Source of the DNA: a virus
Direction: 5' to 3' (one strand)
IMG/VR virus record: IMGVR_UViG_3300030110_002054
Span: 1-64,000 of that record
Length of the DNA stretch: 64,000 nt
In this document: one piece after another, positions 1 to 64,000 of the stretch
Layout: the number at the start of each line of letters is the position of its first letter
Numbering within the stretch: the stretch's first letter is position 1
Program-made: the position numbers and the translations under genes
The notes under the pieces: model-generated
The model's input: the letters and a program-made list of their open reading frames with translations, nothing else
Told to the model about the DNA's origin: nothing
Database searches by the model: none

Positions 1-2493
1 AGGTACTCATCATCAAGCAAAGCCCAAGATGCATCGAACACTTGTGGTATGACAATGATAGATGGTAAGTTGGCCGTGAACAATGGTGGTTCGCACCCAT
101 TGACCACTCTAACACTATACCATAATGGTGGGGATTTCAACGACGGTCTGACAATCATCAGAAACACTACAACTGTCGCTTCCGGTGATTTACTCGGTGC
201 GATTGGTTTTGATGGTAAGGATGGTAATGCGCCTTCAAGAGCAACAGAGGCATCAGCAGGTATCGCTGCTTATGCTTCTCAAGACCATTCGGTTGATGAC
301 AAGGGAGGGCATCTGACATTCTTCACTGCACCTAATGACCAAGCCGATGACACTGCTTCCCTTGAGAGAATGCGTATCAATTCGGAGGGCAATGTCGGAA
401 TAGGCACTACGAGTCCTGACCAATTGCTTCATGTCGTAGGCTCTTCCAATGACGATACCGTTGCGCTATTCTCAACCACAGGGGGAACGAGTGGTAGCAC
501 ACAGGGAAGCGTTCACATCGGTCTGAGCCATTTCAGTAGCGATGCCAACCCCTCGGTGAGAATAGGGGCGGAGGAAAACGGAACAGGTAGTTATCAAGCC
601 GCCATGACCTTCGGAACTAGGAGTGCGACTTCCGATGCCGCACCTGCTGAGAGGATGAGGATAACCCATGATGGTAAAGTCGGAATAGGCACTACAAGTC
701 CTTCTTACACTTTGCACGTAGTGGATGAAGATGCACGAATCATGGCAGAGGATGGCTCATCAGGGATACAGGGTGGTCTCAAGGTAGGTAACAATGCAGG
801 TAATGTAGGGACATTCACCAACTCCAACTTCAACATAGTATCGAATGACACTGTAAGGATAGGTGTAGCAAGTGGCGGTGCGATTACATTCAATGGAGAA
901 TACACATTCCCCACATCAGACGGTGATGCTAACCAAGTGTTACAGACAGATGGCAGTGGTACACTCTCCTTTGCTTCGGTGAGTGGTGGTGGTTCTGGAG
1001 ACATTACTGGCGTAACTGCCGGAACGGGGCTATCGGGTGGTGGTTCAAGCGGTGGCGTGACTCTTGATTTGGATGTTGATGGCCTTACAGATATAGGTGC
1101 AAGTATCCAAGATGCAGATTTACTCATTATAGATGACGGAGCAGGTGGTACTACTCGTAAGACCACGATGGGTAGAGTAAAGACATGGATAGGCGACAAT
1201 GTATCGGAGATAAGAATCAGGGATGCAAGGAACGAGGGAGCAACAACAAGTTCCGAAATGACACCGACAGAGTTTGCAGACAAATCTGCAACCTTCACAT
1301 TCTCAGACGATGTTACAAACGCTACTAATGCTTGGGATTCTATTCTCACAATGAAGGGATGGTCTGACAATTACAGGGCATGGCAGTTATTCTCTGCCGC
1401 AGACGCAGGTAGTACTAGCGTTGATACTGAGCCTCTTTACTTTAGGACAGGGGAGGCCGATGAAAATAGCGGCAATTGGGGAGCAAGGAGAGAGGTTCTC
1501 ACATTCCCCGGAACTACGCCAAACGCAGATGGTAGTGCAAATCAAGTGCTTGTCACAAACGGTAGTGGAACATTGTCTTGGACTGACATACCCGTAGGCG
1601 ATATTACAGGAGTCACCGCAGGAACTGGATTAACAGGTGGCGGAAGCAGTGGAGCAGTAACAGTCAATGTTATTGGTGGAACTGGTATAACTGCAAATGC
1701 AAATGATGTAGCGGTAACTGCTGCACAAACAGGTATTACTTCTGTATTGAATGCGTCATTAAAAGTTGGTAGAGATGCAGATAATGAGATTCAATTTGAT
1801 ACTGATAACGAAGTAAGATTTAGAGTAGCAGGTGCTAATCAAATTAAAATCATAAACAATGCAGTAAATCCAGTTAGTGATAATGATATAGACTTAGGAA
1901 CTTCATCTCTCAAATATAAAAACGCATACTTTGGATTAGTAGATGCTGAAAATATTAAAGTAAATGGCGGTCAAGGTTCTGATGGTCAAGTTCTAACTTC
2001 AACAGGAAGTGGTGTTGCTTGGGAAAATGCAAGTGGTGGTGGTTCTTCCACAGATTCGTTTATGATTTTCGGTGAGGAGTCAGATGACTATCTTGGCCCT
2101 GCTACAGCAGGTAACTCAAATGGATTCTCATTCTCATATGGTAACGGGGCACAGAACACTACCAAGTCATCAAGCGGTGTGGATTTCGGTATGCCTCTAG
2201 GATGCGATTGTACCCTTAAGGCACTATACATTCACTTTGGTAACAAAAACTCTAGGACAAATAGCACCAATATGAGTATAGATATATTCAAGAATCAATC
2301 GGGACTAAATGACCCGATGACAGGTAACGCTAGTGGTAGTGGTGGTAATGCATTCATCATGTCTAAGACTAACTACGATATTGATTTTGATGAGGGAGAC
2401 ACTTTCAACATAAGAGTAGAGTCACCGACCAGTTATTCTAACGCTACGCAAATTGGACCTGCTAGGTTTACAGCGTATTTTGAGAGGAGATGA
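1..2493 (+). CDS. Tail fibre / adhesin-like virion protein (5'-truncated; frame open from base 1)
   Basis: Gly/Ser/Thr-rich. Repeats GNVGIGTTSP/GKVGIGTTSP, DGxANQVL.T.GSGTLS[FW] (third variant GSDGQVLTSTGSG) and GDITGVTAGTGL.GGGSSG (x2), typical of phage fibres. Followed by a fibre-chaperone-like gene. Confidence 0.75.
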   Translation, partial: RYSSSSKAQDASNTCGMTMIDGKLAVNNGGSHPLTTLTLYHNGGDFNDGLTIIRNTTTVASGDLLGAIGFDGKDGNAPSRATEASAGIAAYASQDHSVDDKGGHLTFFTAPNDQADDTASLERMRINSEGNVGIGTTSPDQLLHVVGSSNDDTVALFSTTGGTSGSTQGSVHIGLSHFSSDANPSVRIGAEENGTGSYQAAMTFGTRSATSDAAPAERMRITHDGKVGIGTTSPSYTLHVVDEDARIMAEDGSSGIQGGLKVGNNAGNVGTFTNSNFNIVSNDTVRIGVASGGAITFNGEYTFPTSDGDANQVLQTDGSGTLSFASVSGGGSGDITGVTAGTGLSGGGSSGGVTLDLDVDGLTDIGASIQDADLLIIDDGAGGTTRKTTMGRVKTWIGDNVSEIRIRDARNEGATTSSEMTPTEFADKSATFTFSDDVTNATNAWDSILTMKGWSDNYRAWQLFSAADAGSTSVDTEPLYFRTGEADENSGNWGARREVLTFPGTTPNADGSANQVLVTNGSGTLSWTDIPVGDITGVTAGTGLTGGGSSGAVTVNVIGGTGITANANDVAVTAAQTGITSVLNASLKVGRDADNEIQFDTDNEVRFRVAGANQIKIINNAVNPVSDNDIDLGTSSLKYKNAYFGLVDAENIKVNGGQGSDGQVLTSTGSGVAWENASGGGSSTDSFMIFGEESDDYLGPATAGNSNGFSFSYGNGAQNTTKSSSGVDFGMPLGCDCTLKALYIHFGNKNSRTNSTNMSIDIFKNQSGLNDPMTGNASGSGGNAFIMSKTNYDIDFDEGDTFNIRVESPTSYSNATQIGPARFTAYFERR

Positions 2494-2831
2494 TAATTAT
2501 GGGAGAGAATGTATGGAGCGCAGTAGATGGAACGACATGTAGAGCAAGCGATGTAATTATGAGTGTGGAACACTCTTATGATAAGTTAAGGGCTTCTAGG
2601 GATTCGGTAATGGAGAGGTATGTGGATTACTATCAATCTAAACCCTTACTCTATAATGCACTCACAGACTCACAGAAAACAGAGTTAGGAGAATACAGAC
2701 AGGCTTTGTTAGACTTACCTGCTACTGTACTAGCAGCAGAGGGAAATGTCGTTATAACAGACTTGCCGGACTTCTTCCCTGCACAACCTAGTTTTATGAG
2801 TAGCCATCCTAATGGTATAATTCACACTTAG
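2490..2831 (+). CDS. Tail fibre assembly chaperone-like protein
   Basis: LRASRD...YRQALLDLP resembles the R..RD...YRQALRDLP signature of phage tail assembly chaperones. Directly downstream of the fibre gene. Confidence 0.6.
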   Translation: MIIMGENVWSAVDGTTCRASDVIMSVEHSYDKLRASRDSVMERYVDYYQSKPLLYNALTDSQKTELGEYRQALLDLPATVLAAEGNVVITDLPDFFPAQPSFMSSHPNGIIHT

Positions 2832-3679
2832 ATTAAGACTCCTAGTCTTGCCATTATCTTCTCTAGTTTAGTCTGACTGTATGAGTGTGCTAGGTTGTAT
2901 GCATATTCACTTGTGGATATCAATCTACCCACATGTATGTTCTCTTCTATTGGTATGTTATTGGATAATGCCCACGACACCAATGACTCTGTTCTCAAAT
3001 TACCTTGTGCTTCATCCAAGGAGAAACAACCACCAAGTCCACCTACAGAGCAGTCGAACTGTCTGATACCTGAGTCATAGGCTGCTTTGATGTATTCTGT
3101 ACTATCCTCATCAACGTGTAGATGTATGCTGAGATTGGGTGTGATTGCTTTTGCTCCACTACATAATGACGCTATACTCTCAGCAGTAGCATTACTATCT
3201 GTATCACATAGAACAATGTACTTTGCTATGTCTTTACCCCACTTCACGCAGTCTAGAACGGCTTTTTGAGATATACCTGTACTAAATGCACAACTAATGT
3301 ATAACCTATTTATCGGTATATCCTTGCATTTATTTTGATATATACTCATTATATTCTCATATGTATTTTTCTGATTTAATTGGCTGAAATTGTCATGAGG
3401 GCTTATCACCACGTTCACTCTTTTCGCACCTAGTTCTATCGCTCTATCGAACCCTTTTTCATTTACCACCAGCAAGTCTCCTCCGGTTTTCTTGTACAGT
3501 TTACCACTTTCTCTCATTGGTAGTATAGAGGGGTGTACTAGACTGCCTACCTCTATACCCTCTATACCTGCTTTCTTTAGTTTCTTGATTAGTTTTACTT
3601 TTTTCCTCAGAGGGATGGCTCTTGGTAAACCCTGCAAACCATCTCTAGGACTCACTTCATACAGAGATATGGCACTCAT
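2828..3679 (-). CDS. Hydroxymethylglutaryl-CoA lyase-like DRE-TIM metallolyase (auxiliary metabolic gene)
   Basis: Motifs EVSPRDGLQ, IEVGS, HLH (metal), FDCSVGGLGGC and GNLRTE, in the order found in HMG-CoA lyase. Confidence 0.8.
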   Translation of the reverse strand: MSAISLYEVSPRDGLQGLPRAIPLRKKVKLIKKLKKAGIEGIEVGSLVHPSILPMRESGKLYKKTGGDLLVVNEKGFDRAIELGAKRVNVVISPHDNFSQLNQKNTYENIMSIYQNKCKDIPINRLYISCAFSTGISQKAVLDCVKWGKDIAKYIVLCDTDSNATAESIASLCSGAKAITPNLSIHLHVDEDSTEYIKAAYDSGIRQFDCSVGGLGGCFSLDEAQGNLRTESLVSWALSNNIPIEENIHVGRLISTSEYAYNLAHSYSQTKLEKIMARLGVLI

Positions 3680-3813
3680 TCACTATCCCTACTAGACCAT
3701 ACAAAATATATCAGCAACCCTGTTGTGGCCAGTAGAAGCAAGGGAAAGACTAACGGTATTTCCACTTGGATGTCATTGGACACAGCGTCTATCAGACGTT
3801 GGTCAACAATCAT
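3676..3813 (-). CDS. Small predicted membrane protein (45 aa, not in ORF track)
   Basis: MIVDQRL...PLVFPLLLLATTGLLIYFVW. Stop overlaps the ATG of the lyase gene (ATGA). Confidence 0.5.
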   Translation of the reverse strand: MIVDQRLIDAVSNDIQVEIPLVFPLLLLATTGLLIYFVWSSRDSE

Positions 3814-3951
3814 ATCTCATCATCCCAGTCTTCAAAAATCTCATTCAAACATCGTATAAACATCGCAGTTTTTGTATATCCTCTCATATCAACTCACACC
3901 TCCACCAATCAAATCTTCTACACGTCTTTATTTTCTTCAAAGGTAAATCCA

Positions 3952-4242
3952 TCAGTATCCCATATCCATCTTACTAGGCTTCTTCATCTCACGAATCTGC
4001 TGTGTAGCGAAGCGTATCTTCTGGGTGCTGTGTAGAGTCCAAAAGGAGTCTTTGGGTACTTTGAACTCCTCTTCGACTATACGACATAATTCGTACCTTG
4101 AACTGGTCCTCAAGTCTTCATCAATGTCCAAACCTAGGACTTGACTGACTTCTTCATCAGTGTATTTCACACGCTTATCTAACCACACGTAGAGGTTACC
4201 CATTATACTCATGAGTTTACGAGCAAACCATCTCCACAACAT
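3952..4242 (-). CDS. Hypothetical protein (probable start MLWRWF at 4242)
   Basis: ORF track entry, co-oriented with neighbours. Start trimmed because the upstream part overlaps the Zn-ribbon ORF. Confidence 0.55.
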   Translation of the reverse strand: MLWRWFARKLMSIMGNLYVWLDKRVKYTDEEVSQVLGLDIDEDLRTSSRYELCRIVEEEFKVPKDSFWTLHSTQKIRFATQQIREMKKPSKMDMGY

Positions 4243-4271
4243 AGTAGTGTAGATTCTACACCGAAGGTAAT

Positions 4272-4448
4272 TTATTGTTTCGCCTTCTTGTATACTGAAT
4301 CCTGCCAGAAGTGACCACATTGCTTACATTGCCAGAGGTTAACTCTCCTCTTTTCGCCATCTTGATAACGAGCATTGAGTCTTCTTGGTATGTGCTTGTG
4401 ACCACAAACACGGCAAGTGACGTTTAGTTTGTCTAGTAGTCTTCCCAT
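4272..4448 (-). CDS. TFS/TFIIS-like zinc-ribbon microprotein (58 aa, not in ORF track)
   Basis: MGRLLDKLNVTCRVCGHKH...RYQDGEKRRVNLWQCKQCGHFWQD. CxxC...CxxCGHxW spacing as in TFIIS C-terminal ribbons. Coupled to the thermosome stop (TAATG). Confidence 0.6.
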   Translation of the reverse strand: MGRLLDKLNVTCRVCGHKHIPRRLNARYQDGEKRRVNLWQCKQCGHFWQDSVYKKAKQ

Positions 4449-5953
4449 TATTCCACAGGTCTCCTACCAACGATATCGTCTATCCTTAGTAGGGCAGTGG
4501 TGACTTCTGTCGCACTAAGCACAGCCTGCTTGATTAGTTTGGTAGGCTCGAATATACCAGCGTCTCTCATGTTGGTGATACCACCGTCAGTGACATCAGG
4601 CCCATGATACAGGTTGCCGTTCTGTATCTCGTGTCTCATCGCCAGCACTACATCCAGTGGGTCATGTCCTGCGTTCTCCGCTATGGTAGCAGGGATAACC
4701 TCTAGAGCGTCAGCAAAGGCCTCTATAGCCATCTGAGGCCTTCCACCCACACTAGCGCCATGATTCCTCAGATAAGAGGCCATAGCCACGAATGATGAGC
4801 CACCACCAGCAACCACCTTACCGTCTTCCTTGACGAGGCTGACCACACCCAGTGCGTCATCGAAGCCTCTCTCCACCTCATCCAGAGTGGATTGGGTAGC
4901 CCCTCTTAGAACTAGAGTGGATTGGTCACTGTCAACAATAGACTCCACGAATATGTACTGAACGTCATTGTGCTTCTGTCTCGATATCTTAACGAAGGCT
5001 GAGGCTTCTAGTTCCTCTGGAGTCTGTGCTACGCTGATGCCCAAGCATCCCCTCAGTGCCTTCATCACACTCTCAGACACTCTTCTCACCACACCTATGC
5101 CGTTCTTTCTCAGATAAGCACACACGTGGTCATGTACACCATCCCTGACAAATACTACACCCTTGCCTTCCATTCTCATCACGATGTGCTGTGCACGCTC
5201 AAGCAGGTTATCTCTACCTGACTTCTGGAACTGCGAGTAGTCTGCTGCATTCAGTTGAACCTGTACATTCTCCTTGCTCTTCTCCTCCTCAAGCCCTGTG
5301 TTGAGCAGAAGGATGTTGGTCTCTTCATCCAAGTCATAGTCTAGCACGAAGTCCTTACTCACAATCACTCCGTTGAACAAGTAGGATTCCTCGATACTAC
5401 CACCGGGTAGGCTGACAACTCTAACCTTGTCCACATCACCAGCAGCCATGACTGCATCCACACAGAGGGTGCTTACAATATCAGTAGCAGCCTCTACGGT
5501 CTTACCAGTGATTGCGGTCTTGGCTATGTCGTGTAGAACCTCATTACCTGTGTTCATTGACACTTCACTGTTCAGATAGTCTATTGCCATCTGAGATGCT
5601 TCACGATATCCTCTGCATATCACATTGGGGTGTAGACCCTTCTCAAACAACATCTCGCTGTTCGACAGTAGTTGACCTGCTAGCACCACAGTACTGGTAG
5701 TACCGTCGTAGCAGATGGTCTCCTGTGTCTTTGATATCTCTATCATCATCTTACCACCGGGATGTGCTACGTCTAACTCACGTAGGATAGTAGCACCATC
5801 GTTGGTGACTATCACGTTTCCAGCACCATCTACCATCATCTTGTCCATACCCATTGGTCCTAGTGTAGTGCGTACAGTCTCTACGATTGCCTTAGCAGCC
5901 CGTATATTCATCACTTGTGCATTGTTTGTCTTGTCATTATCGGTCATGTCCAA
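4448..5953 (-). CDS. Thermosome (group II chaperonin) subunit
   Basis: TTLGPMGMDKM, VTNDGATIL, DGTTS, LRGAT...EVERGFDDALGVV, AGGG, LLRIDD. Confidence 0.95.
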   Translation of the reverse strand: MDMTDNDKTNNAQVMNIRAAKAIVETVRTTLGPMGMDKMMVDGAGNVIVTNDGATILRELDVAHPGGKMMIEISKTQETICYDGTTSTVVLAGQLLSNSEMLFEKGLHPNVICRGYREASQMAIDYLNSEVSMNTGNEVLHDIAKTAITGKTVEAATDIVSTLCVDAVMAAGDVDKVRVVSLPGGSIEESYLFNGVIVSKDFVLDYDLDEETNILLLNTGLEEEKSKENVQVQLNAADYSQFQKSGRDNLLERAQHIVMRMEGKGVVFVRDGVHDHVCAYLRKNGIGVVRRVSESVMKALRGCLGISVAQTPEELEASAFVKISRQKHNDVQYIFVESIVDSDQSTLVLRGATQSTLDEVERGFDDALGVVSLVKEDGKVVAGGGSSFVAMASYLRNHGASVGGRPQMAIEAFADALEVIPATIAENAGHDPLDVVLAMRHEIQNGNLYHGPDVTDGGITNMRDAGIFEPTKLIKQAVLSATEVTTALLRIDDIVGRRPVE

Positions 5954-6561
5954 TTCACCTCTATCTCTATCTCTTTTCCTGTATCCAAGGAAAGTGATTT
6001 TACTATACCATACTCAGCACCGTACTTGTACAACTCGTATGTGAGTTGTGCATCTTTCAAGCAGTACTCTGCTACCTCATTGTAATTACCCAAAGCCCAC
6101 TGCTTTGGTGCATCTATACTCTGCATTATCTTACCTTCTTTCAAAGTACATTTAGTAAGTATATCTAATGATGTACCTATATTATCTGATAGTATTTTAG
6201 ATGCTTTTGAAACTAGATTTTTAGTGTCTATAATTGTGTCAGCACTCTTAGACATAATATCACCAGCAGCCCAGCAGTCTAACGATTCTTTGATTACAGG
6301 TAAATCGAAACCAATGATGTTATGTCCTAAAATCTTACCACCTTTTTCTACATGTTCTGAAATATGATTACCTATATCTGTTGCATGTAATGGTAATACT
6401 TTTACACCATCTAACTGTATATCTTCATTACAAAATAAAGTAGCATTAGTACCATCCCAAGTAGCAATCACACTCATCTTGAATAGATTCTTATTATCCC
6501 ATCCACCTATATCCCATGAGTAATTTATAGTCTCAATATCTAATGATAGAATGTCACTCAT
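5944..6561 (-). CDS. DEDD(y) 3'-5' exonuclease (RNase H-like, PolB exonuclease type)
   Basis: LSLDIET, GHNIIGFD and EYCLKD motifs. Confidence 0.8.
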   Translation of the reverse strand: MSDILSLDIETINYSWDIGGWDNKNLFKMSVIATWDGTNATLFCNEDIQLDGVKVLPLHATDIGNHISEHVEKGGKILGHNIIGFDLPVIKESLDCWAAGDIMSKSADTIIDTKNLVSKASKILSDNIGTSLDILTKCTLKEGKIMQSIDAPKQWALGNYNEVAEYCLKDAQLTYELYKYGAEYGIVKSLSLDTGKEIEIEVNWT

Positions 6562-7954
6562 CGTTAGCACCCTCCTTCATTCGGAGATACACTACCTTGT
6601 TCTCCTTTACGGTGTCAAACATGTCTTTAGCGTACTTACCAAAGTGATTCCACCCAGTGCCTCTAGTGACTGAATTGAGTTTCATGTACGTCTGTATCAC
6701 GTTGTTCTTCCTGTGCCAACCTGCTCCTCTGGAGTCATCGAAGTCTACGGCATCTGTGTTCTGATACGCTATTGCGAATCTCTTCTTATACTCAGACACC
6801 TCTGTCTTCTTGTATCCAACCTCAACCTCGTCCTCTAACCATAGAATCAGATTCTTGGTCAGGTCGTATAGAATGTCCTTAGCCATGTCAACGTGCTCTC
6901 CTGTCACTTCCCACGACTCGTCTAACATGGCCATGTGTGTTGCGAAGATGACTGTGTAGTTCTCAACAGCAGGCATGAATGAAGCCACCACATCACCGAT
7001 ACCCGGCCCTAGACCGTCTAGTAGAGAGTAGTAGTCTTCTATGGAGTCATACGCAGCAGCGTAGAAGTCATCTCCTGCTGTGAACATCTGATGCATATGA
7101 GACTGTAGTAGTTCCTCTTGGTCATACCTGTTCATAGTGTCCCAGTCAGAGAAGGATGTCTCACTGATGTTGAGCAGTCTGTCTCTCACCCTCTTAGTCA
7201 GCCCTTTGAAGTAATTCACTATGTCATCGTGCTCGACAGACAACTTGGGTATTTTCTTGAAAGCCATCTCCATCCTCTTCATGCTCACACCCATCCTCTT
7301 GTCTGTGTCCCAGTCTGCCCAGTACAGCAGAACCCTCTGGAAGATACCCTTAGTCAGAACGTACTCCTTGACACCCTTCGGTGGGAAAGTGGTAATCCAC
7401 ATTGACACCAATGACTCGGTTTCTATTCTACCGGCCTTAGTGTGTTTCACGAGTATGTTGTTGTTGCTACCTACAGGGTTGCAAGCAGACTGTAGATACA
7501 ACACAGTCTCCTGACTGTGCTTGTTGGGGTTAAGTATGATTGAACCCTCATCGAAGTTGAGAGCCTTACGCCCATCTAACAGTCCTTCTTTGAGATGCTT
7601 GACTGTTTCACCATCAACAGTCTCTTCTTCCCATCCACCTATCAGAGCAGCGTCAGTCCCTGTAGTGTACATCTCAGTGGGTATCTCGGCCTCTCTACAG
7701 ATGTCACCTATGAACTCCCAAGACACAGACTTACCAGACCTGCTAGGTTGAATCCAAAACACGTGCACACGTGGGTCTAGATGTGATGAACCCCAAGGTA
7801 TCCTCACAAAAGGAACAGCAACCTGTCCCTGTAGGAAGAAGAAGGAAAGCATTCCCGGTATGTCGTTTTCCATTGATGTCTGTCTAAAGTGCTCCAAGTA
7901 CCCCTTGAACAAAGGAAACTTCTGCACTGCTTGGTACTCTGAGTAGTGACGCAT
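6554..7954 (-). CDS. MCM-like AAA+ ATPase, candidate replicative helicase
   Basis: Walker A PSRSGKS, YTTG..AALIG and Walker B ALNFDE. Located in the replication cluster. Confidence 0.55.
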   Translation of the reverse strand: MRHYSEYQAVQKFPLFKGYLEHFRQTSMENDIPGMLSFFFLQGQVAVPFVRIPWGSSHLDPRVHVFWIQPSRSGKSVSWEFIGDICREAEIPTEMYTTGTDAALIGGWEEETVDGETVKHLKEGLLDGRKALNFDEGSIILNPNKHSQETVLYLQSACNPVGSNNNILVKHTKAGRIETESLVSMWITTFPPKGVKEYVLTKGIFQRVLLYWADWDTDKRMGVSMKRMEMAFKKIPKLSVEHDDIVNYFKGLTKRVRDRLLNISETSFSDWDTMNRYDQEELLQSHMHQMFTAGDDFYAAAYDSIEDYYSLLDGLGPGIGDVVASFMPAVENYTVIFATHMAMLDESWEVTGEHVDMAKDILYDLTKNLILWLEDEVEVGYKKTEVSEYKKRFAIAYQNTDAVDFDDSRGAGWHRKNNVIQTYMKLNSVTRGTGWNHFGKYAKDMFDTVKENKVVYLRMKEGANDE

Positions 7955-8015
7955 GAGTGACCCCAAACGGGGTCAGTACTTAATACATACTATGTATATA
8001 CAAGACAGTCGTACA

Positions 8016-8720
8016 TTATACACTTCTTTTTACCTTTCTCTCTACTACCATCTTCTCTTCAGATGTGAGTGCCTGCACTATTCTACCACGCAGTACATCA
8101 CCTAGACCCTTTATCTTCTTCAGAGATTCAGGGAAGCACATCTCCTCTATGCTTCCACACTCTTCTAGAATCCTATCAGCCATGTCTTTGCCTATACCGG
8201 GTATTGCCAGTAGCATGTCGGCTCTGATATCGTTTGATGCCACTCTTCGTATTGTCCTAGCACCGTGGCTAGACGCTGGTTTGTGCAACTTGTTGTGGAG
8301 TTTGGTAATGAACAAAGCAGCCTCACTGACGTTTGGTGTGTAGAATACTTGACACTCAAAGTCACTCATGATGCGTGCTATAGTACCAGTCAACTCATTC
8401 TGTATCCTAGTGTATGTCACCTTCTTGCCTGTCTTCTTAGCCATAGCAACATACTTGTCTATACCACCGTGTATGACTAAGAAGAAGCGTTGGTAGTTGA
8501 TGTCCATGTTCTCCAGTTGCCTCCATAGATGACCACTGTGACTGGATAGAAATAGGTCGTTGATGCTCTTGGCCTCAACACAAGCCTCACCTAGAAGATA
8601 GTCCCCCACCACTAGCGGTTTTCTTATCACAGACAAACCTGCTTTCTCCGCCTTACGTATTACTGAATCACACAGTACACCCCGTTCATTGCTGTCAACA
8701 ATCATAGCAGGTCTTCTCAT
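8016..8720 (-). CDS. ERCC4/XPF-family structure-specific nuclease with HhH domain
   Basis: IVDSNE, GDY and VEAKS catalytic motifs. C-terminal IPGIG/IKGLG helix-hairpin-helix pair. Confidence 0.9.
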   Translation of the reverse strand: MRRPAMIVDSNERGVLCDSVIRKAEKAGLSVIRKPLVVGDYLLGEACVEAKSINDLFLSSHSGHLWRQLENMDINYQRFFLVIHGGIDKYVAMAKKTGKKVTYTRIQNELTGTIARIMSDFECQVFYTPNVSEAALFITKLHNKLHKPASSHGARTIRRVASNDIRADMLLAIPGIGKDMADRILEECGSIEEMCFPESLKKIKGLGDVLRGRIVQALTSEEKMVVERKVKRSV

Positions 8721-8935
8721 TCTCTTTCCCTCCTAGCATGTATCTTACATAGTTTCTTAGATGCACCTGTTATTCTGAAACAACACTGAGTACCTGCATT
8801 TGTGATAGCCTGACATCTGTGTTCTGGTGGCGGGTGTGTGAAACATCGTTGACATAAATTGGTAAAGGCCTTCCTGTTACCATTCCTACTAGGTAGTTTC
8901 TTTCCACATTCTTTACACATTCTTCTGGCATTCAT
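8717..8935 (-). CDS. Small Cys-rich zinc-finger protein
   Basis: CKECG...CQRC and C..T..G..C...C..H patterns. Coupled to neighbours. Confidence 0.6.
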   Translation of the reverse strand: MNARRMCKECGKKLPSRNGNRKAFTNLCQRCFTHPPPEHRCQAITNAGTQCCFRITGASKKLCKIHARRERE

Positions 8936-10042
8936 TCAATCATCCTCCGCTGTTCCGTCATAGTATCTACACCTTCCAGTGCAAACACCGTCGTGTATTA
9001 GGGTGCGACAAGTCGCTGGGATATACCCGTTGTTGCCACCACTACCCATAACTATGCTCTTGACTTGATGTCTAGTGACTGAGGGGTTGAAGTCAACCCA
9101 CTCCTGCGCCTCTATGATATCGACAATCTGGTTTACATGGCTCTGCTTCTCCTCTAATGAAGGGTACTCAGGTGGGAAGAACCATCTCAATCTACCTGCT
9201 AGATATGATGCGAAGTGAACCCTAGCCTTGTGTGTGGGGTTACCACCACCCATCGCTGACTGTGCTAGGCATGGTAGAATAATCATATTGTCAATGGCAA
9301 GTTCAGGTAAGTCGATGTTCTTGTACTCCTTACCCTTGAACTTCTTACTTCTCTTTTTGATTTGTAGTTTGACAGTCTCAGTGCCGTGCTTGATAAAACC
9401 AGAACGTGACTCTTGTGACATTTCTATGAGGTCATCATGGTTGCACGTCATCACTTCATGGGAAGTAAGAGGGATTGTCCAGCAGCCTCTTCTGCTGTTG
9501 TAGGAGTTAGGTATCCTAATCATACCAGCAGTATCGAAGGCAACAGTGGGGTCGTTGCAGTACAAGTCTAACTTCTTGTGCCAGTCAGAGAGGAGGACTC
9601 TTCCTGCTTCCTTGACCATGGCAACGTCGTATCCTGTGGAGGGTGTGTGGGTCTTGCTAAGTGGTATCCAAAAATGAAAACCACCACCACTAAACCAAAT
9701 ATAGTGGATTTTGTTGCTGCTTTTTAAGTGGGTGTGGAGTGTACGCACTTGCTCTTGCATCTCGTCAAACGGCACATCCTCACCTTTCTTCCTGAAGTTC
9801 TTGCAATCAAAGTCACACACGAAGTGTCTGATGATTGGCGTGTTGTAGTCAACCCTGTGGTTTCGAGGTGGGGTCAGGCTTCTGTATCCATACGCAGTGA
9901 AGTATACATTGCCACTCCCGTTCTTTCCTCTCCAATAACTCTCAAGTTCCTCGGAGTTCTTCACCAGTCTCCTGAAACCCTTGTTACCATCAGAGTTCAA
10001 TTCAAGAACTTCTCTTGGGAAGTCCAGTGTGATGAAACTCAT
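8936..10042 (-). CDS. Archaeo-eukaryotic primase with fused PriL-like Cys-containing C-terminal domain
   Basis: DFD, SGGGFH and IRIPNS AEP motifs. C-terminal LPC...H.AR...C......C...C resembles the PriL Fe-S domain. Confidence 0.85.
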   Translation of the reverse strand: MSFITLDFPREVLELNSDGNKGFRRLVKNSEELESYWRGKNGSGNVYFTAYGYRSLTPPRNHRVDYNTPIIRHFVCDFDCKNFRKKGEDVPFDEMQEQVRTLHTHLKSSNKIHYIWFSGGGFHFWIPLSKTHTPSTGYDVAMVKEAGRVLLSDWHKKLDLYCNDPTVAFDTAGMIRIPNSYNSRRGCWTIPLTSHEVMTCNHDDLIEMSQESRSGFIKHGTETVKLQIKKRSKKFKGKEYKNIDLPELAIDNMIILPCLAQSAMGGGNPTHKARVHFASYLAGRLRWFFPPEYPSLEEKQSHVNQIVDIIEAQEWVDFNPSVTRHQVKSIVMGSGGNNGYIPATCRTLIHDGVCTGRCRYYDGTAEDD

Positions 10043-10043
10043 C

Positions 10044-10376
10044 CTAATCCTTCTGCCTTAGGTGTTCCATTTTTACTTCCACGTCATCAATCATGTCACT
10101 AACGATACCCCCAATGTCAGGATTGTTCAGTAGAGTCTTGCTGATTGCTATGTCTAGATAGTCATGCTTCTCACCCTCAGGTGGTTGTACTCCTATGTCA
10201 CCATACTCGTGTAGTGTAGTTTGTCTGCTTAATGCGATAGTATAGTGCTCTCTACCTATCATCTTCATACTGACATTCACATTCATGTATGGTACTAATC
10301 TAGACACTACCCCTGTCAAGACTTTCTCTAGCATTCTCTGGCAATTTCTTCTCTCTTCATTATCTTCTCTGTTCAT
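10044..10376 (-). CDS. Hypothetical protein (start MNREDN)
   Basis: GGAG upstream and ATGA overlap with the upstream gene. Confidence 0.6.
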   Translation of the reverse strand: MNREDNEERRNCQRMLEKVLTGVVSRLVPYMNVNVSMKMIGREHYTIALSRQTTLHEYGDIGVQPPEGEKHDYLDIAISKTLLNNPDIGGIVSDMIDDVEVKMEHLRQKD

Positions 10377-11350
10377 TCTAACTCCTCCAATGTCCACGCA
10401 GGACAGATATCGAGAAAGTCGCACCAAGAGCACTTAAACTCGTTTCTGCTTGCGGGAAATGACTTATCCAAGTGGGCCTTGACTAACTTCTTCAGCCTAC
10501 GCTCCACTACTGCTGGGGTGTTTCTAGCACTTCTGTCATTGACAGACTGGTAATCCCAGTGCTTACCATCGCCTTGATTGATGTTTCCACCGGGGAACTC
10601 CCATCCCCAGTGTGTGATGGGAAGGAACTCACCATGCGGGCTGTTCTCTAGCATCATCTTGTAGAACTGCATCTCTGCTCTCATGTCAGATGACTTCCTA
10701 GTCTTCCACTTGCCGGTCTTCAATTCCATCAATGCGAAACCTCCCTCACCATCTTCAAATATCCTATCAATGAAACCTTTCATATGAATAGGCACATTTA
10801 CAATCTCACCATCATCCATCTTTATCTCTACTATTCTGCTACCATGTACTTCTGCCTCATTACCAGCGGGAAACCAATTCTCCCCCTCACAGGCTAGCAG
10901 TCTATTGAATTGCCAATCGACCCAAGCAGTAATCTGCTCAGGCTCACCATACTGATATGGTTCAGGCGGTGTGGGTATGACAGAGTGCATCAAGTTCCTT
11001 GCCTTCTCTATCTCTTCCTTACCTATAAGTTCCATGACCTCATCATAGTGGTCGTACATCTTCTCAAAGAAGTATTCAGTAAAGTCGTGAACATTAGTCC
11101 CTCTAATGTGGTGGTCTTTCTCTTCAGTTGGGAGTTTCATAATGTTCTGAAACTCATACTGCTTTGCACAGAAGCCGAACGTACCTAGACTACTCTTAGT
11201 CACTCTAAGTATTTGCTCTACACCATCAACCACCATACCGGGCTGCCAAGCGTATGTACTCTTATTGTATGACTCAAGCAGGTCATCGAAGGGATAGTCA
11301 TCCCTCTCGGTCCTGTCTATCTTTATGTCCTCATTGGGATTGTACCTCAT
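10373..11350 (-). CDS. Cas4-like / RecB-type PD-(D/E)xK exonuclease
   Basis: S.L..F..C, G...H, GFIDR, MELKTG and QFY motifs, plus C-terminal CSWCDFLDIC (4-Cys cluster). Start revised to MRYNPN. Confidence 0.85.
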   Translation of the reverse strand: MRYNPNEDIKIDRTERDDYPFDDLLESYNKSTYAWQPGMVVDGVEQILRVTKSSLGTFGFCAKQYEFQNIMKLPTEEKDHHIRGTNVHDFTEYFFEKMYDHYDEVMELIGKEEIEKARNLMHSVIPTPPEPYQYGEPEQITAWVDWQFNRLLACEGENWFPAGNEAEVHGSRIVEIKMDDGEIVNVPIHMKGFIDRIFEDGEGGFALMELKTGKWKTRKSSDMRAEMQFYKMMLENSPHGEFLPITHWGWEFPGGNINQGDGKHWDYQSVNDRSARNTPAVVERRLKKLVKAHLDKSFPASRNEFKCSWCDFLDICPAWTLEELE

Positions 11351-11475
11351 TCTCCACACCCCTCGCATCTGAATTGTGAGAATGGTTTTTGACAGTTGGG
11401 GCACATAGGTATGCCTTTCACCATGTGTGTGGTAGTGAGTCCTTGCCATCCGCAGTTGCATTTCGATATCATCAT
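11347..11475 (-). CDS. Cys-rich microprotein (42 aa, not in ORF track)
   Basis: MMISKCNCGW...MCPNCQKPFSQFRCEGCGE. ATGA overlaps on both sides. Confidence 0.55.
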   Translation of the reverse strand: MMISKCNCGWQGLTTTHMVKGIPMCPNCQKPFSQFRCEGCGE

Positions 11476-11600
11476 ATCCACCCGAATAGTTTCGCTAGTA
11501 CTAGCACTGAGAGTATGGTATTCACAGTAGCCGCTATCGTTCGATATAGGGCCAACTCACCGAAGTGCTTCTGACTCCATTTCTCTACTTCATCACTCAT
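11472..11600 (-). CDS. Small membrane protein (42 aa, not in ORF track)
   Basis: MSDEVEKW...TIAATVNTILSVLVLAKLFGWI with a hydrophobic C-terminus. Fills the operon gap exactly. Confidence 0.5.
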   Translation of the reverse strand: MSDEVEKWSQKHFGELALYRTIAATVNTILSVLVLAKLFGWI

Positions 11601-11946
11601 CGTCTTCCCCCTGTGAAATATACTCAACTGATGCATTACATGAAGAACATTGTAAGTGTGTCACTATACCTTCTTCATCCATCAAGTCTTCTTTATCATG
11701 GTCTGCTTGCCAGATTAGTTTACCACCGCACCACCAACAGACATCTCTTCTGGGGTGAGCACTCTCTGTCTCTATCTCTATCAGTTTCTGCAAGTACACA
11801 GTCGCATCCATCAACTCTTCGGATAAGTGAACCATCCACTCTAACTTAGAAAGGGGAGCAGTCTCCATAGTCACTCCATACTTCTCCTTGCCTACTGCCG
11901 CTCTTGCCTGTATCTTCTTACATACCTCATCTTCTATTCTACTCAT
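11593..11946 (-). CDS. All-helical MazG/NTP-pyrophosphatase-like protein with C-terminal Zn ribbon
   Basis: G.EKYG...EW..H..EELMDA.VY pattern common in phage proteins. Also CWWC...CSSC. Confidence 0.5.
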   Translation of the reverse strand: MSRIEDEVCKKIQARAAVGKEKYGVTMETAPLSKLEWMVHLSEELMDATVYLQKLIEIETESAHPRRDVCWWCGGKLIWQADHDKEDLMDEEGIVTHLQCSSCNASVEYISQGEDDE

Positions 11947-12074
11947 TTGTATTTCATCTCCCTTATTTCTTTTTGATACCATTTCTTTGCACAGTAGTCA
12001 CAGAGTCCAAGTGTCTTGCCGAATGTACCCTCCATCTTTTCACCACACTTTGAACAATACTCATACTCAGCCAT
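11943..12074 (-). CDS. Zinc-finger microprotein (43 aa, not in ORF track)
   Basis: MAEYEYCSKCGE...LCDYCAKK. Coupled to the PolB stop. Confidence 0.5.
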   Translation of the reverse strand: MAEYEYCSKCGEKMEGTFGKTLGLCDYCAKKWYQKEIREMKYK

Positions 12075-14455
12075 CACCACTCCTCCGGTAGACTACCTGA
12101 TAGAGAGTCTAACTTCCATTCCATAGTGCTGTACACTGACTCTAGTTTCTTGTGTATCATCTTCTCTGTGATTGTCTCGTAATCAATGTCGAACTCATCT
12201 ATCTCAGACGGGTCTCTGAATGCAACTACCTCTGCCCACATTGACTTCCTCTTACTGAACTCAATTTGGTTAGGCATTGATTCAGGAGTTCTGGATATGT
12301 ATACCCACTGTGCTCCGTCTCCGGGTTTGAATGGCTCATCAGGCTGCATGTTATCATTGTAGTACTTCGCTGCTCTAACAGCCATTGGTACTACTGTTGT
12401 GTATTGATGGAATGGTTTCTTGACTCTACCGAAGGTAGCCACATCCTCTATGTTCACAGTGCCATCTCTCAGAGATTTGACTATGGGTCTGATTGCTGCG
12501 TTGACCTCATCCTCAGAAGCACCTGTTCCTATCAGATTGAATGCTATGTCTTGCACCTTCTTAGTGATAGGAGCAGAGTTAGCGGCTTTCAACTCAAACC
12601 CTGTTACCTTCATCTTACCACTCTCAGACTCAGGCCATGTCTTGATACCGAAGTATCTGTTCTTAGTTCTCGTGCATATCCAGAAATCAAAGTAGGCCTC
12701 TAACTCCACATCAAGATAAGGCATGTCTAACTTCTTCTGTGCAGACTCAGTGAGTCTCTCCGCTAGTGCCTCAGCCTCATCGAGGGGAACTTGTATGAAT
12801 GCGGAATCAGTGTGACCATACAAGGCGTTGTAACCCATCTGCTCACTTTCCGACATTAGGAACTTGATGCTCTCCCTACCTCTGTAGGTGATGGTCTTAC
12901 CAATATCTAAGTCAGACCACATACCCCCTATCTTTCGCATGGATACCATACCATAGAGAGCGTTGACTGCAACCTTAGTAGCAGTCTGTAACATATCATA
13001 TCCCAGTCTCTCATCTGGGTCAGTCGCTTCGTACATCTTCTTCTTGTACTCCTTCCTTAGAGCCAGCATCTCGACAACGACGCTAGGTAGAAGGCCTTGT
13101 TTGGTTTGCTCCCAGTGTGTACCATTACCCACTGTCTTTATTCCCTCTCCACCATGTCCCCTCTTGGTCTCCCATGATAGGTTATCACTGAGAATGATGT
13201 TAGGATAAAGTGATGCATAGTCAAAGAGACCTACACCCTCGTGCCTACCATGTTTAGGGTCTGGTATGAAAGCAGCCTGTAGTTCCTCTCTTGAGTTGGC
13301 CCTACCTGATGGTGCTTTCTTGTCTGTCCTTCGTGCAATCAATCCCCTGAAGTATCTGGTCACCTTGTTGGTGCTTGGGAAAGCCACGCCACACAACTGC
13401 TGCATGGCTAGGTGAAAGTCGATTGCGTGTAGTTTCTCATCAACGTCTCTGAGTAGAGTGGTATCCACCAGACAGTAGTCAACGAACTCATCGAAGTACT
13501 CTCTCCAACCATTATGCACGGTCATCCCCTCTATCCTGTTAGTGAGTTTCTCACCCAGTTCCAGTCTCTGTGCCACCCAGTCTAGTTTCCTACTAGACAT
13601 CTGTCCCCTTCCTGACTTCTGCCAGATAGACTCGAAACCACTACCAGTCATACCACGTGCCGCACTGTCGTATACCAGACGACCCCTCAGGGGTTGAGCA
13701 GTGTCATCATAGAATCCTTGACCACCCTCTCTCAGGGGAGTCATGTAATGCAGAGGGCTTAGTCTGTTCATGTCCTCTAGCCTTCTAACCAAGTGTGGAA
13801 GGTCAGCCCAATTCCCAGCGTGTGCTACCAGTATGTCTGGGTTGCAGGTATCTAGGTACTGAAGGAAGCCCTCGTGCATCGCTGCCTCGCTCCCGTACAG
13901 ATGCAACACATAACCACCGTGTCTGTCTATCCAATCAGTCGAGAAGTAATCCACTCCTTCCTTCCATGCGAATACCACAGGATGGTCTTCAAAGGTATCA
14001 ACCACAGCCATGACCGTGGTGAAGTCCTCTTTGACATCCCACTCCAAGTCATAGTACCATATGCGTGGAATGAACTCAGGTATCCCGTCTGGATATCTGT
14101 TGATGATGTATTGGTCTCTGTAGTCTAGGTCAGCCTCATAGGTGTCTATTCTATCCTTGATGTTCCATAGGTTATCTGGTGAGGTGGTTGTCATCTTGAT
14201 GAGTAGTACACCATCAATACCCTCAGCCTCTTCATCGAAGTGGAACTCAGTGCCTTGGAAGTCTGCACACACCCTTGACTGTAATCTTGGATTGATGTCC
14301 TTCCTGACCCAGCAGAACGGTTTGATGTAATCATCATCCTCGGCTGTGATTATCCTCTCCTTCAATACACCATCCGCACCTCTCGTGCGTTCGTATATGT
14401 GAGGCAACTCAGTCCTATCGAAGTCAGGGTGAAACCAATCCACTATCATGCTCAT
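12074..14455 (-). CDS. polB: Family B DNA polymerase
   Basis: Exo I YYDLE, Exo III YCLVD, motif A DYASLYP, motif B KVAVNALYG, motif C YGHTDS, and KNRY. Confidence 0.97.
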   Translation of the reverse strand: MSMIVDWFHPDFDRTELPHIYERTRGADGVLKERIITAEDDDYIKPFCWVRKDINPRLQSRVCADFQGTEFHFDEEAEGIDGVLLIKMTTTSPDNLWNIKDRIDTYEADLDYRDQYIINRYPDGIPEFIPRIWYYDLEWDVKEDFTTVMAVVDTFEDHPVVFAWKEGVDYFSTDWIDRHGGYVLHLYGSEAAMHEGFLQYLDTCNPDILVAHAGNWADLPHLVRRLEDMNRLSPLHYMTPLREGGQGFYDDTAQPLRGRLVYDSAARGMTGSGFESIWQKSGRGQMSSRKLDWVAQRLELGEKLTNRIEGMTVHNGWREYFDEFVDYCLVDTTLLRDVDEKLHAIDFHLAMQQLCGVAFPSTNKVTRYFRGLIARRTDKKAPSGRANSREELQAAFIPDPKHGRHEGVGLFDYASLYPNIILSDNLSWETKRGHGGEGIKTVGNGTHWEQTKQGLLPSVVVEMLALRKEYKKKMYEATDPDERLGYDMLQTATKVAVNALYGMVSMRKIGGMWSDLDIGKTITYRGRESIKFLMSESEQMGYNALYGHTDSAFIQVPLDEAEALAERLTESAQKKLDMPYLDVELEAYFDFWICTRTKNRYFGIKTWPESESGKMKVTGFELKAANSAPITKKVQDIAFNLIGTGASEDEVNAAIRPIVKSLRDGTVNIEDVATFGRVKKPFHQYTTVVPMAVRAAKYYNDNMQPDEPFKPGDGAQWVYISRTPESMPNQIEFSKRKSMWAEVVAFRDPSEIDEFDIDYETITEKMIHKKLESVYSTMEWKLDSLSGSLPEEW

Positions 14456-15201
14456 GCCTCGTTCTTAATAACGAGGAAACTGTCATCTTGTTGAATGAAC
14501 AAGAAGGTGCTTTCCCCCATATGCAAAACGGCACTCCCCTCTTCTAGAAGGGATGTACAGTCCATCAGCCACTTCCCGAACTTAGACTCAAATCTCTGGT
14601 TCGGGCCTTCTGCATCTGTCAATTCAATGTCGATTGTCAATTGCATAGTGCCTTGTTTGCCTGCCCTGAGGAAGAACTCATTCTCCTCTGGGTGTAATGA
14701 TATCATGAAGTTAGGATATGCGAAGAAGTTCTTGAAACTAGATACCGACTTCAGGTTGGTTATGTCTATCGTTCCGTGAGCCTCTAACTGCTTGTCCTTG
14801 TATGTGGTGAACATGCTCTTCTCCGTCTGCCTGAGAATCTTCTCAACGAACGGGACTTTGGAATAACTGTTGATGCTACTCATGGTGGGCACTTTCAGTG
14901 TCATTGAATCACACTTCACTGTCAGTTGCTTCCCCATGTCCTGTTGGGTGAACACCACCTTAGCACCCTTGGCCTTCTTACAGAACTGTATCACTTTCTT
15001 CAGGTCTGATATACCTAGGTTGCCCTCGCTCTTGACATCATCATGTGGTACTAACATGTGCCTGCGTAGGTAATGTGTGTCGTATGCGATAGTACCAGTT
15101 AACCTAGCACCCGCTACCATCACCAACAGGTCTTCCACATTCTCACCGAACGATGAGAGGAAGGCTAACGCCTTCTTCCTATCAAGAGTCACGTGTGTCA
15201 T
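14452..15201 (-). CDS. DNA sliding clamp (PCNA-like), divergent
   Basis: About 250 aa with an alternating beta/alpha pattern. Next to PolB and near RFC. Assigned mainly from context. Confidence 0.55.
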   Translation of the reverse strand: MTHVTLDRKKALAFLSSFGENVEDLLVMVAGARLTGTIAYDTHYLRRHMLVPHDDVKSEGNLGISDLKKVIQFCKKAKGAKVVFTQQDMGKQLTVKCDSMTLKVPTMSSINSYSKVPFVEKILRQTEKSMFTTYKDKQLEAHGTIDITNLKSVSSFKNFFAYPNFMISLHPEENEFFLRAGKQGTMQLTIDIELTDAEGPNQRFESKFGKWLMDCTSLLEEGSAVLHMGESTFLFIQQDDSFLVIKNEA

Positions 15202-15202
15202 A

Positions 15203-16210
15203 TCACAGACTTCCGTCGTATAGTTCAGGTAATCCTAAGAAGACAGCAGGCTTTCCCACTTCAGTCACTAAGACTGTCCTCTTCTGTCCCTGTAGTTGTG
15301 CGTTAGTCTTACACTTATCGAACGTAGCAGTGTACTCGCTCTTGAGTAGTTTACCTGTCTCATCATCATAGGTGTCTTCTCTGTTCATGGTGATAATCTG
15401 GAACACGAAGTTGTTGCTAGCCTTCTCCCAGTCTGGTCTCCACTTGGCTGCTTCCTCGTTCTTACCGAAGGAGTAATTGGTCAGCCTGAGATGTGTCTCC
15501 CAGAAGATGCGTACACCTTGCTTGACCAGTCCCTTGCACACGGCAGTCAACTGGTGGAAACGAGTCTTACGAATAGCCCAGTCCCATTGGTGTCCTACCT
15601 TGACGTTCCAGTCAGCACTGTCAATACCATCCTTAGCCAGATTCAAATCAACGATACGCATGTTGTTTACACACACGCTGTCCCACAAATCCACACCAGT
15701 GATGTGCACTCCCCATAGTCGAGGCCCATCATAGTCAGGTGCGTTCTGGTCCTTCGCTCTCTGCAAGGCGAACTGCATAATCTTCATGACACGGTTGTGA
15801 GTCTCTGGATAATCATAAGCAGTCCTATCATTGGTCTGCATGACCCAAGTATCCCAACACCTAATGCGGTCATTGTCTGGATAGAAGGCACTCGCTGATG
15901 CTGAACCTCCACCATCAAAGTCTAGAATCTCAAGGGTATCTCCCCTCTTGGTTGCTTCCTCGTCTTTGGTGAATGCGTCAAGCACGATGGCCGACTTACC
16001 AGTGTTCTCGTGTCCAGCAATACCCACGAACATGTGAGTCTTAGGCCTGTTCTGATGCAGGTTAGTCAACTCAGCCCTCAAGTCTGCGAAGGCATCAGCC
16101 TTCTGAGTCATGGGCTTCTTTGCCTGTTGCATCGGCTGCGGTGTGTTCTGTAGTTCTAGTGGTGTGTCTTTCGACGCTTCCATCTGCTTTGCTTTACCGA
16201 AACCGGCCAT
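15203..16210 (-). CDS. RecA-superfamily P-loop ATPase (RadA/Sak4/AAA_24-like recombinase)
   Basis: Walker A GHENTGKS, ILDFDGG, IFWETH and FDKCK pattern. Confidence 0.65.
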   Translation of the reverse strand: MAGFGKAKQMEASKDTPLELQNTPQPMQQAKKPMTQKADAFADLRAELTNLHQNRPKTHMFVGIAGHENTGKSAIVLDAFTKDEEATKRGDTLEILDFDGGGSASASAFYPDNDRIRCWDTWVMQTNDRTAYDYPETHNRVMKIMQFALQRAKDQNAPDYDGPRLWGVHITGVDLWDSVCVNNMRIVDLNLAKDGIDSADWNVKVGHQWDWAIRKTRFHQLTAVCKGLVKQGVRIFWETHLRLTNYSFGKNEEAAKWRPDWEKASNNFVFQIITMNREDTYDDETGKLLKSEYTATFDKCKTNAQLQGQKRTVLVTEVGKPAVFLGLPELYDGSL

Positions 16211-16467
16211 CAGTCCTCACTTTCCTCTTGCTGCTGTGGACCTTGTATCTCAAGCAAGTCTCTCTGTAGTTGTTGGAGACTTACATTGACACCGTTCACG
16301 AATGTCTCTAGAAGCCTGATAATAATCAGTCTGTTAGCAGATTGTGCTTGTATCTGCTGTGCTGCTTCAGAGATTCTCTGTGCTTCGGCTGTCACCTGAG
16401 CCAACTGTTCTTTCAGTTCTGCGTTCATCGTTTCTACTTCTTTCTTACTCATTTTCTTTTCAGTCAT
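16210..16467 (-). CDS. Coiled-coil hypothetical protein
   Basis: Q/E/L-rich heptads. Coupled to neighbours. Confidence 0.6.
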   Translation of the reverse strand: MTEKKMSKKEVETMNAELKEQLAQVTAEAQRISEAAQQIQAQSANRLIIIRLLETFVNGVNVSLQQLQRDLLEIQGPQQQEESED

Positions 16468-16472
16468 TTATA

Positions 16473-17849
16473 TCACTCCTGTTTGTCTTCTTCGCCTTTC
16501 GACTTGGACTCTTCTCCTATGAACTGGGACATGTTGGTGTTACCACCCTGTGTCCTCTTTCGTATTCTTCTTGGGTCTGCGTAGATACCAAAGACATTCA
16601 TCTTAGGACTCTCCACACCATCCCTCACACTCATACCTATTCTTCCAATCACGATGATTGAAGACTTCTCAGCCCAAGGTATTTCCTCATCACCCTTTCT
16701 AGCGACGAATGGATTCGAGTTGTCATAGCATGCTCCGCTAATCCAACACGACACCTCTGCCTGTGGCTTCTCACCATATTGACTCTGTAGGGATATGTTG
16801 GTTAGATTGAGGCTGAAGTTTCTACCAGTCTCATCATACGCACTCTCCCTACCTTCTGTGGATAGTCTGCTCACACTGCCCTTTGTGAACACAATCGGGC
16901 CTGCTCTTCCAGTCTCACCGTTTATCTCGAAGGTTCTACTACCTGTAGCATAGGCATTGCCCAATGATTCAAGTGGTACATACAGTTGATGGAACAAGTC
17001 GGATGCTAGGAACTTGTGTGGGTGAAGGAACTTTACTTCATCCTCATCCACGAAGTCCGTAGTGTACTCGATGTTCTCATGGAATCCTATACCAGTGCCG
17101 AGCACATCCCTGAAGGCCTCTGCTGCATCTGGGTTAGGAGGTCTTACCTGTATTCTACATGGGTCTCCCACTTTCACATGCATGTCAGACGAATCACCTA
17201 GTGCATCGACTCTCCATAGTTTGATGTCCTTATCGAACTCATTCTCATGGTTGCCCAAGAAGTAGTAGTTCCTACCTAGCAACGAGGGATACATGGGTCG
17301 CCCTGTTGTCCTACCCATGAGACAGATGTACTTCCCGTCTATCCTGATACCCATTGAGGGTTCTTCTTCGATAGGGTCGTTCGTATCCACCACACCATTG
17401 GCAGTTCGTATAGCCCAGAAGTTGCCTTGCTCAAAGTACTCGCCAACGACACCGTTGTCTATGGCTTCCTTGTTGTTCATGGCATACTCTCTCGATGCTC
17501 TGCTGACCATACCGCCCCTGCGGTCTGTCTTCTTAGCATCCACACCTACGAAGCAACCTACGAATGGGACTGTGTTAGCCCCACCACCTACTGTACTTCT
17601 CCTCAACTGGATGAAGCACTGCTCTGCCCAGTCGATGAGTAAGTCCTCATCCTCTTCCATCCAGTCTTCGCATGCGTGTTCGCTCTCAATGAAAGAGAGG
17701 AAGTGCTTGATTACATCAGGCAACTTGTCTCCTGTTCTCTCTGCGTGCTTCTGCATGCGTTCTAGGACTCCTTCTGGCATAGCCAGTGGTGTGTCGCTTG
17801 CGTTCTCTGTTGTTGCGTCGTATTCATATTCATTGTTTTCTTCATTCAT
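16473..17849 (-). CDS. Putative ssDNA-binding (RPA/OB-fold-like) protein
   Basis: 458 aa, beta-rich with charged termini, between RFC and the recombinase. Function inferred from context. Confidence 0.4.
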   Translation of the reverse strand: MNEENNEYEYDATTENASDTPLAMPEGVLERMQKHAERTGDKLPDVIKHFLSFIESEHACEDWMEEDEDLLIDWAEQCFIQLRRSTVGGGANTVPFVGCFVGVDAKKTDRRGGMVSRASREYAMNNKEAIDNGVVGEYFEQGNFWAIRTANGVVDTNDPIEEEPSMGIRIDGKYICLMGRTTGRPMYPSLLGRNYYFLGNHENEFDKDIKLWRVDALGDSSDMHVKVGDPCRIQVRPPNPDAAEAFRDVLGTGIGFHENIEYTTDFVDEDEVKFLHPHKFLASDLFHQLYVPLESLGNAYATGSRTFEINGETGRAGPIVFTKGSVSRLSTEGRESAYDETGRNFSLNLTNISLQSQYGEKPQAEVSCWISGACYDNSNPFVARKGDEEIPWAEKSSIIVIGRIGMSVRDGVESPKMNVFGIYADPRRIRKRTQGGNTNMSQFIGEESKSKGEEDKQE

Positions 17850-17975
17850 GTTTCTTCATCTCCTTTATCTCATTAAGGACTGCCTTCATCGTTATGTTCA
17901 GGTTGTCTATGCTGACTTGTATGCCAAGTAGACCACCTTGTATCGTTCTATCTAGTTCTTCTATTACACCACTAT

Positions 17976-18929
17976 TCATTGTTTCACTTCCTTTCTTAAT
18001 CTCGCTACGAAGTAGTCGAGGAATGCTTGGTCGCTGTCAGGCCATTCGTATATGTGTGTCATCATATCACCGTATACAGATAGCACTGTCCAGACTTTAT
18101 CATCTTCATCCATGTTGAACAGGGATGATAGATTCTGATAGAAGGAACGCATCACGAAGAACCTGTCCCTTCCATTGGAAACTGCCTTGTGGAATTGAAT
18201 ACGCATGTCCATCCACTCGTCTGTCAAAGCAGACAGGGCGGCTTGGCTCGGCCCACTGAAGTCACTCACCCTGTCCTTCAGGGCATGCATGTCATGCATG
18301 TGTAGTGATTCCAACACACCTACTGCTGACCTCAAGTCCCCACCCATGTAGGTGACGAGCCTTGGGAAGTAGTCCTTCCACACATCGAGAACACGCTCAG
18401 GCACTCCACACTTCTGACACACGTTGGTCAGATGCTTCGCACCCTCTTCACTGTCAACTGCCTTGAACTTGTACACCACGCACCTGCTCTTGATGGCAGG
18501 TCGTATCTTGCTCTCATCATTGGCTGTGAATATGAATAGGCAGTTCTCAGTGCTGTTCTCTATAATCTGTCTCAGTGCATCCTGTGCAGCAGGAGTCAAA
18601 CCATCAGCCTCATCGAGAAGGATGACCTTCCTGTCTGCCATGTATGGGCTAGTCTGTGCTGCCTGCTTCAGGAACACACGAATGAACTCGATGCCCCTCT
18701 CATCACTGGCGTTGCACTCATAGTAATCACAGTCTATCGCTCTGTCTAGCATCTGTCTGGCAATCACACGAGCCGCTGTGGTCTTACCCACACCACTCTG
18801 ACCAACGAAGAGCAGGGAGTCTGGATAGGAGTCGTTCGCTTTCCAGTTCAAGGCATCCTTGGTGAATGCCTGCTGTCCCACTATGTCTTCAAACTCGGTG
18901 GGTCTACCAATCTCATTCCACGACTTCAT
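17976..18929 (-). CDS. rfcS: Replication factor C small subunit (clamp loader)
   Basis: RP..F.DIVGQ, GQSGVGKT, NASDERGI, LLDEAD, AQDAL, SRC and GDLR. Confidence 0.95.
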   Translation of the reverse strand: MKSWNEIGRPTEFEDIVGQQAFTKDALNWKANDSYPDSLLFVGQSGVGKTTAARVIARQMLDRAIDCDYYECNASDERGIEFIRVFLKQAAQTSPYMADRKVILLDEADGLTPAAQDALRQIIENSTENCLFIFTANDESKIRPAIKSRCVVYKFKAVDSEEGAKHLTNVCQKCGVPERVLDVWKDYFPRLVTYMGGDLRSAVGVLESLHMHDMHALKDRVSDFSGPSQAALSALTDEWMDMRIQFHKAVSNGRDRFFVMRSFYQNLSSLFNMDEDDKVWTVLSVYGDMMTHIYEWPDSDQAFLDYFVARLRKEVKQ

Positions 18930-19375
18930 ACACTATTCCTCTCTTGTTCCTTTATATCGGAAAGCCTCTCATCCGCTTTTTTGACCCATTCTACGAACGC
19001 TTCGTAGTCTCTTGGTGGTGGGTTGTCAATCACCCACTTCAGAGATAGGTAGCCTTCCTTGTCTACCAGTCTGTCCTCTAACTTGAAGTGACCTATCATA
19101 GTCATCCACTTGTTCAACTCTTCTGCCCTACTCATCTTCTCACGATAGGGTAAATCGAATCTCTCCAATACCTCGTTCAGAAAAAGAAAACTAATTTTGG
19201 TTTTACTTTGTTGTTGCTTTTTATATGAGCGAAATGAGATGGAACGCAGTACCCTGAATCCATGTATAGAAGATGCACTCTTCTGGATGCTAAAGTTGAA
19301 CTTCAAATCAGCACACAGAAAGCCTAAACCAAACCAGAAATTATCGGGATGTAATGTCATTGTATCAACTCGCAT
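18926..19375 (-). CDS. Possible degenerate LAGLIDADG-fold protein
   Basis: N-terminal FGLGFLCADLKFNFSI resembles a LAGLIDADG helix followed by a beta strand. Confidence 0.35.
   Translation of the reverse strand: MRVDTMTLHPDNFWFGLGFLCADLKFNFSIQKSASSIHGFRVLRSISFRSYKKQQQSKTKISFLFLNEVLERFDLPYREKMSRAEELNKWMTMIGHFKLEDRLVDKEGYLSLKWVIDNPPPRDYEAFVEWVKKADERLSDIKEQERNSV
18944..18966 (-). promoter_or_regulatory. Conserved viral promoter motif copy 1 (GGCTTTCCGATATAAAGGAACAA)
   Basis: 23-bp repeat with TATA-like ATATAAAG about 22 nt upstream of the rfcS ATG. Confidence 0.75.
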
Positions 19376-20774
19376 GTATGAAATCGACGTATTGAGTTAC
19401 GTCACTCATACCCAAATCGACTCTTGCTGAGACGACAAGGGCATCTGGGATTGACAGTGGGTCTTTCAATATACTGGGAACAACCGCCTCTATCGGTATG
19501 ATAACCTCGTCTGGTATGTCTTCCCAATCCTTGCTGGGGATGATAGTGCATAACCTGTCTACTATACCTCGTATAGAGTTCTTCACATCACTGACGACAT
19601 CGACTTCACCTACCACGATGAAGTCATCATAACCATCAACACACGAGAGTCTTACAGACAAGGTGTCCTGTATATTCCTAACAGAATGAAGTCTTAGAAT
19701 CATCTTGGATAGAGATGACATCATAACGTAACCGCCACTCTCCAGTGGTTTGTACTCACCTATTTCTGGGAATCTTATAGCCTCATCATCTTTGAGACTG
19801 CTAATTAGGTCAGCCATACTATCTATACGTGTTGGCTGGTGTACAACTACAGGTGTGTCTTTCGTATGCTCCTGTAATTTAACCAGTCTCTCTTCAAGAG
19901 TGAGAGTGTGGTATCTTGGGAAGATAGCATCGAACACGTGTATGTTGTTGCCATCAGTTACTGTCTCCAATATCATAGGGGTGTCTGGAAGCCACGACGA
20001 GTCAGGTGCTTGTCCGTTGGATACAATCTTACCACTCCTGTCTCTCCAGATGAAGCGAACTCCATCCTGTTCTCTAATCACATACAACATCTTAGTCGAA
20101 CCCTTGTTAGGTATTCTTTGGTATCGAGAGTTATTAAACTCAACAAGTTTGTCTATGGAATCATGTGGGTGAAAGGGTAGATACCTTCTAGGTGATAGAG
20201 CCAGATTAGGTTCTTCATACCACCTGTCTGGTATGTCTAGACCCTGAGGGTCTTGGAATATCAAATGAATAAGTTCTGTGGCATCCTTCAGAGACGCATG
20301 TCTCTTCATCACATCAGCATGGATGCCCCTGCTGATGCCTAAGTGTATCACGAACGCTCGTGATGTGATTGGTGGTTTGTTGGCTAAGACGTGACTCCAG
20401 AACAGTCTGGCTTCAATCTCATCCATCTTGTGTGCTGTGTCTAGTACCTTGACTGCATTTATGGATAGACTCTCCATCATCCTGAACGCATCCTTGACTG
20501 ACCAGCCTTGTGACGTGCTGGCGTTGCTCTCCTGTGCGAGCGTGAGTGCTAGGTCATTCTCACCCAACACATCCATGACCACATCAATGAACACACCTAC
20601 CTCTCCAGCAAAGAGTGATGCTAGACTATTCTTTGTTAGTAGTGCCTTCTGTGGATAAAGTAGTCTGTAAAAATCTTGGGCTGAGTTTTCATCATCTATC
20701 TTCGAGAGCACATCTCTCTTGTTGCTTCCTTGTCTCAGCGATTCGTATAGTCTAGAGGCCTTCTGGAAGTTCAT
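19365..20774 (-). CDS. ATP-dependent DNA ligase-like protein, apparently lacking the catalytic KxDG motif
   Basis: Ligase-like order: helical N-terminus (MNFQKASRLYE...EARLFW), RFIWRDRSGK, MILE, IHVFDAI, TLEERL, OB-like tail ending ARVDL. No KxDG. Confidence 0.55.
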   Translation of the reverse strand: MNFQKASRLYESLRQGSNKRDVLSKIDDENSAQDFYRLLYPQKALLTKNSLASLFAGEVGVFIDVVMDVLGENDLALTLAQESNASTSQGWSVKDAFRMMESLSINAVKVLDTAHKMDEIEARLFWSHVLANKPPITSRAFVIHLGISRGIHADVMKRHASLKDATELIHLIFQDPQGLDIPDRWYEEPNLALSPRRYLPFHPHDSIDKLVEFNNSRYQRIPNKGSTKMLYVIREQDGVRFIWRDRSGKIVSNGQAPDSSWLPDTPMILETVTDGNNIHVFDAIFPRYHTLTLEERLVKLQEHTKDTPVVVHQPTRIDSMADLISSLKDDEAIRFPEIGEYKPLESGGYVMMSSLSKMILRLHSVRNIQDTLSVRLSCVDGYDDFIVVGEVDVVSDVKNSIRGIVDRLCTIIPSKDWEDIPDEVIIPIEAVVPSILKDPLSIPDALVVSARVDLGMSDVTQYVDFIHAS

Positions 20775-21148
20775 CCAAGCACCTTGTCTATCAATTCTTG
20801 AAACTGACCAGACCACTCTCTGGGTCTTGGTTGAGTCCCTATTCCCAACGCTTCCTTGGTCTTGGTGGCTATCCCTCTGGATGTCACCTTAACTCCAATC
20901 TTCTTGCATACGATGTATATGCAATCAACGAACAGTGCATGTGGTGTTCTCCTGCAATCCCAGTGGGGGTGTTTCTGCACCTCTCTCTGTAATACCTCAG
21001 CGAGGACAACCACCTTCAGTGGTAGTTCAAGCGAAGAGGCAATCTTCTTCTTCGCATCCTCAACATGTGTCTCGTATGTCTGCTTGACTATCTCAGATTT
21101 ACCGATTACCTGTTCTGGTTTTCCACCCTCGTTTGCCATCTCCATCAC
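20771..21148 (-). CDS. TFB/TFIIB cyclin-repeat-like protein (single repeat)
   Basis: IASSLELP...RRTPHALFVDCIYIVCKKIGVKVTSRGIA resembles the TFIIB repeat consensus GRsp...aAalYiacr..g...t..eIa. Confidence 0.65.
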   Translation of the reverse strand: MMEMANEGGKPEQVIGKSEIVKQTYETHVEDAKKKIASSLELPLKVVVLAEVLQREVQKHPHWDCRRTPHALFVDCIYIVCKKIGVKVTSRGIATKTKEALGIGTQPRPREWSGQFQELIDKVLG

Positions 21149-21477
21149 TCCTGTTCATCATCCTCACTCCTCAGTAGGTCGCTCACCTTGTTGCCCATGG
21201 CGTAATACACATCTGACCCATCGCCATCCTTCATCACGACTCTCGCTCCGCAGTTGGTGCAATACAGTGGTATCTCAAACACATCGGATATGTTGCCTTG
21301 CACCCCACCATTCGGTGACATGTCACTCACATTACCCATGCCTAGTTGCCAACTGTGACCGACATCCATGCATTGCTCCAACTTCTGGAGAGTGTCTTTC
21401 AGGTTAGCCAGTTTCTGACCTTCCTCTATCATCTTCCTTGCCTGTTCCTCAATCTGCTTTATCTTGTCCTCAATCAT
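21145..21477 (-). CDS. Coiled-coil plus Zn-ribbon hypothetical protein
   Basis: N-terminal coiled coil and C...GH.W...CTNCG. Confidence 0.55.
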   Translation of the reverse strand: MIEDKIKQIEEQARKMIEEGQKLANLKDTLQKLEQCMDVGHSWQLGMGNVSDMSPNGGVQGNISDVFEIPLYCTNCGARVVMKDGDGSDVYYAMGNKVSDLLRSEDDEQE

Positions 21478-21686
21478 TCCTCTTCCCTCCATATTTGATT
21501 CTGAAAGAGAATAGCGTCTTCTGCTTTCATAGGCTTGGATGTGAATATCGTCCCATTAGACATGTGAATGTCCAGTATGGTATGCTTCTTCAGATACTTC
21601 GACTCTACCGTGTGTGTCACTGCTGACACATCGGACAGTCTAATACTCGTATTACCCGATGTGGTTTCTAGAGTTATGTGATTCAT
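21474..21686 (-). CDS. Hypothetical protein
   Basis: ORF track entry, coupled in the operon. Confidence 0.55.
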   Translation of the reverse strand: MNHITLETTSGNTSIRLSDVSAVTHTVESKYLKKHTILDIHMSNGTIFTSKPMKAEDAILFQNQIWREEE

Positions 21687-21816
21687 TCTTCATCCTCCAA
21701 CAACATCTCAGCCACAGAAAAGGCCGTCAGTATTTTCAGATGTGCTTCCAACAACTGTATGATTCGGTCGAGTCTTCTCTCGACTGCTGTCTCGTGTCTG
21801 TCGAACTTACCACCTC

Positions 21817-22101
21817 TCATTCTTCAGCAACTCCTACCTTGTGTGGGTGATGGTTGGTGACTACGTAGGATAGTATGTCGATGATGGCCTTCATCTCTGC
21901 TATGTCCACGTCATCATCATAACACTCTTCGGGATTGAGTCTGCTCGTTCCACCTTCGTCTATCCAATAGTGGTCAGCATCCTCGTCGGGGTACTGGGTG
22001 TACTTCTCGATGTACTCCTCGTAGAACTCCTCATCATGCTCTGCTATCGCCCTGATTATGGTCTGACCTATTTTCAGTCTGCTTTGTTCTTCACTTAACA
22101 T
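21817..22101 (-). CDS. Acidic hypothetical protein
   Basis: ORF track entry, operon packing. Confidence 0.55.
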   Translation of the reverse strand: MLSEEQSRLKIGQTIIRAIAEHDEEFYEEYIEKYTQYPDEDADHYWIDEGGTSRLNPEECYDDDVDIAEMKAIIDILSYVVTNHHPHKVGVAEE

Positions 22102-22406
22102 TCAGACCACCCGTCCTCATCTATACCATCGTCGCTCCAGTCCACTCCTCTCAGGAGTTCTAGGATTCTGCTGTAGGGTACTTTCAGGTAGTTGGTTCTA
22201 CCACAGTCATCACACTCTACCTCGATGCATGCTATTGGCTCATCCAACTTCTTGCCGTTCTTCCAACTCTCGACATCCACGATGCCCTCGTCTGTAATAG
22301 TCCAATTCTCATGCTCGCAGTTCCAGTACCTCTCTTCCTGTCTAGCCTCCCATGCGGCATCTGCTAGGTATTCGTCTCTCTCGTCTTGTTCTCTTTCACT
22401 CATCAT
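22095..22406 (-). CDS. Acidic Zn-binding hypothetical protein
   Basis: CEH...CDDCG. Directly downstream of promoter motif copy 2. Confidence 0.6.
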   Translation of the reverse strand: MMSEREQDERDEYLADAAWEARQEERYWNCEHENWTITDEGIVDVESWKNGKKLDEPIACIEVECDDCGRTNYLKVPYSRILELLRGVDWSDDGIDEDGWSEC

Positions 22407-22705
22407 ACTGATTTCACACCTCTCCTATGTTGTTCCTTTATATCGGAAAGCCTATAATCGGCTAAAAACAGACCATTTCCTCTAGTCGTTATTTCCTCTA
22501 TTTCATGCTCCTCTACAGGCTCTGCTTTCGGTTTGCTCTTGCTGGCCTTCCTGACATATGGAGTGAGTGTGTTTCGCCTGTATTGCTCTCTCCACATCAC
22601 CTGTATGCAATCATCACACAACCTACCATCCTTCGCTACTTTCTTGCTAGGCTCTTTGTAGTCAGCACCACAAAGTGTCTCGTCTAATATACGGAAGTGA
22701 ATCAT
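22403..22705 (-). CDS. Hypothetical protein (H...LCG...CDDC)
   Basis: ORF track entry, coupled in the operon. Confidence 0.55.
   Translation of the reverse strand: MIHFRILDETLCGADYKEPSKKVAKDGRLCDDCIQVMWREQYRRNTLTPYVRKASKSKPKAEPVEEHEIEEITTRGNGLFLADYRLSDIKEQHRRGVKSV
22430..22452 (-). promoter_or_regulatory. Conserved viral promoter motif copy 2
   Basis: Identical 23-mer (TTGTTCCTTTATATCGGAAAGCC on +). Confidence 0.75.
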
Positions 22706-22941
22706 TTCTCCTTCTCCTTGAAGTCAGGATGTTCTGGCTTCAACCTATGTCGTCTTCTATCCTTCATGTTCTCAAGCAACAGGAGCACGTTCTTCGCGGC
22801 CGAGTCCCAACGCTTGCCTGTCACCTTGTCATCTACCATCAAATCCCGTAGGGACTCAAGGTCTACACTCTCAATTAGTTCATTCAATATCTCAAACTCA
22901 ACATGAGATACACTCGTTGCTCTTCCTTCTTTCACTTTCAT
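22702..22941 (-). CDS. Hypothetical protein
   Basis: ORF with AGGAG upstream. Confidence 0.6.
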   Translation of the reverse strand: MKVKEGRATSVSHVEFEILNELIESVDLESLRDLMVDDKVTGKRWDSAAKNVLLLLENMKDRRRHRLKPEHPDFKEKEK

Positions 22942-23032
22942 CTCTCCTTTTCATTTTGCTGTTGCCTTATAACTGTAGTTTGCGTAGTTCATATACCCTC
23001 AGTTTTTTTCACTTTCAGTTTAACAGGATAAC

Positions 23033-23317
23033 CTAAGCCACATTTTTTTCGGGCTGTCTTTCCTTCTGTTCCTGCTCATCATCATACTCGCTGATGAAGT
23101 CAACAAGTCTGGGTATGAGTTCCCTCACCTGCTCTGCTGTCAGTCTGACTCCGTGTCGTGTGTGTTGGTTCTTTCCATCTTGTACATTCATGATTCTGAA
23201 GTCCAACCAAACCTTGTCGTAATAGTCAACTCGCCTAACGGCAACGTCTCCCTTGCCATCCTTCCACTTGCCTTCCATGCTCACTGAACGCCAGACGTGC
23301 TCTTCGCCCATCTTCAC
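23033..23317 (-). CDS. PC4/YdbC-like ssDNA-binding protein
   Basis: V....YYDKVWLDFR......HTRHGVRLT.EQ..EL matches the PC4 fold signature. Confidence 0.75.
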   Translation of the reverse strand: MKMGEEHVWRSVSMEGKWKDGKGDVAVRRVDYYDKVWLDFRIMNVQDGKNQHTRHGVRLTAEQVRELIPRLVDFISEYDDEQEQKERQPEKNVA

Positions 23318-24036
23318 TCCTCCTCGTCAGCGAGACCCCATCTCTCAACACTCATGCAATACGTACCCCACATCCATGAGGGAACACGCTCACCTGTGTC
23401 TGGGTCTTTGCTTCCAAGCACTACTCCTAACTCAGGGTTCTCGGCATCAGCCATCTCGACCATCTGCTTCCTCGTCATGCATTGTCTTAGAGTCCCTTCG
23501 GTGTTTACGAATCTCATGAACAGGTAATCACCAGCAAGAAGATGGAAATCATCTGGGTCTATCTTAGTGACATGCCCACACGAGCATGGTAGGTCATAAG
23601 CCCACACCTCAACCTCGTGTGTGTTGCCATCCTCAAGTAGAATCTCCTGCTCTCCCTCGAAACTAGGGCGAGCCGTCTCCAATTCCAGTTCGGCTAGTTT
23701 GTGTCCACATTCAACACACGCCCAAGACTTCGCTATCTCCATCCTGTGTGCTGTCTCCTGTGCGTAGGCCTCCTCGGATGACGCAGGTGGGTCGTATTCC
23801 ACCTCATCACCCATGACCATGTTTATTCCAACACTCATCATGATTGTTGCAAACCTCATGTGGTTCTCCTGAACTGTAGGATGATTCATCATACGAATCA
23901 CTTTCCAACTGTCGTCAGTTACCTTCTGGTATGTCAGCCCCGTTCCCTCTGGACTCCACACACCACCGATACCCATGTTATCGAAGTGTTCTTTCGCCCA
24001 CGTCTTCATTTCTTCATTTATCTCAAACTCGCTCAT
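23314..24036 (-). CDS. Hypothetical protein with Zn-ribbon motifs
   Basis: CVECG and CSCG. ORF track entry. Confidence 0.65.
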   Translation of the reverse strand: MSEFEINEEMKTWAKEHFDNMGIGGVWSPEGTGLTYQKVTDDSWKVIRMMNHPTVQENHMRFATIMMSVGINMVMGDEVEYDPPASSEEAYAQETAHRMEIAKSWACVECGHKLAELELETARPSFEGEQEILLEDGNTHEVEVWAYDLPCSCGHVTKIDPDDFHLLAGDYLFMRFVNTEGTLRQCMTRKQMVEMADAENPELGVVLGSKDPDTGERVPSWMWGTYCMSVERWGLADEEE

Positions 24037-24337
24037 CTATTGCATCTCCTGTGTTTTCCTGTTCCACCAACTGCTCGCATTCCCAACAAGGGAATAGACT
24101 GTGCGTGTCGGTAATCACAACCACACTCCCGTCTTGTATATCACTTTTACACAAAGGACAGCATGCTAAAACCTGTTTGGCAGGCATGGCCGCGAGTACT
24201 TCGCGTTCCTCACCTTTGTATGTGATATACATCACTTCTTCGCACAGTTCGGCTATTTCTCCCATGCTATTCACAAACTTCCCATAGGGAAGAAATGACT
24301 TCGTAGTCAGAGTGTATTCAACGTACTTCTCAGACAT
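24023..24337 (-). CDS. Hypothetical Zn-binding protein
   Basis: CCPLC...CWEC. Confidence 0.55.
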   Translation of the reverse strand: MSEKYVEYTLTTKSFLPYGKFVNSMGEIAELCEEVMYITYKGEEREVLAAMPAKQVLACCPLCKSDIQDGSVVVITDTHSLFPCWECEQLVEQENTGDAIDERV

Positions 24338-24459
24338 TGTGCATCACATCCATGTGTTTTGGTGGTGACGGTAGGGATGTATAAAACACAAACGAACTTC
24401 CGATGACTGCTTTTTGTAGCCCCCGCCACCACGAGACTACAGCAATCAAGGAATGTAAA

Positions 24460-25038
24460 TTAGAATAGGTAAACATCGTCACCACCCTGTGGTATGTCTG
24501 TGTCAATAAGGTCTTCCACAACATGCCCGCCCATCATATCTGAGAGTGTCTTTACCCACTCATCTTTATCGAAGTACGGTATGTCTGGGCATTTCTTGTC
24601 TGCGAAAACCTTCGCATCATCCAACTCCCAGAATCCCTTCTTGACACCATCGAATGCTATACCAATCAGAATCCTCTGATTGTTTTCTATGCTCTCTTTA
24701 TCCACCTTACAATACAACTTCTTGACCATAGGGTCAGAGTTCAGATTGTAGGCAAGGCCACGTGCAAATGACAGGGGTATATTCTCCCTCTCACTCACGT
24801 TGCTGTAGAGAATCTCCCAACCTATGTCATCCATAGTATCGACTTGACTCAACATGGCTGAGTCCATGACATACATGGAATGCATGTGAGCAGTGTCATG
24901 TGCCTCATTGTGTATACGTTCCTTGGCTTTGTTCCTCATCTTAGTGTAGGACATAGCCTCTTCGGGTATTGGTGTGTCGTTCACCTTTTCTGCAACACCA
25001 TAGAGTATGTCGTATATGTTCTGTGTTGTAATACTCAT
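24460..25038 (-). CDS. Hypothetical protein
   Basis: 192-aa ORF, co-oriented with neighbours. Confidence 0.65.
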   Translation of the reverse strand: MSITTQNIYDILYGVAEKVNDTPIPEEAMSYTKMRNKAKERIHNEAHDTAHMHSMYVMDSAMLSQVDTMDDIGWEILYSNVSERENIPLSFARGLAYNLNSDPMVKKLYCKVDKESIENNQRILIGIAFDGVKKGFWELDDAKVFADKKCPDIPYFDKDEWVKTLSDMMGGHVVEDLIDTDIPQGGDDVYLF

Positions 25039-25174
25039 TCTTCTCGCTCCTCCTGTGCTTTCATCAGACTCAAAACGTACTCAAGTGCCTCAATCCAACC
25101 CCCTCTATTACCAACATCGCCGTAATACTCTTGGAATCCCTTGAGTATGTTCAGTTTTGCTTGTATCTCGTTTC

Positions 25175-25807
25175 TCATTCGATGTATGCCCCCATCACTT
25201 CTACCTCTTGTGTTGCAATACTCTCCCCTATGAGTTCAGGGTTAAGAATTGCATTGGTCACAGGCACGGCTTCAACACGTATCTGTTGCCTACCGGACAT
25301 CTTGGTCATGGTCATGTCATTGATTTGTGCTGACACCTCATCTACGAGTTTGGCATGCTTCGCATACTTGTCCTTCCAGTGCTTGGCCAAGTCCTTGTCA
25401 GTGCTGATGGACATCTCAAGTCCTTCCTTGAGTGCCTCGGCAATACGTGTGTAGGCCGCTTTGCCCAACACACCTACCTCATCCGAACCCTCAGGCACTA
25501 GCATACCCACAATCATGTCCAACAGGATGTTCCTCTGTAGGGTGAGAGGCACTTTCATCGGTATCCTCTGCTCCCATCCGGCTTCCTTCCTGTATCCGTG
25601 CCCATGTGTCCTGCCTCCTGTGTGTGGCTCTGTCTGTATCATGACGGTCGAACCCGTCATCATATCCATGACCATTATCTCAGGGTCACTGAAGTACTCC
25701 TCACTATCATCATGGCGAGCCTTCTCCGCTTTCGTTATTATCGCTCCCAGTGATGCGAGTGCTTTACCCACACCATCTGTCCATTTCATCTGTTCTGCTT
25801 GTTTCAT
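25175..25807 (-). CDS. Hypothetical protein (start MKQAEQ)
   Basis: ATG about 22 nt downstream of the TATA of promoter motif copy 3. Confidence 0.65.
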   Translation of the reverse strand: MKQAEQMKWTDGVGKALASLGAIITKAEKARHDDSEEYFSDPEIMVMDMMTGSTVMIQTEPHTGGRTHGHGYRKEAGWEQRIPMKVPLTLQRNILLDMIVGMLVPEGSDEVGVLGKAAYTRIAEALKEGLEMSISTDKDLAKHWKDKYAKHAKLVDEVSAQINDMTMTKMSGRQQIRVEAVPVTNAILNPELIGESIATQEVEVMGAYIE

Positions 25808-25821
25808 ACATCTCTCCTCTC

Positions 25822-25844
25822 TTGTTCCTTTATATCGGAAAGCC
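25822..25844 (-). promoter_or_regulatory. Conserved viral promoter motif copy 3
   Basis: Identical 23-mer, in an intergenic position. Confidence 0.75.
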
Positions 25845-25915
25845 CACAACTATCGCACTTTCCCCTTCGGTCGTGCCCCCAATGCACCTTAGCCCCACAC
25901 CATCTGCATGCAAGC

Positions 25916-26293
25916 CTATTCCTCACCTTGCATCATCTCCTTCATCTTCTCGTTGTAGAAGGGGTTGTCTACAACCTTGATATCATCAAACACAATCTGC
26001 CTGAAGTTCACGGTCTGACCATAGACATACGACGCACCCTCGTCGGGAACGCCTAGCATCTCGGTCATCTTAGGCGAGTGGTCTACACCCAGACTCATGT
26101 CATCAGGGTTAGCCGTGAATGGAATCAGGACAACCTTTTCTGCATCTCGTCTGGTAAAGCAAATCCACCTCGCACTTGCCTCTAGGTTAGTCGAGCAGTA
26201 CACCTCACCGAAGCGTGGCTGTATGCCGTTGCCTAGTATGCTTGTCAGGTTCTCATACGGACTGGCGTGCCAGTACACCTGTGTCTTACTCAC
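25916..26293 (-). CDS. ADP-ribosyltransferase-fold (Tpt1/PARP-like) protein
   Basis: YWHAS..ENL.SIL..GI.P...EVYCS pattern of H-x-[ST]...Y-x-S ART domains. Confidence 0.55.
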   Translation of the reverse strand: MSKTQVYWHASPYENLTSILGNGIQPRFGEVYCSTNLEASARWICFTRRDAEKVVLIPFTANPDDMSLGVDHSPKMTEMLGVPDEGASYVYGQTVNFRQIVFDDIKVVDNPFYNEKMKEMMQGEE

Positions 26294-26796
26294 GCTGTCA
26301 CCTCCACGCCTCGCCACCAGTCAGGAGCAGGTGTTCCCTTCTCCCACTTGGCGAATGTCTTGGAATGGTAGTAGGTACGGTAGGCCTTGACTGCATCCTC
26401 GTGTTTGAACTCGTCAGGCATGGCCTGAGCGAATGGGGTAAGTTCCCCTTCAGGTAAGTCTAGTTCCATATTGTACATGTGGATGATGGGTATGGTGCAT
26501 GCGTGTTCCTTACCGAACCTCTTCCAATACTCACTGAGCAACCTGTACGCATGGTCTGCTAACCAGTCGAAGTTATCCTGAGTCTCTCCCGCCCAGACTG
26601 TGCATGGATGATGCTGATAACCACCCTTGTATGGTGTGCCACTCTTGGTCAGTGGCATGTCCTCGTCTGTTGCACCATGTCTACGCAAGGCTGATGCCAT
26701 CATCTGTGCTGACTCCACCACCATCTTCGGGATGTGCTTGTCGCACATCATACGGGCTGAGGCATAAGGGTCTTTATCCAACACGAATATGTTCAT
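26290..26796 (-). CDS. Pyrimidine-dimer DNA glycosylase family (T4 endonuclease V-like) protein
   Basis: MNIFVLD.DP..SA...CDKH..KM..ESAQM, HPCTVW, EY..RFGK.H, QAMP and AYR.YY. Confidence 0.85.
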   Translation of the reverse strand: MNIFVLDKDPYASARMMCDKHIPKMVVESAQMMASALRRHGATDEDMPLTKSGTPYKGGYQHHPCTVWAGETQDNFDWLADHAYRLLSEYWKRFGKEHACTIPIIHMYNMELDLPEGELTPFAQAMPDEFKHEDAVKAYRTYYHSKTFAKWEKGTPAPDWWRGVEVTA

Positions 26797-26962
26797 GCTG
26801 TCACCTCGTCTATGGCCTCAGAGATGTCCATGTCTTCACGCATGTATGTTTGGATAGTCGCTTTCAGGTTTAGGTTTTCTAGAACCCTCCACATGTTGTC
26901 CAGTTCCTCTTCGAGTTCCTTGACTCGCCTCTTGGATATGGCTAAGGCTATGTGTGTTCCAC

Positions 26963-27226
26963 TCATTCTTTCTTGCCTCCATTAACAAGAGCATCGTAAT
27001 CAATATAGTGCATTCTTACAGCAAGTTCACCCTTCCAATTCTCAACTTCGTATTCTAAGTCCTTGACTTGCTCACGCAACCGCTCGACTTCTGCTAGGAG
27101 AAGTGGTGCGTCTGCTATGAGTTGTTCGTCTGCATCTCTAAGGTATCTCGCAGTAGCCCAATTCGCATACTTACTCCAAGTTTCTTTATCTTCTGTGTGT
27201 CCTTCGTATTTGTCTGTATCAATCAT
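26963..27226 (-). CDS. Hypothetical phage protein
   Basis: D..LIADAPLLLAEVERLR motif common in marine phages. Confidence 0.6.
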   Translation of the reverse strand: MIDTDKYEGHTEDKETWSKYANWATARYLRDADEQLIADAPLLLAEVERLREQVKDLEYEVENWKGELAVRMHYIDYDALVNGGKKE

Positions 27227-27588
27227 TCTTCCTCACCTTCCATGTCGTCAGCGAACTTCCAAACCCTACACATGATATCCAAGTCACGCATCTCGGCTTG
27301 CCTAAACTGCTCTCTGGTGATGTAGTTGTGGTAGTCACTTCCAGACCATTCGCCTCTTGAGTCCTCTTCCAGTTGCCGTAGAACGTCGATGGCACATACC
27401 TCAACCTCTTCACCATTCTCGTCAGTCTCTTCGTACCATGTGTCGTGTTCCAACGAGTGTATCTCTTGGTCAAGCGTATCTCTCCACCCTTCTATCATCT
27501 GCTCGTGGTATTGGATACATGCCTCAGCGATTACCACATCTCTGAACTCCTGCCATCTCTCTATGAGAGCCTTGGTCTGTACACTCAC
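27223..27588 (-). CDS. Acidic hypothetical protein
   Basis: ORF track entry. GTG start overlaps the upstream stop. Confidence 0.55.
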   Translation of the reverse strand: MSVQTKALIERWQEFRDVVIAEACIQYHEQMIEGWRDTLDQEIHSLEHDTWYEETDENGEEVEVCAIDVLRQLEEDSRGEWSGSDYHNYITREQFRQAEMRDLDIMCRVWKFADDMEGEEE

Positions 27589-27770
27589 TCTACCACCCAC
27601 TTGTCGGCTTCAATCACGTGCCAGACTTCTGTCTCTATCTCCTCGGCACTGTCGGTATCGCAGTAGTATGTCGCATCGCACGTTGCTTCCTCGAACGCCT
27701 TCTCCTCATCCTCGGCCTCTATGTGGAACACGTGGTACTCAATCACTCTCTTCGTCACCCTGTACTTCAT
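27585..27770 (-). CDS. Small hypothetical protein (IEAEDEEKAFE motif)
   Basis: V/I-E-A-x-x-E-E-A-type small phage protein. Coupled in the operon. Confidence 0.6.
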   Translation of the reverse strand: MKYRVTKRVIEYHVFHIEAEDEEKAFEEATCDATYYCDTDSAEEIETEVWHVIEADKWVVE

Positions 27771-28210
27771 TCGTCATCACTCCCGAACAGTTGCACATCG
27801 TATGTTCCATCGGCATCGACTGTGGTCAATGATGCGAAGGGAGCATCGAACATGCTCATCTGCATGACCCTCTCACGGATGTGTGTTGGGCAGTCTGTAT
27901 TAGCACCCTCATCATCATGGCCTAGCAACAGGAAGTCTCCGTGCATTGACAACACGTTCCCAAGGGGCATGTTGCACACCTCCGCGATGAACTCACGAGC
28001 GATGGGGTTGAGGGGTAGGCCTAGTAGCCTACCTTCCTCGTTCCCTATCAAGTCCCATGTCTGCTTGACACCGTTGAGGGTGATGTCATCACCCCCAGTC
28101 AATGCGTATTCGATGAGTCCACCTACGGCTGACTGCATGTCGCTTAGGCCGTCTATGGAAATCGGTTCGACTTTCCCGTTGGTGCGAATCAACACTCCTA
28201 CGTTACTCAT
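27767..28210 (-). CDS. DUF3846-like protein
   Basis: L..MQ.AVGG.IE...NEEG.L.GLP.N.IA...GD motif. Confidence 0.75.
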   Translation of the reverse strand: MSNVGVLIRTNGKVEPISIDGLSDMQSAVGGLIEYALTGGDDITLNGVKQTWDLIGNEEGRLLGLPLNPIAREFIAEVCNMPLGNVLSMHGDFLLLGHDDEGANTDCPTHIRERVMQMSMFDAPFASLTTVDADGTYDVQLFGSDDE

Positions 28211-28397
28211 TCAACCACCACCTCGTTACCTACTTCTTGTCCACAAGCGGAACAGAAGGGCATACCCTCTGTTGCACCTATGTGTCCATGAGTTCCAAAG
28301 CCTGCATTGCACCACTCCTTACCCTTGTGTGTATCAAACACAGGAGAGCACCGCATGCCGTCAGGCTTGTACTGGTATCTCGCTACCTTGAACGTGT

Positions 28398-29603
28398 TCA
28401 GAGTGTCACCCCCATTGCTTCCATAGGGGTGACGTACTCCTCCAAGTCCACCACGCCGGATACAACATCCGACATGAGTTTGTGGACTGCGTGTAGTCGT
28501 GTGTCAAGAGCACCGATTGCTAGGGCACTTCCTGTAAGGACAGCGTTGCCCTTACCGCTCAGTGTGTTAGCACCGCTCCATGTAGGCTTGTGTGTCAGAA
28601 CACCAGTGAGTACGTTGTAGGCATGGTATGCCGTACCGATTGCATCACCTTCGACCTTCACGAAGTCAGCCTCAGGTCTGTTCCAACCCATGAGTGCCGC
28701 ACGGAATCCGTAGCCTCTGGAGATGGAGTAGTCCACAACTGTATCAGTCTGCTTGTTTATCATGGGTGTTGCTTGAGGCAGGGAGAGAATCTTTCTCTCT
28801 CGTGCCGCAACTAGAAGTTTACCGAACAGGTCGTTGTCCATCCCGAAGGAAGTCATCGACTCAACCAGTTCGAGTTGCTCCACCACGTCATCAATCATAC
28901 CTGCAATGGCGTTGCTGAACTTGGCGAAGTCAATCTTACCGACACCGTTCTTCGTGTGTCTCAAACTCGCTAGGTTCTTGGTCGATGTAGCAACCATACC
29001 GTTGGTACAGGCAAGCCTCTCTGCAACTCCGTTGATTTTCAGAGAACCGCTACCGTCAAGGCTGTTGTGAATAGACACACCATACTTGTACAAGTCCCCA
29101 ACATGTGTAAGGTCTGACTTCTCGTTAGCAACTACGTTGATATCCATTCGGGCTTTCTTGCCGTGGTCGTAGGCTGTTATCTTGAAGTCCCAGTTCTTCT
29201 CGTTGCAGTGCATTGCCAATGGAGCAAACACTTCTGGGTAAGACACACATGCATATCTCTTAGAGACTGCACCTAGTATAGCACCAACAGGTTGCTTCTC
29301 TGTCCTGACCTTGGGGTTCATGATGATGAACAGGTTGTTCTCACCGTTGTACGCATCTGTTACTGTGTACAGTCCGTCATCCACACCTGAATCCTCAGGA
29401 TGTTGGTCAACGTTCACCACAGCAGGCAACACGTAGGGTTTGAAGTCCCAGTCACAGACTGTCTTAGTCCTACCACCTTGGGTCAAGAAGGCAAAGCCTT
29501 CTCCTTCGTGAACTTGCATAGCACCACTAGCAATAGTGTGCGTATCCCAGTTCGGGCTTTCGTCATCGTTCGTCATATCGTTTGTATCAATGTTCATATT
29601 CAT
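28398..29603 (-). CDS. DUF932-like protein
   Basis: LGAVSKRY, NSLDGSGS, RLACTNG and TAY.AYN.LT...TH. Downstream of promoter motif copy 4. Confidence 0.75.
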   Translation of the reverse strand: MNMNIDTNDMTNDDESPNWDTHTIASGAMQVHEGEGFAFLTQGGRTKTVCDWDFKPYVLPAVVNVDQHPEDSGVDDGLYTVTDAYNGENNLFIIMNPKVRTEKQPVGAILGAVSKRYACVSYPEVFAPLAMHCNEKNWDFKITAYDHGKKARMDINVVANEKSDLTHVGDLYKYGVSIHNSLDGSGSLKINGVAERLACTNGMVATSTKNLASLRHTKNGVGKIDFAKFSNAIAGMIDDVVEQLELVESMTSFGMDNDLFGKLLVAARERKILSLPQATPMINKQTDTVVDYSISRGYGFRAALMGWNRPEADFVKVEGDAIGTAYHAYNVLTGVLTHKPTWSGANTLSGKGNAVLTGSALAIGALDTRLHAVHKLMSDVVSGVVDLEEYVTPMEAMGVTL

Positions 29604-29608
29604 ATCAA

Positions 29609-31678
29609 TCACCACTCCTCTGTTGTTCCTTTATATCGGGAAGCCCCCTTTCCACCGATGAAATCGGTTAGCATGCTCGCAGGAATCTCACCTGCATCCA
29701 CCATGCTCGTTAGCAACTCCGTTGCCAAGGCCTTCCTCTGTTCCTTCTCTCCACCATCCAGTATCCCTTTGACCACATCTCTCTTCTGAGAGACGATGCG
29801 AGAGAACCTCTCGTCAATCGTGTTGGAGACGCATAGGTAGACTGCGTGAACAACACTCGCATCCTGACCTATCCTATTCACTCTGTCCTCCGCCTGTTCC
29901 TCTACGGCAGGAGTCCACTCACGTTCCACGAACACAACCGTGTCTGCTTTGGTGAGTGTTATTCCCATGTTGGCCGACAGTATGTTAGCAACCAACACGT
30001 CTACGTTCCCTGCTTGGAAGTCCTCGATTATGGCCTGCCTCTTCTGTGCATTGACACCACCTTCGATGACTGCAACACGCAGGAACTCAGGGTTGAGTGT
30101 GTCCACTACTCGCTTCAACACATCTCTGTGATGTGTGTATACGATGACAGGCTTGCCTGTCTGTTCGTGGTACTGAGCCACCCATTCACAAGCCGAATGC
30201 ACCTTGAGCATCCCACAGTGATGTCTCAGACTCGTGAGCATGTTCAACACGAATCCCGCAGGGAGTGTGTTGTTCTGCTTGTGTTGCCTGTACTCATCCA
30301 ACCAACCAGACTGCAAGGTCTGGTATGACTTGACCCCAGATGCCGAAGGCTCGACTGCGAAGTCCTGCCTTATCTTGTCAGGTAGTTCCTCCATGACCTC
30401 CTTCTTCAGTCTGCGAAGCACGAAGTCCCTACTCACAGTGTGTAGTTCCTTCTCGTTGGAAGAACCGCGTGTGTCCCAACCGAACCCGTTGTGATATGCA
30501 TCGCAGTACCTCTGAACATACTTGAGCCATGACGGGAAGTCAACTGGTCTGAGCAGGTTCAGCGTGGTGAAGTACTCCTCAGGCCGACTGGTTATGGCAG
30601 TGCCACTGAGACAGAGCACGCTCTGTGTCTGCTTACCTATGTTGAGACAAGCCTGTGTCCTCTTGGCTGTCTTGTTCTTCAGGAAGTGAGACTCGTCGAA
30701 CACACACAGGTTGAATCCCCTGTCCATGAGTTGCTCCTCTCTCTTGCCCATCAAGTCATAGTTCACTATGGTGAAGTCAGCATCTGCTATCTCACCCTTG
30801 AAACCGTTGACCACCTCGACACTCACGTCTTTGAGCCATGTGTCAATCTCCTTAGCCCAGTTGTACTTGACACTGGAGGGACAGACCACAAGCACAGGCC
30901 ATAGTTCCCTGTGAAGGGATGCGTATGCTATCGCTTGGATGGTCTTGCCTATCCCCATGTCGTCCCCGATGAGGCATCTCCCACCCGCAAGTTCAGCGAA
31001 GCGAACACCCACGTATTGGAAGGGGTACAACTCGCAACCATCGTTGAAGGTTTCAGACAACCTCTTCTGCATCTCGTCAACCGTGTGTGCGTTTGTCAAC
31101 TCGACTGCACTGCTGATTGCTACACGCTCCGCATGTTTGGTGATGTACATCTGAACATCCTCAAGTTCGCTCACGACTGTGGCCAGTGGCTCGTAGACAT
31201 CCTCTAATCTCTTGACTAGGAATCCTGCTTGCTTTATCGGTATCATCCAACGCTTGTTGTCGTTGTCCCACTTCCTGTTAGGAATGCCTTTGACAATCTC
31301 CTTGACCTCATCCCTCAGGGATGCATCCCTGATGAAAGGCCACTCCAAAGCCAACGCACCATCCACTATGTATGCTGAACACTTGCTCGCAGTACTCGTG
31401 TTTGAAGGGGCGGATGCTATGTACTCGTCAAGAGGAGCACTGTCGTACCCGAACCTCTCGATGATGGAAGCAGTAGTCTGCAACACATCCCTGTCGAAAC
31501 GCACGTTCCACCTGCCGTCACTCCACTTGATGTTGTAGAATCCCTCAAGGGATTTCAACTCGGTCTTGAGTGCGTTGTTCAACTCAGGGTTGTAGGGATA
31601 GACTATTGCAATACGCTTCGCCTGTCTTGGATACCTACGTTGTGTGTCCTGCCTCGTGTAGTACGTCTCTGTGTACAT
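29609..31678 (-). CDS. SNF2/SMARCAL1-like annealing helicase with N-terminal HARP-like repeats
   Basis: LYPFQ, DDMGIGKT, DESH, LSGT, LRRLK and QAEDR..RIGQ. N-terminal PYNPEL...W..GRW and PF...IVKGIPNRKWD...KRW. Confidence 0.9.
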   Translation of the reverse strand: MYTETYYTRQDTQRRYPRQAKRIAIVYPYNPELNNALKTELKSLEGFYNIKWSDGRWNVRFDRDVLQTTASIIERFGYDSAPLDEYIASAPSNTSTASKCSAYIVDGALALEWPFIRDASLRDEVKEIVKGIPNRKWDNDNKRWMIPIKQAGFLVKRLEDVYEPLATVVSELEDVQMYITKHAERVAISSAVELTNAHTVDEMQKRLSETFNDGCELYPFQYVGVRFAELAGGRCLIGDDMGIGKTIQAIAYASLHRELWPVLVVCPSSVKYNWAKEIDTWLKDVSVEVVNGFKGEIADADFTIVNYDLMGKREEQLMDRGFNLCVFDESHFLKNKTAKRTQACLNIGKQTQSVLCLSGTAITSRPEEYFTTLNLLRPVDFPSWLKYVQRYCDAYHNGFGWDTRGSSNEKELHTVSRDFVLRRLKKEVMEELPDKIRQDFAVEPSASGVKSYQTLQSGWLDEYRQHKQNNTLPAGFVLNMLTSLRHHCGMLKVHSACEWVAQYHEQTGKPVIVYTHHRDVLKRVVDTLNPEFLRVAVIEGGVNAQKRQAIIEDFQAGNVDVLVANILSANMGITLTKADTVVFVEREWTPAVEEQAEDRVNRIGQDASVVHAVYLCVSNTIDERFSRIVSQKRDVVKGILDGGEKEQRKALATELLTSMVDAGEIPASMLTDFIGGKGASRYKGTTEEW
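29623..29645 (-). promoter_or_regulatory. Conserved viral promoter motif copy 4 (one mismatch)
   Basis: TTGTTCCTTTATATCGGGAAGCC inside the 3' end of the helicase gene. Confidence 0.7.
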
Positions 31679-31685
31679 GTCTGCT

Positions 31686-32210
31686 TCAAGAGTCAAGTTC
31701 CCACCTCTCATGTACGTTCTCCCCATCCTCAACACGCATGATTAACTCGTCATCCTCACGCATGCCTGTTGGAATACGCTTAGGGTCAAGCATGCGTTCG
31801 ATGGCATCTCTAACGAAGCCTGTCCTGTCCTTACCAAACATACAGTGGAAGAACACTGGTGCGTCTTGTGCTAGTGTCAGTATCAACTGAGCAGTATCAC
31901 GAATGTAGGCTTCGTCCTTGACGTAGTTCTTCTTCCCGTAGGGATTGGGTATGTGTCTGACAATCCTGTTGACGTGGTGGTCACCTGTGTGTTTCAACAC
32001 GTCGTGGCTGATGTCCGTCACCCACTCACCTGCGTTCCTGTCCAGAGACACGACGTACTTCCACGTGTGTAGATGGAAGGCATCCTCAATCTGATTCACG
32101 AAGTCGTTCTTGTCATGTATGTCATACTGGTGTCCTTTGGGTGGGTCAATCCTAGACCCATCTGAACAGAACACGTTGTCTGCAATCTGCATGTATCTGA
32201 ACTCGCTCAT
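31686..32210 (-). CDS. Cys-based protein tyrosine / dual-specificity phosphatase
   Basis: PVFFHCMFGKDRTG, the HCx5R motif. Confidence 0.85.
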   Translation of the reverse strand: MSEFRYMQIADNVFCSDGSRIDPPKGHQYDIHDKNDFVNQIEDAFHLHTWKYVVSLDRNAGEWVTDISHDVLKHTGDHHVNRIVRHIPNPYGKKNYVKDEAYIRDTAQLILTLAQDAPVFFHCMFGKDRTGFVRDAIERMLDPKRIPTGMREDDELIMRVEDGENVHERWELDS

Positions 32211-32389
32211 TCTTCCTCACCTGTCCATTTCCTATCACCCATCAGGTTGTTCCAATGTTCCCAATGGACATCTTCAGGATACCATGATTCCATCGTGTTG
32301 CCCCAATAGTCCACTCGCACTATGCGACCATCATCTTCAGGATAGAGTACCGTTCCACCATCAGACAGTTCAATTCCTTCGTCACTCAT
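32207..32389 (-). CDS. Small hypothetical protein
   Basis: Coupled ORF. Confidence 0.55.
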   Translation of the reverse strand: MSDEGIELSDGGTVLYPEDDGRIVRVDYWGNTMESWYPEDVHWEHWNNLMGDRKWTGEEE

Positions 32390-32781
32390 TCTTCTTCACC
32401 CCACCTTAAGTTCCATCCTTGTTCTGTTAGTTCTCTCTTAGAAACATCATAGGTCATTAACTCCTTGAGTTTCGCCATGATGCTCCTTTGCTTCTTCTTC
32501 CCAATCAGAAGTCTTTCCTCGTTACCATTAGGATGAGATACTCGCATGAGTATTCCCTTCTCCATAGGTTGCCAATTGAACAACTCACATCGTTGTAAGT
32601 AGTTCTGCCAAATCTTGGATTCCTTCCAACATATGCTGAATGTTATCGTTGATATGTTATTCAGATTGAAGAACATGAACTGTGACTTGTCCAATGATTG
32701 AACTGCCATATACATTCTAATGCCTTCATTTGCATTGTAGAAGTGACTTCTCTTTCCTTCTCCGTGTTCCTCAATGCTCAT
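32386..32781 (-). CDS. Hypothetical protein (start MSIEEH)
   Basis: ATGA overlap with the helicase stop. Confidence 0.55.
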   Translation of the reverse strand: MSIEEHGEGKRSHFYNANEGIRMYMAVQSLDKSQFMFFNLNNISTITFSICWKESKIWQNYLQRCELFNWQPMEKGILMRVSHPNGNEERLLIGKKKQRSIMAKLKELMTYDVSKRELTEQGWNLRWGEEE

Positions 32782-34220
32782 CCTACTCGCCTCCCGCAGT
32801 AATTCAGAACCTTCTTCGCTCTTGTAATTGCAACATAGCATAGGTTCATCTCTTGTTCTCTATCAGCCTTTGACTTAGCCATCGGATGTGGCATTAGGTC
32901 AGGCTTTAGAATCCAAACGGTATTTGACTCAAGACCCTTAGCCTTGTGAATAGTAGAGAAGACAACACCTGCCCTCTTACCATCATCAAAGATAGTCTTG
33001 ATGTTATCCATCAATCCCTTCACAGTCTGAGTATTAGCCATCAATGCGAATAGACAGTCTCTCCTATCCTGTAGGTTATGTGCGAACTTCTCCTTCTCCT
33101 GCTCCATCAACATGCGAACTTGAACATCCACATACTTGACCAATGCTTCCTTGAAAGAAGCAATGTCCATTGAAACATCTTGTGTCACCTTCTTGACCAA
33201 TGCATTGAGCGATTGCCCAATATCTCTTCCGAGAACATATGCTGGTATTCCAGCAGTAATCAAAGAGAAACAATGACTCACTAGTGGTGCATTGACTCTA
33301 CAAAGAACCATGTCTCCTACCTTTGGAACAAAGTCCACATTAGTATTTACTTCACCTTCTTCAGCATTATCTGCCGCTTCAAAGTCGGGTACGAATCTGT
33401 TAGCCTCTTGGACTACTGCCGTTGGACATCTCCAAGATACTGTCAAAGGAAACTCCTTGATTTCCCTTGAAGAGAACTTTAGTGAATCCTTGAAGATAGA
33501 CATACTCCTAGAATCTGCTCCTCTAAATCCATAGATTGCTTGCTTTGGGTCACCGACAATTATCATCCTTCCACCATTACAGGCTTTGAGAATCAATCTC
33601 CTTTGTGACTCATTGAAGTCCTGTGCCTCATCAACGAATACCACATCATAGTGCTTGACTGGCAATTCCAATACAACTGGTAGCCATATCATGTCATCGA
33701 AGTTGAAGATGCTCACATCTAGACTCAGGTTCTTAATCTGAGGTAGTTTGAGTATTGCATTGTTCTTCTCGCGTATGCCATCAAACTCTATGCTATACTC
33801 ATCAATCAGGTTCTCGATACCAGCCTTATCATCCCACTCAATCATTGATGACTTGAGTAGAGAGATTAGTTTCTTCAATCCCTGCTTGGACTTGAAGTTC
33901 TTACCCATTACTGCCTTGACTATGTTATCGTCCTTCTTGAAATCCATCTTGGCTTTACTGTTGTGTCTTTTCAAAGCACCCATACCTAGAGAGTGAAAGG
34001 TCTTGGCCTCACAATCCATTGGCAACTTCGTGCCTATCTCCGTAGCAATCGACTTGTTGAATGCTAAGAATAACTTAGACACATTGGGTATTCGATTAGC
34101 CCCTTCTACGATGGTGAATGTCTTGCCCGTTCCGGCTTTAGCATCAACCACCAAATGGTCTGTGCTTTCGACCATCTCTTTCCATATTCGTTCTTGTTGT
34201 TCTGTTCCTACTATTTTCAT
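32778..34220 (-). CDS. UvrD/Rep-like superfamily 1 helicase
   Basis: AKAGTGKT, LAFNK, TFHS, VDEAQD, VGDPKQAIYGFRGA, STIHKAKGLE and YVAITRAK. Start MKIVGT with AGGAG upstream. Confidence 0.95.
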   Translation of the reverse strand: MKIVGTEQQERIWKEMVESTDHLVVDAKAGTGKTFTIVEGANRIPNVSKLFLAFNKSIATEIGTKLPMDCEAKTFHSLGMGALKRHNSKAKMDFKKDDNIVKAVMGKNFKSKQGLKKLISLLKSSMIEWDDKAGIENLIDEYSIEFDGIREKNNAILKLPQIKNLSLDVSIFNFDDMIWLPVVLELPVKHYDVVFVDEAQDFNESQRRLILKACNGGRMIIVGDPKQAIYGFRGADSRSMSIFKDSLKFSSREIKEFPLTVSWRCPTAVVQEANRFVPDFEAADNAEEGEVNTNVDFVPKVGDMVLCRVNAPLVSHCFSLITAGIPAYVLGRDIGQSLNALVKKVTQDVSMDIASFKEALVKYVDVQVRMLMEQEKEKFAHNLQDRRDCLFALMANTQTVKGLMDNIKTIFDDGKRAGVVFSTIHKAKGLESNTVWILKPDLMPHPMAKSKADREQEMNLCYVAITRAKKVLNYCGRRVG

Positions 34221-34401
34221 TTTTCTTTCTCCTTTAATTTTCAAAAAAGAAAACCACAAACACAAGTTACGAAACGCCTGAAGTGCGTTACGAAACGTCA
34301 TGTCTGTTTTTTGTCTTCTTCTTGACTAGTTATTTGTGAAGTTACATATTTACTTTTATTAGTGTCCTATATGACTTTCCAAATAAAAGTAAAAAAATAA
34401 G

Positions 34402-34447
34402 AGGAAGTTACACAGACTCGATTTACACCGAATTTGTGTAACTTTCC
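34402..34447. terminator. Intergenic hairpin (GGAAGTTACACA...TGTGTAACTTTCC)
   Basis: Imperfect inverted repeat just after the stop of 34451..35173, followed by T-tracts on the - strand. Confidence 0.45.
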
Positions 34448-34450
34448 AAC

Positions 34451-35173
34451 TTACTCTTCTTCGTTTTCTTTTCCTCCCTTCGGGACATATGTGGTTCTCC
34501 TGTATGCCCGCTTCTTGAGTTTCCTCTTCTCATGCTTGAGCATGGCAGATAACTCCATCTGTTCGGTTTCGATGGTTTCCATCATCCTCGCCATTCTGTC
34601 TAATCTCTGATTAAGCGCAGTTATACGAGGACTGACATCCGCTTGGATAGACTCCATCTTCTGAATGTTGGTATTCATACGACCATTCAAAGTAGCGATG
34701 CTACCTAGCACCTTATCCTTGAATGGAGTATCATCATCATTCATTGCCAATTCTATAGCCTTCGCTACCTGCTCATTGACTGCCTTCTTGAAGTGTTGAG
34801 TAGTTAGGAACCTGTCCCTAATTATCTCCTCTTCAGTAAAGGGATTAATCTCACTAGGAGAAGCATCATTACTTTCATGGTGGAAAGCCTGTCCTGCTAC
34901 TGTTGAGAGTCTTATCTCAATCTCCTCTATTCTAGCAAGAGTCTTTGGTAATTCTGACATCTGAGTTGATACCCAAGTTTCCATCGCTTTGGCATTAGCC
35001 ACTTTGACATACTGGTTATTCATACCATCTCTGTCTCTAACTAGGCCGGACTTGTTTACTCTCACCCTGTGTTCTTCACAGAATTTAGGTTGCACCATTC
35101 CTGTTCTTACTACGAATGGCCGTTGGCACTTATGTCCGTCTTCCATTACAAATTCACATCTTTTTCTTATCAT
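34451..35173 (-). CDS. Zn-finger plus coiled-coil protein, first gene of the - arm
   Basis: N-terminal C.....C...FCEEH, long heptad region and basic tail. Confidence 0.65.
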   Translation of the reverse strand: MIRKRCEFVMEDGHKCQRPFVVRTGMVQPKFCEEHRVRVNKSGLVRDRDGMNNQYVKVANAKAMETWVSTQMSELPKTLARIEEIEIRLSTVAGQAFHHESNDASPSEINPFTEEEIIRDRFLTTQHFKKAVNEQVAKAIELAMNDDDTPFKDKVLGSIATLNGRMNTNIQKMESIQADVSPRITALNQRLDRMARMMETIETEQMELSAMLKHEKRKLKKRAYRRTTYVPKGGKENEEE

Positions 35174-35239
35174 TCTTATTCCTCTAATATTGTTATGTTG
35201 ATGAGACTATATGAAGTGTCATCAATTTGAGTGTTTGGC

Positions 35240-35775
35240 AGGGGCGAACTACGCGCCGCATTACTCTTAGAACTCTCGATAGTATTCTAAGAAACCTACC
35301 TCAAGGGTTGGTATTAGCAACCTTACAGTTACGGAGAAGATATATGGGGGCTTCTCCGATTTGGTTGAGTGGTTATTGGGGGAGATGAACCGTGCTATGC
35401 CGTTAAGCGCAGGGATGCATACGATGCCGTGACTAGACATCATGGTTTTATTTATTGAAATGCTGACTACTGCTGAACCTTATGGTTCTTCTTATACCGG
35501 ACAGTAAGTTAAACATGCTCGATTAACTTAAGCAACTCCTCTCTCCAAGGATATCTCTCCCGACAACCGAAGTTGTGGGAAAAGAAGTATCCGAGTCGAT
35601 GGTCAACCCTTGTATCTTCATTCATCTTTACTACTCAAACCCCAATTCCCGACTGTGCAAATCCTCCGCTAAGATTCATTGGTCACCACATTTGTGTCGA
35701 GTTGTTATTCTCATGTTTCTAACATGAGGATGATAAAACCGAAATGCCGTTTGAGTGGGGCTAACCTCGGTTTTC
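35240..35775. ncRNA. Candidate large structured non-coding RNA or ssDNA structure
   Basis: No ORF of 60 aa or more. At least 7 local stem-loops plus a long-range helix (35365-35389 with 35621-35638), several with G-T pairs. Confidence 0.35.
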
Positions 35776-35779
35776 TTTG

Positions 35780-36060
35780 ATTTTCTCATTATTCTCATTA
35801 TTCTCACTAGTTTTCTAGAGAGAGAGAGTATAGGTGTGTGTGGGGGGTATGTTGTTGTGTATAATGTATGTTAATAATGATAATATTGAGAATATTACTC
35901 TAAATCGTTCATACTACCCATTCACGCCTTTCGGTTCTCTCATATCCGTGAGAATATTGTGAGAGAACCAAACATAAGATGCTATCTTATGAATACCATA
36001 TATATGATATTAGTATATATGATAGATATCTATACCTATATGGTATGATATGTGAGTCTT
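35780..36060. other. Candidate replication origin at the strand switch
   Basis: TTCTCA/TGAGAA short repeats in both orientations. AT-rich core with IR ATACCATATA/TATATGGTAT (35993-36046) and palindrome ATAGATATCTAT. Confidence 0.4.
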
Positions 36061-36260
36061 GATTTGACTGTGATACCAAGCCACATATATTGGTGGTTAC
36101 GAATAACTCCAATCACTTGTGTTCATTGATATGCTAGTTTGATTTCACATGCAGTCAAAGGAGGACTTTTTTCCTCAGTAAGTGCCTGTGACTACCCTAT
36201 ATTAGGGTGGGGCGACACTTACCCCTACCCTGAATCATTTATCTCTTGATTGATTTAGCA

Positions 36261-36300
36261 ACCATATGGTAGGACACTTTGTCGTAAAGACCCCATAGAG
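36261..36300 (+). repeat. Cassette site 1 (right arm only)
   Basis: ACCATATGGT aggac ACTTTGTcgtaaag ACCCCATAg. No ACAAAGT arm on the left. Confidence 0.85.
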
Positions 36301-36364
36301 GGTTAATCAGGCCCATAGATGCTTTAGGAGGGTTGGTGAGACAACCTTACAGGAGGAAAACAAT

Positions 36365-36835
36365 ATGGAATGGCAAGAATTTACGGGAATGGTTACGACC
36401 TACGCAAATGACAAGAAATCGGAGATAGACTCAGAGGATAAGACCTCTGTTCTCCGCCTCATAGAAAGAGGGAACGCAAATGAAAAGAAGCAAGCACGTT
36501 GCACTACTGCAATTAGGCTAATTATCGGAGACTACTCTGATAGCCCAACTAACAGTAGGGGCTTCTCGCTTCCAGATGATGCACAGGCAGTCGTTCAGTC
36601 TGCATATGATGCAATCGCTGGACTAGCATCCGTCTATAACGAGAACCCAGTTATAGCGGCTCTTCTTCTGCCTCACGGCAGGAGTACCGCTACTCACCTA
36701 GATGGTGAGACATGGGCAAACCGAATGGTAAGCCACATGGAAGACACGGCTCGCTCGCTATACGAGAGCAAAACATGGGACGGTTCTGAGAAGAGCCTCG
36801 TTGCTACGGTGTCCTTCACCACGGAGGATAACTGA
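36365..36835 (+). CDS. Cassette 1 protein, paralog of cassette 4 protein
   Basis: AGGAGG SD. Shares SV..LIERG..N..K..R..T.IR...SD.P...SLP and W.G....L with 38116..38721. Confidence 0.8.
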   Translation: MEWQEFTGMVTTYANDKKSEIDSEDKTSVLRLIERGNANEKKQARCTTAIRLIIGDYSDSPTNSRGFSLPDDAQAVVQSAYDAIAGLASVYNENPVIAALLLPHGRSTATHLDGETWANRMVSHMEDTARSLYESKTWDGSEKSLVATVSFTTEDN

Positions 36836-36957
36836 TTAGGCAATTTGCCTTCCCTCCTTTAGCACAGACTACTCAAGTCTTACATAGATAACAATCCGTA
36901 AGTCCTAGATGTGGTGGTAGTAATATCACTACCTAAATTCTCTAGGCTGGGTTGGGG

Positions 36958-37030
36958 CTATGGGGTTTGAAGCGACAAAGTGCCGAACCATATGGTAATG
37001 CACACTTTGTCGTGACAGACCCCATATAGG
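36958..37030 (+). repeat. Cassette site 2
   Basis: GGGGT..cgACAAAGTgccga ACCATATGGT aatgcac ACTTTGTcg..ACCCCATATAG. Confidence 0.9.
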
Positions 37031-37049
37031 TTGTAGGACAAACTAAGAC

Positions 37050-37238
37050 ATGGTTAACCTACAGAGAAGGCACTTCAGATGGCTTGCAGAGTTTGCAGTC
37101 ACGGCCCAACTAGATGAAGAACAACGAGAGCAATTGATTAATGCTTGTAGATATACAAACAGTAATTTTGATGCTGGCAGGATGAGAGAATACATGAAAT
37201 CACATCATAGGTTGATTTACATGTACGAAATGGAGTGA
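37050..37238 (+). CDS. Cassette 2 protein A (helical, L...HF..LA....TNSNFD..R motif)
   Basis: ATG about 22 nt after the CATATA box, consistent with a leaderless mRNA. Confidence 0.7.
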   Translation: MVNLQRRHFRWLAEFAVTAQLDEEQREQLINACRYTNSNFDAGRMREYMKSHHRLIYMYEME

Positions 37239-37247
37239 GGTGAGAAA

Positions 37248-37451
37248 GTGGAAAGTGAAAGAATAGTGAATGAAGCAATGAAAGTATATCAGTATGAGAT
37301 TGATGTTGGTCACTCTAAGAGTGGTTCAAATCATGTCATCATTATCAAGAGCCTAAAGGTTCGGAGTGATGACCTTGCAAATGCAATACAGGAAATACAA
37401 GCAGCACTAAGGGCATTTAATGACCTTGGGGGCTGCCCTGATTGCAAATGA
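37248..37451 (+). CDS. Cassette 2 protein B
   Basis: GTG start with GAGGTGA SD. Followed by a GC hairpin. Confidence 0.65.
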   Translation: MESERIVNEAMKVYQYEIDVGHSKSGSNHVIIIKSLKVRSDDLANAIQEIQAALRAFNDLGGCPDCK

Positions 37452-37481
37452 TGTTGTGGGGGCTATGCCCCTACTTCATCA

Positions 37482-37546
37482 GGGTGTTAGCGACAAAGTG
37501 CATTACCATATGGTAAGTTACTTTGTGTTCACGCACCCCATATAGG
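37482..37546 (+). repeat. Cassette site 3
   Basis: GGGT..cgACAAAGTgcatt ACCATATGGT aagtt ACTTTGTgt..ACCCCATATAG. Confidence 0.9.
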
Positions 37547-37565
37547 GGGGTAACAGAGTATTACC

Positions 37566-37922
37566 ATGCAAGATGAGTTAAAACAAGCATATGTTGAAAG
37601 AAAGATGGAAGCAGACCCGAATATTCGGTTCTTCAAGGAGAATGAAGTTGGGGACATACATTTGGAGAGTATGATAGCAAGGCAGAAGGAAACCTATGAA
37701 AGGGAGTATGATTCTTCAATGGCCGCAGTCATGAATATCATGGAGGAGAACGGCATTGAGGAAGATGTCTTCTTCGGATTCGATGTAATCGTCAAAGACC
37801 TTCTGATGTCACTCGCTGAGGCAAATAGCGAGATGGAAGAGCGACTTGGAGATTGGGAATACTACGCTGACGAGTTGTATGACAACATCTCATCCGCAAT
37901 CAGCGATGGTCGTCCTTGGTAA
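37566..37922 (+). CDS. Cassette 3 protein (very acidic)
   Basis: 118 aa, D/E-rich. ATG about 22 nt after CATATA. Confidence 0.75.
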   Translation: MQDELKQAYVERKMEADPNIRFFKENEVGDIHLESMIARQKETYEREYDSSMAAVMNIMEENGIEEDVFFGFDVIVKDLLMSLAEANSEMEERLGDWEYYADELYDNISSAISDGRPW

Positions 37923-37987
37923 TCATCCAGCGGTAATAGCGGCTAGGGGGGAGAGAAAATGGCCTATTCTCTCCCTCCAACATCTTC

Positions 37988-38056
37988 GGGGTAACGTTGA
38001 CACAAAGTAACTACTACCATATGGTATGATACTTTGTCATGGTCACCCCATATAGC
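37988..38056 (+). repeat. Cassette site 4
   Basis: GGGGT..acACAAAGTaactact ACCATATGGT atgat ACTTTGTcat..ACCCCATATAG. Confidence 0.9.
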
Positions 38057-38115
38057 CATCACACATACATTAACTGTCCGTGGAGGGCATTCCTAACAGG
38101 AAAGGAGATAATACA

Positions 38116-38721
38116 ATGGCAGAAAGAAATAAACAAGAACCAATGACAGATAGTAAGTGGAAAGAAAGCATAGTGCAGAAGTGGAAGAACTGGGTAAAGG
38201 ATAACCCGGATTGGGAGGACTACTATGACGGACTAATGAGTGTCCCTTCTCTAATTGAGAGAGGAACTAAGAACGCTGAGAAGAGGCGCAGAATAGCAAC
38301 TGGTATCAGAACTTGCTTCATAGCGATGGAAGTAAGTGACAACCCATTTGCGGCAGGTGCTACTTCATCACTACCTGAGAAGGTCGAGAGAACCAAGACC
38401 ACCGAATTAGGTGAACTCAAAAAGGCATACATCAACTTCTGGAAAACATGTGCGCAAGCACGAAGGTATCTAGTAAAATCGAAGCGTGGCGGAGGGGGAG
38501 TTTTCTCCTCTGCTGAGGAATTCGCTCAGTATCAGATTGACCTATTGACCAACAAGTTGTCAGCCTACTACAACGACTTCGCAGATGGCAAGACCACCAA
38601 GGACTATCATTGGAAGGGAACCCAAACCGCACTCATCAACAATATACCCCTATTGAAGAAGGCGAAAGAAGCAGACGCAAAGAAGACCGAACAAGAAGAG
38701 GCCTCCAAGGAGGCTGAATAG
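38116..38721 (+). CDS. Cassette 4 protein, paralog of cassette 1 protein
   Basis: AGGAGA SD before ATG 38116. Motifs shared with 36365..36835. Confidence 0.8.
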   Translation: MAERNKQEPMTDSKWKESIVQKWKNWVKDNPDWEDYYDGLMSVPSLIERGTKNAEKRRRIATGIRTCFIAMEVSDNPFAAGATSSLPEKVERTKTTELGELKKAYINFWKTCAQARRYLVKSKRGGGGVFSSAEEFAQYQIDLLTNKLSAYYNDFADGKTTKDYHWKGTQTALINNIPLLKKAKEADAKKTEQEEASKEAE

Positions 38722-38748
38722 GATTGTCTCCTCCACGGACAACCCTTC

Positions 38749-38815
38749 GGGGTCTTTAATGGCAAAGCATACCAACCATATGGTAGGCTACTTTGTGCCT
38801 GACTACCCCATATAC
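38749..38815 (+). repeat. Cassette site 5
   Basis: GGGGT..atgGCAAAGcatacca ACCATATGGT aggct ACTTTGTgc..ACCCCATATA. Confidence 0.9.
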
Positions 38816-38836
38816 CCCTAATTCCAGACTAAGCAT

Positions 38837-39643
38837 ATGGCAGACACAAGCGTGACATATGAAAGAACAATGAAAGTGACCTACCCTAGAGAAGGCGGTA
38901 GGTTATCATCTAAACTGATAAGGAGACTTCAGCAGATGTTGACAACCTTTGGGATATACATGGTGTATAGATGTGGTTGGGGAGAACCCGACTACAGTTC
39001 CTATGAGGAAGTCGAGAAGACGGAAACCAAGAGGTCTTACAAACTGACCTCGGATGAATCTGACTACGAGATAGTAGATTTCGGAGTAGTCGATTCGACC
39101 TACGAGCGAAGTGGTATGAAGAAAATCGTCAATGCCCTAAATGACTATGCTAGGTCGATGCCCGGTCTATCTCTGGATGAAACGGTAGTCACCACATCTA
39201 CTATGGAACTCCCAAGATGGAAAGGAGATGCGATTTGGATTAACGGTCTAGAAGAACCTCAAGTCATGATGAACCGTGACTATGGCGGAAGCCGAATGAC
39301 TTGGGCAGATGAAACCGATGAAACGGATATGACCAAGATGGAAGTATTGCTAGACCCCAGCACTAGCAATGATTCAGCAATCTTGACCTTCAAGATTTGG
39401 AAGGAGGCAACCAAGACGCAGAACAAGAAAGACATCGAGACATGGTTGGTAGATACCCCATTAGATTTGATGGGAGAGATACAGGCTCACATAGAAACGT
39501 GTCTGTCTGATGTGGGCTTCGACATCACCGAGCCAGTCATTGACTGTCACTTCGATGCGAAGACAGAAAGCCGAAGCGAGTGCGCCCCTGATATCATCGG
39601 GCGACTTCGTGACGCCAAACAACGGACGATTGACAACCAATAG
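38837..39643 (+). CDS. Cassette 5 protein (hypothetical)
   Basis: 268 aa. ATG about 22 nt after CATATA. Followed by a GCCC-TTCG-GGGC hairpin. Confidence 0.8.
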   Translation: MADTSVTYERTMKVTYPREGGRLSSKLIRRLQQMLTTFGIYMVYRCGWGEPDYSSYEEVEKTETKRSYKLTSDESDYEIVDFGVVDSTYERSGMKKIVNALNDYARSMPGLSLDETVVTTSTMELPRWKGDAIWINGLEEPQVMMNRDYGGSRMTWADETDETDMTKMEVLLDPSTSNDSAILTFKIWKEATKTQNKKDIETWLVDTPLDLMGEIQAHIETCLSDVGFDITEPVIDCHFDAKTESRSECAPDIIGRLRDAKQRTIDNQ

Positions 39644-39669
39644 TCCCCTTTGCGCCCTTCGGGGCCATC

Positions 39670-39707
39670 GGGGTTCATTTGCACAAAGTAACATACAACC
39701 ATATGGC
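39670..39707 (+). repeat. Cassette site 6 (left arm only)
   Basis: GGGGT..gcACAAAGTaacataca ACCATATGGC. No normally spaced right arm or CCCCATA box. Confidence 0.85.
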
Positions 39708-39780
39708 TTTGCTTCCAAATTTTTTTTCTTTCTATATGCCCACAAACAAGTTAATGGTCTAATGCTCACCCGCCACGCAT

Positions 39781-39999
39781 GTGGCTAATGAGGATTCGCA
39801 ACTTGAAATATACAAAGAAGCCACAAGAATAGTTAAGGACATACAGGAAGAGGTATCTAACATCCAAACTATGGGGAGGTTAGATTCTAAGTTAAACAAG
39901 ATGCTTAACAGAATTAAAGCAGATACAAAACAACTACTCAAGGAGATAAGAAGTAAGGTGTTTCACCAAACTAGCATAGATGATTGGGGTGGAGATTAA
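39781..39999 (+). CDS. Small helical protein with C-terminal PIP-box-like motif
   Basis: Ends QTSIDDW, similar to the Qxx[ILM]xx[FW] PCNA-interaction motif. Confidence 0.55.
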   Translation: MANEDSQLEIYKEATRIVKDIQEEVSNIQTMGRLDSKLNKMLNRIKADTKQLLKEIRSKVFHQTSIDDWGGD

Positions 40000-40223
40000 A
40001 TGGTAAATGGGGCTTATTCTGGTTATAGGCTAATGATGGGCAAAAATTTTTCGCTAGTCCCAAACAAATCGCGGCCCATTTTTTGAAAAATAAAAGGTGT
40101 GACATTTAATGACAGTAAAAAGACCCGATTGGCAAGAACAACTAAAGATGGGAGGCGCAGTTACAACAGCAACGGGGGGAACTGCGGCCCTGTTTAACAA
40201 TAAAGCGATAAGGGGGAGGAAAC

Positions 40224-41387
40224 GTGCCAAAAAGAAAGAAAGAAAATATTGACAAGGATGAAGATGATGTCGATATAGAGGCAGGTGGCCAAACTTTCTC
40301 CGGTGCGCTAGATACTAAGTCCATGCGCGAGATGTTTAATGCGTGGGAGAAGGAAGCAAGCGGATTAGAGGGAGAATCCATTGGTTCCGTAACTGGACTT
40401 AATCTCCTTCAGGCAATTAAGAGTCAAGGAATGACTGGAAGGCTAAGAGGTGCTGGCCCGAACCTGCCAAACAAAGGTGGGGTTGAGATTTTCAAGGAAC
40501 TAGTAAAGATATTCAATGCCAAGGAGTTCTCACCTGAGCAATTTGATTTCTTGAGAGAATTAGATTCCATGATGAATACCTATTCGGCAGATGACCATCC
40601 CTTGAACCCAGCAAACATCAGATTCGACAACCCGATTGACATAGATGAGAAGGGAAGGACGCTAAAACCCAAAGAGGTGTATGGCCATTATCGAACAGAT
40701 GAGTATGAGAGCGCACAGAAACTCAAAGGGAAGGATAGACCCGCAGTTCCAGATAGTTGGTATAGCGATGGACGAGGTGCAGAACCTCCGATGTGGCAAG
40801 CATTGTATGGAGATGGCAATGGAGATGTCTTTGATGGCATCAGTTTGCACCAAGTTGTAAAGAAGGCAATTGAAAACTTCGATAAGATAGAATTGGAGAT
40901 AACACAAGACGACCCATTGGACTTGACTACTAGGAAACTAGGAACTCCACAGGTTGCTAAGATTCTTCTCACCATTCCTAGCATAAAGGCAATAGTCAAT
41001 ACCTTCATTCAAAGGCTGAAGCAAAATCCAACGAAGACATTTCCCGCTAAGTCTTGTAAATCTGCAATGGAGGCCAACCCAATCAAACTAGGAGCAAGGG
41101 GAAGTCAAGGGGTTAAGACCATCTTGGGCATTAGGGGAATGAAACAAGACATCAAGGAGATGTATGTGAAAATCAGTTGGAGGCAATGCAACAACATGGC
41201 CAAGATACTACTCGGTGACAATTCTCATTGGACAAGTGCTGGCAAGAACTCACTTCGCCTCGGTAAGAAGCCAACAGAGAAAAAGACGACTCCAAAACCC
41301 AAAGCGTCAGCAAAGCCAAAGAATGACGATACCGAGAAAAAATCACTAGATGCCGTTACTGATTGGAGGATGATTGTGAAATGTTGA
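40224..41387 (+). CDS. Hypothetical protein
   Basis: 387 aa, GTG start with GGAGG SD. Confidence 0.75.
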   Translation: MPKRKKENIDKDEDDVDIEAGGQTFSGALDTKSMREMFNAWEKEASGLEGESIGSVTGLNLLQAIKSQGMTGRLRGAGPNLPNKGGVEIFKELVKIFNAKEFSPEQFDFLRELDSMMNTYSADDHPLNPANIRFDNPIDIDEKGRTLKPKEVYGHYRTDEYESAQKLKGKDRPAVPDSWYSDGRGAEPPMWQALYGDGNGDVFDGISLHQVVKKAIENFDKIELEITQDDPLDLTTRKLGTPQVAKILLTIPSIKAIVNTFIQRLKQNPTKTFPAKSCKSAMEANPIKLGARGSQGVKTILGIRGMKQDIKEMYVKISWRQCNNMAKILLGDNSHWTSAGKNSLRLGKKPTEKKTTPKPKASAKPKNDDTEKKSLDAVTDWRMIVKC

Positions 41388-41462
41388 AGTGTTGTGACAT
41401 GAAGATATCCATAATGAACTACTCTGTCAGTTTTTGTCCATACTGCTTTGGGGGTGAAAAAG

Positions 41463-42419
41463 ATGAGTGATGTTCTTTGGGAGGATATGATAAAACAACC
41501 TCCACCACCACCGCCACCTGCTCCTCCAATGCCCCCACCACCAATGGGAGGAATGCCCCCTCCACCGGGAATGGGAATGAACACTCCCGACCCTCCCGGT
41601 AAAATCGTTCAAGACGCACCGGGAACCCAACAAGAGACTGTTGCGGTTGACCCCGATAAGGAGGAAGAAGATGATGAGCAAGTTGAGAAGGGTGCAATTC
41701 AAGATTGGCAAAGCCAATTGCAAGGAGGAGGAACCTACGCTCAAACTCCGACTGGCATCTATATGCCAAGTTATACAAATCCGCAAAATCCACAACAGGC
41801 ACAACAGGCACAACAGGGACAACAAGAAGAAGTACCTGACTCATCAGTTCAACCATCTACCTCAACATACCAACAAAATCTAAATTGGAATGCGCGGGGT
41901 GCTACAGGAGAAAATGCACCAAACCTATCTGATATGAATGATAAGAACATAGAAGAATACTGGGATGCTATGATAGCACAAGGTAACATAAAGCAAATTG
42001 AGAAACCCACAAGGGGTTCCTTGGCTTGGGTTAACCCATTGGTGTTTGATGATGCAGAAGGAAAACAAGTCGATAATAGACGACTTGCTCAACCTGAAAC
42101 CAAAGAAAGTAAACCCCAAGGAAATCAGGCTCAAGGAAATCAGAAATCTAACTGGTTCAGCAATGTAGTCAGCGCACCATCTAAGGCAATCAATAGAGCG
42201 GCAGACGCGGTATTCGGGACGGATGAAGAAATCCAAAATGAAACTTGGATGGAAACAATGACCCAAGGTCGGCCTGAAAGAAAAGCCAAAAAAAATAGGG
42301 CAAGAGAATTAGTGGCGAATAAAAGGCGCACAGGAAAAAATACTCAATCAACTGCCACTAGAAATGAGCGGGGAGAAAGACTGGTTGATTCAGAAGATTC
42401 CACTTGGAGAGATGAATGA
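41463..42419 (+). CDS. Pro/Gln-rich low-complexity protein
   Basis: MSDVLWEDMIK followed by poly-Pro and Q-rich tracts. Confidence 0.7.
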   Translation: MSDVLWEDMIKQPPPPPPPAPPMPPPPMGGMPPPPGMGMNTPDPPGKIVQDAPGTQQETVAVDPDKEEEDDEQVEKGAIQDWQSQLQGGGTYAQTPTGIYMPSYTNPQNPQQAQQAQQGQQEEVPDSSVQPSTSTYQQNLNWNARGATGENAPNLSDMNDKNIEEYWDAMIAQGNIKQIEKPTRGSLAWVNPLVFDDAEGKQVDNRRLAQPETKESKPQGNQAQGNQKSNWFSNVVSAPSKAINRAADAVFGTDEEIQNETWMETMTQGRPERKAKKNRARELVANKRRTGKNTQSTATRNERGERLVDSEDSTWRDE

Positions 42420-43078
42420 TGATTATCAGAAAGAGATGTGCATTTTGCAATCACCCTGATAGAGAAGATATGGAGGGTGATTTGGAAGGACTCAAAATGA
42501 CTGCTGACCAACTCGACAAGAAGATGGATTGGATGAGTGGAACTGCATCTAAGCATCAGCGAAATCACATGGGTCACTATGAAGACTCATCTAATCCACG
42601 TTGCAACATATGCACATCTGAGATGCGTGGGGATATTGAGATGAATATATACAACGGAGATATGACTCCTGAGATGGCGGCGAAGATGGAGAACTGTTCT
42701 GTCGAGCAGGTTGTTCGTCATATGCGAAACCACGTTCAACCACTAGTGCAGAAGTCTGCCGCGCAGATGATAGCCGCTAGGGAATTGGATGAGGTCGAGA
42801 CTCTAACTAGGAACATCAGGAGGCTTGAGGGAAAGATAGACGAGTTGTTCGACATGGAGGAAGTTGGCAATCCCAAGTATATCGACTCGCTAACTAAGAT
42901 GGCCAAGGAGATTAGGGAGAGTCTGAAGTATGTCATGGAGTTCAAGGGCAAGTTAGTCCACAAGAGACAGGATACGATTATAGTTCATCAGATGCAAATC
43001 GTCAAGGAGGTTCTAGCACAGAATCATCCTGATGTATGGTTGGATGTTAGGAAGAAGATGGAGGAAAAGATGCAATGA
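42416..43078 (+). CDS. Tandem Zn-finger/HTH protein, candidate terminase small subunit
   Basis: Two repeats C..C.......E..........H.RNH plus a C-terminal coiled coil. Upstream of the terminase. Confidence 0.5.
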   Translation: MMIIRKRCAFCNHPDREDMEGDLEGLKMTADQLDKKMDWMSGTASKHQRNHMGHYEDSSNPRCNICTSEMRGDIEMNIYNGDMTPEMAAKMENCSVEQVVRHMRNHVQPLVQKSAAQMIAARELDEVETLTRNIRRLEGKIDELFDMEEVGNPKYIDSLTKMAKEIRESLKYVMEFKGKLVHKRQDTIIVHQMQIVKEVLAQNHPDVWLDVRKKMEEKMQ

Positions 43079-43347
43079 GTTGGGAAAGTGTATTGAAAGC
43101 CGAGAAAGTTTTCATTTTATCTGAGGAAATGAGCATGGGTTACAATGAAGTAATTGCCGTTTTCAAAAGTAAAGAAGCACTCAACAAATATCTCTTGGAA
43201 AAACATTCTGGACATATAAAAGAGGGATTTGAGAATGAGCAGGGAGAAATACAATTCAGGAGTGATAAGGAGGCGCGGACTCTAGCACTACAGGACATAA
43301 TGAGGACATATGATTACATTATCAATGAGGCGGAGATGAAAGAATGA
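43075..43347 (+). CDS. WxxILK-motif hypothetical protein
   Basis: Starts MSWESVLKA. Confidence 0.7.
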   Translation: MSWESVLKAEKVFILSEEMSMGYNEVIAVFKSKEALNKYLLEKHSGHIKEGFENEQGEIQFRSDKEARTLALQDIMRTYDYIINEAEMKE

Positions 43348-43556
43348 GTTGGAAAGAGATATTGAAAGGAAAAGGAGAAAGACACTTCTTTGAAGATGGG
43401 AAACAATGGACAGGTGAAACTCACAAGCATCCTGATGGTACTCTAATGTCAGGCAAGGAACATGAAGAAGGAGTCAGTAAGAAATTGTTTCATCTATACG
43501 AATTAAGCGAAAAAGTGCTTCGCCATCTAAGTAAAGAGACAACGGAGATTAAGTAA
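43344..43556 (+). CDS. WxxILK-motif hypothetical protein
   Basis: Starts MSWKEILKG. His-rich HKHPDGTLMSG. Confidence 0.7.
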   Translation: MSWKEILKGKGERHFFEDGKQWTGETHKHPDGTLMSGKEHEEGVSKKLFHLYELSEKVLRHLSKETTEIK

Positions 43557-43557
43557 G

Positions 43558-43953
43558 ATGGATTGGCAAGAAGTTCTGAAGGTTCGGTATGCTGAAATTA
43601 AAGACTGGACGGAACGTGAGGAAGGTAGGGATAATTGTTGCGAGGTGGCCAAGAAGATGTATTGTGAATACGAACCTAAATTCATGAATCGAGATGGACT
43701 TGCACCTCTTTCTGAAGTCAAGGCAATGGACTGTGAACAGTTTCACAGTTATCTAGTAGACCTACTTCAAGAATCAAATAGAGATAAGGCTTGGTTCCAT
43801 ATTGTTCTAAGCATCAGGAACTACAAGAAGCGATGCGACCAAAACAGACAATTCTTCACACCGGAAGGAGGAAGGCCAATGCGCTCAGATGATTTCGGCA
43901 GACGCGACCCATATGAAGAAGGACAAAGAAGATTCAGGAGGAAGTATAGATGA
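43558..43953 (+). CDS. WxxILK-motif hypothetical protein
   Basis: Starts MDWQEVLKV. Confidence 0.7.
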   Translation: MDWQEVLKVRYAEIKDWTEREEGRDNCCEVAKKMYCEYEPKFMNRDGLAPLSEVKAMDCEQFHSYLVDLLQESNRDKAWFHIVLSIRNYKKRCDQNRQFFTPEGGRPMRSDDFGRRDPYEEGQRRFRRKYR

Positions 43954-44267
43954 GTTGGAAAGATACACTAAAGGGGCTTATCAAGTGGACTCCCGGCAGA
44001 TATAACAAGGAAGGACAACAACTGTGTGTGAATAATTGTATTCGACCAGCATCGGAGGATACCATCTTCGCAAGGATGCCGGGTAAATCTACTAAGCCAT
44101 CTGATTTATGTCAATGGTGTTCAGATAGTTTGGGGAAGAGAGAAAAACCTCCTGTTGGGTATCAATTCTATGACAGGAATGGGAACCCAACGAGAAGTAG
44201 GGGCCAGCAGTCATTCATAGATAGAGCAACTAGAAACTTAAATGAAGAAAAGGAGAACAGAAGATGA
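43950..44267 (+). CDS. WxxILK-motif Zn-finger protein
   Basis: Starts MSWKDTLKG. CVNNC...CQWC. Confidence 0.7.
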   Translation: MSWKDTLKGLIKWTPGRYNKEGQQLCVNNCIRPASEDTIFARMPGKSTKPSDLCQWCSDSLGKREKPPVGYQFYDRNGNPTRSRGQQSFIDRATRNLNEEKENRR

Positions 44268-44593
44268 ATTGGGAAGAAATTGTAAAGGTAAAACAAGACT
44301 TGAAGGAACCGCTAGATTTGAAGGGTCTTTATGACGCAATAAAGGCATTAGATGCTGCGGGAGAAAGTTTGGAAATGCTACATGAAAAGAATGCTGAAAA
44401 CGTCAAAAGATTCCTTTCTGAAAGTCAGTATGAAAAATGGTGGGATAGGATGGAACAGGATAAAAGACAATTTATTTCTGACTTAGGTGAGATGAGAAAA
44501 CAAATTTACACTATGCTAAGAACCCTAAATGGGAAGACTAACATGGCTAGGAAACAAACTAGAGATGAACAAAGAACGGCGGCACAAGCATGA
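44264..44593 (+). CDS. WxxILK-motif hypothetical protein
   Basis: Starts MNWEEIVKV. Confidence 0.7.
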   Translation: MNWEEIVKVKQDLKEPLDLKGLYDAIKALDAAGESLEMLHEKNAENVKRFLSESQYEKWWDRMEQDKRQFISDLGEMRKQIYTMLRTLNGKTNMARKQTRDEQRTAAQA

Positions 44594-45132
44594 ACTGGCA
44601 AGATATTTTGAAGATGCCATATATTGACTGGCGAGAATTGCAAGAACCATACGCTGATTCAGTAAGAGCAAGAGGAACTAGAGAAAATCCATTAGTATTC
44701 ATTGATGACCCTTCTCCATTGCCCGGTGAAGAATTCGACAATCAATATCTGAAATACTACGCAGGTAAAGGATATGGACAAAAAGACCACAAGACCTATG
44801 ATTATGATGAGAATGATGAGATGAGTTCTTTGGGGAGAGTGAAGCAGGATGGTAGGATAATCAAGCCGGAACTAACCAAGTATGGATTAGGAGTATTTCT
44901 AACAGGAACGTTGACACACTACAAAGAGAATAGATACAAGTCAAAGTATGGTGGCAAAACCCAAACCTATGCAAAACCAAGGGGTTCAATGATACCTTGG
45001 AAGATATCTGTCAAGTATTGTTTAGATAACAACATCAACATTCCAGATAATGCCCCTATCTTCCTAAGTGGAAGTGAATCAGGAACTTACGGAGAATGGA
45101 AAAGTAAGCAACAAAAGGGGACTAAAGAGTAA
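44590..45132 (+). CDS. WxxILK-motif hypothetical protein
   Basis: Starts MNWQDILKM. Confidence 0.7.
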   Translation: MNWQDILKMPYIDWRELQEPYADSVRARGTRENPLVFIDDPSPLPGEEFDNQYLKYYAGKGYGQKDHKTYDYDENDEMSSLGRVKQDGRIIKPELTKYGLGVFLTGTLTHYKENRYKSKYGGKTQTYAKPRGSMIPWKISVKYCLDNNINIPDNAPIFLSGSESGTYGEWKSKQQKGTKE

Positions 45133-47198
45133 TGTCATGGCAAACTTCACTTCTCAAGGCATCCTTTGATACTCAAAAAATCAAAGCCGGAAGTGTTAGT
45201 CATAAGATAATCGTGGCTCTAGATGCCAGCAATCTAGATGGCATCATTAAGAAAATTAAATCTCAAGAAATGAATCTAGGTGGGGTAAGAAGTTCCCTCA
45301 ATAAAATTATCAGACTCTTCAATCAAGTGAATGAGCAATCTAAATCTATGAAAGGGCCACAATGGGAAAAGGCAAAAGAAAGATATGAGGATGTTACCTT
45401 TGCGGCACAAGCCATAGATGTCCCAATTGAATCACACCTGATGGAGAACGCTGAGAAACTCAAGGAGATGTTGGATGACCTTGCTCCGGCAAAAATGTCA
45501 GGTGGAAAAAGAAATCCGAATTACAAAGATAAGGTTCCCAAGAAAGTTCTGAATTTATACACTAAATTCTTGAATCAGGATTTTCAGCCTCTTGTGGATT
45601 ATCTGAACGAAGGTAGTCAAGATGCAAAGAAAGCCAAGATAAAGCAACTACGACTTTGGGAGAAGAACAACAACAAATTCGTGAAGGTCTTGAAATCACA
45701 GAAGGCTAACAAGGCTAAGTTGATGGGATACGATACACTCGATGTTGAACTCCTACTTCCTGATGATTTCAATTATAATATTCTTCCCAAGGCTTGGAAG
45801 CAAGAGGAACAAGCAAACGGTGTTTTGGTTACCCTGCCAAGTTGGATTACAATCCTACAGGGTAAGAAAATGTCAGGTGGACAGCCAAGTAAGCCAATTA
45901 CTAGGAATTTCTTCGCTAAGGTTTTCAATCAGCCTAAGTATTCTTCAACTAGAATTGCCGCCTCTACTAAAGTTGAAGTCGAAGGTATAACTGATGACAT
46001 AGCATTAGGATACATGCAACATGTATTGACAAAGGTATCAGGTGCAGATAGGCAACCCTTCATGCCTAATCTTGGGAAGGCGGGAGACATGTCAACTGGT
46101 TCTGCCAAGAAAGTAAACACAATGCTATTCGGAATTGGAAGCGGGCATCAAATGGGAACCGCGAAGACTCTTCCTTTACTTGAGTATCTATTCAGAAAGA
46201 AAAAGATAGACATTGATTCAGGATTCGCTACAGACACTACCAAAGAGGCTCTGACCAAAGATGCAGTTTATCGTAAGATGAATCGTGGTGGAGTTGATGA
46301 GAAGTATAAGGAAATAGTTGAGTTGTTTGAGAATCGAACCAAGAATAAGGGGGACACATCAGGCTTCGCTAAGTTTGAGTTAGATGTGAGAGCCGCAGGT
46401 AAAGAAATGGTGGAATTGTATGAGGAGTTGAAGAAGGATACTCCTCTCATCCCAAGTGGATTATCTGTTGATATGAGAGATTTCTTGCTAAAGCCGGGAG
46501 TAAGGGGATGGAAATCCAAGCCTGACCTAAAGGCAGAATATGCAGCAATACATCAAATTCTTCCAAATGGACAAGCAATAAAACAAATGAGATTTGGCGA
46601 AACTGTTTATGGAGATAGGAAACAGGCTGATGAGACAAAGAGAGTTGAGCAAATTCATACTGCATTAAATCGCATGAGGCCATCAAAACAAGATAGTCAA
46701 ATTTTAGTTCCTAGTAGTGAAGCAGATGTTGACCTCCTAAAGTTCCTTTTCACTAGTGTTGACTACAATCCTATTGCAACATTGAAAGAAGCCTTTGCTG
46801 AAAAGATAAAAACAGACGATGATTATGTTCGGTTTGCCATCAAAGACCAACTACAATTATCATTCGTTTATTTGATAGGGGCTTTGAAACATTTAGAATC
46901 AACTTTGTTGGGTTCCAATACTATCCATAAGGCGTTGTTAAAAACTGTCAAGGTCAAGCGAGTTTTCGATAAGAAGTCTAAACAGTTTGTAGAGGGTAAA
47001 CCACCAACCGCAGAAGAAATGGAAAAGTTGGAAACTCAATTAGAAACAGAAATCAATACGGTTTATCCACAGATAAGAGACAAATTGATTGAAGCAACGA
47101 AAGAAAAAATTAGCGAAGTTTTGAACGAGCCAATAGTTATTGACAAGGATGGTGTCGCACAACCATTGGATTGGCTCAAAGAAAGACCGGGAATGTGA
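45132..47198 (+). CDS. Large Lys-rich hypothetical protein with WxxxLLK start
   Basis: 688 aa, starts MSWQTSLLKA. Confidence 0.75.
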   Translation: MSWQTSLLKASFDTQKIKAGSVSHKIIVALDASNLDGIIKKIKSQEMNLGGVRSSLNKIIRLFNQVNEQSKSMKGPQWEKAKERYEDVTFAAQAIDVPIESHLMENAEKLKEMLDDLAPAKMSGGKRNPNYKDKVPKKVLNLYTKFLNQDFQPLVDYLNEGSQDAKKAKIKQLRLWEKNNNKFVKVLKSQKANKAKLMGYDTLDVELLLPDDFNYNILPKAWKQEEQANGVLVTLPSWITILQGKKMSGGQPSKPITRNFFAKVFNQPKYSSTRIAASTKVEVEGITDDIALGYMQHVLTKVSGADRQPFMPNLGKAGDMSTGSAKKVNTMLFGIGSGHQMGTAKTLPLLEYLFRKKKIDIDSGFATDTTKEALTKDAVYRKMNRGGVDEKYKEIVELFENRTKNKGDTSGFAKFELDVRAAGKEMVELYEELKKDTPLIPSGLSVDMRDFLLKPGVRGWKSKPDLKAEYAAIHQILPNGQAIKQMRFGETVYGDRKQADETKRVEQIHTALNRMRPSKQDSQILVPSSEADVDLLKFLFTSVDYNPIATLKEAFAEKIKTDDDYVRFAIKDQLQLSFVYLIGALKHLESTLLGSNTIHKALLKTVKVKRVFDKKSKQFVEGKPPTAEEMEKLETQLETEINTVYPQIRDKLIEATKEKISEVLNEPIVIDKDGVAQPLDWLKERPGM

Positions 47199-47202
47199 TG
47201 AT

Positions 47203-50196
47203 ATGGTCAGAGAAGATGTGGATATCGAAATAAATCGAGATGAGGTCTTACCTACTATCTTAACTGAGGGTCTAGATGAAATCGCAGAAATGGTATTTGA
47301 ATCTCTTCTACAACAATACGAAAGAGATAATCAAGGCGACCCAAATAATGAGGATAAAGCCGAGCAACAAACAGAAAATAGACTAAAGAACGTATTGAAT
47401 AGTATTCCTGAAGATGCTCTTTATGAATTCCTAGTAGAAAACATGACAGTAGTTATGGAGAAGGGAGAAGGTGAGGAATCACTACGAGAAAAAGGTAAGG
47501 AATCTGTCTTCTATAAACACCCGAATGGTAAGATTCTAGTTTTGCCACAATTCCTAGACATAACTGAGGAACAAGAAGCCGTCCAAAAGAAAATTGTTAA
47601 TCGAATTCAGAAAAAATATCGAAATTTAGCGAGTTTACCAAGAGGAGTGCTTGTTCAACAGATGAGATACATCTTCACGAACGCGGTTTCGACACATGTA
47701 TCAGGAAAAGGCAGAACCGTTAAGGAAACTAGAGAACATTTAGGCACAATAGGGCAAAAAGGCCAAAGAAGCAGAGTAGAATTAATGGATAAGTCTCTAA
47801 TGACCAATATTTTGAATAAATTTTGGCTTCCATCTAGTGGAAAGAATCTAACTTTCAAAAGTGTCTTCGATGATGATTGGAATCCAAAAGAAATTGACCT
47901 TAGTGGTGTCAATTTGAAGAAAAATATGACAGAAGACAAAATTCGACAACTAACAGGGCAAATTCAACGATATGATTTGCAAATACAAAACCATTTGGAG
48001 CCACTAGTCAATGTTTTGGAAGTAACACTACGAAATGATGGCGTTAAAGTTGAATTTGAGGCTGATGCGTTCATTGGTAGTTATGATTTGAAGAAACTGA
48101 ACAGAAGACAAGCCATTTACAGTTATTGGGGTGACATAAACGATGAATATGATGTTTTCAAAGATAAATTTGAATCATTTTACGATGCATTAGGTGATGT
48201 TGAGTTAGATGAAGAAGAATTTCAAGATAACAAGAAAATAAAGGCCATTGTCGAAATATTAGATAAGTTAGAGGACGATGACCAACTGAAGAAGAAAATA
48301 ATGAATGGTGATTTAAATTATATTGTTAAATTCAAGCCTCTAACACTACAAACTAACTTTTCAGAAGATAAAGGCTGGTTATTGTTTGAAAAGATGGCAA
48401 AGGAGATTGGAATCTTCGATGATTTTGATGCAAAGGAACTCGCAGACGAAATAAGTAACGTAGATGCTCGCCGTGAGAAACAAACCTCACTAAGTTTCGG
48501 TGGAAATGACTCATTACAATCTGATGAAGGAAAAACCAGCGATTACATGGCTGACACTATGGATACGGGCATTGATAGTAAAGGCGAAGAGAAAGTCCGA
48601 GGAGGAAGTCTTGAACATGAGATTAAGCAAGTATCTGAGATGGGAATTTTGCTTCAGGAACTAGTAAATGTCGAAGTTGACCCACTATACTATCATGCCT
48701 TCATGAAAGAAGGTGCAATCTTCAAGGACATGGTAGTTTTCGCAAATGAACTTGAAGAAATCAAATCTGCAATGCTTAGTGCCGGAGCCGCAAGAGAATT
48801 AGTTGACGGCGTGGAAGTCGATGATGATATCATAGACTATCTTGAAGAATTGACAAAATATGCTGCAATAGAAGGCAAAGGAGGATATTATTTGCCACTT
48901 CAACAAACCACTAACACATTTATCGCTGATTTGGATAAAGACTTCTCAATGGAGGACGTAATAGATGCAAAGGGCGATACTGTTAGAAATCTAGGAAGTG
49001 AGAACGAAATTAATACTAGGTTGAAAGATATTGGAAAGTTCCTCAGTCTCATTGCAGGAATTCTAGATGCTGGTAAGGATTTAACGCAATCAGCAAGTCC
49101 TTCTATTGCAGATACAGAAGATACCTCAGTAGGCCCAAAGAAAAACTCACCCAAGACAGATAAACCTGAATTGGGTCGAAGTCCTTTCACAAGTGCTACT
49201 TTCTTAGGAAGAGATAACAAGGAAAATCTTCTAGAAGAGTTAGAAGATGTTAAGGAAGAATTTGATGAACTATTGGAGGCAATAATTGATTTCTTCATCG
49301 TTCCCATGTTAGGCAGTAAAGTTCCTTTCGATGACCCCATCCCATTTGAATTCACAAACAGTAATGCACTCAGATACTTCAAGATATTAGGAGGTGGCAA
49401 GAAACCTGATAGCGCATTCTTCCGTGCTATGGTGATGGAAGGAAGAAGAGGCCCATTGTTCATCAAGAAGAATCAACTTGAGACTTTGGTGAAGGATTTG
49501 GAATATGTTACTTCTCCGGGGGAACAGAAAGACCTCCCCACTCTTTTGAATAAATTTAGAAGTCTAGGAGATACTGTAAATTACATTCTGAAACTAAAGA
49601 AGCGCAGTAGATTAGGTCAACAGGTATATGCAGAATTGGGTCATTCTCTAAGTGAGATACTTGATGATAACAATATGACTTGGCCTGAAGACCAAGTATT
49701 TCCAGCGAAGGCATCTTGGGGTAAGACCCCACAACAATGGGAAGAGGAATACAACAAGAATCCAAATTATGTTTGGCCATTGGGATATATCGTTAGTCAC
49801 ATAAAGAGGAATAGAGAAGGCTACAGTCAAAACCCTAGAACACAAGCGAAGGGTAGAGATAGAAAGCAGACAGGGGCAAACACACTTATCCAAAGATTCT
49901 TCTCTGCAATTGATGATATGAAATTAACAAGAAGCCTTGCTGAATTGCAGATACTAGAAACACACGACAACATCAGGAAGATGCTTGGTAAACCAGTATT
50001 CTACAATACTGCCAAGGTAGACAATTATGAACATGTGATGACCGCAATTCGCAAACTTGACGAGAAATACAATGTGGAAGTATCTGCTTTTGAGATTGAA
50101 AGCATCGTCAATGAAATCGGTTCTATGGCTGAGATAGGAAAGAAGCATGGAATTCCAACGGAGGGTGTGTATTTCGTCAAGGCTAACTTCAGGTGA
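47203..50196 (+). CDS. Large acidic hypothetical protein
   Basis: About 1000 aa. Start revised to MVREDV. Possible C-terminal HTH (MAEIGKKHGIP). Confidence 0.75.
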   Translation: MVREDVDIEINRDEVLPTILTEGLDEIAEMVFESLLQQYERDNQGDPNNEDKAEQQTENRLKNVLNSIPEDALYEFLVENMTVVMEKGEGEESLREKGKESVFYKHPNGKILVLPQFLDITEEQEAVQKKIVNRIQKKYRNLASLPRGVLVQQMRYIFTNAVSTHVSGKGRTVKETREHLGTIGQKGQRSRVELMDKSLMTNILNKFWLPSSGKNLTFKSVFDDDWNPKEIDLSGVNLKKNMTEDKIRQLTGQIQRYDLQIQNHLEPLVNVLEVTLRNDGVKVEFEADAFIGSYDLKKLNRRQAIYSYWGDINDEYDVFKDKFESFYDALGDVELDEEEFQDNKKIKAIVEILDKLEDDDQLKKKIMNGDLNYIVKFKPLTLQTNFSEDKGWLLFEKMAKEIGIFDDFDAKELADEISNVDARREKQTSLSFGGNDSLQSDEGKTSDYMADTMDTGIDSKGEEKVRGGSLEHEIKQVSEMGILLQELVNVEVDPLYYHAFMKEGAIFKDMVVFANELEEIKSAMLSAGAARELVDGVEVDDDIIDYLEELTKYAAIEGKGGYYLPLQQTTNTFIADLDKDFSMEDVIDAKGDTVRNLGSENEINTRLKDIGKFLSLIAGILDAGKDLTQSASPSIADTEDTSVGPKKNSPKTDKPELGRSPFTSATFLGRDNKENLLEELEDVKEEFDELLEAIIDFFIVPMLGSKVPFDDPIPFEFTNSNALRYFKILGGGKKPDSAFFRAMVMEGRRGPLFIKKNQLETLVKDLEYVTSPGEQKDLPTLLNKFRSLGDTVNYILKLKKRSRLGQQVYAELGHSLSEILDDNNMTWPEDQVFPAKASWGKTPQQWEEEYNKNPNYVWPLGYIVSHIKRNREGYSQNPRTQAKGRDRKQTGANTLIQRFFSAIDDMKLTRSLAELQILETHDNIRKMLGKPVFYNTAKVDNYEHVMTAIRKLDEKYNVEVSAFEIESIVNEIGSMAEIGKKHGIPTEGVYFVKANFR

Positions 50197-50200
50197 TTAG

Positions 50201-50710
50201 ATGACGGAAGACTTCAAGACATTCACAAGTGAGGAAGAAGTAAAATTTCTTTGGGATAGAGATAATCCCGAAGACCCCTACACTAGAGATAAGAAGGACA
50301 TTCCCGATTTCTACAGGTTAGATAATTGGGTAGTCAGATACAAAGATGGTTATGTCGTTGGTGTTGCAGGTTGGAAAGACCACGGAGATTTTGCAGTCTT
50401 TGGTGGAATGAAAGCAATGGCAAAGAACCATCCTTCAGGAAGGGGTGGCGATAATGCAATAGCACTCCTAAACAAGAGAAAGGAACTTATTGGAAACAAA
50501 CCAAAGATTGCAGGTTTCAGACCGGAGAAGATGGATGCTGAAAGATGGACTAATTGGAATGTAGGCCAAGGATATGTTCGTGCGCCGGATTCTTTTGAGA
50601 ATGTTCCCGAAGAATGGCTTGAGATGTTTAGAGAAAGATATGGTGACCATTGGGGTGTAATGAAGTTCGCATCTTGGAGAAACACCATAACGATGGGAAG
50701 TTGGTTGTGA
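50201..50710 (+). CDS. Hypothetical protein, possible GNAT fold
   Basis: WVV...DG.VVGVAG...HP..RGG pattern. Confidence 0.45.
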   Translation: MTEDFKTFTSEEEVKFLWDRDNPEDPYTRDKKDIPDFYRLDNWVVRYKDGYVVGVAGWKDHGDFAVFGGMKAMAKNHPSGRGGDNAIALLNKRKELIGNKPKIAGFRPEKMDAERWTNWNVGQGYVRAPDSFENVPEEWLEMFRERYGDHWGVMKFASWRNTITMGSWL

Positions 50711-52143
50711 TGGAATTAGACAACATGGACTTCATGTCCTCTATGGATATGGAATTATCAAAGGCATCATTCCCTTATTTCTTTCAGAACGTACTCGGTA
50801 TGATGTATCCTGACTACATGAAAGAATGGTTAGAAACCATGCAAGGCACAGATAGAACAGTTATCGTCTGTGCGCGTGACCACGGTAAATCTGTCTTCAT
50901 GCACAGTTGGGTTGTTTGGAACCTAATCTTCCAAGAGCCTCCATTTCAGATGCTATACATCTCATCGAACCAAAAGCAGACTCTAGTTCACATGAGGGAG
51001 ATTGACAGATACTTCAATCATCCAGCATTGAAGAAATACAAACCTAGTAGGGGTTGGGCAATCGGTAACATTCAACTCACTAATGGCAACGCTATCCTAG
51101 AGAGGTCAGTTGGTTCTCAGATTAGGGGGCTTCATCCACAGGAGATTATCATTGATGACCCTTTGAAGGAGTTCAGTCTATCTGCTATCCAAAGAGTAAC
51201 TGATTGGTTCTTCGGTGATATGATACCTACGCTTCACCATTCATCGAATCTTAGAATGATTGGAACTCCATTCACCTATACGGATATCTTCGCGCAACTA
51301 GAAGAGAACCAAGCCTACACCGTGAAGAAGTATCCTTGTTTGGATTCCATGAATGACCCGTTGTGGCCTGAGCGATGGGACTATGATGCTCTCATGCAAA
51401 GAAAAGCAGAGATAGGTTCACTCAAATTCACGCGAGAGTATCTTTGTGTTCCAATCTCAACCGGAACCGCATTGTTCAATCCTGAATATATTGACAAATG
51501 TAAGAGCAAAGAACACGTTCTCAAATTAGGAAATAGAAAAGATAAGGGATACAAATACTATGTTGGTGTTGACCCTGCTATCTCCACAGATGGTGATTAC
51601 AATGTCATTACTGTATTGGAAGTAGATGAGGAGATGAACAAAACAATAGTTCATGTTGACAGGGCGAAGAATGTGGAGTTTAGAGAGAACATAGAGAAGA
51701 TTAGACTGATTGGTAAAATATACCAACCGGAGGAGATTCTCTATGAGACAAATACATTCGCTAAGGCATTTACACAGGAGTTGCGAAGTATCTCCGATTT
51801 GAATGTGAGAGACTTCCATACGACTAGGAAGAATAAACAAGAGATAATTTTGAATCTACAAATGAATATAGAGAATCAGAAACTTAGATTTCCCTATGGG
51901 GATAATGCTAGTCGCAAGTTGACTGGAATGCTAATCGAAGAATTGTCTATGTTTGCCATTACCAGTAGCGGAAAGTTTGAGGGCGTGGGCGCACACGATG
52001 ACCTTGTTATGAGCCTCGCTCTTGCTAATGCTGCTACTCAAAATCCCAACGAAGTCTTCCTACTATTGGATGATATGGGGATATTTTCAGACCCTAAACC
52101 CACGAATACGTCTATAGGCGGGATGCTAGGATTAAACTTTTGA
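50710..52143 (+). CDS. terL: Terminase large subunit
   Basis: Walker A ARDHGKS, RGLHP..IIIDD, IGTP, nuclease YVGVDPA and HDDLVMSLALA. Confidence 0.95.
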   Translation: MELDNMDFMSSMDMELSKASFPYFFQNVLGMMYPDYMKEWLETMQGTDRTVIVCARDHGKSVFMHSWVVWNLIFQEPPFQMLYISSNQKQTLVHMREIDRYFNHPALKKYKPSRGWAIGNIQLTNGNAILERSVGSQIRGLHPQEIIIDDPLKEFSLSAIQRVTDWFFGDMIPTLHHSSNLRMIGTPFTYTDIFAQLEENQAYTVKKYPCLDSMNDPLWPERWDYDALMQRKAEIGSLKFTREYLCVPISTGTALFNPEYIDKCKSKEHVLKLGNRKDKGYKYYVGVDPAISTDGDYNVITVLEVDEEMNKTIVHVDRAKNVEFRENIEKIRLIGKIYQPEEILYETNTFAKAFTQELRSISDLNVRDFHTTRKNKQEIILNLQMNIENQKLRFPYGDNASRKLTGMLIEELSMFAITSSGKFEGVGAHDDLVMSLALANAATQNPNEVFLLLDDMGIFSDPKPTNTSIGGMLGLNF

Positions 52144-52152
52144 GGGCTTGCT

Positions 52153-53493
52153 ATGATGGGAGGAAGTGACAAAAAAGAAAGTGAGAAATTCGATGAACTT
52201 GCAGATGTTGCAAGAAGGAAGGAAGCCATCGAAGAAGAACAGAGAAGAATCACTCAGGAGATGAAAAACGCATGGTTAGACAGTTCCCCACTTGAAGACC
52301 AGTTTAGCATAGAGAAGAATTTTGCTGAGGATTTCAAAATTAGCCTAAGTGAGGCTAAGAAAATGCTTCACATTGATATGAAGAAATACCAAGTCGAGGG
52401 AACAGATATTCCTAAACTCGTAAAATCCCTGAAGGAATATAGAAGGACGCTCAAGGGTGAAGAGAAGATAAATGTCACAAAGGCAATAGATAATCTGATT
52501 GTATCTTATGGTGACCATTTACATGACAGTATTAACAAAATATATTGGCTAAAAAAATACTCTTCTGTTCTGAAAGAAATGAACTGTTCTGAGGAAGACA
52601 TACTCAAACTCTCCTTCGTTAATGATTTATCTACCCGTAGAGATATGATAGACACGCTTTGCAAATATTGGGAGGCTAGTCTAGAAAGAAGGGATATGCC
52701 ATACAACGAAGAGTATTCATCTCTATCGAAACAGATGACAAATGGTAAGAGGGAATTTAAGAAATTAATCAAGAGTCACATGGTGAATGTGAAGCCCAAG
52801 GAAATAATCAATCAACACATACTAAAGGCAATTTGTGAAGAACCGGGAATTTCTTCTAGACAAATACATGAGAAACTACCTAAGCCTCTCTTCAAGAGAA
52901 CCACACCAAGCATAATTTCTAAGATGGCCATCAAGAATAATGTTACTACTGTCAATGGTGCTTTTTACAAATTTTCAGATGACATCAAGAAAGATATCTA
53001 TGCATATACTGCGGCCTTCATTGATTCAGATGGCTACATAACTATGGATAGAAATTTTAATCCTAGAGTTGGGTTAGTTGCTACTGGCGACAGAGGCAAG
53101 GCATTCATGATGGAGATGCATAAATCCCTTGGATGTGGTAGACTACACCTTGACCAAAAATCACCACAAAATACGAGAGCAGTAAATAGATTAAATTTCT
53201 ATTCTGCGGCAGATGTTACTGAACTACTAACAAAGTGCTTACCCCATTTCAAGATGAAGAAAGGAAATGCAGAGATTCTCCTAGAGTTAGTCAGAATGAA
53301 GAAGTCCCACAAGAAGGCCGAGTGGTACAAGACAAGAAGAGAGGAACTTTTCAAACTAATGAAGTACGAGAATCACAAAGACCATGTTGGCTATGATTTC
53401 ATACAGGACGGGATAGATGTTGATAACATATCAAAACTGTATGGAAATTCTAAGATGTTGGAAATGGATAAGTTAGAGGGTTTGATTGCATGA
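52153..53493 (+). CDS. Protein with C-terminal LAGLIDADG homing-endonuclease domain
   Basis: AYTAAFIDSDG...LGCG...LPHFKMKK. Preceded by a long helical region and a wHTH-like EPGISSRQI segment. Confidence 0.8.
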   Translation: MMGGSDKKESEKFDELADVARRKEAIEEEQRRITQEMKNAWLDSSPLEDQFSIEKNFAEDFKISLSEAKKMLHIDMKKYQVEGTDIPKLVKSLKEYRRTLKGEEKINVTKAIDNLIVSYGDHLHDSINKIYWLKKYSSVLKEMNCSEEDILKLSFVNDLSTRRDMIDTLCKYWEASLERRDMPYNEEYSSLSKQMTNGKREFKKLIKSHMVNVKPKEIINQHILKAICEEPGISSRQIHEKLPKPLFKRTTPSIISKMAIKNNVTTVNGAFYKFSDDIKKDIYAYTAAFIDSDGYITMDRNFNPRVGLVATGDRGKAFMMEMHKSLGCGRLHLDQKSPQNTRAVNRLNFYSAADVTELLTKCLPHFKMKKGNAEILLELVRMKKSHKKAEWYKTRREELFKLMKYENHKDHVGYDFIQDGIDVDNISKLYGNSKMLEMDKLEGLIA

Positions 53494-53645
53494 AGTGGCA
53501 AGAGGTTTTGAAGAAGAAGCCTGTCGATGAGGCAATAGATGACTTAGAGGACATTGCAGAAGACCATGATTTATCCCAAGATGAATGGAGTTCTGTCGAT
53601 GATGCCTCTGATTATTTGTTTGAGCATAAGGTGAAGGAGGATTAG
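53490..53645 (+). CDS. WxxILK-motif microprotein (51 aa, not in ORF track)
   Basis: MKWQEVLKKKPVDEAIDDLE... fills the gap before the portal gene. Confidence 0.65.
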   Translation: MKWQEVLKKKPVDEAIDDLEDIAEDHDLSQDEWSSVDDASDYLFEHKVKED

Positions 53646-53647
53646 TT

Positions 53648-55318
53648 ATGGTAGAAGATAAGCGTAGATTTAGTGTTAGAAATTTGTTCAGAAGAACTAC
53701 GCCAAAACCTACTGATAGGACGATATTCAATCCCGGTATTCAAGAGAAGAATACCTCCTACATGCTTACTTCTCCAATCATTTACCACATGGTTCAACAA
53801 TCCACCATTGTTAGAACCTGTATAACTCAACTCAAACAGGAGATATTCAGGAGAGGCTACACTTGGGAAGAGAAGTTCGTTGCTAAGTGTAAAGCATGTG
53901 GAGAAGAACATGGGTCACCTGCAAAGAAATGCAAATCCTGTGGCTCAGTAGACTTGGTGAAGCCTGACCCCAAACAATTAGATTATGCACATGATTTCTT
54001 AGAAGGCTATGTCAACAAGTCCGAACAACTTTTTATTGACGTTCTCAAAGAACTTGAGGATGATTTGAATATCATGGATGACGCATATCTTGTCATCGTC
54101 AAAGAATATTACATGGATAGTAATGCAGAAATCAAGATGCATAGAATCAAGGAAATATACAGGGGTGACCCTGTAACTATGCATATCTATTCTAATGAGA
54201 TTGGAGAAAGAGGAAGTAAAGGATATACTTGTTTGAAGCACAGGAATAAGGTCTACACTAATTCAACTGATTTATGTGAAGAGTGTAATTCAGAATTACA
54301 TCCTATCCATTACGTCAATAGAGTAAATGGAGAAGAACAGAATTTCATCAAGGGAGAAGTATTGCATTTCAGTAAGTATTCCCCAAGTAGGTTGTATGGT
54401 CTTTCACCTATCATCACCCTTTGGAATAATGTAACCACATTGATTGCAATGGAGAATTATGTTAACTCATCATATACAAAGGCAAGAATGCCAAGAGGAC
54501 TACTAGCGGTTCAAACTAGAAACATGGATTCAATGAAGTCATTTTGGCGTGGTGTCAAAGAAAAGATGGAACAAGACCCACACTTCATTCCTGTAATGGG
54601 TATAGAATCCGATAATGGCAAAGGCTCCGTTGAATGGGTGAAGTTCATGGATAGCCTGAAGGAGATGGACTACATCTCAGTCAAGGATGATTTGCGAGAT
54701 AGAATCTCTGCATTCTATGGTGTGAGTAAAATCTTCATGGCAGATAACTCCGCTAGTGGTGGACTCAACAATGAGGGAATGCAGGTTCTTGTAACCAATA
54801 GAGCAGTTGAGATGGCACAGACAATTTGGAATAACTATGTCTTCCCATTCATGACGAAGGAGTTCGGCATAACTGATTGGGAATTGAAACTCCCACCGTC
54901 CGAGGAAGAGGATGAGATAGCAAAACTCAGAAAGAGAGAGATAGAAGTAAACGTAGCGGCGGCAATCAAGAATCTAGGATTCGATGTTGATATGGATGAT
55001 GATGGTCGATTCTCGTACAAGAAACCTGACCCTCCTCCGGGTGGTGCTGAACAAGGAGATAAAGAAGGCGAGTTAGAATTAGACCCCTACGCTGGAACAA
55101 ATATCGACCAATCACAATTAGGGCAAATGATGGAACAGGGAACTAGACCTAGTAAGGAAGAAGCAGGTCAACCAGCAGAAGTGAAAGGAAAACCCCCAAG
55201 TGGAAAGAAGAGAAATAAACCCGGTATGAATGTTGGACCGGATAAGAGATTCGCTGGAATGCCTAAAGGAGTAGGCAATGAGAATGTAGATAAGAGAACG
55301 GAAAGGAGAGTTCCATGA
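53648..55318 (+). CDS. Portal protein with Zn-ribbon insertions
   Basis: HK97-portal-like YGLSPI, MPRGLL and I.AFYGV. CKAC..CKSC and C..H..CEEC inserts. Located after terL. Confidence 0.88.
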   Translation: MVEDKRRFSVRNLFRRTTPKPTDRTIFNPGIQEKNTSYMLTSPIIYHMVQQSTIVRTCITQLKQEIFRRGYTWEEKFVAKCKACGEEHGSPAKKCKSCGSVDLVKPDPKQLDYAHDFLEGYVNKSEQLFIDVLKELEDDLNIMDDAYLVIVKEYYMDSNAEIKMHRIKEIYRGDPVTMHIYSNEIGERGSKGYTCLKHRNKVYTNSTDLCEECNSELHPIHYVNRVNGEEQNFIKGEVLHFSKYSPSRLYGLSPIITLWNNVTTLIAMENYVNSSYTKARMPRGLLAVQTRNMDSMKSFWRGVKEKMEQDPHFIPVMGIESDNGKGSVEWVKFMDSLKEMDYISVKDDLRDRISAFYGVSKIFMADNSASGGLNNEGMQVLVTNRAVEMAQTIWNNYVFPFMTKEFGITDWELKLPPSEEEDEIAKLRKREIEVNVAAAIKNLGFDVDMDDDGRFSYKKPDPPPGGAEQGDKEGELELDPYAGTNIDQSQLGQMMEQGTRPSKEEAGQPAEVKGKPPSGKKRNKPGMNVGPDKRFAGMPKGVGNENVDKRTERRVP

Positions 55319-55425
55319 GTGAACTGCTTGAAGCGGCAAGAAAATGGAAAGAAGAGATTGACAAATTGAATGCAGAAACAGATGAAAGAATTAGAAAAAA
55401 TTTGGAGGAGTTAAAAAATGAGTGA
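55315..55425 (+). CDS. Microprotein (36 aa, not in ORF track)
   Basis: MSELLEAARKWKEEIDKL... with ATGA overlap and SD. Confidence 0.5.
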   Translation: MSELLEAARKWKEEIDKLNAETDERIRKNLEELKNE

Positions 55426-55645
55426 AGAAAAAAGCGTAAGACAATTGGAAAGAGAACTGAAGGCCGCAAGAATCCGTGAGGGAACAGAAGCAAAGAAGAT
55501 GGCTACCAAGAGTAGAGACTACTCGGTTGGTGGAATCGACAAGGCAACTACTGTAGAGAAGAAAACCCCCGGTGCTAGTGATATCCCTGATGTTATCTTG
55601 ATGCCAAAGAAACGCAAGAAGCAATCTGAAAATATACCATTCTGA
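55418..55645 (+). CDS. Hypothetical protein
   Basis: GGAGG SD. ORF track entry. Confidence 0.65.
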   Translation: MSEEKSVRQLERELKAARIREGTEAKKMATKSRDYSVGGIDKATTVEKKTPGASDIPDVILMPKKRKKQSENIPF

Positions 55646-55654
55646 GATGATTAG

Positions 55655-57667
55655 ATGACGTTCATGGATGTTCTTCGTAAAGAAGAAGAAAAAGAAACTG
55701 TAGAAAAACCTACTAGTTCCATCCATGCTGACGTTTGGGATTTATTCGATAGGTATTCCAAGAAATCTAAGGCTATATCTCGACAAGCACTTGAAGATGC
55801 AGATGAAGCATTGCAGACGTTCTTAGATTCTTCACCTGCGGGTGAGCATCCCGAAGAAGGTATGAGATACGACACCTTTGGTGAAATATTAGATGTGACC
55901 AATCTATTCCGAGAATCATTTAGAACTGGTAAAGTAAATTTGAATGCTATAGATGCATCAGAAGAAGCAAGAGAAAAATTTGTCAAAGACATGGAAAAAT
56001 TCTCAAGACGAGCAGAGGACTTAGAAGCAGATTTGTTTGACCAAGCCAGCCAAGAGGATGATGAGGTTGCAGATAAGTATTGGAGACAAAACAAAACTTT
56101 CAAAGATATGATGGCAAAACTTTTCGGAAAGGAACTAGTTCTACAATCTAGAGTTAGGAGAACAGGTAGTGGAGAAGAGGAATACACTACAGTAACGAGT
56201 AAAAACGTAGGAGGAAAGAGTAGTGGAATTCTTGAAAAATTGGTTGCTACTCTTAGAGAACCTGCGTCACCCATACAAGAATCATCTAAGACCCTACAGA
56301 CCCTAATGACTAACGTTGCAAAAAATGGAACGAATGATAGTAGGTCTAAACAACTGATGAAGAAACTTCACAAGAATAATTTCTTTGATAGAAAAACTAC
56401 ATCCAAGATACAGGAGTTCCTATACAATGGTAAATCTCTACCAAAGCATGTTAGAAAACTTCTCATTGAAAGAGAAGCAGAGTGGGAAGGCGATGATTGG
56501 TCTAGTTATCGAATGTATGGAGGTAAGCCTTCTAAAGAATTAATCATAGACATTTTTACCTCACAAGGAATAGGGCGCACGAATGTAGAAGGTGGTAAAG
56601 GACTACGTTCTAAATTAACAAGATATGCTTCCATGAATGTAGATAGCATGATGGAAAGAGTAGAAGGCATCATGTATGATGGAAAGGGAGAAGACTTCCA
56701 CTATCTATTTGACAAGGATTATTCTGACGATATTATTTTTGCAATCTATAGGGTGACTGCAAAACTAGAGTCTCTACTAAGTCGTGCAAAAAAGGGTAGA
56801 GCAGATGTTGGACGAAAAAGCAAAAGAGTTCAAGAAAAAAAAGTACCGGAAGGACTTGAGGTTAACGTTCCCGATGAAGCCTATATCAAACCAGTCTATA
56901 GTGAGATAAACCGACTCCTACGTTTCCTACATTTCCTTCTAGCAGTAAATAAGATAACTGGACAATCACACAGACTCAAGGAACAACGCCTAGAAATAGT
57001 TGACAAGATACAAAAATTTGGAACTAGAAGCAGGGGCCAGTATAAGTTAGAATTTGAAAAACTAGATATCAACGCCATAGATGTAACAGAATCAACTTCC
57101 CCATTCAGAAGCATGATTGCTGCGTATGACAAATACAAACCGAAAAAGAAGGACCGTAAGATTAGTGTTGCTGGGGCTGGAAAAGAATTCCAGTTTGAAG
57201 AAGGGACTTCTAGAGAAGACATCGCAGATAAACTACAAGATGAACTGGCACAAGATTTGAAGCAATTACAAAGCAGACTCAATAGAAGCAAGAAAGAAAA
57301 AACCATTGCGGCGCGTGAACAGGAAATTCAAGCAATCAATAGTTTAATTGCACAATGGAAGCCAAAGACGAAAACTCTAGAGAGAACCAAGTATGAAGAA
57401 CCCGAAGGTCAGCAAAGAATCGCACAACTATTATCTGAAGATAAACAAATGCGAGACAAATTCACAAGAGAAATAGGTTCTGCTCTAAAATTCTTAAAAG
57501 AATCTATAGCAAACAACGAAGAGAAGTTAGAAAGAATCAAAGATAAGAAAGGGCTTGTTGACATAGAAACAGAAAAGAAGATTCGTGCATTGAAGCATAC
57601 GTTGAAATTAACCGAACAAAGTGTCAAGGACTTTAAACTGCCATTCAAGTTGGAGGAATCAGAATGA
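55655..57667 (+). CDS. Large charged hypothetical protein (start MTFMDVLRK)
   Basis: 670 aa with a coiled-coil C-terminus. Confidence 0.75.
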   Translation: MTFMDVLRKEEEKETVEKPTSSIHADVWDLFDRYSKKSKAISRQALEDADEALQTFLDSSPAGEHPEEGMRYDTFGEILDVTNLFRESFRTGKVNLNAIDASEEAREKFVKDMEKFSRRAEDLEADLFDQASQEDDEVADKYWRQNKTFKDMMAKLFGKELVLQSRVRRTGSGEEEYTTVTSKNVGGKSSGILEKLVATLREPASPIQESSKTLQTLMTNVAKNGTNDSRSKQLMKKLHKNNFFDRKTTSKIQEFLYNGKSLPKHVRKLLIEREAEWEGDDWSSYRMYGGKPSKELIIDIFTSQGIGRTNVEGGKGLRSKLTRYASMNVDSMMERVEGIMYDGKGEDFHYLFDKDYSDDIIFAIYRVTAKLESLLSRAKKGRADVGRKSKRVQEKKVPEGLEVNVPDEAYIKPVYSEINRLLRFLHFLLAVNKITGQSHRLKEQRLEIVDKIQKFGTRSRGQYKLEFEKLDINAIDVTESTSPFRSMIAAYDKYKPKKKDRKISVAGAGKEFQFEEGTSREDIADKLQDELAQDLKQLQSRLNRSKKEKTIAAREQEIQAINSLIAQWKPKTKTLERTKYEEPEGQQRIAQLLSEDKQMRDKFTREIGSALKFLKESIANNEEKLERIKDKKGLVDIETEKKIRALKHTLKLTEQSVKDFKLPFKLEESE

Positions 57668-58008
57668 GTTGGCAGGACATTCTCAAAGAATCAGAATTAC
57701 TCTCCAAGATAAAGCCAAAGCAAAAGAAGAAGATTAAGAAACTTCTACAGTCATCTCAGCCTACAGAATATATGGGACAAGATATGACTAAACTAAGTTC
57801 ATTACTATCTGAAATGAAGAAACTTGATTTGGTTAAATCTGATAAGAATCTTCAGAAGAAGTTTGAGGGATTTGACGAAAAGAACTTGGAGATTGTTTCT
57901 TCTGCCGCAGAACTAAGAAAGGACTATGAGACTCTATACAGACAACTAAGGCAAATGGTATATCCAAAGAAGAAAGGAGATTTACAAAACGGAGTTGATG
58001 ATGAATGA
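57664..58008 (+). CDS. WxxILK-motif hypothetical protein
   Basis: Starts MSWQDILKE. Confidence 0.7.
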   Translation: MSWQDILKESELLSKIKPKQKKKIKKLLQSSQPTEYMGQDMTKLSSLLSEMKKLDLVKSDKNLQKKFEGFDEKNLEIVSSAAELRKDYETLYRQLRQMVYPKKKGDLQNGVDDE

Positions 58009-58106
58009 CATTGAATTGGAAACTAAGTCTAAAGGAAGCACTTGAGGGTGATTTCAAAATGATGATAAAGCAAGACGCAGACGGAGAAGGCGAGGAAGAC
58101 GCATGA
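58005..58106 (+). CDS. Microprotein (33 aa, not in ORF track)
   Basis: MTLNWKLSLKEA... with ATGA overlaps on both sides. Confidence 0.5.
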   Translation: MTLNWKLSLKEALEGDFKMMIKQDADGEGEEDA

Positions 58107-58333
58107 CTGATGAAAATGATGAGATAGTCATGCTTCTAAAGGCACTTGTCGATAAGGTAAAGGCTCTTGAAGAAGCCGTTTATCATAAGGACAATCTTCT
58201 CATGAAGTCCGGTTATGTCGTAGTAGATTCTCCCACCCCACAACTAGCCAACAAGACTACTGCTGGCATCACTTCAGCAGTTGGTGATATGAAGTGGGAT
58301 GACATTCACAAGATGGTAGGTGAGATGCAATGA
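58103..58333 (+). CDS. Hypothetical protein
   Basis: C-terminal WDDIH shared with the scaffold C-terminus. Confidence 0.65.
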   Translation: MTDENDEIVMLLKALVDKVKALEEAVYHKDNLLMKSGYVVVDSPTPQLANKTTAGITSAVGDMKWDDIHKMVGEMQ

Positions 58334-58632
58334 ATTGGGAAGGTGTCTTGAAAGAACCACCTATGCCGAACATCTCACCAAAAAGGATATTTGGTGACGA
58401 CAACCCATATACGATGAATGACGGTATGCATGATGCAAGAGCCGATTTAAAAGCAGAAGTGGCCTTAATGAAATCCTATGTTGAAAAACTAGAAGCGGCG
58501 ATGTCAGAAACATCATTAATGGATTTAACTAAGGACAGAATGAATAACATGAGTGATGCGTTAAGCGAAGCAAGTGGAAGAATAAAAATGGCTTTCAAAC
58601 CTACTAGTGTAGGGGCCGCCGGAGAAGCGTAA
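58330..58632 (+). CDS. WxxILK-motif hypothetical protein
   Basis: Starts MNWEGVLKE. Confidence 0.7.
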   Translation: MNWEGVLKEPPMPNISPKRIFGDDNPYTMNDGMHDARADLKAEVALMKSYVEKLEAAMSETSLMDLTKDRMNNMSDALSEASGRIKMAFKPTSVGAAGEA

Positions 58633-58642
58633 GGTGAATAAA

Positions 58643-58852
58643 ATGAGTTGGCAAGATACAATAAAAGCATACGGAATACATGGTCGAAGTGGTGACTATG
58701 GAATGGAACAAGCAGTAAGGGATATGGTCATGCAACTAAATGAAATGGAACATGACATAGAAGATGTTCCTGAAGATAGAAGAAGCGCAGTTCAACAAGC
58801 ATTCGATTCTGCATCAAAGGCACTAGATAATTTGCGAATGGTAATGGGATGA
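58643..58852 (+). CDS. WxxILK-motif hypothetical protein
   Basis: Starts MSWQDTIKA. Confidence 0.7.
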   Translation: MSWQDTIKAYGIHGRSGDYGMEQAVRDMVMQLNEMEHDIEDVPEDRRSAVQQAFDSASKALDNLRMVMG

Positions 58853-58856
58853 TATT

Positions 58857-59183
58857 ATGACATGGGAAAACGTATTGATGAATGGTAGCGTATTGAAGAA
58901 TCAAGCGGTACAACAAGGAAGGCAGAAGTTGTTGGATGCGATAGTGCAACGTTATGGTTTAGATGCATTAGAACAACAGTTTGTTCAAGGGCAAGGACTA
59001 GCCCCTGAGAATCTGTATCAAGGACTTGTTGATTTCATAAGTAGTGGTTCAACATTGGAACAAGCAATTGCAGAAGAGCAACAGGCAATGCAAATGAGCA
59101 TGGAATCTGGGAGAAAACCGGGTGGACTTACACTTGAACAGTATCAAAAAGATATGCAACAACCACAACAACCACAACAATAG
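58857..59183 (+). CDS. WxxIL-motif Gln-rich protein
   Basis: Starts MTWENVL. Confidence 0.7.
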   Translation: MTWENVLMNGSVLKNQAVQQGRQKLLDAIVQRYGLDALEQQFVQGQGLAPENLYQGLVDFISSGSTLEQAIAEEQQAMQMSMESGRKPGGLTLEQYQKDMQQPQQPQQ

Positions 59184-59191
59184 GTGATATT

Positions 59192-59782
59192 ATGCCGGAA
59201 AAAGTAACAAGAGAAGAAAAGCAAGTTGAGTTGGCCATACTAAAGGCTAAGGAGATAATCCAAGAGGCCAAGCATCTAGGAATCCTTGAGTTGGATGAGC
59301 CAGCATTAGGAGAGGACTTCAAGGTAAAGCGACCAAAGAAGAATCCTGCTGAGGTTCCAATTCCAAAGACTAGCAATGTAGAGGGCAAGGAAAAGAAGGA
59401 ATATGGTGGCAAGACGATGAAGAAGGCCATGACCATACTAAAAGCAGTTAAAATTCTAAATGATGCTATTGCCAAGAAATATGGAACCAATACCAAAGAT
59501 ACTGACCCAACAGAAGTTAATCCAGTTTGGGAAGGAGAAGGCGGTGCGCCTGACCAAACAGAAAATGATATTTCTCCTAGAGAGATGCAATCTGTAATAG
59601 ATGAGATTGAGAATGCAATAAATAGTCTAGAACATAACATCCAAGAATTGCAAAGTAGTGGAAAAATGAGTGGTGATATAGCCTCAGAGGTAAATCAGCA
59701 CCATCAAACTCTGAGTAGTTACATTCAAGATTTGAAGGAGTCAACAATGGGGGCGGCGGCTTCACCCCCTCAGCAACCATGA
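59192..59782 (+). CDS. Hypothetical protein
   Basis: 196 aa with internal ILKA motifs. Confidence 0.7.
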   Translation: MPEKVTREEKQVELAILKAKEIIQEAKHLGILELDEPALGEDFKVKRPKKNPAEVPIPKTSNVEGKEKKEYGGKTMKKAMTILKAVKILNDAIAKKYGTNTKDTDPTEVNPVWEGEGGAPDQTENDISPREMQSVIDEIENAINSLEHNIQELQSSGKMSGDIASEVNQHHQTLSSYIQDLKESTMGAAASPPQQP

Positions 59783-59789
59783 GGTGAAT

Positions 59790-62399
59790 ATGCCTCAGTC
59801 CGGTATAGAGTTTGAAAAGAAAGAAAACGCAATGACAAAGCGTGTTCTTGATTTTTTTGAGAGAGTGCGTTATGCATATCTATCTGCTAAGGATGACCCC
59901 GAAGAATACAGAAAGAAATGGGTTAAGGCAATTGAAGACATCAAAGGGGAATTCGATGACATTTCTGATTTCTCTAGAGAATTAAAAGAATACCTAAAGG
60001 AAAAAACACTTTTTTCCGAAGAAGCCAAAGACCCCACTACTAGGCAAGCCAAGGAAGTATATGACTCAATTAAAGAAATGCGATTTGAGTCTAAGGGAGT
60101 TAGTGACCCATTCTCTAAACAGTTAGGTGATGAAGTCATACCCACGCTTTTAGAAAATAAACACACGTTTGCCGCATTCATTCACTATGCAATGCGCTCA
60201 CATTCCAATGCAATACCTGAGAAGGCTTGGCAAAAATACAAATTACCAGCCGATGAACTAACACAGGGATTCATGGGATTAGATTTAGAGGAGCGTGATA
60301 TTCCTCTCTACATTACAGAACACTATGGTAATGATGAAACTGATAGTAGAAGAATCAAAACCAAGTTTAAGGAAGCCTTCAAGATTCTAGAAAAAGTATT
60401 CAATGGTCAATATGAGGAAGAAGATTGGGAGAATCTCGTTGAATTGGATTTACAGAAATCAGAAAAGAGCGCAGATGAAAAAGCAGAAATTGATTTTATC
60501 GTTCCCAACAAGCCAATGTATCGTATCTTTGAGATTGCGGATTTGAAGAAACTCAAGGGGTTCACAGGCGAATGGGTAGTTCAAGAGAAATACGATGGCA
60601 TGAGAATACAAATACACAAGACAGATGGTAATGTGAAAGTTTACTCCTACAATGAAAAGGACATTACTGACAAGTGTAAGAAACAAGTTGCTCAAATGGA
60701 AAAAAAGCAGTTTGGTGATTGTATTCTAGATGCTGAACTATTATTGTTTGATGGTGATGAGGCACTACATCGTGCTGCAACTGTTACCCACATCTTCAAG
60801 AAAGAAACGAAGCATAGTCTAAGAGCGCACGTTTTTGACATAATGAATCACGAAGGAAAGTCTATTGCAGACGAACCACTCAAAGAAAGAATAAACATTC
60901 TCTTCTATCAATATGGTCAACACTCTTCTGAGGATTTGGCATTCCCATCAAAGAAAGATACGCGACTTGCTGATTCTCTTGATGAGGTCGAGGAGTATTC
61001 AAAGAAAATTATGGAAATGCCAACTTCAGAAGGAGTGGTAATCAAGGACATGGAATCAACCTATTACATCGGAAATAGAAAGAACCCGAAGTGGGTTAAG
61101 TGGAAGAAGTTCGTAGACTTAGATGTAATAGTCTTAGATGTCAAGAAAACCAAAAGTAACCTTCATTCCTACTCATTGGGCATAGGGCCACTATCAGGAG
61201 AAGAGACTAGAGAATACAAGACTCAAGAAATTGATGGGAAAGCATACATGCCCGTAGGTAAGGCAATGAATACTAAAACCAAAGTCAAGGTTGGAGACAT
61301 CGTTAGAGTAAAGGTAGATGAGGTCAAGAAAGGAAAGAATGATTTCAAACTAATTTCTGCTCAAGTGATAGAACTACCTGAAGTAGAAACTACTGATAAA
61401 ATTGAGACACTTGAAGAATTAGCCACGAAGACAAAGAAATCCTTAGATTCGGGAATGCACTATGTTTTCGGAGATAAGATAGGCGACTTGTTCAAACCTG
61501 ATACTGGCCTCGATAAAAGTCTCCATATCACCGACCACGTTCATGGCATAGCAGAAGTCATTCTAAAGGGTGAATTGGATGGTTTCACCATTTATGGTTT
61601 CAAGGGTGATTCGCTGATGGCGAAGAATGCTCTTTACGATATTGAAAAATGGAAGGATGACCTTACTGGAATTTTGAAGACAAAGCGTTCTGAATTAAGA
61701 ATAGGCATCCGTAATGAAATCATAGAAAGAGGAAAGCCATTGAACATTGACAAGATAGAAGAATTCGTTGTAACGAACTATCCCAAGACATATGATGAAT
61801 TGTATAATTCTGATGATGGCCGCTTAATGTCATGGCTGAAACAACAGGAAGACCTAATCTATGAGCATCCAAATAAGTTCGATGCCAAGAAGGATGTGCT
61901 TGAGAAGGATGTTGAGATAAAGAAAAGACAAGAGACTAACAAGTTCGATGACAAATCTAGCAACCTCGGTGAATTTTCTGTTGTTCTAACAGATGATAAT
62001 AACCTTAACTTAATTATCAATTACAGAGATAAGAAGATGGCTTGGCTATTGGATATAGAAGATAGTGAAGACATATACAACTTATTTGGTAAGTCAGGTA
62101 AATTCCCTGCTATGGTATTAGACAAAGTGGGAACTGCGAAAAAAACCATAGATAAGGGGGAACTTGAGATAGGGGTACAAAGAAATGGTTATCATGAATA
62201 TAGACTAGATGGCAATAAGTTCCAAACTAGATTGCATATACGAATAGTCCCACTTAATGAGCAAAAAAGATGGTTGGCATGGACTGGAAAGAAACAGGAA
62301 ATGCTAGACCGCAAGGCAGATGATGGTGTTTGGGACATTACTGAAGATAAGTATGCAGATGTAGAGTTACCTCCATCTGAAAACGAAGACGCTAAATAG
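59790..62399 (+). CDS. lig: ATP-dependent DNA ligase with long N- and C-terminal extensions
   Basis: Motif I QEKYDGMR, ILDAE, VFDIM, EGVVIK and WVKWK, plus an OB domain. Confidence 0.9.
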   Translation: MPQSGIEFEKKENAMTKRVLDFFERVRYAYLSAKDDPEEYRKKWVKAIEDIKGEFDDISDFSRELKEYLKEKTLFSEEAKDPTTRQAKEVYDSIKEMRFESKGVSDPFSKQLGDEVIPTLLENKHTFAAFIHYAMRSHSNAIPEKAWQKYKLPADELTQGFMGLDLEERDIPLYITEHYGNDETDSRRIKTKFKEAFKILEKVFNGQYEEEDWENLVELDLQKSEKSADEKAEIDFIVPNKPMYRIFEIADLKKLKGFTGEWVVQEKYDGMRIQIHKTDGNVKVYSYNEKDITDKCKKQVAQMEKKQFGDCILDAELLLFDGDEALHRAATVTHIFKKETKHSLRAHVFDIMNHEGKSIADEPLKERINILFYQYGQHSSEDLAFPSKKDTRLADSLDEVEEYSKKIMEMPTSEGVVIKDMESTYYIGNRKNPKWVKWKKFVDLDVIVLDVKKTKSNLHSYSLGIGPLSGEETREYKTQEIDGKAYMPVGKAMNTKTKVKVGDIVRVKVDEVKKGKNDFKLISAQVIELPEVETTDKIETLEELATKTKKSLDSGMHYVFGDKIGDLFKPDTGLDKSLHITDHVHGIAEVILKGELDGFTIYGFKGDSLMAKNALYDIEKWKDDLTGILKTKRSELRIGIRNEIIERGKPLNIDKIEEFVVTNYPKTYDELYNSDDGRLMSWLKQQEDLIYEHPNKFDAKKDVLEKDVEIKKRQETNKFDDKSSNLGEFSVVLTDDNNLNLIINYRDKKMAWLLDIEDSEDIYNLFGKSGKFPAMVLDKVGTAKKTIDKGELEIGVQRNGYHEYRLDGNKFQTRLHIRIVPLNEQKRWLAWTGKKQEMLDRKADDGVWDITEDKYADVELPPSENEDAK

Positions 62400-62411
62400 T
62401 AAGAAAAAAAG

Positions 62412-63656
62412 GTGGGAGAAGTGTTACTGCAAAAGAAACAACATATAACGGAGGAAAGAAGTGGGAATTTTCAGATTTTAAAGTCTGATAATCTAGTCAT
62501 TGGTGGTTATGCATCCATAGAAATAGTAGACAAACAAAATGACCTAATTACATTAGAAGCACTCTCAGAAGCAGTAACAAAATACATGGAAGACCAAAAA
62601 TTCAGAAATGTAATGTCAAATCATTCAAATGTCCAAGTCGGGGAGGTAATAGAAAAATACCGAGATAAAAACGGAAATCTACACAAAACAGAAGTGGATG
62701 ACGTTGGATTCTATGTAGTAATCAAGATGCGCGATGACATCGAGAAGGCTAAAGAAATCTCAAGAGGTATCAGAAAAGGAACGCTTCGGTCTTTCAGTAT
62801 AGGTGGACAGGCAATCTCAAAGAAGCAAAAGAACAATTCTGAATTTGGACAGTATAATGAAATAGATAAGTTGGAATTACATGAAGTTACTATCTGTGAA
62901 AAGGGGATTAATCCCGAAGCGAAATTCGACATTTTGAAAATGGAGGACAAAAAAATGAGTGATAAACTGGAAAAAGCACTTGGCGAGTTGAATGATTTGG
63001 TAGCCCAAATCGGCGGCATCGACAAGGAAGACGACATAAGAAAGGAAGCGGAGTATATGGACACCGATGAGGAAATGGACGATATGGACATGGACGATGA
63101 GGTAGAAAGCATGGATTCTGAGATGAAGGCTGATGAAGATGCAGAAGCACCCGATGACGAGGAAAAGGCTCTTGACGAGGATGAGACAAGAGAATTTGAG
63201 GCTGGCGAGGAAGTAGTTAGTGGCGGAAAGCCAACTGCTGCACCTGCTGCACTCGGAAACGTCAACAAGGGATTAGAGGCATCTGATTTCCCAACTCTCA
63301 ACTTGACTGCTGAGAATGTCGAGAAGGCATATGAGCAATACAAGGCAGAGCAGTTGGAGAAGAGGGCTTTTGATTCTCTATCCAAGCAGTTTGAGAACAG
63401 ACTGTCCGAAGAACTAGCCGTTAAGAAGGCTAACGCAGAAAGAGCAGAGTACGATGCTCGGACTGATGTTGCTGGTCTAAAGGCAGAGTTCGCAGAACTA
63501 AGGAAGTCCCTCTCCGAGAAGGATACTGAGATTCGCAAGGCAAGGGAAGTAGCATTTAGCCTTCCTGAAGGAGTACCCACCGATACTGAGGCTGCGGCTG
63601 AAGTTTCATGGGATGATATCCACACCTTTGCAAGAAACATGAACAGGAGTGATTGA
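62412..63656 (+). CDS. HK97-type prohead protease fused to acidic coiled-coil scaffold
   Basis: IGGYAS..VDKQND, H.N..VG, FSIGG and LHEVT.C..G.NP.A. D/E-rich coiled-coil C-terminal half. Confidence 0.9.
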   Translation: MGEVLLQKKQHITEERSGNFQILKSDNLVIGGYASIEIVDKQNDLITLEALSEAVTKYMEDQKFRNVMSNHSNVQVGEVIEKYRDKNGNLHKTEVDDVGFYVVIKMRDDIEKAKEISRGIRKGTLRSFSIGGQAISKKQKNNSEFGQYNEIDKLELHEVTICEKGINPEAKFDILKMEDKKMSDKLEKALGELNDLVAQIGGIDKEDDIRKEAEYMDTDEEMDDMDMDDEVESMDSEMKADEDAEAPDDEEKALDEDETREFEAGEEVVSGGKPTAAPAALGNVNKGLEASDFPTLNLTAENVEKAYEQYKAEQLEKRAFDSLSKQFENRLSEELAVKKANAERAEYDARTDVAGLKAEFAELRKSLSEKDTEIRKAREVAFSLPEGVPTDTEAAAEVSWDDIHTFARNMNRSD

Positions 63657-63658
63657 AA

Positions 63659-64000
63659 ATGACAGGATATATACGAACGATGAAAGATTTGGAAGCCGCA
63701 ACATACGGCGTCCGTGGCGAGAATGGTAATGCCCTGCTAAAGGCTGGTGGCGTTGTTGGGGGTTTCGGAACTCCTCACGATGCTGGTTCCAACCCTTTTA
63801 CAGCGGCTACTGGTCTAGGTGACCTATACAACCTGCTTTATGGGCAGAAAGTTTGGTCGATGCTAAACCAAGAGGTAAACCCTCTCTCAATGATTGCAAA
63901 GAGGCCATACACCTCATCAGGTTGGAGAGTTCTAAAGGCTCGACCAATGGGTGGTAGCGGTTCTGCTTTCACAGTAGGGTCTAACGATGTAACGAAGACC
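63659..64000 (+). CDS. Major capsid protein (3'-truncated; not in ORF track)
   Basis: MTGYIRTMKDLE...ALLKA...YGQKVWSMLNQE.N...KRPY.SSGWRV resembles halovirus/magrovirus HK97-fold MCP N-termini. Follows the protease gene. Confidence 0.8.
   Translation, partial: MTGYIRTMKDLEAATYGVRGENGNALLKAGGVVGGFGTPHDAGSNPFTAATGLGDLYNLLYGQKVWSMLNQEVNPLSMIAKRPYTSSGWRVLKARPMGGSGSAFTVGSNDVTKT

Follow-up and report, generated by a model that had tools for sequence, protein, structure and literature searches.

An array of gene cassettes joined at an invariant palindrome in an abundant oceanic virus of archaea

What kind of unit is delimited by a 10-bp palindrome that recurs six times within a few kilobases of a viral genome, and how would such units come to be arranged differently in related viruses? 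The question was raised by positions 36,261 to 39,707 of the window, i.e., the whole 64,000-nt stretch analysed here (positions 1 to 64,000 of IMG/VR record IMGVR_UViG_3300030110_002054). The virus is abundant, oceanic and infects archaea. The original prediction, made from the letters of the window, was of an integron-like array of self-contained cassettes. The six cores, ACCATATGG(T/C), were confirmed at the positions given there, and they bound five units (C1 to C5) of 726, 518, 511, 759 and 923 bp, respectively. This number of cores was reached in 0 of 100 shuffles, and no exact copy of the core was found outside the array in the 76.8-kb record. The cores are as follows:

36261 to 36270, no strand: core 1 (ACCATATGGT), left boundary of the array, its single arm facing inward, with no upstream CAAAG box
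36987 to 36996, no strand: core 2 (ACCATATGGT), C1/C2 joint
37505 to 37514, no strand: core 3 (ACCATATGGT), C2/C3 joint
38016 to 38025, no strand: core 4 (ACCATATGGT), C3/C4 joint
38775 to 38784, no strand: core 5 (ACCATATGGT), C4/C5 joint
39698 to 39727, + strand: core 6 (variant ACCATATGGC), which closes the array on the right with a conserved end made up of the core, an overlapping CTTTG box and then a T-run

Both outermost sites had been described as carrying the inward-facing arm alone; this was correct for site 1 and incorrect for site 6, the outer side of which reads GG-CTTTG-C followed by a T-run and is conserved in relatives (the same right end was found in L014, L086 and L171, and in reversed form in L024 and L118). 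The core was perfect in 330 of 341 sites (97% invariant), with a spacing between core and CTTTG box of 2 to 15 nt, mostly 3–10 nt, and CTTTG arms were present at 173/176 of the 5′ ends and 163/176 of the 3′ ends of the cassettes of relatives. When a strain with 98.4% identity was compared, the site windows contained 1 difference in 480 nt against the 8.3 expected (P 0.002).

Each unit is an autonomous transcription unit, in which the order from the 5′ end inward is short CTTTG arm, TATA-like box, one or more genes, GC hairpin and again an arm; neighbouring units abut via the invariant 10-bp palindrome. As predicted, there are one or two co-oriented ORFs per unit, all of them on the + strand:

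36290 to 36299, + strand: C1 TATA-like box (ACCCCATAGA), predicted start at 36321, about 24 nt downstream
36365 to 36835, + strand: C1 gene, 156 aa (AF2 pLDDT 89)
37019 to 37028, + strand: C2 TATA-like box, centre 24 nt before the ATG at 37050 (leaderless geometry)
37050 to 37451, + strand: C2 genes, 62 aa (37050–37238) and 67 aa (37248–37451), both conserved in relative L171
37535 to 37544, + strand: C3 TATA-like box, centre 24 nt before the ATG at 37566
37566 to 37922, + strand: C3 gene, 118 aa; RNA contig 37575–37845
38045 to 38054, + strand: C4 TATA-like box, predicted start at 38076, 40-nt leader with GGAG
38116 to 38721, + strand: C4 gene, paralogous to C1, 201 aa; RNA contig 38076–38655
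38743 to 38752, + strand: C4 end hairpin CCC-TTCG-GGG; similar hairpins in C3 and C5 (39654–39665 in C5)
38805 to 38814, + strand: C5 TATA-like box, centre 25 nt before the ATG at 38837
38837 to 39643, + strand: C5 gene, 268 aa, of a family found in 17 cassettes of relatives; RNA contig 38938–39404

For C4, the ATG at 38116 was taken as the start and a GTG at 38080 was rejected. The TATA-like box occurs six times in the window against 1.1 expected and, among the cassettes of relatives, is commoner at 5′ ends (78 versus 26), while GC hairpins were found at 80/176 of the 3′ ends and 10/176 of the 5′ ends. Every unit has its own TATA-like box and end hairpin, and the description of the cassettes as self-contained is supported. 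In the metatranscriptome (run X19), all four RNA contigs lay each within one cassette, none of the four bridged a site, and two of them started exactly where the TATA-like box predicts, at 36321 (C1) and 38076 (C4). The C1 protein had no match in Pfam, PHROG or PDB; it belongs to a helical paralog superfamily filling approximately one-third of the cassettes in relatives, and tandem duplication could therefore account for part of the repetition.

The most characteristic claim of the original prediction was that the two ends of a cassette match each other better than the two halves of a site. The arm pairs it listed were all recovered:

36275 to 36284, + strand: C1 5′ arm CACTTTGTCG, exact inverted match of 10 nt with 36973–36982
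36973 to 36982, + strand: C1 3′ arm CGACAAAGTG, partner of the C1 5′ arm
36997 to 37012, + strand: C2 5′ arm AATGCACACTTTGTCG, pairing with 37491–37504 except for a 2-nt indel
37491 to 37504, + strand: C2 3′ arm CGACAAAGTGCATT, partner of the C2 5′ arm
37516 to 37528, + strand: C3 5′ arm AGTTACTTTGTGT, 13/13 with 38000–38012
38000 to 38012, + strand: C3 3′ arm ACACAAAGTAACT, partner of the C3 5′ arm
38029 to 38040, + strand: C4 5′ arm ATACTTTGTCAT, 10/12 with 38759–38770
38759 to 38770, + strand: C4 3′ arm ATGGCAAAGCAT, partner of the C4 5′ arm
38789 to 38798, + strand: C5 5′ arm TACTTTGTGC, 10/10 with 39681–39690
39681 to 39690, + strand: C5 3′ arm GCACAAAGTA, partner of the C5 5′ arm

Around CTTTG, C1 to C5 have exact inverted matches of 10, 10, 13, 5 and 10 nt, respectively (in C4, two mismatches interrupt the 12 positions), against 10, 7, 8 and 5 nt when the halves of each internal site (2 to 5) are paired with each other; site 2 is itself palindromic, the arm CACTTTGTCG being common to C1 and C2. 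The claim also held in independent viruses, with the window left out and one cassette taken per family: ends matching over at least 10 nt were found in 16.2% of cassettes versus 2.1% of control pairs, i.e., arms paired across one site or at random (binomial p 1.8e-21), and the excess appeared only at offset +1, where the arms face into the same cassette. At the same time, clearly matched ends were present in only one-quarter to one-third of cassettes. The hypothetical circle junction would fold much better than the array sites (mean −9.9 versus −7.8 kcal/mol over all cassettes, p 5e-16; in the window, −13 to −21 versus mostly −8 to −11 kcal/mol), while the array sites folded no better than random arm pairs. 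Within gene families, both ends agreed in 17 of 90 cases, compared with 8.3 ± 2.1 after shuffling. In relative L171 all five cassettes have matched ends (10, 10, 8, 10 and 9 nt), and the arm letters of its C3, C4 and C5 differ from those of the window orthologues. The cassette, not the site, is the unit of evolution, with a private inverted repeat at its two ends that changes in concert.

Comparison of related contigs revealed differing cassette content and order, the opposite of the identical arrangement that the original prediction had associated with simple repeated operator or promoter elements. In shared cassettes homology stops at the core: identity is 0.6–0.9 inside the cassette up to the core and 0.25–0.45 just outside it. 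The nearest relative, L171, shares all five cassettes with the window but arranges them as C1-C4-C2-C3-C5 instead of C1-C2-C3-C4-C5; cassette order is swapped between L088 and both L112 and L118; and 16 pairs of families that are neighbours in one genome are one to three cassettes apart in another. For cassettes with 80–95% identity, 50 neighbour comparisons were non-homologous and 32 homologous, and the match between ends was longer in cassettes found only in new contexts than in static ones (7.36 versus 6.51, p 0.0017). Confidently called cassettes occur in both orientations at 19 of 112 loci, and sites were also found between convergent genes and around tiny or gene-less units. Judged by these sequence comparisons, whole units are reordered, gained and lost at the palindrome among related viruses. 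Three near-identical strains (about 98%, with a comparison at 98.4% identity) from different years or sites were colinear; point substitution thus outpaces shuffling. An unvarying core gives no means of placing the crossover at the central TA that had been proposed. The first 40 nt of the 5′ ends of C3 and C5 are closer to a non-orthologous cassette when the window and L171 are compared, so breakpoints may not always coincide with the core. No circle, deletion or empty-site joint was found in the contig-level run data.

About 580 sites were found, spread over more than 119 IMG/VR stretches, and none was detected in 596 Gb of prokaryote genomes beyond chance singletons and one mis-binned viral contig. 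There is one array per virus genome: in the five related genomes all cores lie within one 4–5 kb cluster, except for a 185-kb record with two core clusters, which looks like a double genome. The array has the leftward-reading replication genes on one side and the rightward-reading head genes on the other, by the strand-switch region. As predicted, no recognisable recombinase was found in the record (Pfam integrase, resolvase, Y1, rve, DDE_3 and DDE_Tnp_1), and the integrase, resolvase and Y1 families were likewise missing from five relatives, three of them complete. The virus does encode an ERCC4/HhH nuclease, a PD-(D/E)XK nuclease, UvrD and SNF2 helicases and a ligase.

An integron-like process, in which the cassette circles and its 3′ arm, core and 5′ arm form a bulged hairpin that is cut and rejoined in mid-palindrome by an unrecognised viral or host recombinase, is possible, although we consider it rather unlikely. 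It accounts for the better folding of the hypothetical junction, the covariation of ends within gene families and between orthologues, and the association of matched ends with a change of context; a breakpoint inside a 10-bp core too short for efficient homologous exchange, 97% invariance of that core and insertion in either orientation, as expected for a symmetric site and seen in relatives, also fit. However, neither the record nor the five relatives offer a tyrosine, serine or Y1 recombinase, nor the record a DDE transposase; circles and empty sites were not found at the contig level; apical ACCATATGGT would make a weak hairpin tip only; and the ends are poorly matched in most cassettes. 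The likeness to integrons (tandem small single-gene units of varying content and order, the ends of which would form one complementary folded site on circularisation, the circle being hypothetical here) stops short of their defining features. Integrons recombine attC with attI by the IntI tyrosine recombinase and have one attC per cassette, whereas the site described here is symmetric and split midway between neighbours, its cassettes have their own promoters and both orientations, and they reside in an archaeal virus with neither IntI nor any other tyrosine recombinase.

If the palindrome were instead an operator or insulator of a dimeric regulator that co-ordinates or isolates an early-gene block, with arm hairpins aiding termination and shuffling as a passive by-product, its place 20–30 nt 5′ of a TATA-like box at most junctions, restriction to a single block by the strand-switch region, strong purifying selection, stability of arrays among strains and the lack of an encoded recombinase would all be natural. 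Such regulatory punctuation is improbable in view of the sites between convergent genes with no promoter near and around tiny or gene-less units; the core-to-CTTTG spacing is odd for one rigid protein footprint, and the matching ends of one cassette, as opposed to the non-matching halves of one site, are left unexplained. Still more doubtful are cargo-bearing, non-autonomous, MITE-like transposons inserting at TA between abutted ends with a host or viral transposase in trans: no transposase family was found, one array per genome holds all copies with none dispersed, copies are absent from prokaryote genomes, and any target-site duplication is indistinguishable from the palindrome itself. In their favour are the private inverted repeats with TGGT at the start and ACCA at the end around a central TA, the two orientations, and abutted inverted ends 2 bp apart, resembling the reactive junctions of IS30-type elements. 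Pairing of the arms in the transcript, which would close the mRNA or form a processing stem as around archaeal rRNAs, is suggested by ends complementary over 9–13 nt plus the core. This is hardly credible, since the TATA-like box comes after the 5′ arm, RNA contigs begin at predicted starts 3′ of the arm with none bridging a site, an Rfam search gave no match, and arms are equally frequent at junctions of either polarity. Precise excision of Tn10/Tn5 is recombinase-independent, and in it inverted ends bring short direct repeats together; the same succession of direct repeat (core), inverted repeat (arm), cargo, inverted repeat and direct repeat promotes the loss of precisely one unit by slippage or looping-out. 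This process only deletes, and gain, reordering and upkeep of matched ends are left unexplained by it.

No description of a palindrome-joined cassette system was found in the literature searched, but the original view that nothing comparable had been described proved too strong. Promoter-early stem-loops (PeSLs) are mobile regulatory cassettes in the hyperplastic regions of T4-type phages (Arbiol et al. 2010, PMC2839356; Comeau et al. 2014, PMC4122927). There, small ORFan genes within a hyperplastic block are each bounded by a conserved composite promoter-plus-stem-loop motif, insertion, deletion and replacement breakpoints between relatives fall at the motif, and, as here, no recombinase dedicated to the process is named; the likeness of PeSL cassettes to integrons is drawn by the PeSL authors, who report homology patches under 50 bp (PMC2839356). 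PeSLs are an analogue, not a homologue. The promoter here is of the archaeal TATA type, that of PeSLs is sigma-70. The joint of the array is an invariant 10-bp perfect palindrome with oriented CAAAG/CTTTG boxes as against a promoter motif of ~50–70 bp; the array occurs once per genome, with units in both orientations; co-varying private inverted ends are not a feature of PeSLs in the available part of PMC2839356; and PeSL mini-circles were shown physically, whereas no circle of the array was found at contig level. The haloarchaeal myovirus HGTV-1, also an archaeal tailed virus, has a PeSL-like TATA-plus-inverted-repeat motif (Sencilo et al. 2013, via PMC3950731), although the summary given there, by which the two are compared, includes no invariant palindromic core, cassette-private ends or population-scale evidence. 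Lambdoid-phage morons (Hendrix et al. 2000, discussed in PMC2839356) are likewise single accessory genes with their own promoter and terminator, but are scattered and lack a conserved flanking linker, whereas the present units share one array and one palindrome.

Of the original interpretation, the cassettes, their private ends, reshuffling at the core and the lack of a recognisable recombinase are retained; the lack of precedent is not, the integron class falls short of the defining features, and circles were not found at the contig level. On balance, we lean towards reading the array as a variant of the PeSL-type "mobile regulatory cassettes", in which the invariant palindromic joint and the cassette-private inverted ends are new. 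In this reading the palindrome and its two flanking CTTTG boxes form a conserved boundary or linker at which whole units are exchanged, reordered, gained and lost between genomes. Four things are inferred: the protein that would hold this joint, namely a dimeric virus-encoded DNA-binding protein; the enzymes of strand exchange; the intermediate; and the precise place of crossover. Strand exchange would probably be carried out by the viral recombination and repair proteins listed above (ERCC4/HhH and PD-(D/E)XK nucleases, UvrD, SNF2 and ligase) or else by a protein not yet recognised. Since the private inverted repeat changes in concert, both ends of a cassette would meet at some stage, either in a single-strand panhandle or where an excised circle folds at its junction. 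Against the PeSL-type reading, besides what is said above on circles, colinear strains, poorly matched ends, tandem duplication and breakpoints away from the core, a 10-bp core with two 5-bp boxes offers little length for ordinary homologous recombination, and general recombination at the core alone gives no reason for matching cassette ends.

The virus resembles group A magroviruses, with thermosome, SNF2 and ligase in the head module, and the array may well represent the hyperplastic block of accessory genes in a tailed, magrovirus-like virus of marine archaea. Its modular exchange at a palindrome would match, by analogy, the PeSL-mediated shuffling of T4-type phages.

The six copies of the 10-bp palindromic core ACCATATGGT lie exactly at the positions assigned to them in the original prediction, and the arms, which are the cassette-specific inverted repeats around CTTTG/CAAAG facing into each cassette beside the core, were read with the same sequences in the present analysis. 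This number of cores in the window was reached by none of 100 dinucleotide-preserving shuffles, and no further exact copy is present elsewhere in the 76.8-kb record. The five units delimited by the cores, C1–C5, have lengths of 726, 518, 511, 759, and 923 bp and carry one or two ORFs each, all on the plus strand. Each site is a symmetric palindrome split half-and-half between the adjacent cassettes. The exact inverted match between the two ends of one cassette, centred on CTTTG, amounts to 10, 10, 13, 5, and 10 nt for C1–C5, with the C4 ends pairing at 10 of 12 positions; within internal sites 2–5, one half matches the other over 10, 7, 8, and 5 nt. A near-core, CCTATATGGT, is located at ~36040, within the ~1 kb preceding the array (35200–36260), which has no ORF, is AT-rich with tatatgata-like repeats, and is kept at 75% in L171, the nearest relative; this stretch could be a divergent promoter region or a replication origin.

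The window belongs to a tailed virus in which a replication block is read leftward and a head block rightward, and the array begins just past the strand switch near 36,000. According to Pfam, the leftward block encodes a family B polymerase, a clamp-loader-like ATPase, SNF2 and UvrD helicases, and a thermosome subunit, along with ERCC4/HhH and PD-(D/E)XK nucleases, and the rightward block encodes a terminase, portal, and prohead protease, with an ATP-dependent ligase embedded in the head module. This combination of genes is the one published for group A magroviruses, viruses of Marine Group II archaea (PMC5434244), and, judged by the agreement of its Pfam hits with that published description, the virus would be a group A-like magrovirus.

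The pattern CAAAG-N-core-N-CTTTG occurs in more than 119 IMG/VR stretches, which contain ~580 cores, with as many as 11 per array; within arrays, 330 sites have a perfect core and 11 a core with a single mismatch. All cores of five related genomes (three CheckV-complete) are confined to one 4–5 kb cluster per genome; the exception to one cluster per genome is a 185-kb record with two. That record (G002, the source of loci L009 and L068) is rated complete, its two arrays (5306–9029 and 99604–103195) are different and ~94 kb apart, and it probably represents an assembly fusion of two related genomes, or else a genome of truly double length. Among 596 Gb of prokaryote genomes, cores were singletons at about the chance rate, plus one seven-core contig, and the idea of a host operator was ruled out because the motif is not found in these genomes beyond chance. 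The seven-core contig, L154 (NZ_NZTP01000027.1, labelled Altibacter sp. MAG), carries a UvrD homologue and cassette proteins 88–90% identical to magrovirus-locus proteins, and is a magrovirus fragment mis-binned into a flavobacterial MAG. The element is not mentioned in the magrovirus literature searched, and a literature search with the core sequence gave, among the matches listed, no title on viruses or archaea, the subjects being unrelated.

Inward from the core, a unit consists of a spacer of 2–15 nt (mostly 3–10), the CTTTG box with its variable flanks, and ACCCC-ATATA. In 176 confidently oriented cassettes of relatives, the CTTTG arm is present at 173 of the 5' ends and 163 of the 3' ends, the TATA-like box is commoner at 5' ends (78 vs 26 at 3' ends), and CCC-loop-GGG hairpins are commoner at 3' ends (80 vs 10 at 5' ends); therefore, each unit is a promoter-gene-hairpin module enclosed by inverted arms. 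The TATA-like box of C2, C3, and C5 is centred 24–25 nt before the ATG, the spacing of leaderless transcripts, and in C1 and C4 the leader is ~40 nt long and contains a GGAG motif. At the level of metatranscriptome contigs, four are identical to the window, each confined to one cassette, and two of them start where the TATA-like box predicts, at 36321 and 38076. No match to RNA families was obtained.

Two kinds of armless element are also bounded by cores in relatives. Mini-units of 90–130 bp between two cores contain, besides a GGAGG box, a micro-ORF whose very acidic product is 6–11 residues long (for example, M-F-F-D-D-D-E and M-Y-D-D-E-D); they are without CTTTG arms, occur in many genomes in either orientation, and are absent from the window. 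Additionally, paired cores 49–50 bp apart, with an AT-rich armless spacer, lie exactly at the divergence point of two cassettes.

Armless elements between two cores in related loci (L-numbers; coordinates within each locus)
L071, 4200–4311: mini-unit
L040, 3387–3591: mini-unit
L017, 8361–8490: mini-unit
L034, 473–615: mini-unit
L102, 1458–1584: mini-unit
L117, 12747–12877: mini-unit
L005, 1905–1965: paired-core spacer
L010, 1253–1313: paired-core spacer
L067, 7359–7419: paired-core spacer
L114, 7224–7283: paired-core spacer

It had been proposed from the window that the arms facing into one cassette are complementary beyond the two halves of one site, and this was borne out in 353 cassettes from viruses other than that of the window. 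An exact inverted match of at least 10 nt was found between the arms facing into one cassette in 15.9% of cases, compared to 1.5% for the halves of one site and 2.1% for arms of different loci (Mann–Whitney p = 3.5e-9 and 1.6e-20, respectively), and site halves did not differ from random pairs. The excess was retained when each nucleotide family was reduced to a single cassette and the window was excluded (16.2% vs 2.1%, p 1.8e-21), is specific to offset +1, and extends, per position, over two to four bases to the left and right of CTTTG. At the same time, the junction of a cassette's own arms across the core is predicted with DNA parameters to fold at a mean of −9.9 kcal/mol, vs −7.8 for the array sites (p 5e-16), which as they stand fold like random arm combinations; in the window, the own-arm junctions reach −13 to −21 kcal/mol, vs mostly −8 to −11 for the sites. 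The cassettes have terminal inverted repeats at both ends, as transposons do, and ends that form one complementary folded site once joined, as in integrons. The bases directly flanking CTTTG are complementary within 55% of arms vs 34% expected, with positions 2–6 weakly so; such an in-arm hairpin was rejected as the source of the matches, being a partial feature that fails to account for the long cross-cassette matches of the window.

The two ends of a cassette also change together. Within gene families, the same arm type is found at both ends in 17 of 90 cassettes, against 8.3 ± 2.1 expected when the 3' arms are shuffled within families, and family 1 has three different matched arm types. All five cassettes of L171 (~74% nucleotide identity to the window) have matched ends, of 10, 10, 8, 10, and 9 nt, with arm letters that differ from those of the window orthologues in C3, C4, and C5 and an unchanged C1 arm. 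Comparison with a 98.4% identical strain gave 54 differences across the 3.5-kb array, only one of them in the site windows, which cover 480 nt and in which 8.3 were expected (P 0.002); the "variable" arm letters are thus conserved over short time scales. The match is longer for cassettes seen only beside different neighbours (7.36) than for those seen only beside homologous neighbours (6.51; p 0.0017), and the association of longer matched ends with changed context is suggestive only, since the rows compared are not independent.

The expectation that cassette content and order would vary among related viral contigs was confirmed, the arrays being permuted with breakpoints at the core. After clustering of 429 cassette bodies into families, neighbour comparisons for cassettes 80–95% identical in different loci gave 50 non-homologous and 32 homologous neighbours, and at 51 junctions the identity is 0.6–0.9 inside, up to the core, and 0.25–0.45 immediately outside. 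Sixteen family pairs adjacent in one genome are one to three cassettes apart in another, and order is swapped between related arrays, L171 carrying the five cassettes of the window as C1-C4-C2-C3-C5. When the first 40 nt are compared between the window and L171, two 5' ends are closer to a non-orthologous cassette, and the breakpoints of some exchanges may lie slightly inward, in the arm or promoter. Confidently called cassettes occur in both orientations in 19 of 112 loci, and complete sites are also located between convergent genes with no promoter near. Both relative orientations were seen in 1 of 111 neighbouring family pairs, a case with different neighbours, so in-place inversion is essentially absent among them. 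A shufflon, with a segment inverted in place by an invertase, or another flip-switch was ruled out, no in-place inversions being seen and no serine or tyrosine recombinase being found in the record or five relatives.

Two strain contigs and one 2024 virome contig, all of ~98% identity, are colinear with the window, and the turnover is evolutionary rather than rapid switching; the two strain contigs came from a metagenome scan. The identical C1 protein is carried by 18 contigs. Assembled contigs of three DNA runs and one RNA run contained no core-core joint, circle, or skipped cassette, such rare forms being lost in assembly and beyond what contigs can show, and no match in viral_contigs was obtained with exact 27- and 28-mers from the 5' ends of C4 and C3 or with the predicted empty site. 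A reported joint of 39594 to 39695, with loose ends at 39694–39731, was traced to other viruses having only the conserved array end in common. The strain contig L172 (reverse complement) is 98.4% identical over 32386–42120, and its left 4.8 kb has no megablast-level match to the window; a recombination breakpoint is therefore placed at the end of ORF 32386–32841, beside the UvrD gene.

About a third of the cassette proteins (108 of about 330), including those of C1 and C4, belong to one divergent helical superfamily, usually present in two to four copies per array; the C1 (36365–36835) and C4 (38116–38721) genes are paralogs (alignment A1). The AlphaFold model of this family is helical and confident (pLDDT 89), with generic three-helix bundles as its only structural matches. 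None of the six cassette proteins of the window had a match in Pfam or PHROGs, and a 40-member profile of the C1/C4 family found no PDB relative and, as homologues, only unnamed marine proteins. The accessory genes probably serve host takeover or counter-defence.

The earlier remark that no recombinase is recognisable in the window extends to the whole record. No tyrosine recombinase (PF00589) was matched at E ≤ 1 in the 76.8-kb record or five relatives (three CheckV-complete), with the positive control matched in 14 of 14 genomes; Pfam searches for resolvase and Y1 transposase were negative in the same set, with positive controls, and those for rve, DDE_3, and DDE_Tnp_1 were negative in the record. 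Genes for general recombination and repair are present in the virus, and two nucleases of the replication block, ERCC4 with helix-hairpin-helix motifs (8016–8720) and PD-(D/E)XK (10373–11461), are candidates for cleaving the array in a structure-specific manner. Proteins encoded beside the array belong to no family recognisable in Pfam or PHROGs, and the Atlas provided nothing usable for two candidate site-binding neighbours of 387 and 240 aa.

On the preferred reading, the array works like the hyperplastic regions of T4-type phages with promoter-early stem-loop (PeSL) linkers. In these phages, PeSL promoter-terminator linkers bound ORFan genes and serve as crossover points (PMC2839356, PMC4122927), and can give mini-circles carrying one motif and one gene (PMC2839356); a PeSL-like motif is likewise reported for haloarchaeal virus HGTV-1 (PMC3950731). 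The array shares with PeSL a composite promoter and stem-loop motif between ORFan genes of a hyperplastic region, and breakpoints of indels, replacements, and reordering at the motif. However, PeSL has a sigma-70 promoter and a GGGG...CCCC stem, whereas an archaeal TATA-like box and a palindrome are found here, and bacterial-type promoters show no enrichment (11 vs 8.8 expected), so the two are analogous only, not homologous. Compared to PeSL as described, the invariant 10-bp palindromic joint, the orientation-free units, and the private inverted ends evolving in concert are distinctive.

The integron-like reading of the original prediction accounts for the matched ends best of all, and its matched, foldable ends have stood. 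The other attributes of an integron have not: an adjoining IntI-type tyrosine recombinase (PF00589) and one imperfect-palindrome attC per cassette with crossover at its edge (GTTRRRY core) are absent, and the cassettes are not promoterless and co-oriented behind a common promoter, but have their own TATA-like box and mixed orientation. Such exchange would proceed by the folding together of a cassette's private inverted ends, either in a single-strand panhandle or in an excised circle whose junction forms a hairpin; an enzyme outside the known recombinase families would then cut and rejoin the palindromic core presented by the folded ends. Archaeal viruses would thereby have a counterpart of integron attC recombination in which the crossover is central and symmetric and the cassettes are autonomous and free in orientation, which we consider rather unlikely; the reading is ranked second because an enzyme and a physical intermediate are lacking. 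If the cassettes were instead TIR transposons or MITEs with a TA target, a cognate transposase and dispersed copies would be expected, whereas none of rve, DDE_3, DDE_Tnp_1, and Y1_Tnp was found in the record and the cores form one cluster per genome, with no prokaryote copies beyond chance. Sites serving regulation only would leave unexplained both the concerted private ends and the sites between convergent genes, and the position of the 5' arm, upstream of the promoter, makes a role of the arms at the RNA level unlikely.

What is new is one rule in at least 119 IMG/VR stretches, an invariant palindromic joint with matched private ends for each unit. This rule defines the mobile unit precisely and in searchable form and offers a direct handle on gene acquisition by archaeal viruses. 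The matched ends, a signature not known from the PeSL precedent, are indicative of an intermediate that brings both ends of a unit together. Any dedicated enzyme would represent a new recombinase type acting on a compact site of 10 bp; if there is none, the array would be a clean natural case of recombinase-free cassette exchange. Magroviruses are not known to be culturable. The cores permit automatic delimitation of cassettes in metagenomes and the design of outward-facing primers to look for circles in DNA from seawater. In the surface ocean, magroviruses rank with the most abundant viruses (PMC5434244), and the array is the place where their accessory genes are stored and exchanged.

Follow-up and report, generated by a model that had tools for sequence, protein, structure and literature searches.

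Long-range pairing between 5′ and 3′ untranslated regions in an early gene family of a magrovirus-like marine virus

Two paralogous early genes of an uncultured marine virus carry 5′ untranslated regions (UTRs) that pair with their own 3′ UTRs around the whole open reading frame (ORF), and this pairing covaries across homologs. Both genes lie in the window analysed here, 64,000 nt of DNA (positions 1–64,000 of IMG/VR record IMGVR_UViG_3300030110_002054). Judged from predicted accessibilities, sequestration of the RNA 5′ end with stabilization of the mRNA is the best explanation of the resulting panhandle, and we give it about an even chance of being right.

Results

The two genes, C1 and C4, belong to an array of small early genes (cassettes C1–C5) in which a palindromic box recurs between cassettes, one ahead of each gene; the box motif consists of a 37-nt palindrome and a TATA-like element at archaeal-type spacing. 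The features of the array are as follows.

36261–36282, + strand: box 1, palindromic core ACCATATGGT with right arm ACTTTGT and no left arm (first cassette)
36291–36299, + strand: C1 TATA-like motif CCCCATAGA, about −30 to −22 from the putative start, at the same offset as in C2–C5
36320–36347, + strand: C1 5′ strand (outer helix 36320–36323 and 36326–36332; inner pairs 36335–36340 and 36345–36347), with the probable RNA 5′ end at G36321
36351–36356, + strand: C1 Shine–Dalgarno (SD)-like AGGAGG, outside the helix (on a basis that includes the accessibility trend in homologs)
36365–36835, + strand: C1 ORF, 156 amino acids, of an all-alpha protein family without assigned function
36838–36864, + strand: C1 3′ strand (inner pairs 36838–36840 and 36844–36849; outer helix 36852–36858 and 36861–36864)
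37020–37050, + strand: C2, leaderless sibling, TATA-like motif at 37020–37028, ATG at motif end +22, no panhandle
37536–37566, + strand: C3, leaderless sibling, TATA-like motif at 37536–37544, ATG at motif end +22, no panhandle
38002–38038, + strand: box 4, full palindrome ACAAAGT-N5-ACCATATGGT-N5-ACTTTGT
38046–38054, + strand: C4 TATA-like motif CCCCATATA
38075–38095, + strand: C4 5′ strand, with the probable RNA 5′ end at G38076
38103–38107, + strand: C4 SD-like AGGAG, outside the helix
38116–38721, + strand: C4 ORF, 201 amino acids from the ATG, C1 paralog
38719–38741, + strand: C4 3′ strand, containing the stop codon, with a 2-nt bulge at 38728–38729
38742–38753, + strand: C4 small hairpin ACCC-UUCG-GGGU directly after the 3′ arm, then CUUUAA
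38806–38837, + strand: C5, leaderless sibling, TATA-like motif at 38806–38814, ATG at motif end +23, no panhandle

Both stems, which an earlier note on this DNA had proposed by reading the letters, were confirmed. In C4, tgtccgtggagg (38075–38086) is the exact reverse complement of cctccacggaca (38730–38741; 12/12 bp), the pairing extends imperfectly between 38087–38095 and 38719–38727 beyond the bulge, and the stop codon UAG (38719–38721) lies inside the helix. In C1, 36320–36332 pairs with 36852–36864 at 11 of 13 positions (4 bp, a UU/UU loop and 7 bp), and weaker inner pairs extend to 36838, 3 nt past the stop codon. Scored with RNAduplex against 2,000 shuffles of the 3′ UTR, the real UTRs reached −33.5 kcal/mol in C4 (1/2,000 shuffles as good) and −28.9 kcal/mol in C1 (22/2,000 as good), and the duplex test gave no pairing signal in C2, C3 or C5. 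The long-range helix is present in the minimum free energy folds of both whole transcripts; in the centroid structures it is kept in C4 and lost in C1.

Conservation was assessed in 31 non-redundant homologous cassettes, with duplex energy and covariation as the statistics (the longest ungapped helix, 10.9 versus 8.6 bp, was set aside as too noisy, because homologous UTRs share partial arms). Cognate UTR pairs were more stable than permuted partners (mean −36.5 versus −22.3 kcal/mol, z = −15.6, 0/20,000 permutations, n = 31), and for 22 of the 31 5′ UTRs the cognate 3′ UTR was the best of 31 partners. In two subgroups, RNAalifold run on full-length alignments recovered the long-range helix as the outermost one, and compensatory pairs were numerous: subgroup A2 had 95% of cells paired and compensatory changes in 5 of 10 pairs, with slid controls at 45–60% and a covariation of 0.564 versus 0.343 in shuffles (0/500), and subgroup A3 had double changes in 9 of 12 pairs. 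The sense duplex was more stable than the antisense duplex in 22 versus 9 cases (p = 0.005), a bias absent from non-cognate pairs, and G–U pairs favour the sense strand. The earlier note had named beforehand, as a ground for abandoning the idea of a selected mRNA panhandle, a lack of 5′–3′ UTR complementarity among homologs; the complementarity is present, and the idea survived; it has strong support from covariation, the G–U bias towards the sense strand, the anchoring of the helix at +1 and its confinement to a single gene family.

Geometry is conserved along with pairing. The homologous duplexes are imperfect and span ~12–30 bp (near-perfect over 20–25 bp in some members), the inner end of the helix lies 13–27 nt upstream of the AUG, most members have their stop codon within the inner helix or beside it, and counterparts of the C4 hairpin lie 0–4 nt past the 3′ arm in most of the family (alignment columns 607–620). 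Genomes carry 2–3 paralogs, each with its own arm sequence and all with a common geometry. That C1 and C4 keep one geometry had been noted earlier and stands; that their stems differ in sequence needs amending, as a GGAGG(G)/CCUCC core is common to both, and arm sequence diversity appears only among homologs, most of whose arms are not SD-like.

The panhandle follows one protein family. Duplexes with z < −2 were found in 72% of 58 family cassettes versus 2% of 126 others behind the same promoter box, and the two ‘other’ cassettes proved to be remote family members by HMM; overall, about 69% of family cassettes carry a panhandle, versus 0 of ~120 cassettes from other families. The ~30% of family cassettes without a significant duplex are mostly short-leader ones, and leaders of at least 30 nt occur in no more than 6 non-family cassettes; family and long leader are therefore almost fully confounded, and ‘family-specific’ is inseparable from ‘leader-specific’.

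The helix also has a typical place relative to the promoter. In C1 and C4, 21 nt separate the end of the TATA-like motif (CCCCATA[TG]A) from the first base of the downstream 5′ arm, which agrees with the earlier placement of the 5′ strand at the predicted start site, and metatranscriptome contigs begin at 36321 (C1) and 38076 (C4), the second base of each arm. Measured from the motif, these contig starts and the leaderless ATGs of C2, C3 and C5 lie equally far downstream, and among homologs the 5′ arm most often has its outer start at the distance seen for sibling leaderless ATGs. Contigs alone cannot prove transcript ends, and we infer from the shared offset of RNA contig starts and leaderless ATGs that the RNAs begin at G36321 and G38076 and that the helix begins at +1. 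The metatranscriptome contigs span only 35381–39404, the DNA run covering the flanks too; they stop at 36776/36846 (C1) and 38655 (C4), short of either 3′ arm, and no joints or back-joined contigs are reported among them. The highly covered stretch 35381–35690 folded no better than shuffles on either strand, scans for sigma-70 promoters and intrinsic terminators came close to shuffle expectation, Rfam gave no match across 35000–39900 and a tRNA search found none.

Partition-function folds of 26 family members, with and without the 3′ UTR, separated the two ends of the leader. Adding the 3′ UTR lowered the unpaired probability of the 5′ end from 0.38 to 0.25 (p = 0.0005) and left the ribosome-binding site (RBS) value at 0.60 in both cases (p = 1.0).

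The C1 and C4 proteins are paralogs with shared motifs, as first noted from their translations: they match by BLASTP (E = 2e-6, 38% identity over 66 amino acids) and fit a 32-member family alignment, and the family is virus-only, with ~300 clusters. The AlphaFold2 model of C1 is all-alpha, with seven helices (pLDDT 90.7), and family products are predicted to be soluble all-alpha proteins of ~155–200 amino acids. The C1–C5 proteins had no match in PHROGs or Pfam; for the family protein, a sequence profile found nothing in PDB, Foldseek found no PDB match below E = 1, VIA wide returned generic three-helix-bundle matches only (Z up to 6.8, residues 1–66), and the ESM Atlas gave no lead.

In the trait list that we took from PMC5434244, magrovirus group A is marked by archaeal-type replication genes, a thermosome subunit and an SNF2 helicase, and the virus has this combination, encoding a thermosome (445 bits), an RFC small subunit (168 bits), Hef/XPF, PolB, SNF2 and an ATP-dependent ligase. 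On gene content alone it resembles the magroviruses of group A (viruses of Marine Group II archaea), and because of the same genes its host is probably archaeal. A bacterial host, for example one of the Bacteroidota as hinted by TTTG motifs and best TerL matches, was dropped once genes for the thermosome, RFC and Hef had come to light. The box pattern had 64 single matches in cellular genomes, scattered over unrelated taxa and by a rough estimate no more than chance, and therefore provides no host link. Cultured phages gave no match to the region (blastn) or to a family member (tblastn), and a single metagenome scan found identical copies only; close relatives of C4 were found at 63–78% identity. 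In surface ocean waters, magroviruses rank with the most abundant viruses, and we know of none, nor of any of their hosts, in culture; promoters go unmentioned in those magrovirus papers that were searchable.

Discussion

To our knowledge, demonstrations of long-range 5′/3′-UTR pairing are limited to a few individual genes of bacteria; in the viral family, dozens of naturally varying homologs supply evidence of the compensatory kind that usually comes from mutagenesis. The locus gives a coherent first view of early gene expression in what looks like a magrovirus, with a box and TATA-like element, a probable start ~22 nt downstream and mostly leaderless mRNAs, and within that programme it holds one leadered gene family closed by a covarying 5′–3′ helix.

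In the mechanism that we favour, mRNAs of this family would carry a 40–50-nt leader with an SD-like site, unlike those of the leaderless neighbour cassettes. Beginning at its first base, that leader would form a duplex with the 3′ UTR, reaching on the 3′ strand to the stop codon and on the 5′ strand to ~15–25 nt ahead of the AUG; at its outer end the duplex usually abuts a small 3′-terminal G+C hairpin. Closed into a panhandle, the RNA would bury its 5′-triphosphate end and keep its RBS open, and would be guarded from decay that enters through an exposed 5′ terminus, and perhaps also from 3′ exonucleases; leaderless siblings may gain equivalent protection from the ribosome itself. Among the functions offered in the earlier note, stabilization best fits the predicted 5′-end accessibility. 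The closest precedent is hbs of Bacillus subtilis, where 14 nt of the 5′ UTR form pairs immediately before the terminator, restricting cleavage by RNase (Braun, Durand and Condon 2017, PMC5737220). As with the 12–14-nt stretch of the hbs 5′ UTR, the leaders of the C1/C4 family have at least 12 nt of complementarity to the sequence immediately preceding the 3′ hairpin, and the RBS is predicted to be free; ribonuclease protection and mRNA stabilization are the effect in hbs, and by analogy may be so in the viral family. However, the 5′ partner in hbs lies inside the leader, not at +1, in one gene of one bacterium, whereas the viral helix runs from the first base to the stop codon and covaries across a whole viral gene family, in a probably archaeal host. 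The natural variation at this locus makes burial of the 5′ end testable as a general means of archaeal mRNA stabilization, with an element that is small and portable for reporters.

A translational switch or timer is a possible, though not a probable, alternative: the closed form would be poorly translated or inert until activated by 3′ trimming, a factor or the first ribosome, or else the closeness of stop and start would promote re-initiation in an RNA-only closed loop. The geometry is that of hok tac/fbi (PMC9841398), in which the extreme 5′ end likewise pairs with the 3′ end of its mRNA, enclosing the whole ORF; that pairing, too, is kept by covariation within a gene family, and it stabilizes the closed form. 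The position of the stop codon in or beside the inner helix and the helix end 13–27 nt before the AUG are consistent with such a role; a terminating ribosome would have to melt the inner helix, and a translational or timing role could be served equally well. Haloarchaeal 5′ and 3′ UTRs are also jointly needed for translational control (Brenneis and Soppa 2009, PMC2636863), although in that archaeal case no base-paired structure was defined and the effect is growth-phase control, whereas the viral pairing is explicit. The likeness to hok is, however, one of geometry only: hok encodes a small hydrophobic toxin of ~50 amino acids with an overlapping leader ORF, sequesters its SD when closed and is activated by 3′ trimming and antisense RNA, whereas the viral products are predicted to be soluble helical proteins of 155–200 amino acids and the SD is predicted to stay open; no observation hints at toxicity. 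The hok-type fold-back block suggested earlier is not supported, because the 3′ UTR leaves predicted RBS accessibility unchanged; moreover, the SD is never within the conserved helix, and no conserved alternative partner was found for the 5′ arm.

Similarly, the pyrimidine-rich 3′ sequence of C1 and C4 (CCUCC), which pairs with a GGAGG hundreds of bases upstream, resembles icaR of Staphylococcus aureus and synthetic anti-SD pairing (PMC12697547, for the general effect). There, however, the target is the gene's true SD and the outcome is repression and decay, whereas in the virus a decoy GGAGG at the 5′ end takes the part of the partner, with the true SD unpaired in the duplex models.

An unlikely further reading is that the panhandle forms an RNA-only closed loop, which would bring the stop codon and the 3′ hairpin next to the 5′ end and the SD. 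It would thereby couple termination to re-initiation and mRNA lifetime to translation, and allow a probably archaeal virus to run a few SD-dependent mRNAs in an otherwise leaderless early programme, with the encoded protein perhaps reading the structure.

Distinctly unlikely, in our view, is that the terminal helix and adjacent hairpin serve as a protein-binding platform recognized by shape, possibly by the encoded protein (autoregulation). The structure is tied strictly to one protein family despite highly diverged arms, the paralogs of a genome combine distinct arms with a common geometry, and the protein is without known fold or function, but no RNA-binding motif or fold match was found in it, and the family link may merely reflect the confinement of long leaders to the C1/C4 family.

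Very improbable is a processing stalk, a duplex cut by a double-strand or bulge–helix–bulge endonuclease to yield a trimmed or, after ligation, circular mRNA. Stems of this kind are familiar from rRNA processing, and the near-perfect 20–25-bp duplexes of some members would suit one. Archaea reportedly circularize RNAs when a stem brings their two ends together (PMC9014305, PMC7038931). However, neither two 3-nt bulges on opposite strands 4 bp apart nor a nick geometry was seen on inspection of the RNAduplex and RNAalifold structures, and the RNA contigs start at the outer helix end rather than at an internal cut and show no reported back-joining.

Hardly any weight can be given to terminal inverted repeats of mobile, integron-like cassettes acting at the DNA level in recombination rather than RNA folding: cassette order does differ (C1–C2–C3–C4–C5 here, C1–C4–C2–C3–C5 in the closest relative) and a palindromic box does recur between cassettes, but attC-type repeats would mark every cassette and these are absent from all ~120 non-family cassettes of the same arrays, the arms differ between paralogs of one genome and so form no common recombination site, the mismatches are G–U on the sense strand, the arms are placed with respect to where transcription starts and to the stop codon and hairpin, no integrase was seen in a non-exhaustive scan of the proteins, and recombination between copies of the box accounts for the shuffling in a simpler way, as with the PeSL motifs of T4-type phages (PMC2839356, PMC4122927). 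PeSL cassettes resemble the viral array itself, with a composite motif before small early genes whose order is shuffled between relatives; they differ in having no pairing around the ORF, and the viral motif is a 37-nt palindrome with a TATA-like element. Separately, a TATA-like motif in reverse orientation lies at ~36959–36967, downstream of C1, in a region outside RNA contig coverage.

Results and discussion

Five short cassettes (C1–C5) lie at 36.2–38.9 kb, at a strand switch, in a window that is a portion of a 76.8-kb IMG/VR virus record. Each has an upstream box, the palindrome ACAAAGT-N5-ACCATATGGT-N5-ACTTTGT, followed ~8 nt downstream by a TATA-like CCCCATA[TG]A, and no box was found elsewhere in the 76.8-kb record. 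C1 and C4 encode paralogs (BLASTP E = 2e-6), and around each ORF a 5′ arm at the leader start can pair with a 3′ arm in the 3′ untranslated region (UTR) as a panhandle; paralogy and both sets of coordinates claimed in an earlier note proved exact on re-checking:

36320–32 with 36852–64, C1 stem, 11/13 paired
38075–86 with 38730–41, C4 stem, perfect 12-bp helix with imperfect extension to the stop codon

Of 2,000 shuffles of the 3′ UTR, a single one equalled the real duplex in C4 and 22 did so in C1, and no duplex signal appeared for C2, C3 and C5, which belong to other families. Minimum free energy folds of whole transcripts contained the long-range helix in both C1 and C4, and centroid folds kept it for C4 only, losing it for C1. 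The two stems do share one geometry, as had been claimed, but they do not differ fully in sequence: because a GGAGG(G)/CCUCC core is common to both, they are not fully independent within the window.

Homologs carry the stronger signal. About 50 family members were recovered from fetched loci by tblastn, and 299 clusters, all of stand-alone proteins of about 150–200 aa, came from searching 1.8 billion representative proteins with a profile. Across 31 non-redundant cassettes, cognate 5′ UTR/3′ UTR duplexes averaged −36.5 kcal/mol versus −22.3 kcal/mol when partners were permuted (z = −15.6; 0 of 20,000 permutations), and 22 of the 31 leaders had the cognate 3′ UTR as their best partner of all, with arm sequences that vary widely among members (for example, ttgcttagaaggg, tgtcccgaaag and tgtagtcgtagaggtgcg). 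The complementarity on which the earlier note built its case for selection is thus present in homologs, and it covaries. For one family subgroup (A2), unguided RNAalifold of a full-length transcript alignment placed the long-range helix outermost, with 95% of cells pairing, double changes in 5 of 10 pairs and a covariation score of 0.564 versus 0.343 in shuffles (0 of 500); sliding the partner by 1–3 columns lowered pairing to 45–60%. The helix was again outermost in a second subgroup (A3), with double changes in 9 of 12 pairs. In the closest relative's locus (L009; C1 identity 71%) both stems persist: C4 shows a pair changed from G-C to G-U, and in C1 the two arms are shortened in concert, each by one base. 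Stability favoured the sense-strand duplex over its reverse complement in 22 cassettes and the opposite in 9 (p = 0.005), and the mismatches are therefore G-U on the coding strand, which points to pairing in RNA and not in DNA; non-cognate pairs had no such bias.

The setting of these transcripts is probably archaeal. The first five of the following genes, and a UvrD-like helicase besides, are encoded in the window's left arm:

4448–5953 (−), thermosome subunit (445 bits)
8016–8720 (−), Hef/XPF nuclease
12074–14455 (−), family B polymerase (PolB)
17976–18929 (−), RFC small subunit
29609–31735 (−), SNF2 helicase
59784–62396, ATP-dependent DNA ligase (871 aa; domain at residues 253–459)

A thermosome and SNF2 are traits of group A magroviruses, assigned by Philosof et al. 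to Marine Group II archaea (PMC5434244). By gene content, this is probably a group A magrovirus, with a Marine Group II archaeon as host. The ligase protein has long flanks without assignment and is far bigger than usual viral ligases. An SD-like core accompanies half of the larger ORFs, and no mention of promoters was found in the literature searched on magroviruses. The TATA-like element lies at about −30 to −22 from a putative pyrimidine-purine start, and the mRNAs, judged by their inferred ends, look mostly leaderless. These are traits of archaeal transcription, which the promoter and start features would fit. With e as the final base of CCCCATA[TG]A, start codons in the other-family cassettes are placed as follows:

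37020–37050, C2 ATG at e+22
37536–37566, C3 ATG at e+22
38806–38837, C5 ATG at e+23

The ATG of non-family cassettes at all loci peaks at the equivalent offset (within one base in 36 of 87), so C2, C3, C5 and such non-family genes look leaderless. In C1 and C4, e+22 is a G, base 2 of the 5′ arm. Coverage by metatranscriptome contigs (two studies) is confined to 35381–39404, with a DNA run reaching into the flanks too, and the contigs for C1 and C4 start at 36321 and 38076, exactly e+22, leaving the 3′ arms uncovered. Contigs alone are no proof, but two exact coincidences with a register that was derived independently are hard to dismiss as support for RNA 5′ ends there, in agreement with the claim that the 5′ strand starts at the predicted transcription start. 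Family-wide, the 5′ arm's outer start has this same offset as its mode (exact in 11 of 35, within 4 nt in 24 of 35). Inward, the duplex extends as far as the stop codon, SD and AUG lie 13–27 nt beyond the helix, and a small G+C hairpin follows the 3′ arm by 0–4 nt in most members. Of family cassettes with a leader of at least 30 nt, 89% carry the duplex; leaders of that length occur in just 6 non-family cassettes, and family and long leader cannot be separated as correlates of the duplex.

C2 (37008–37341), covered by the DNA run, is the sole cassette without a metatranscriptome contig. The deepest such contigs of the region (word depth 63, 21 and 8 in three RNA runs) fall in ORF-poor 35381–35690, possibly a long leader or a non-coding viral RNA made in abundance; neither strand outdid its shuffles in folding (z about −0.4 and −0.5), and Rfam gave no match.

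When the 3′ UTR was included in partition-function folds (26 members), the ribosome-binding site (RBS) kept its unpaired probability (0.60 vs 0.60) and the value for the first 14 bases dropped from 0.38 to 0.25 (p = 0.0005); in these folds, then, the structure conceals the 5′ end and leaves the RBS free. In Bacillus subtilis hbs, a long-range interaction limits RNase cleavage (PMC5737220), and the likeness, here in predicted folds only, is a hidden 5′ end with a spared RBS. The closed form of hok sequesters the SD (PMC9841398), whereas the RBS here is predicted to be open, which speaks against the hok-type fold-back translational control that had been suggested. Because the predicted folds resemble hbs and not hok in these respects, we favour mRNA stabilisation by 5′-end sequestration, at about an even chance; sequestration may compensate for a leadered state that is nearly unique in a leaderless mRNA set. 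A translational switch or closed loop is possible but unlikely, and we doubt still more that the helix is a protein-binding platform, the encoded product itself being one candidate. The AlphaFold2 model of that product from C1 is confident and all-helical (pLDDT 90.7), and structure searches gave it no convincing fold match; family/profile and structure-atlas searches assigned no family. Conserved motifs in the family alignment include an N-terminal W, G[ND]xN, RGxxSxLP, HG[RK][ST]GGGxF, WDGS and, at the C terminus, an acidic EEE; there is no sign of a toxin. In many members of the alignment the protein ends, beyond the conserved WDGS, in acidic residues (...EEE or ...QEEE), and some genomes have two or three family paralogs. 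A processing stalk or circularisation is very improbable, with neither bulge-helix-bulge geometry seen on inspection of the RNAduplex and RNAalifold structures nor joints in the RNA contigs.

Cassette order differs between L009 (C1-C4-C2-C3-C5; 2900–6400) and the window (C1-C2-C3-C4-C5; 36200–39700), implying shuffling at repeated boxes. This might suggest that the arms are integron-like, DNA-level cassette ends, but among 184 box-delimited cassettes a duplex z below −2 occurred in 72% of 58 family cassettes versus 2% of 126 others, the two exceptions being remote family members (HMM E about 1e-6); inverted repeats are not a property of cassettes as such, which makes the integron-like reading scarcely credible. 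Recombination between repeated motifs has been described for PeSL motifs of T4-type phages (PMC2839356, PMC4122927), which the array resembles in its shuffling at repeated boxes, and by analogy PeSL-like recombination would be enough to explain the differing order. IMG/VR contigs, many of them 80–100 kb long, carry the box in at least 119 stretches and often in several copies per contig; 596 Gb of cellular genomes gave only 64 single matches, scattered over unrelated taxa and, by our own estimate, no more than expected by chance.

Box 2 (36954–37030) is fully symmetrical, with a reverse-oriented candidate CCCCATAG on the minus strand at ~36959–36967 that, if active, would send antisense RNA into the C1 3′ UTR and 3′ arm; the RNA contigs leave this stretch uncovered. 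Two more TATA-like motifs (CCCYATAT) without a palindromic box lie at 35340–35349 (−) and 36195–36203 (+), one facing a 240-aa gene (34451–35173) and the other just upstream of box 1. Between the C1 TATA-like motif and 5′ arm is a tandem 20-nt duplication (36292–36331; CCCATAGA... twice), and in another related locus (L104) this CCCATAGA also stands immediately ahead of the arm.
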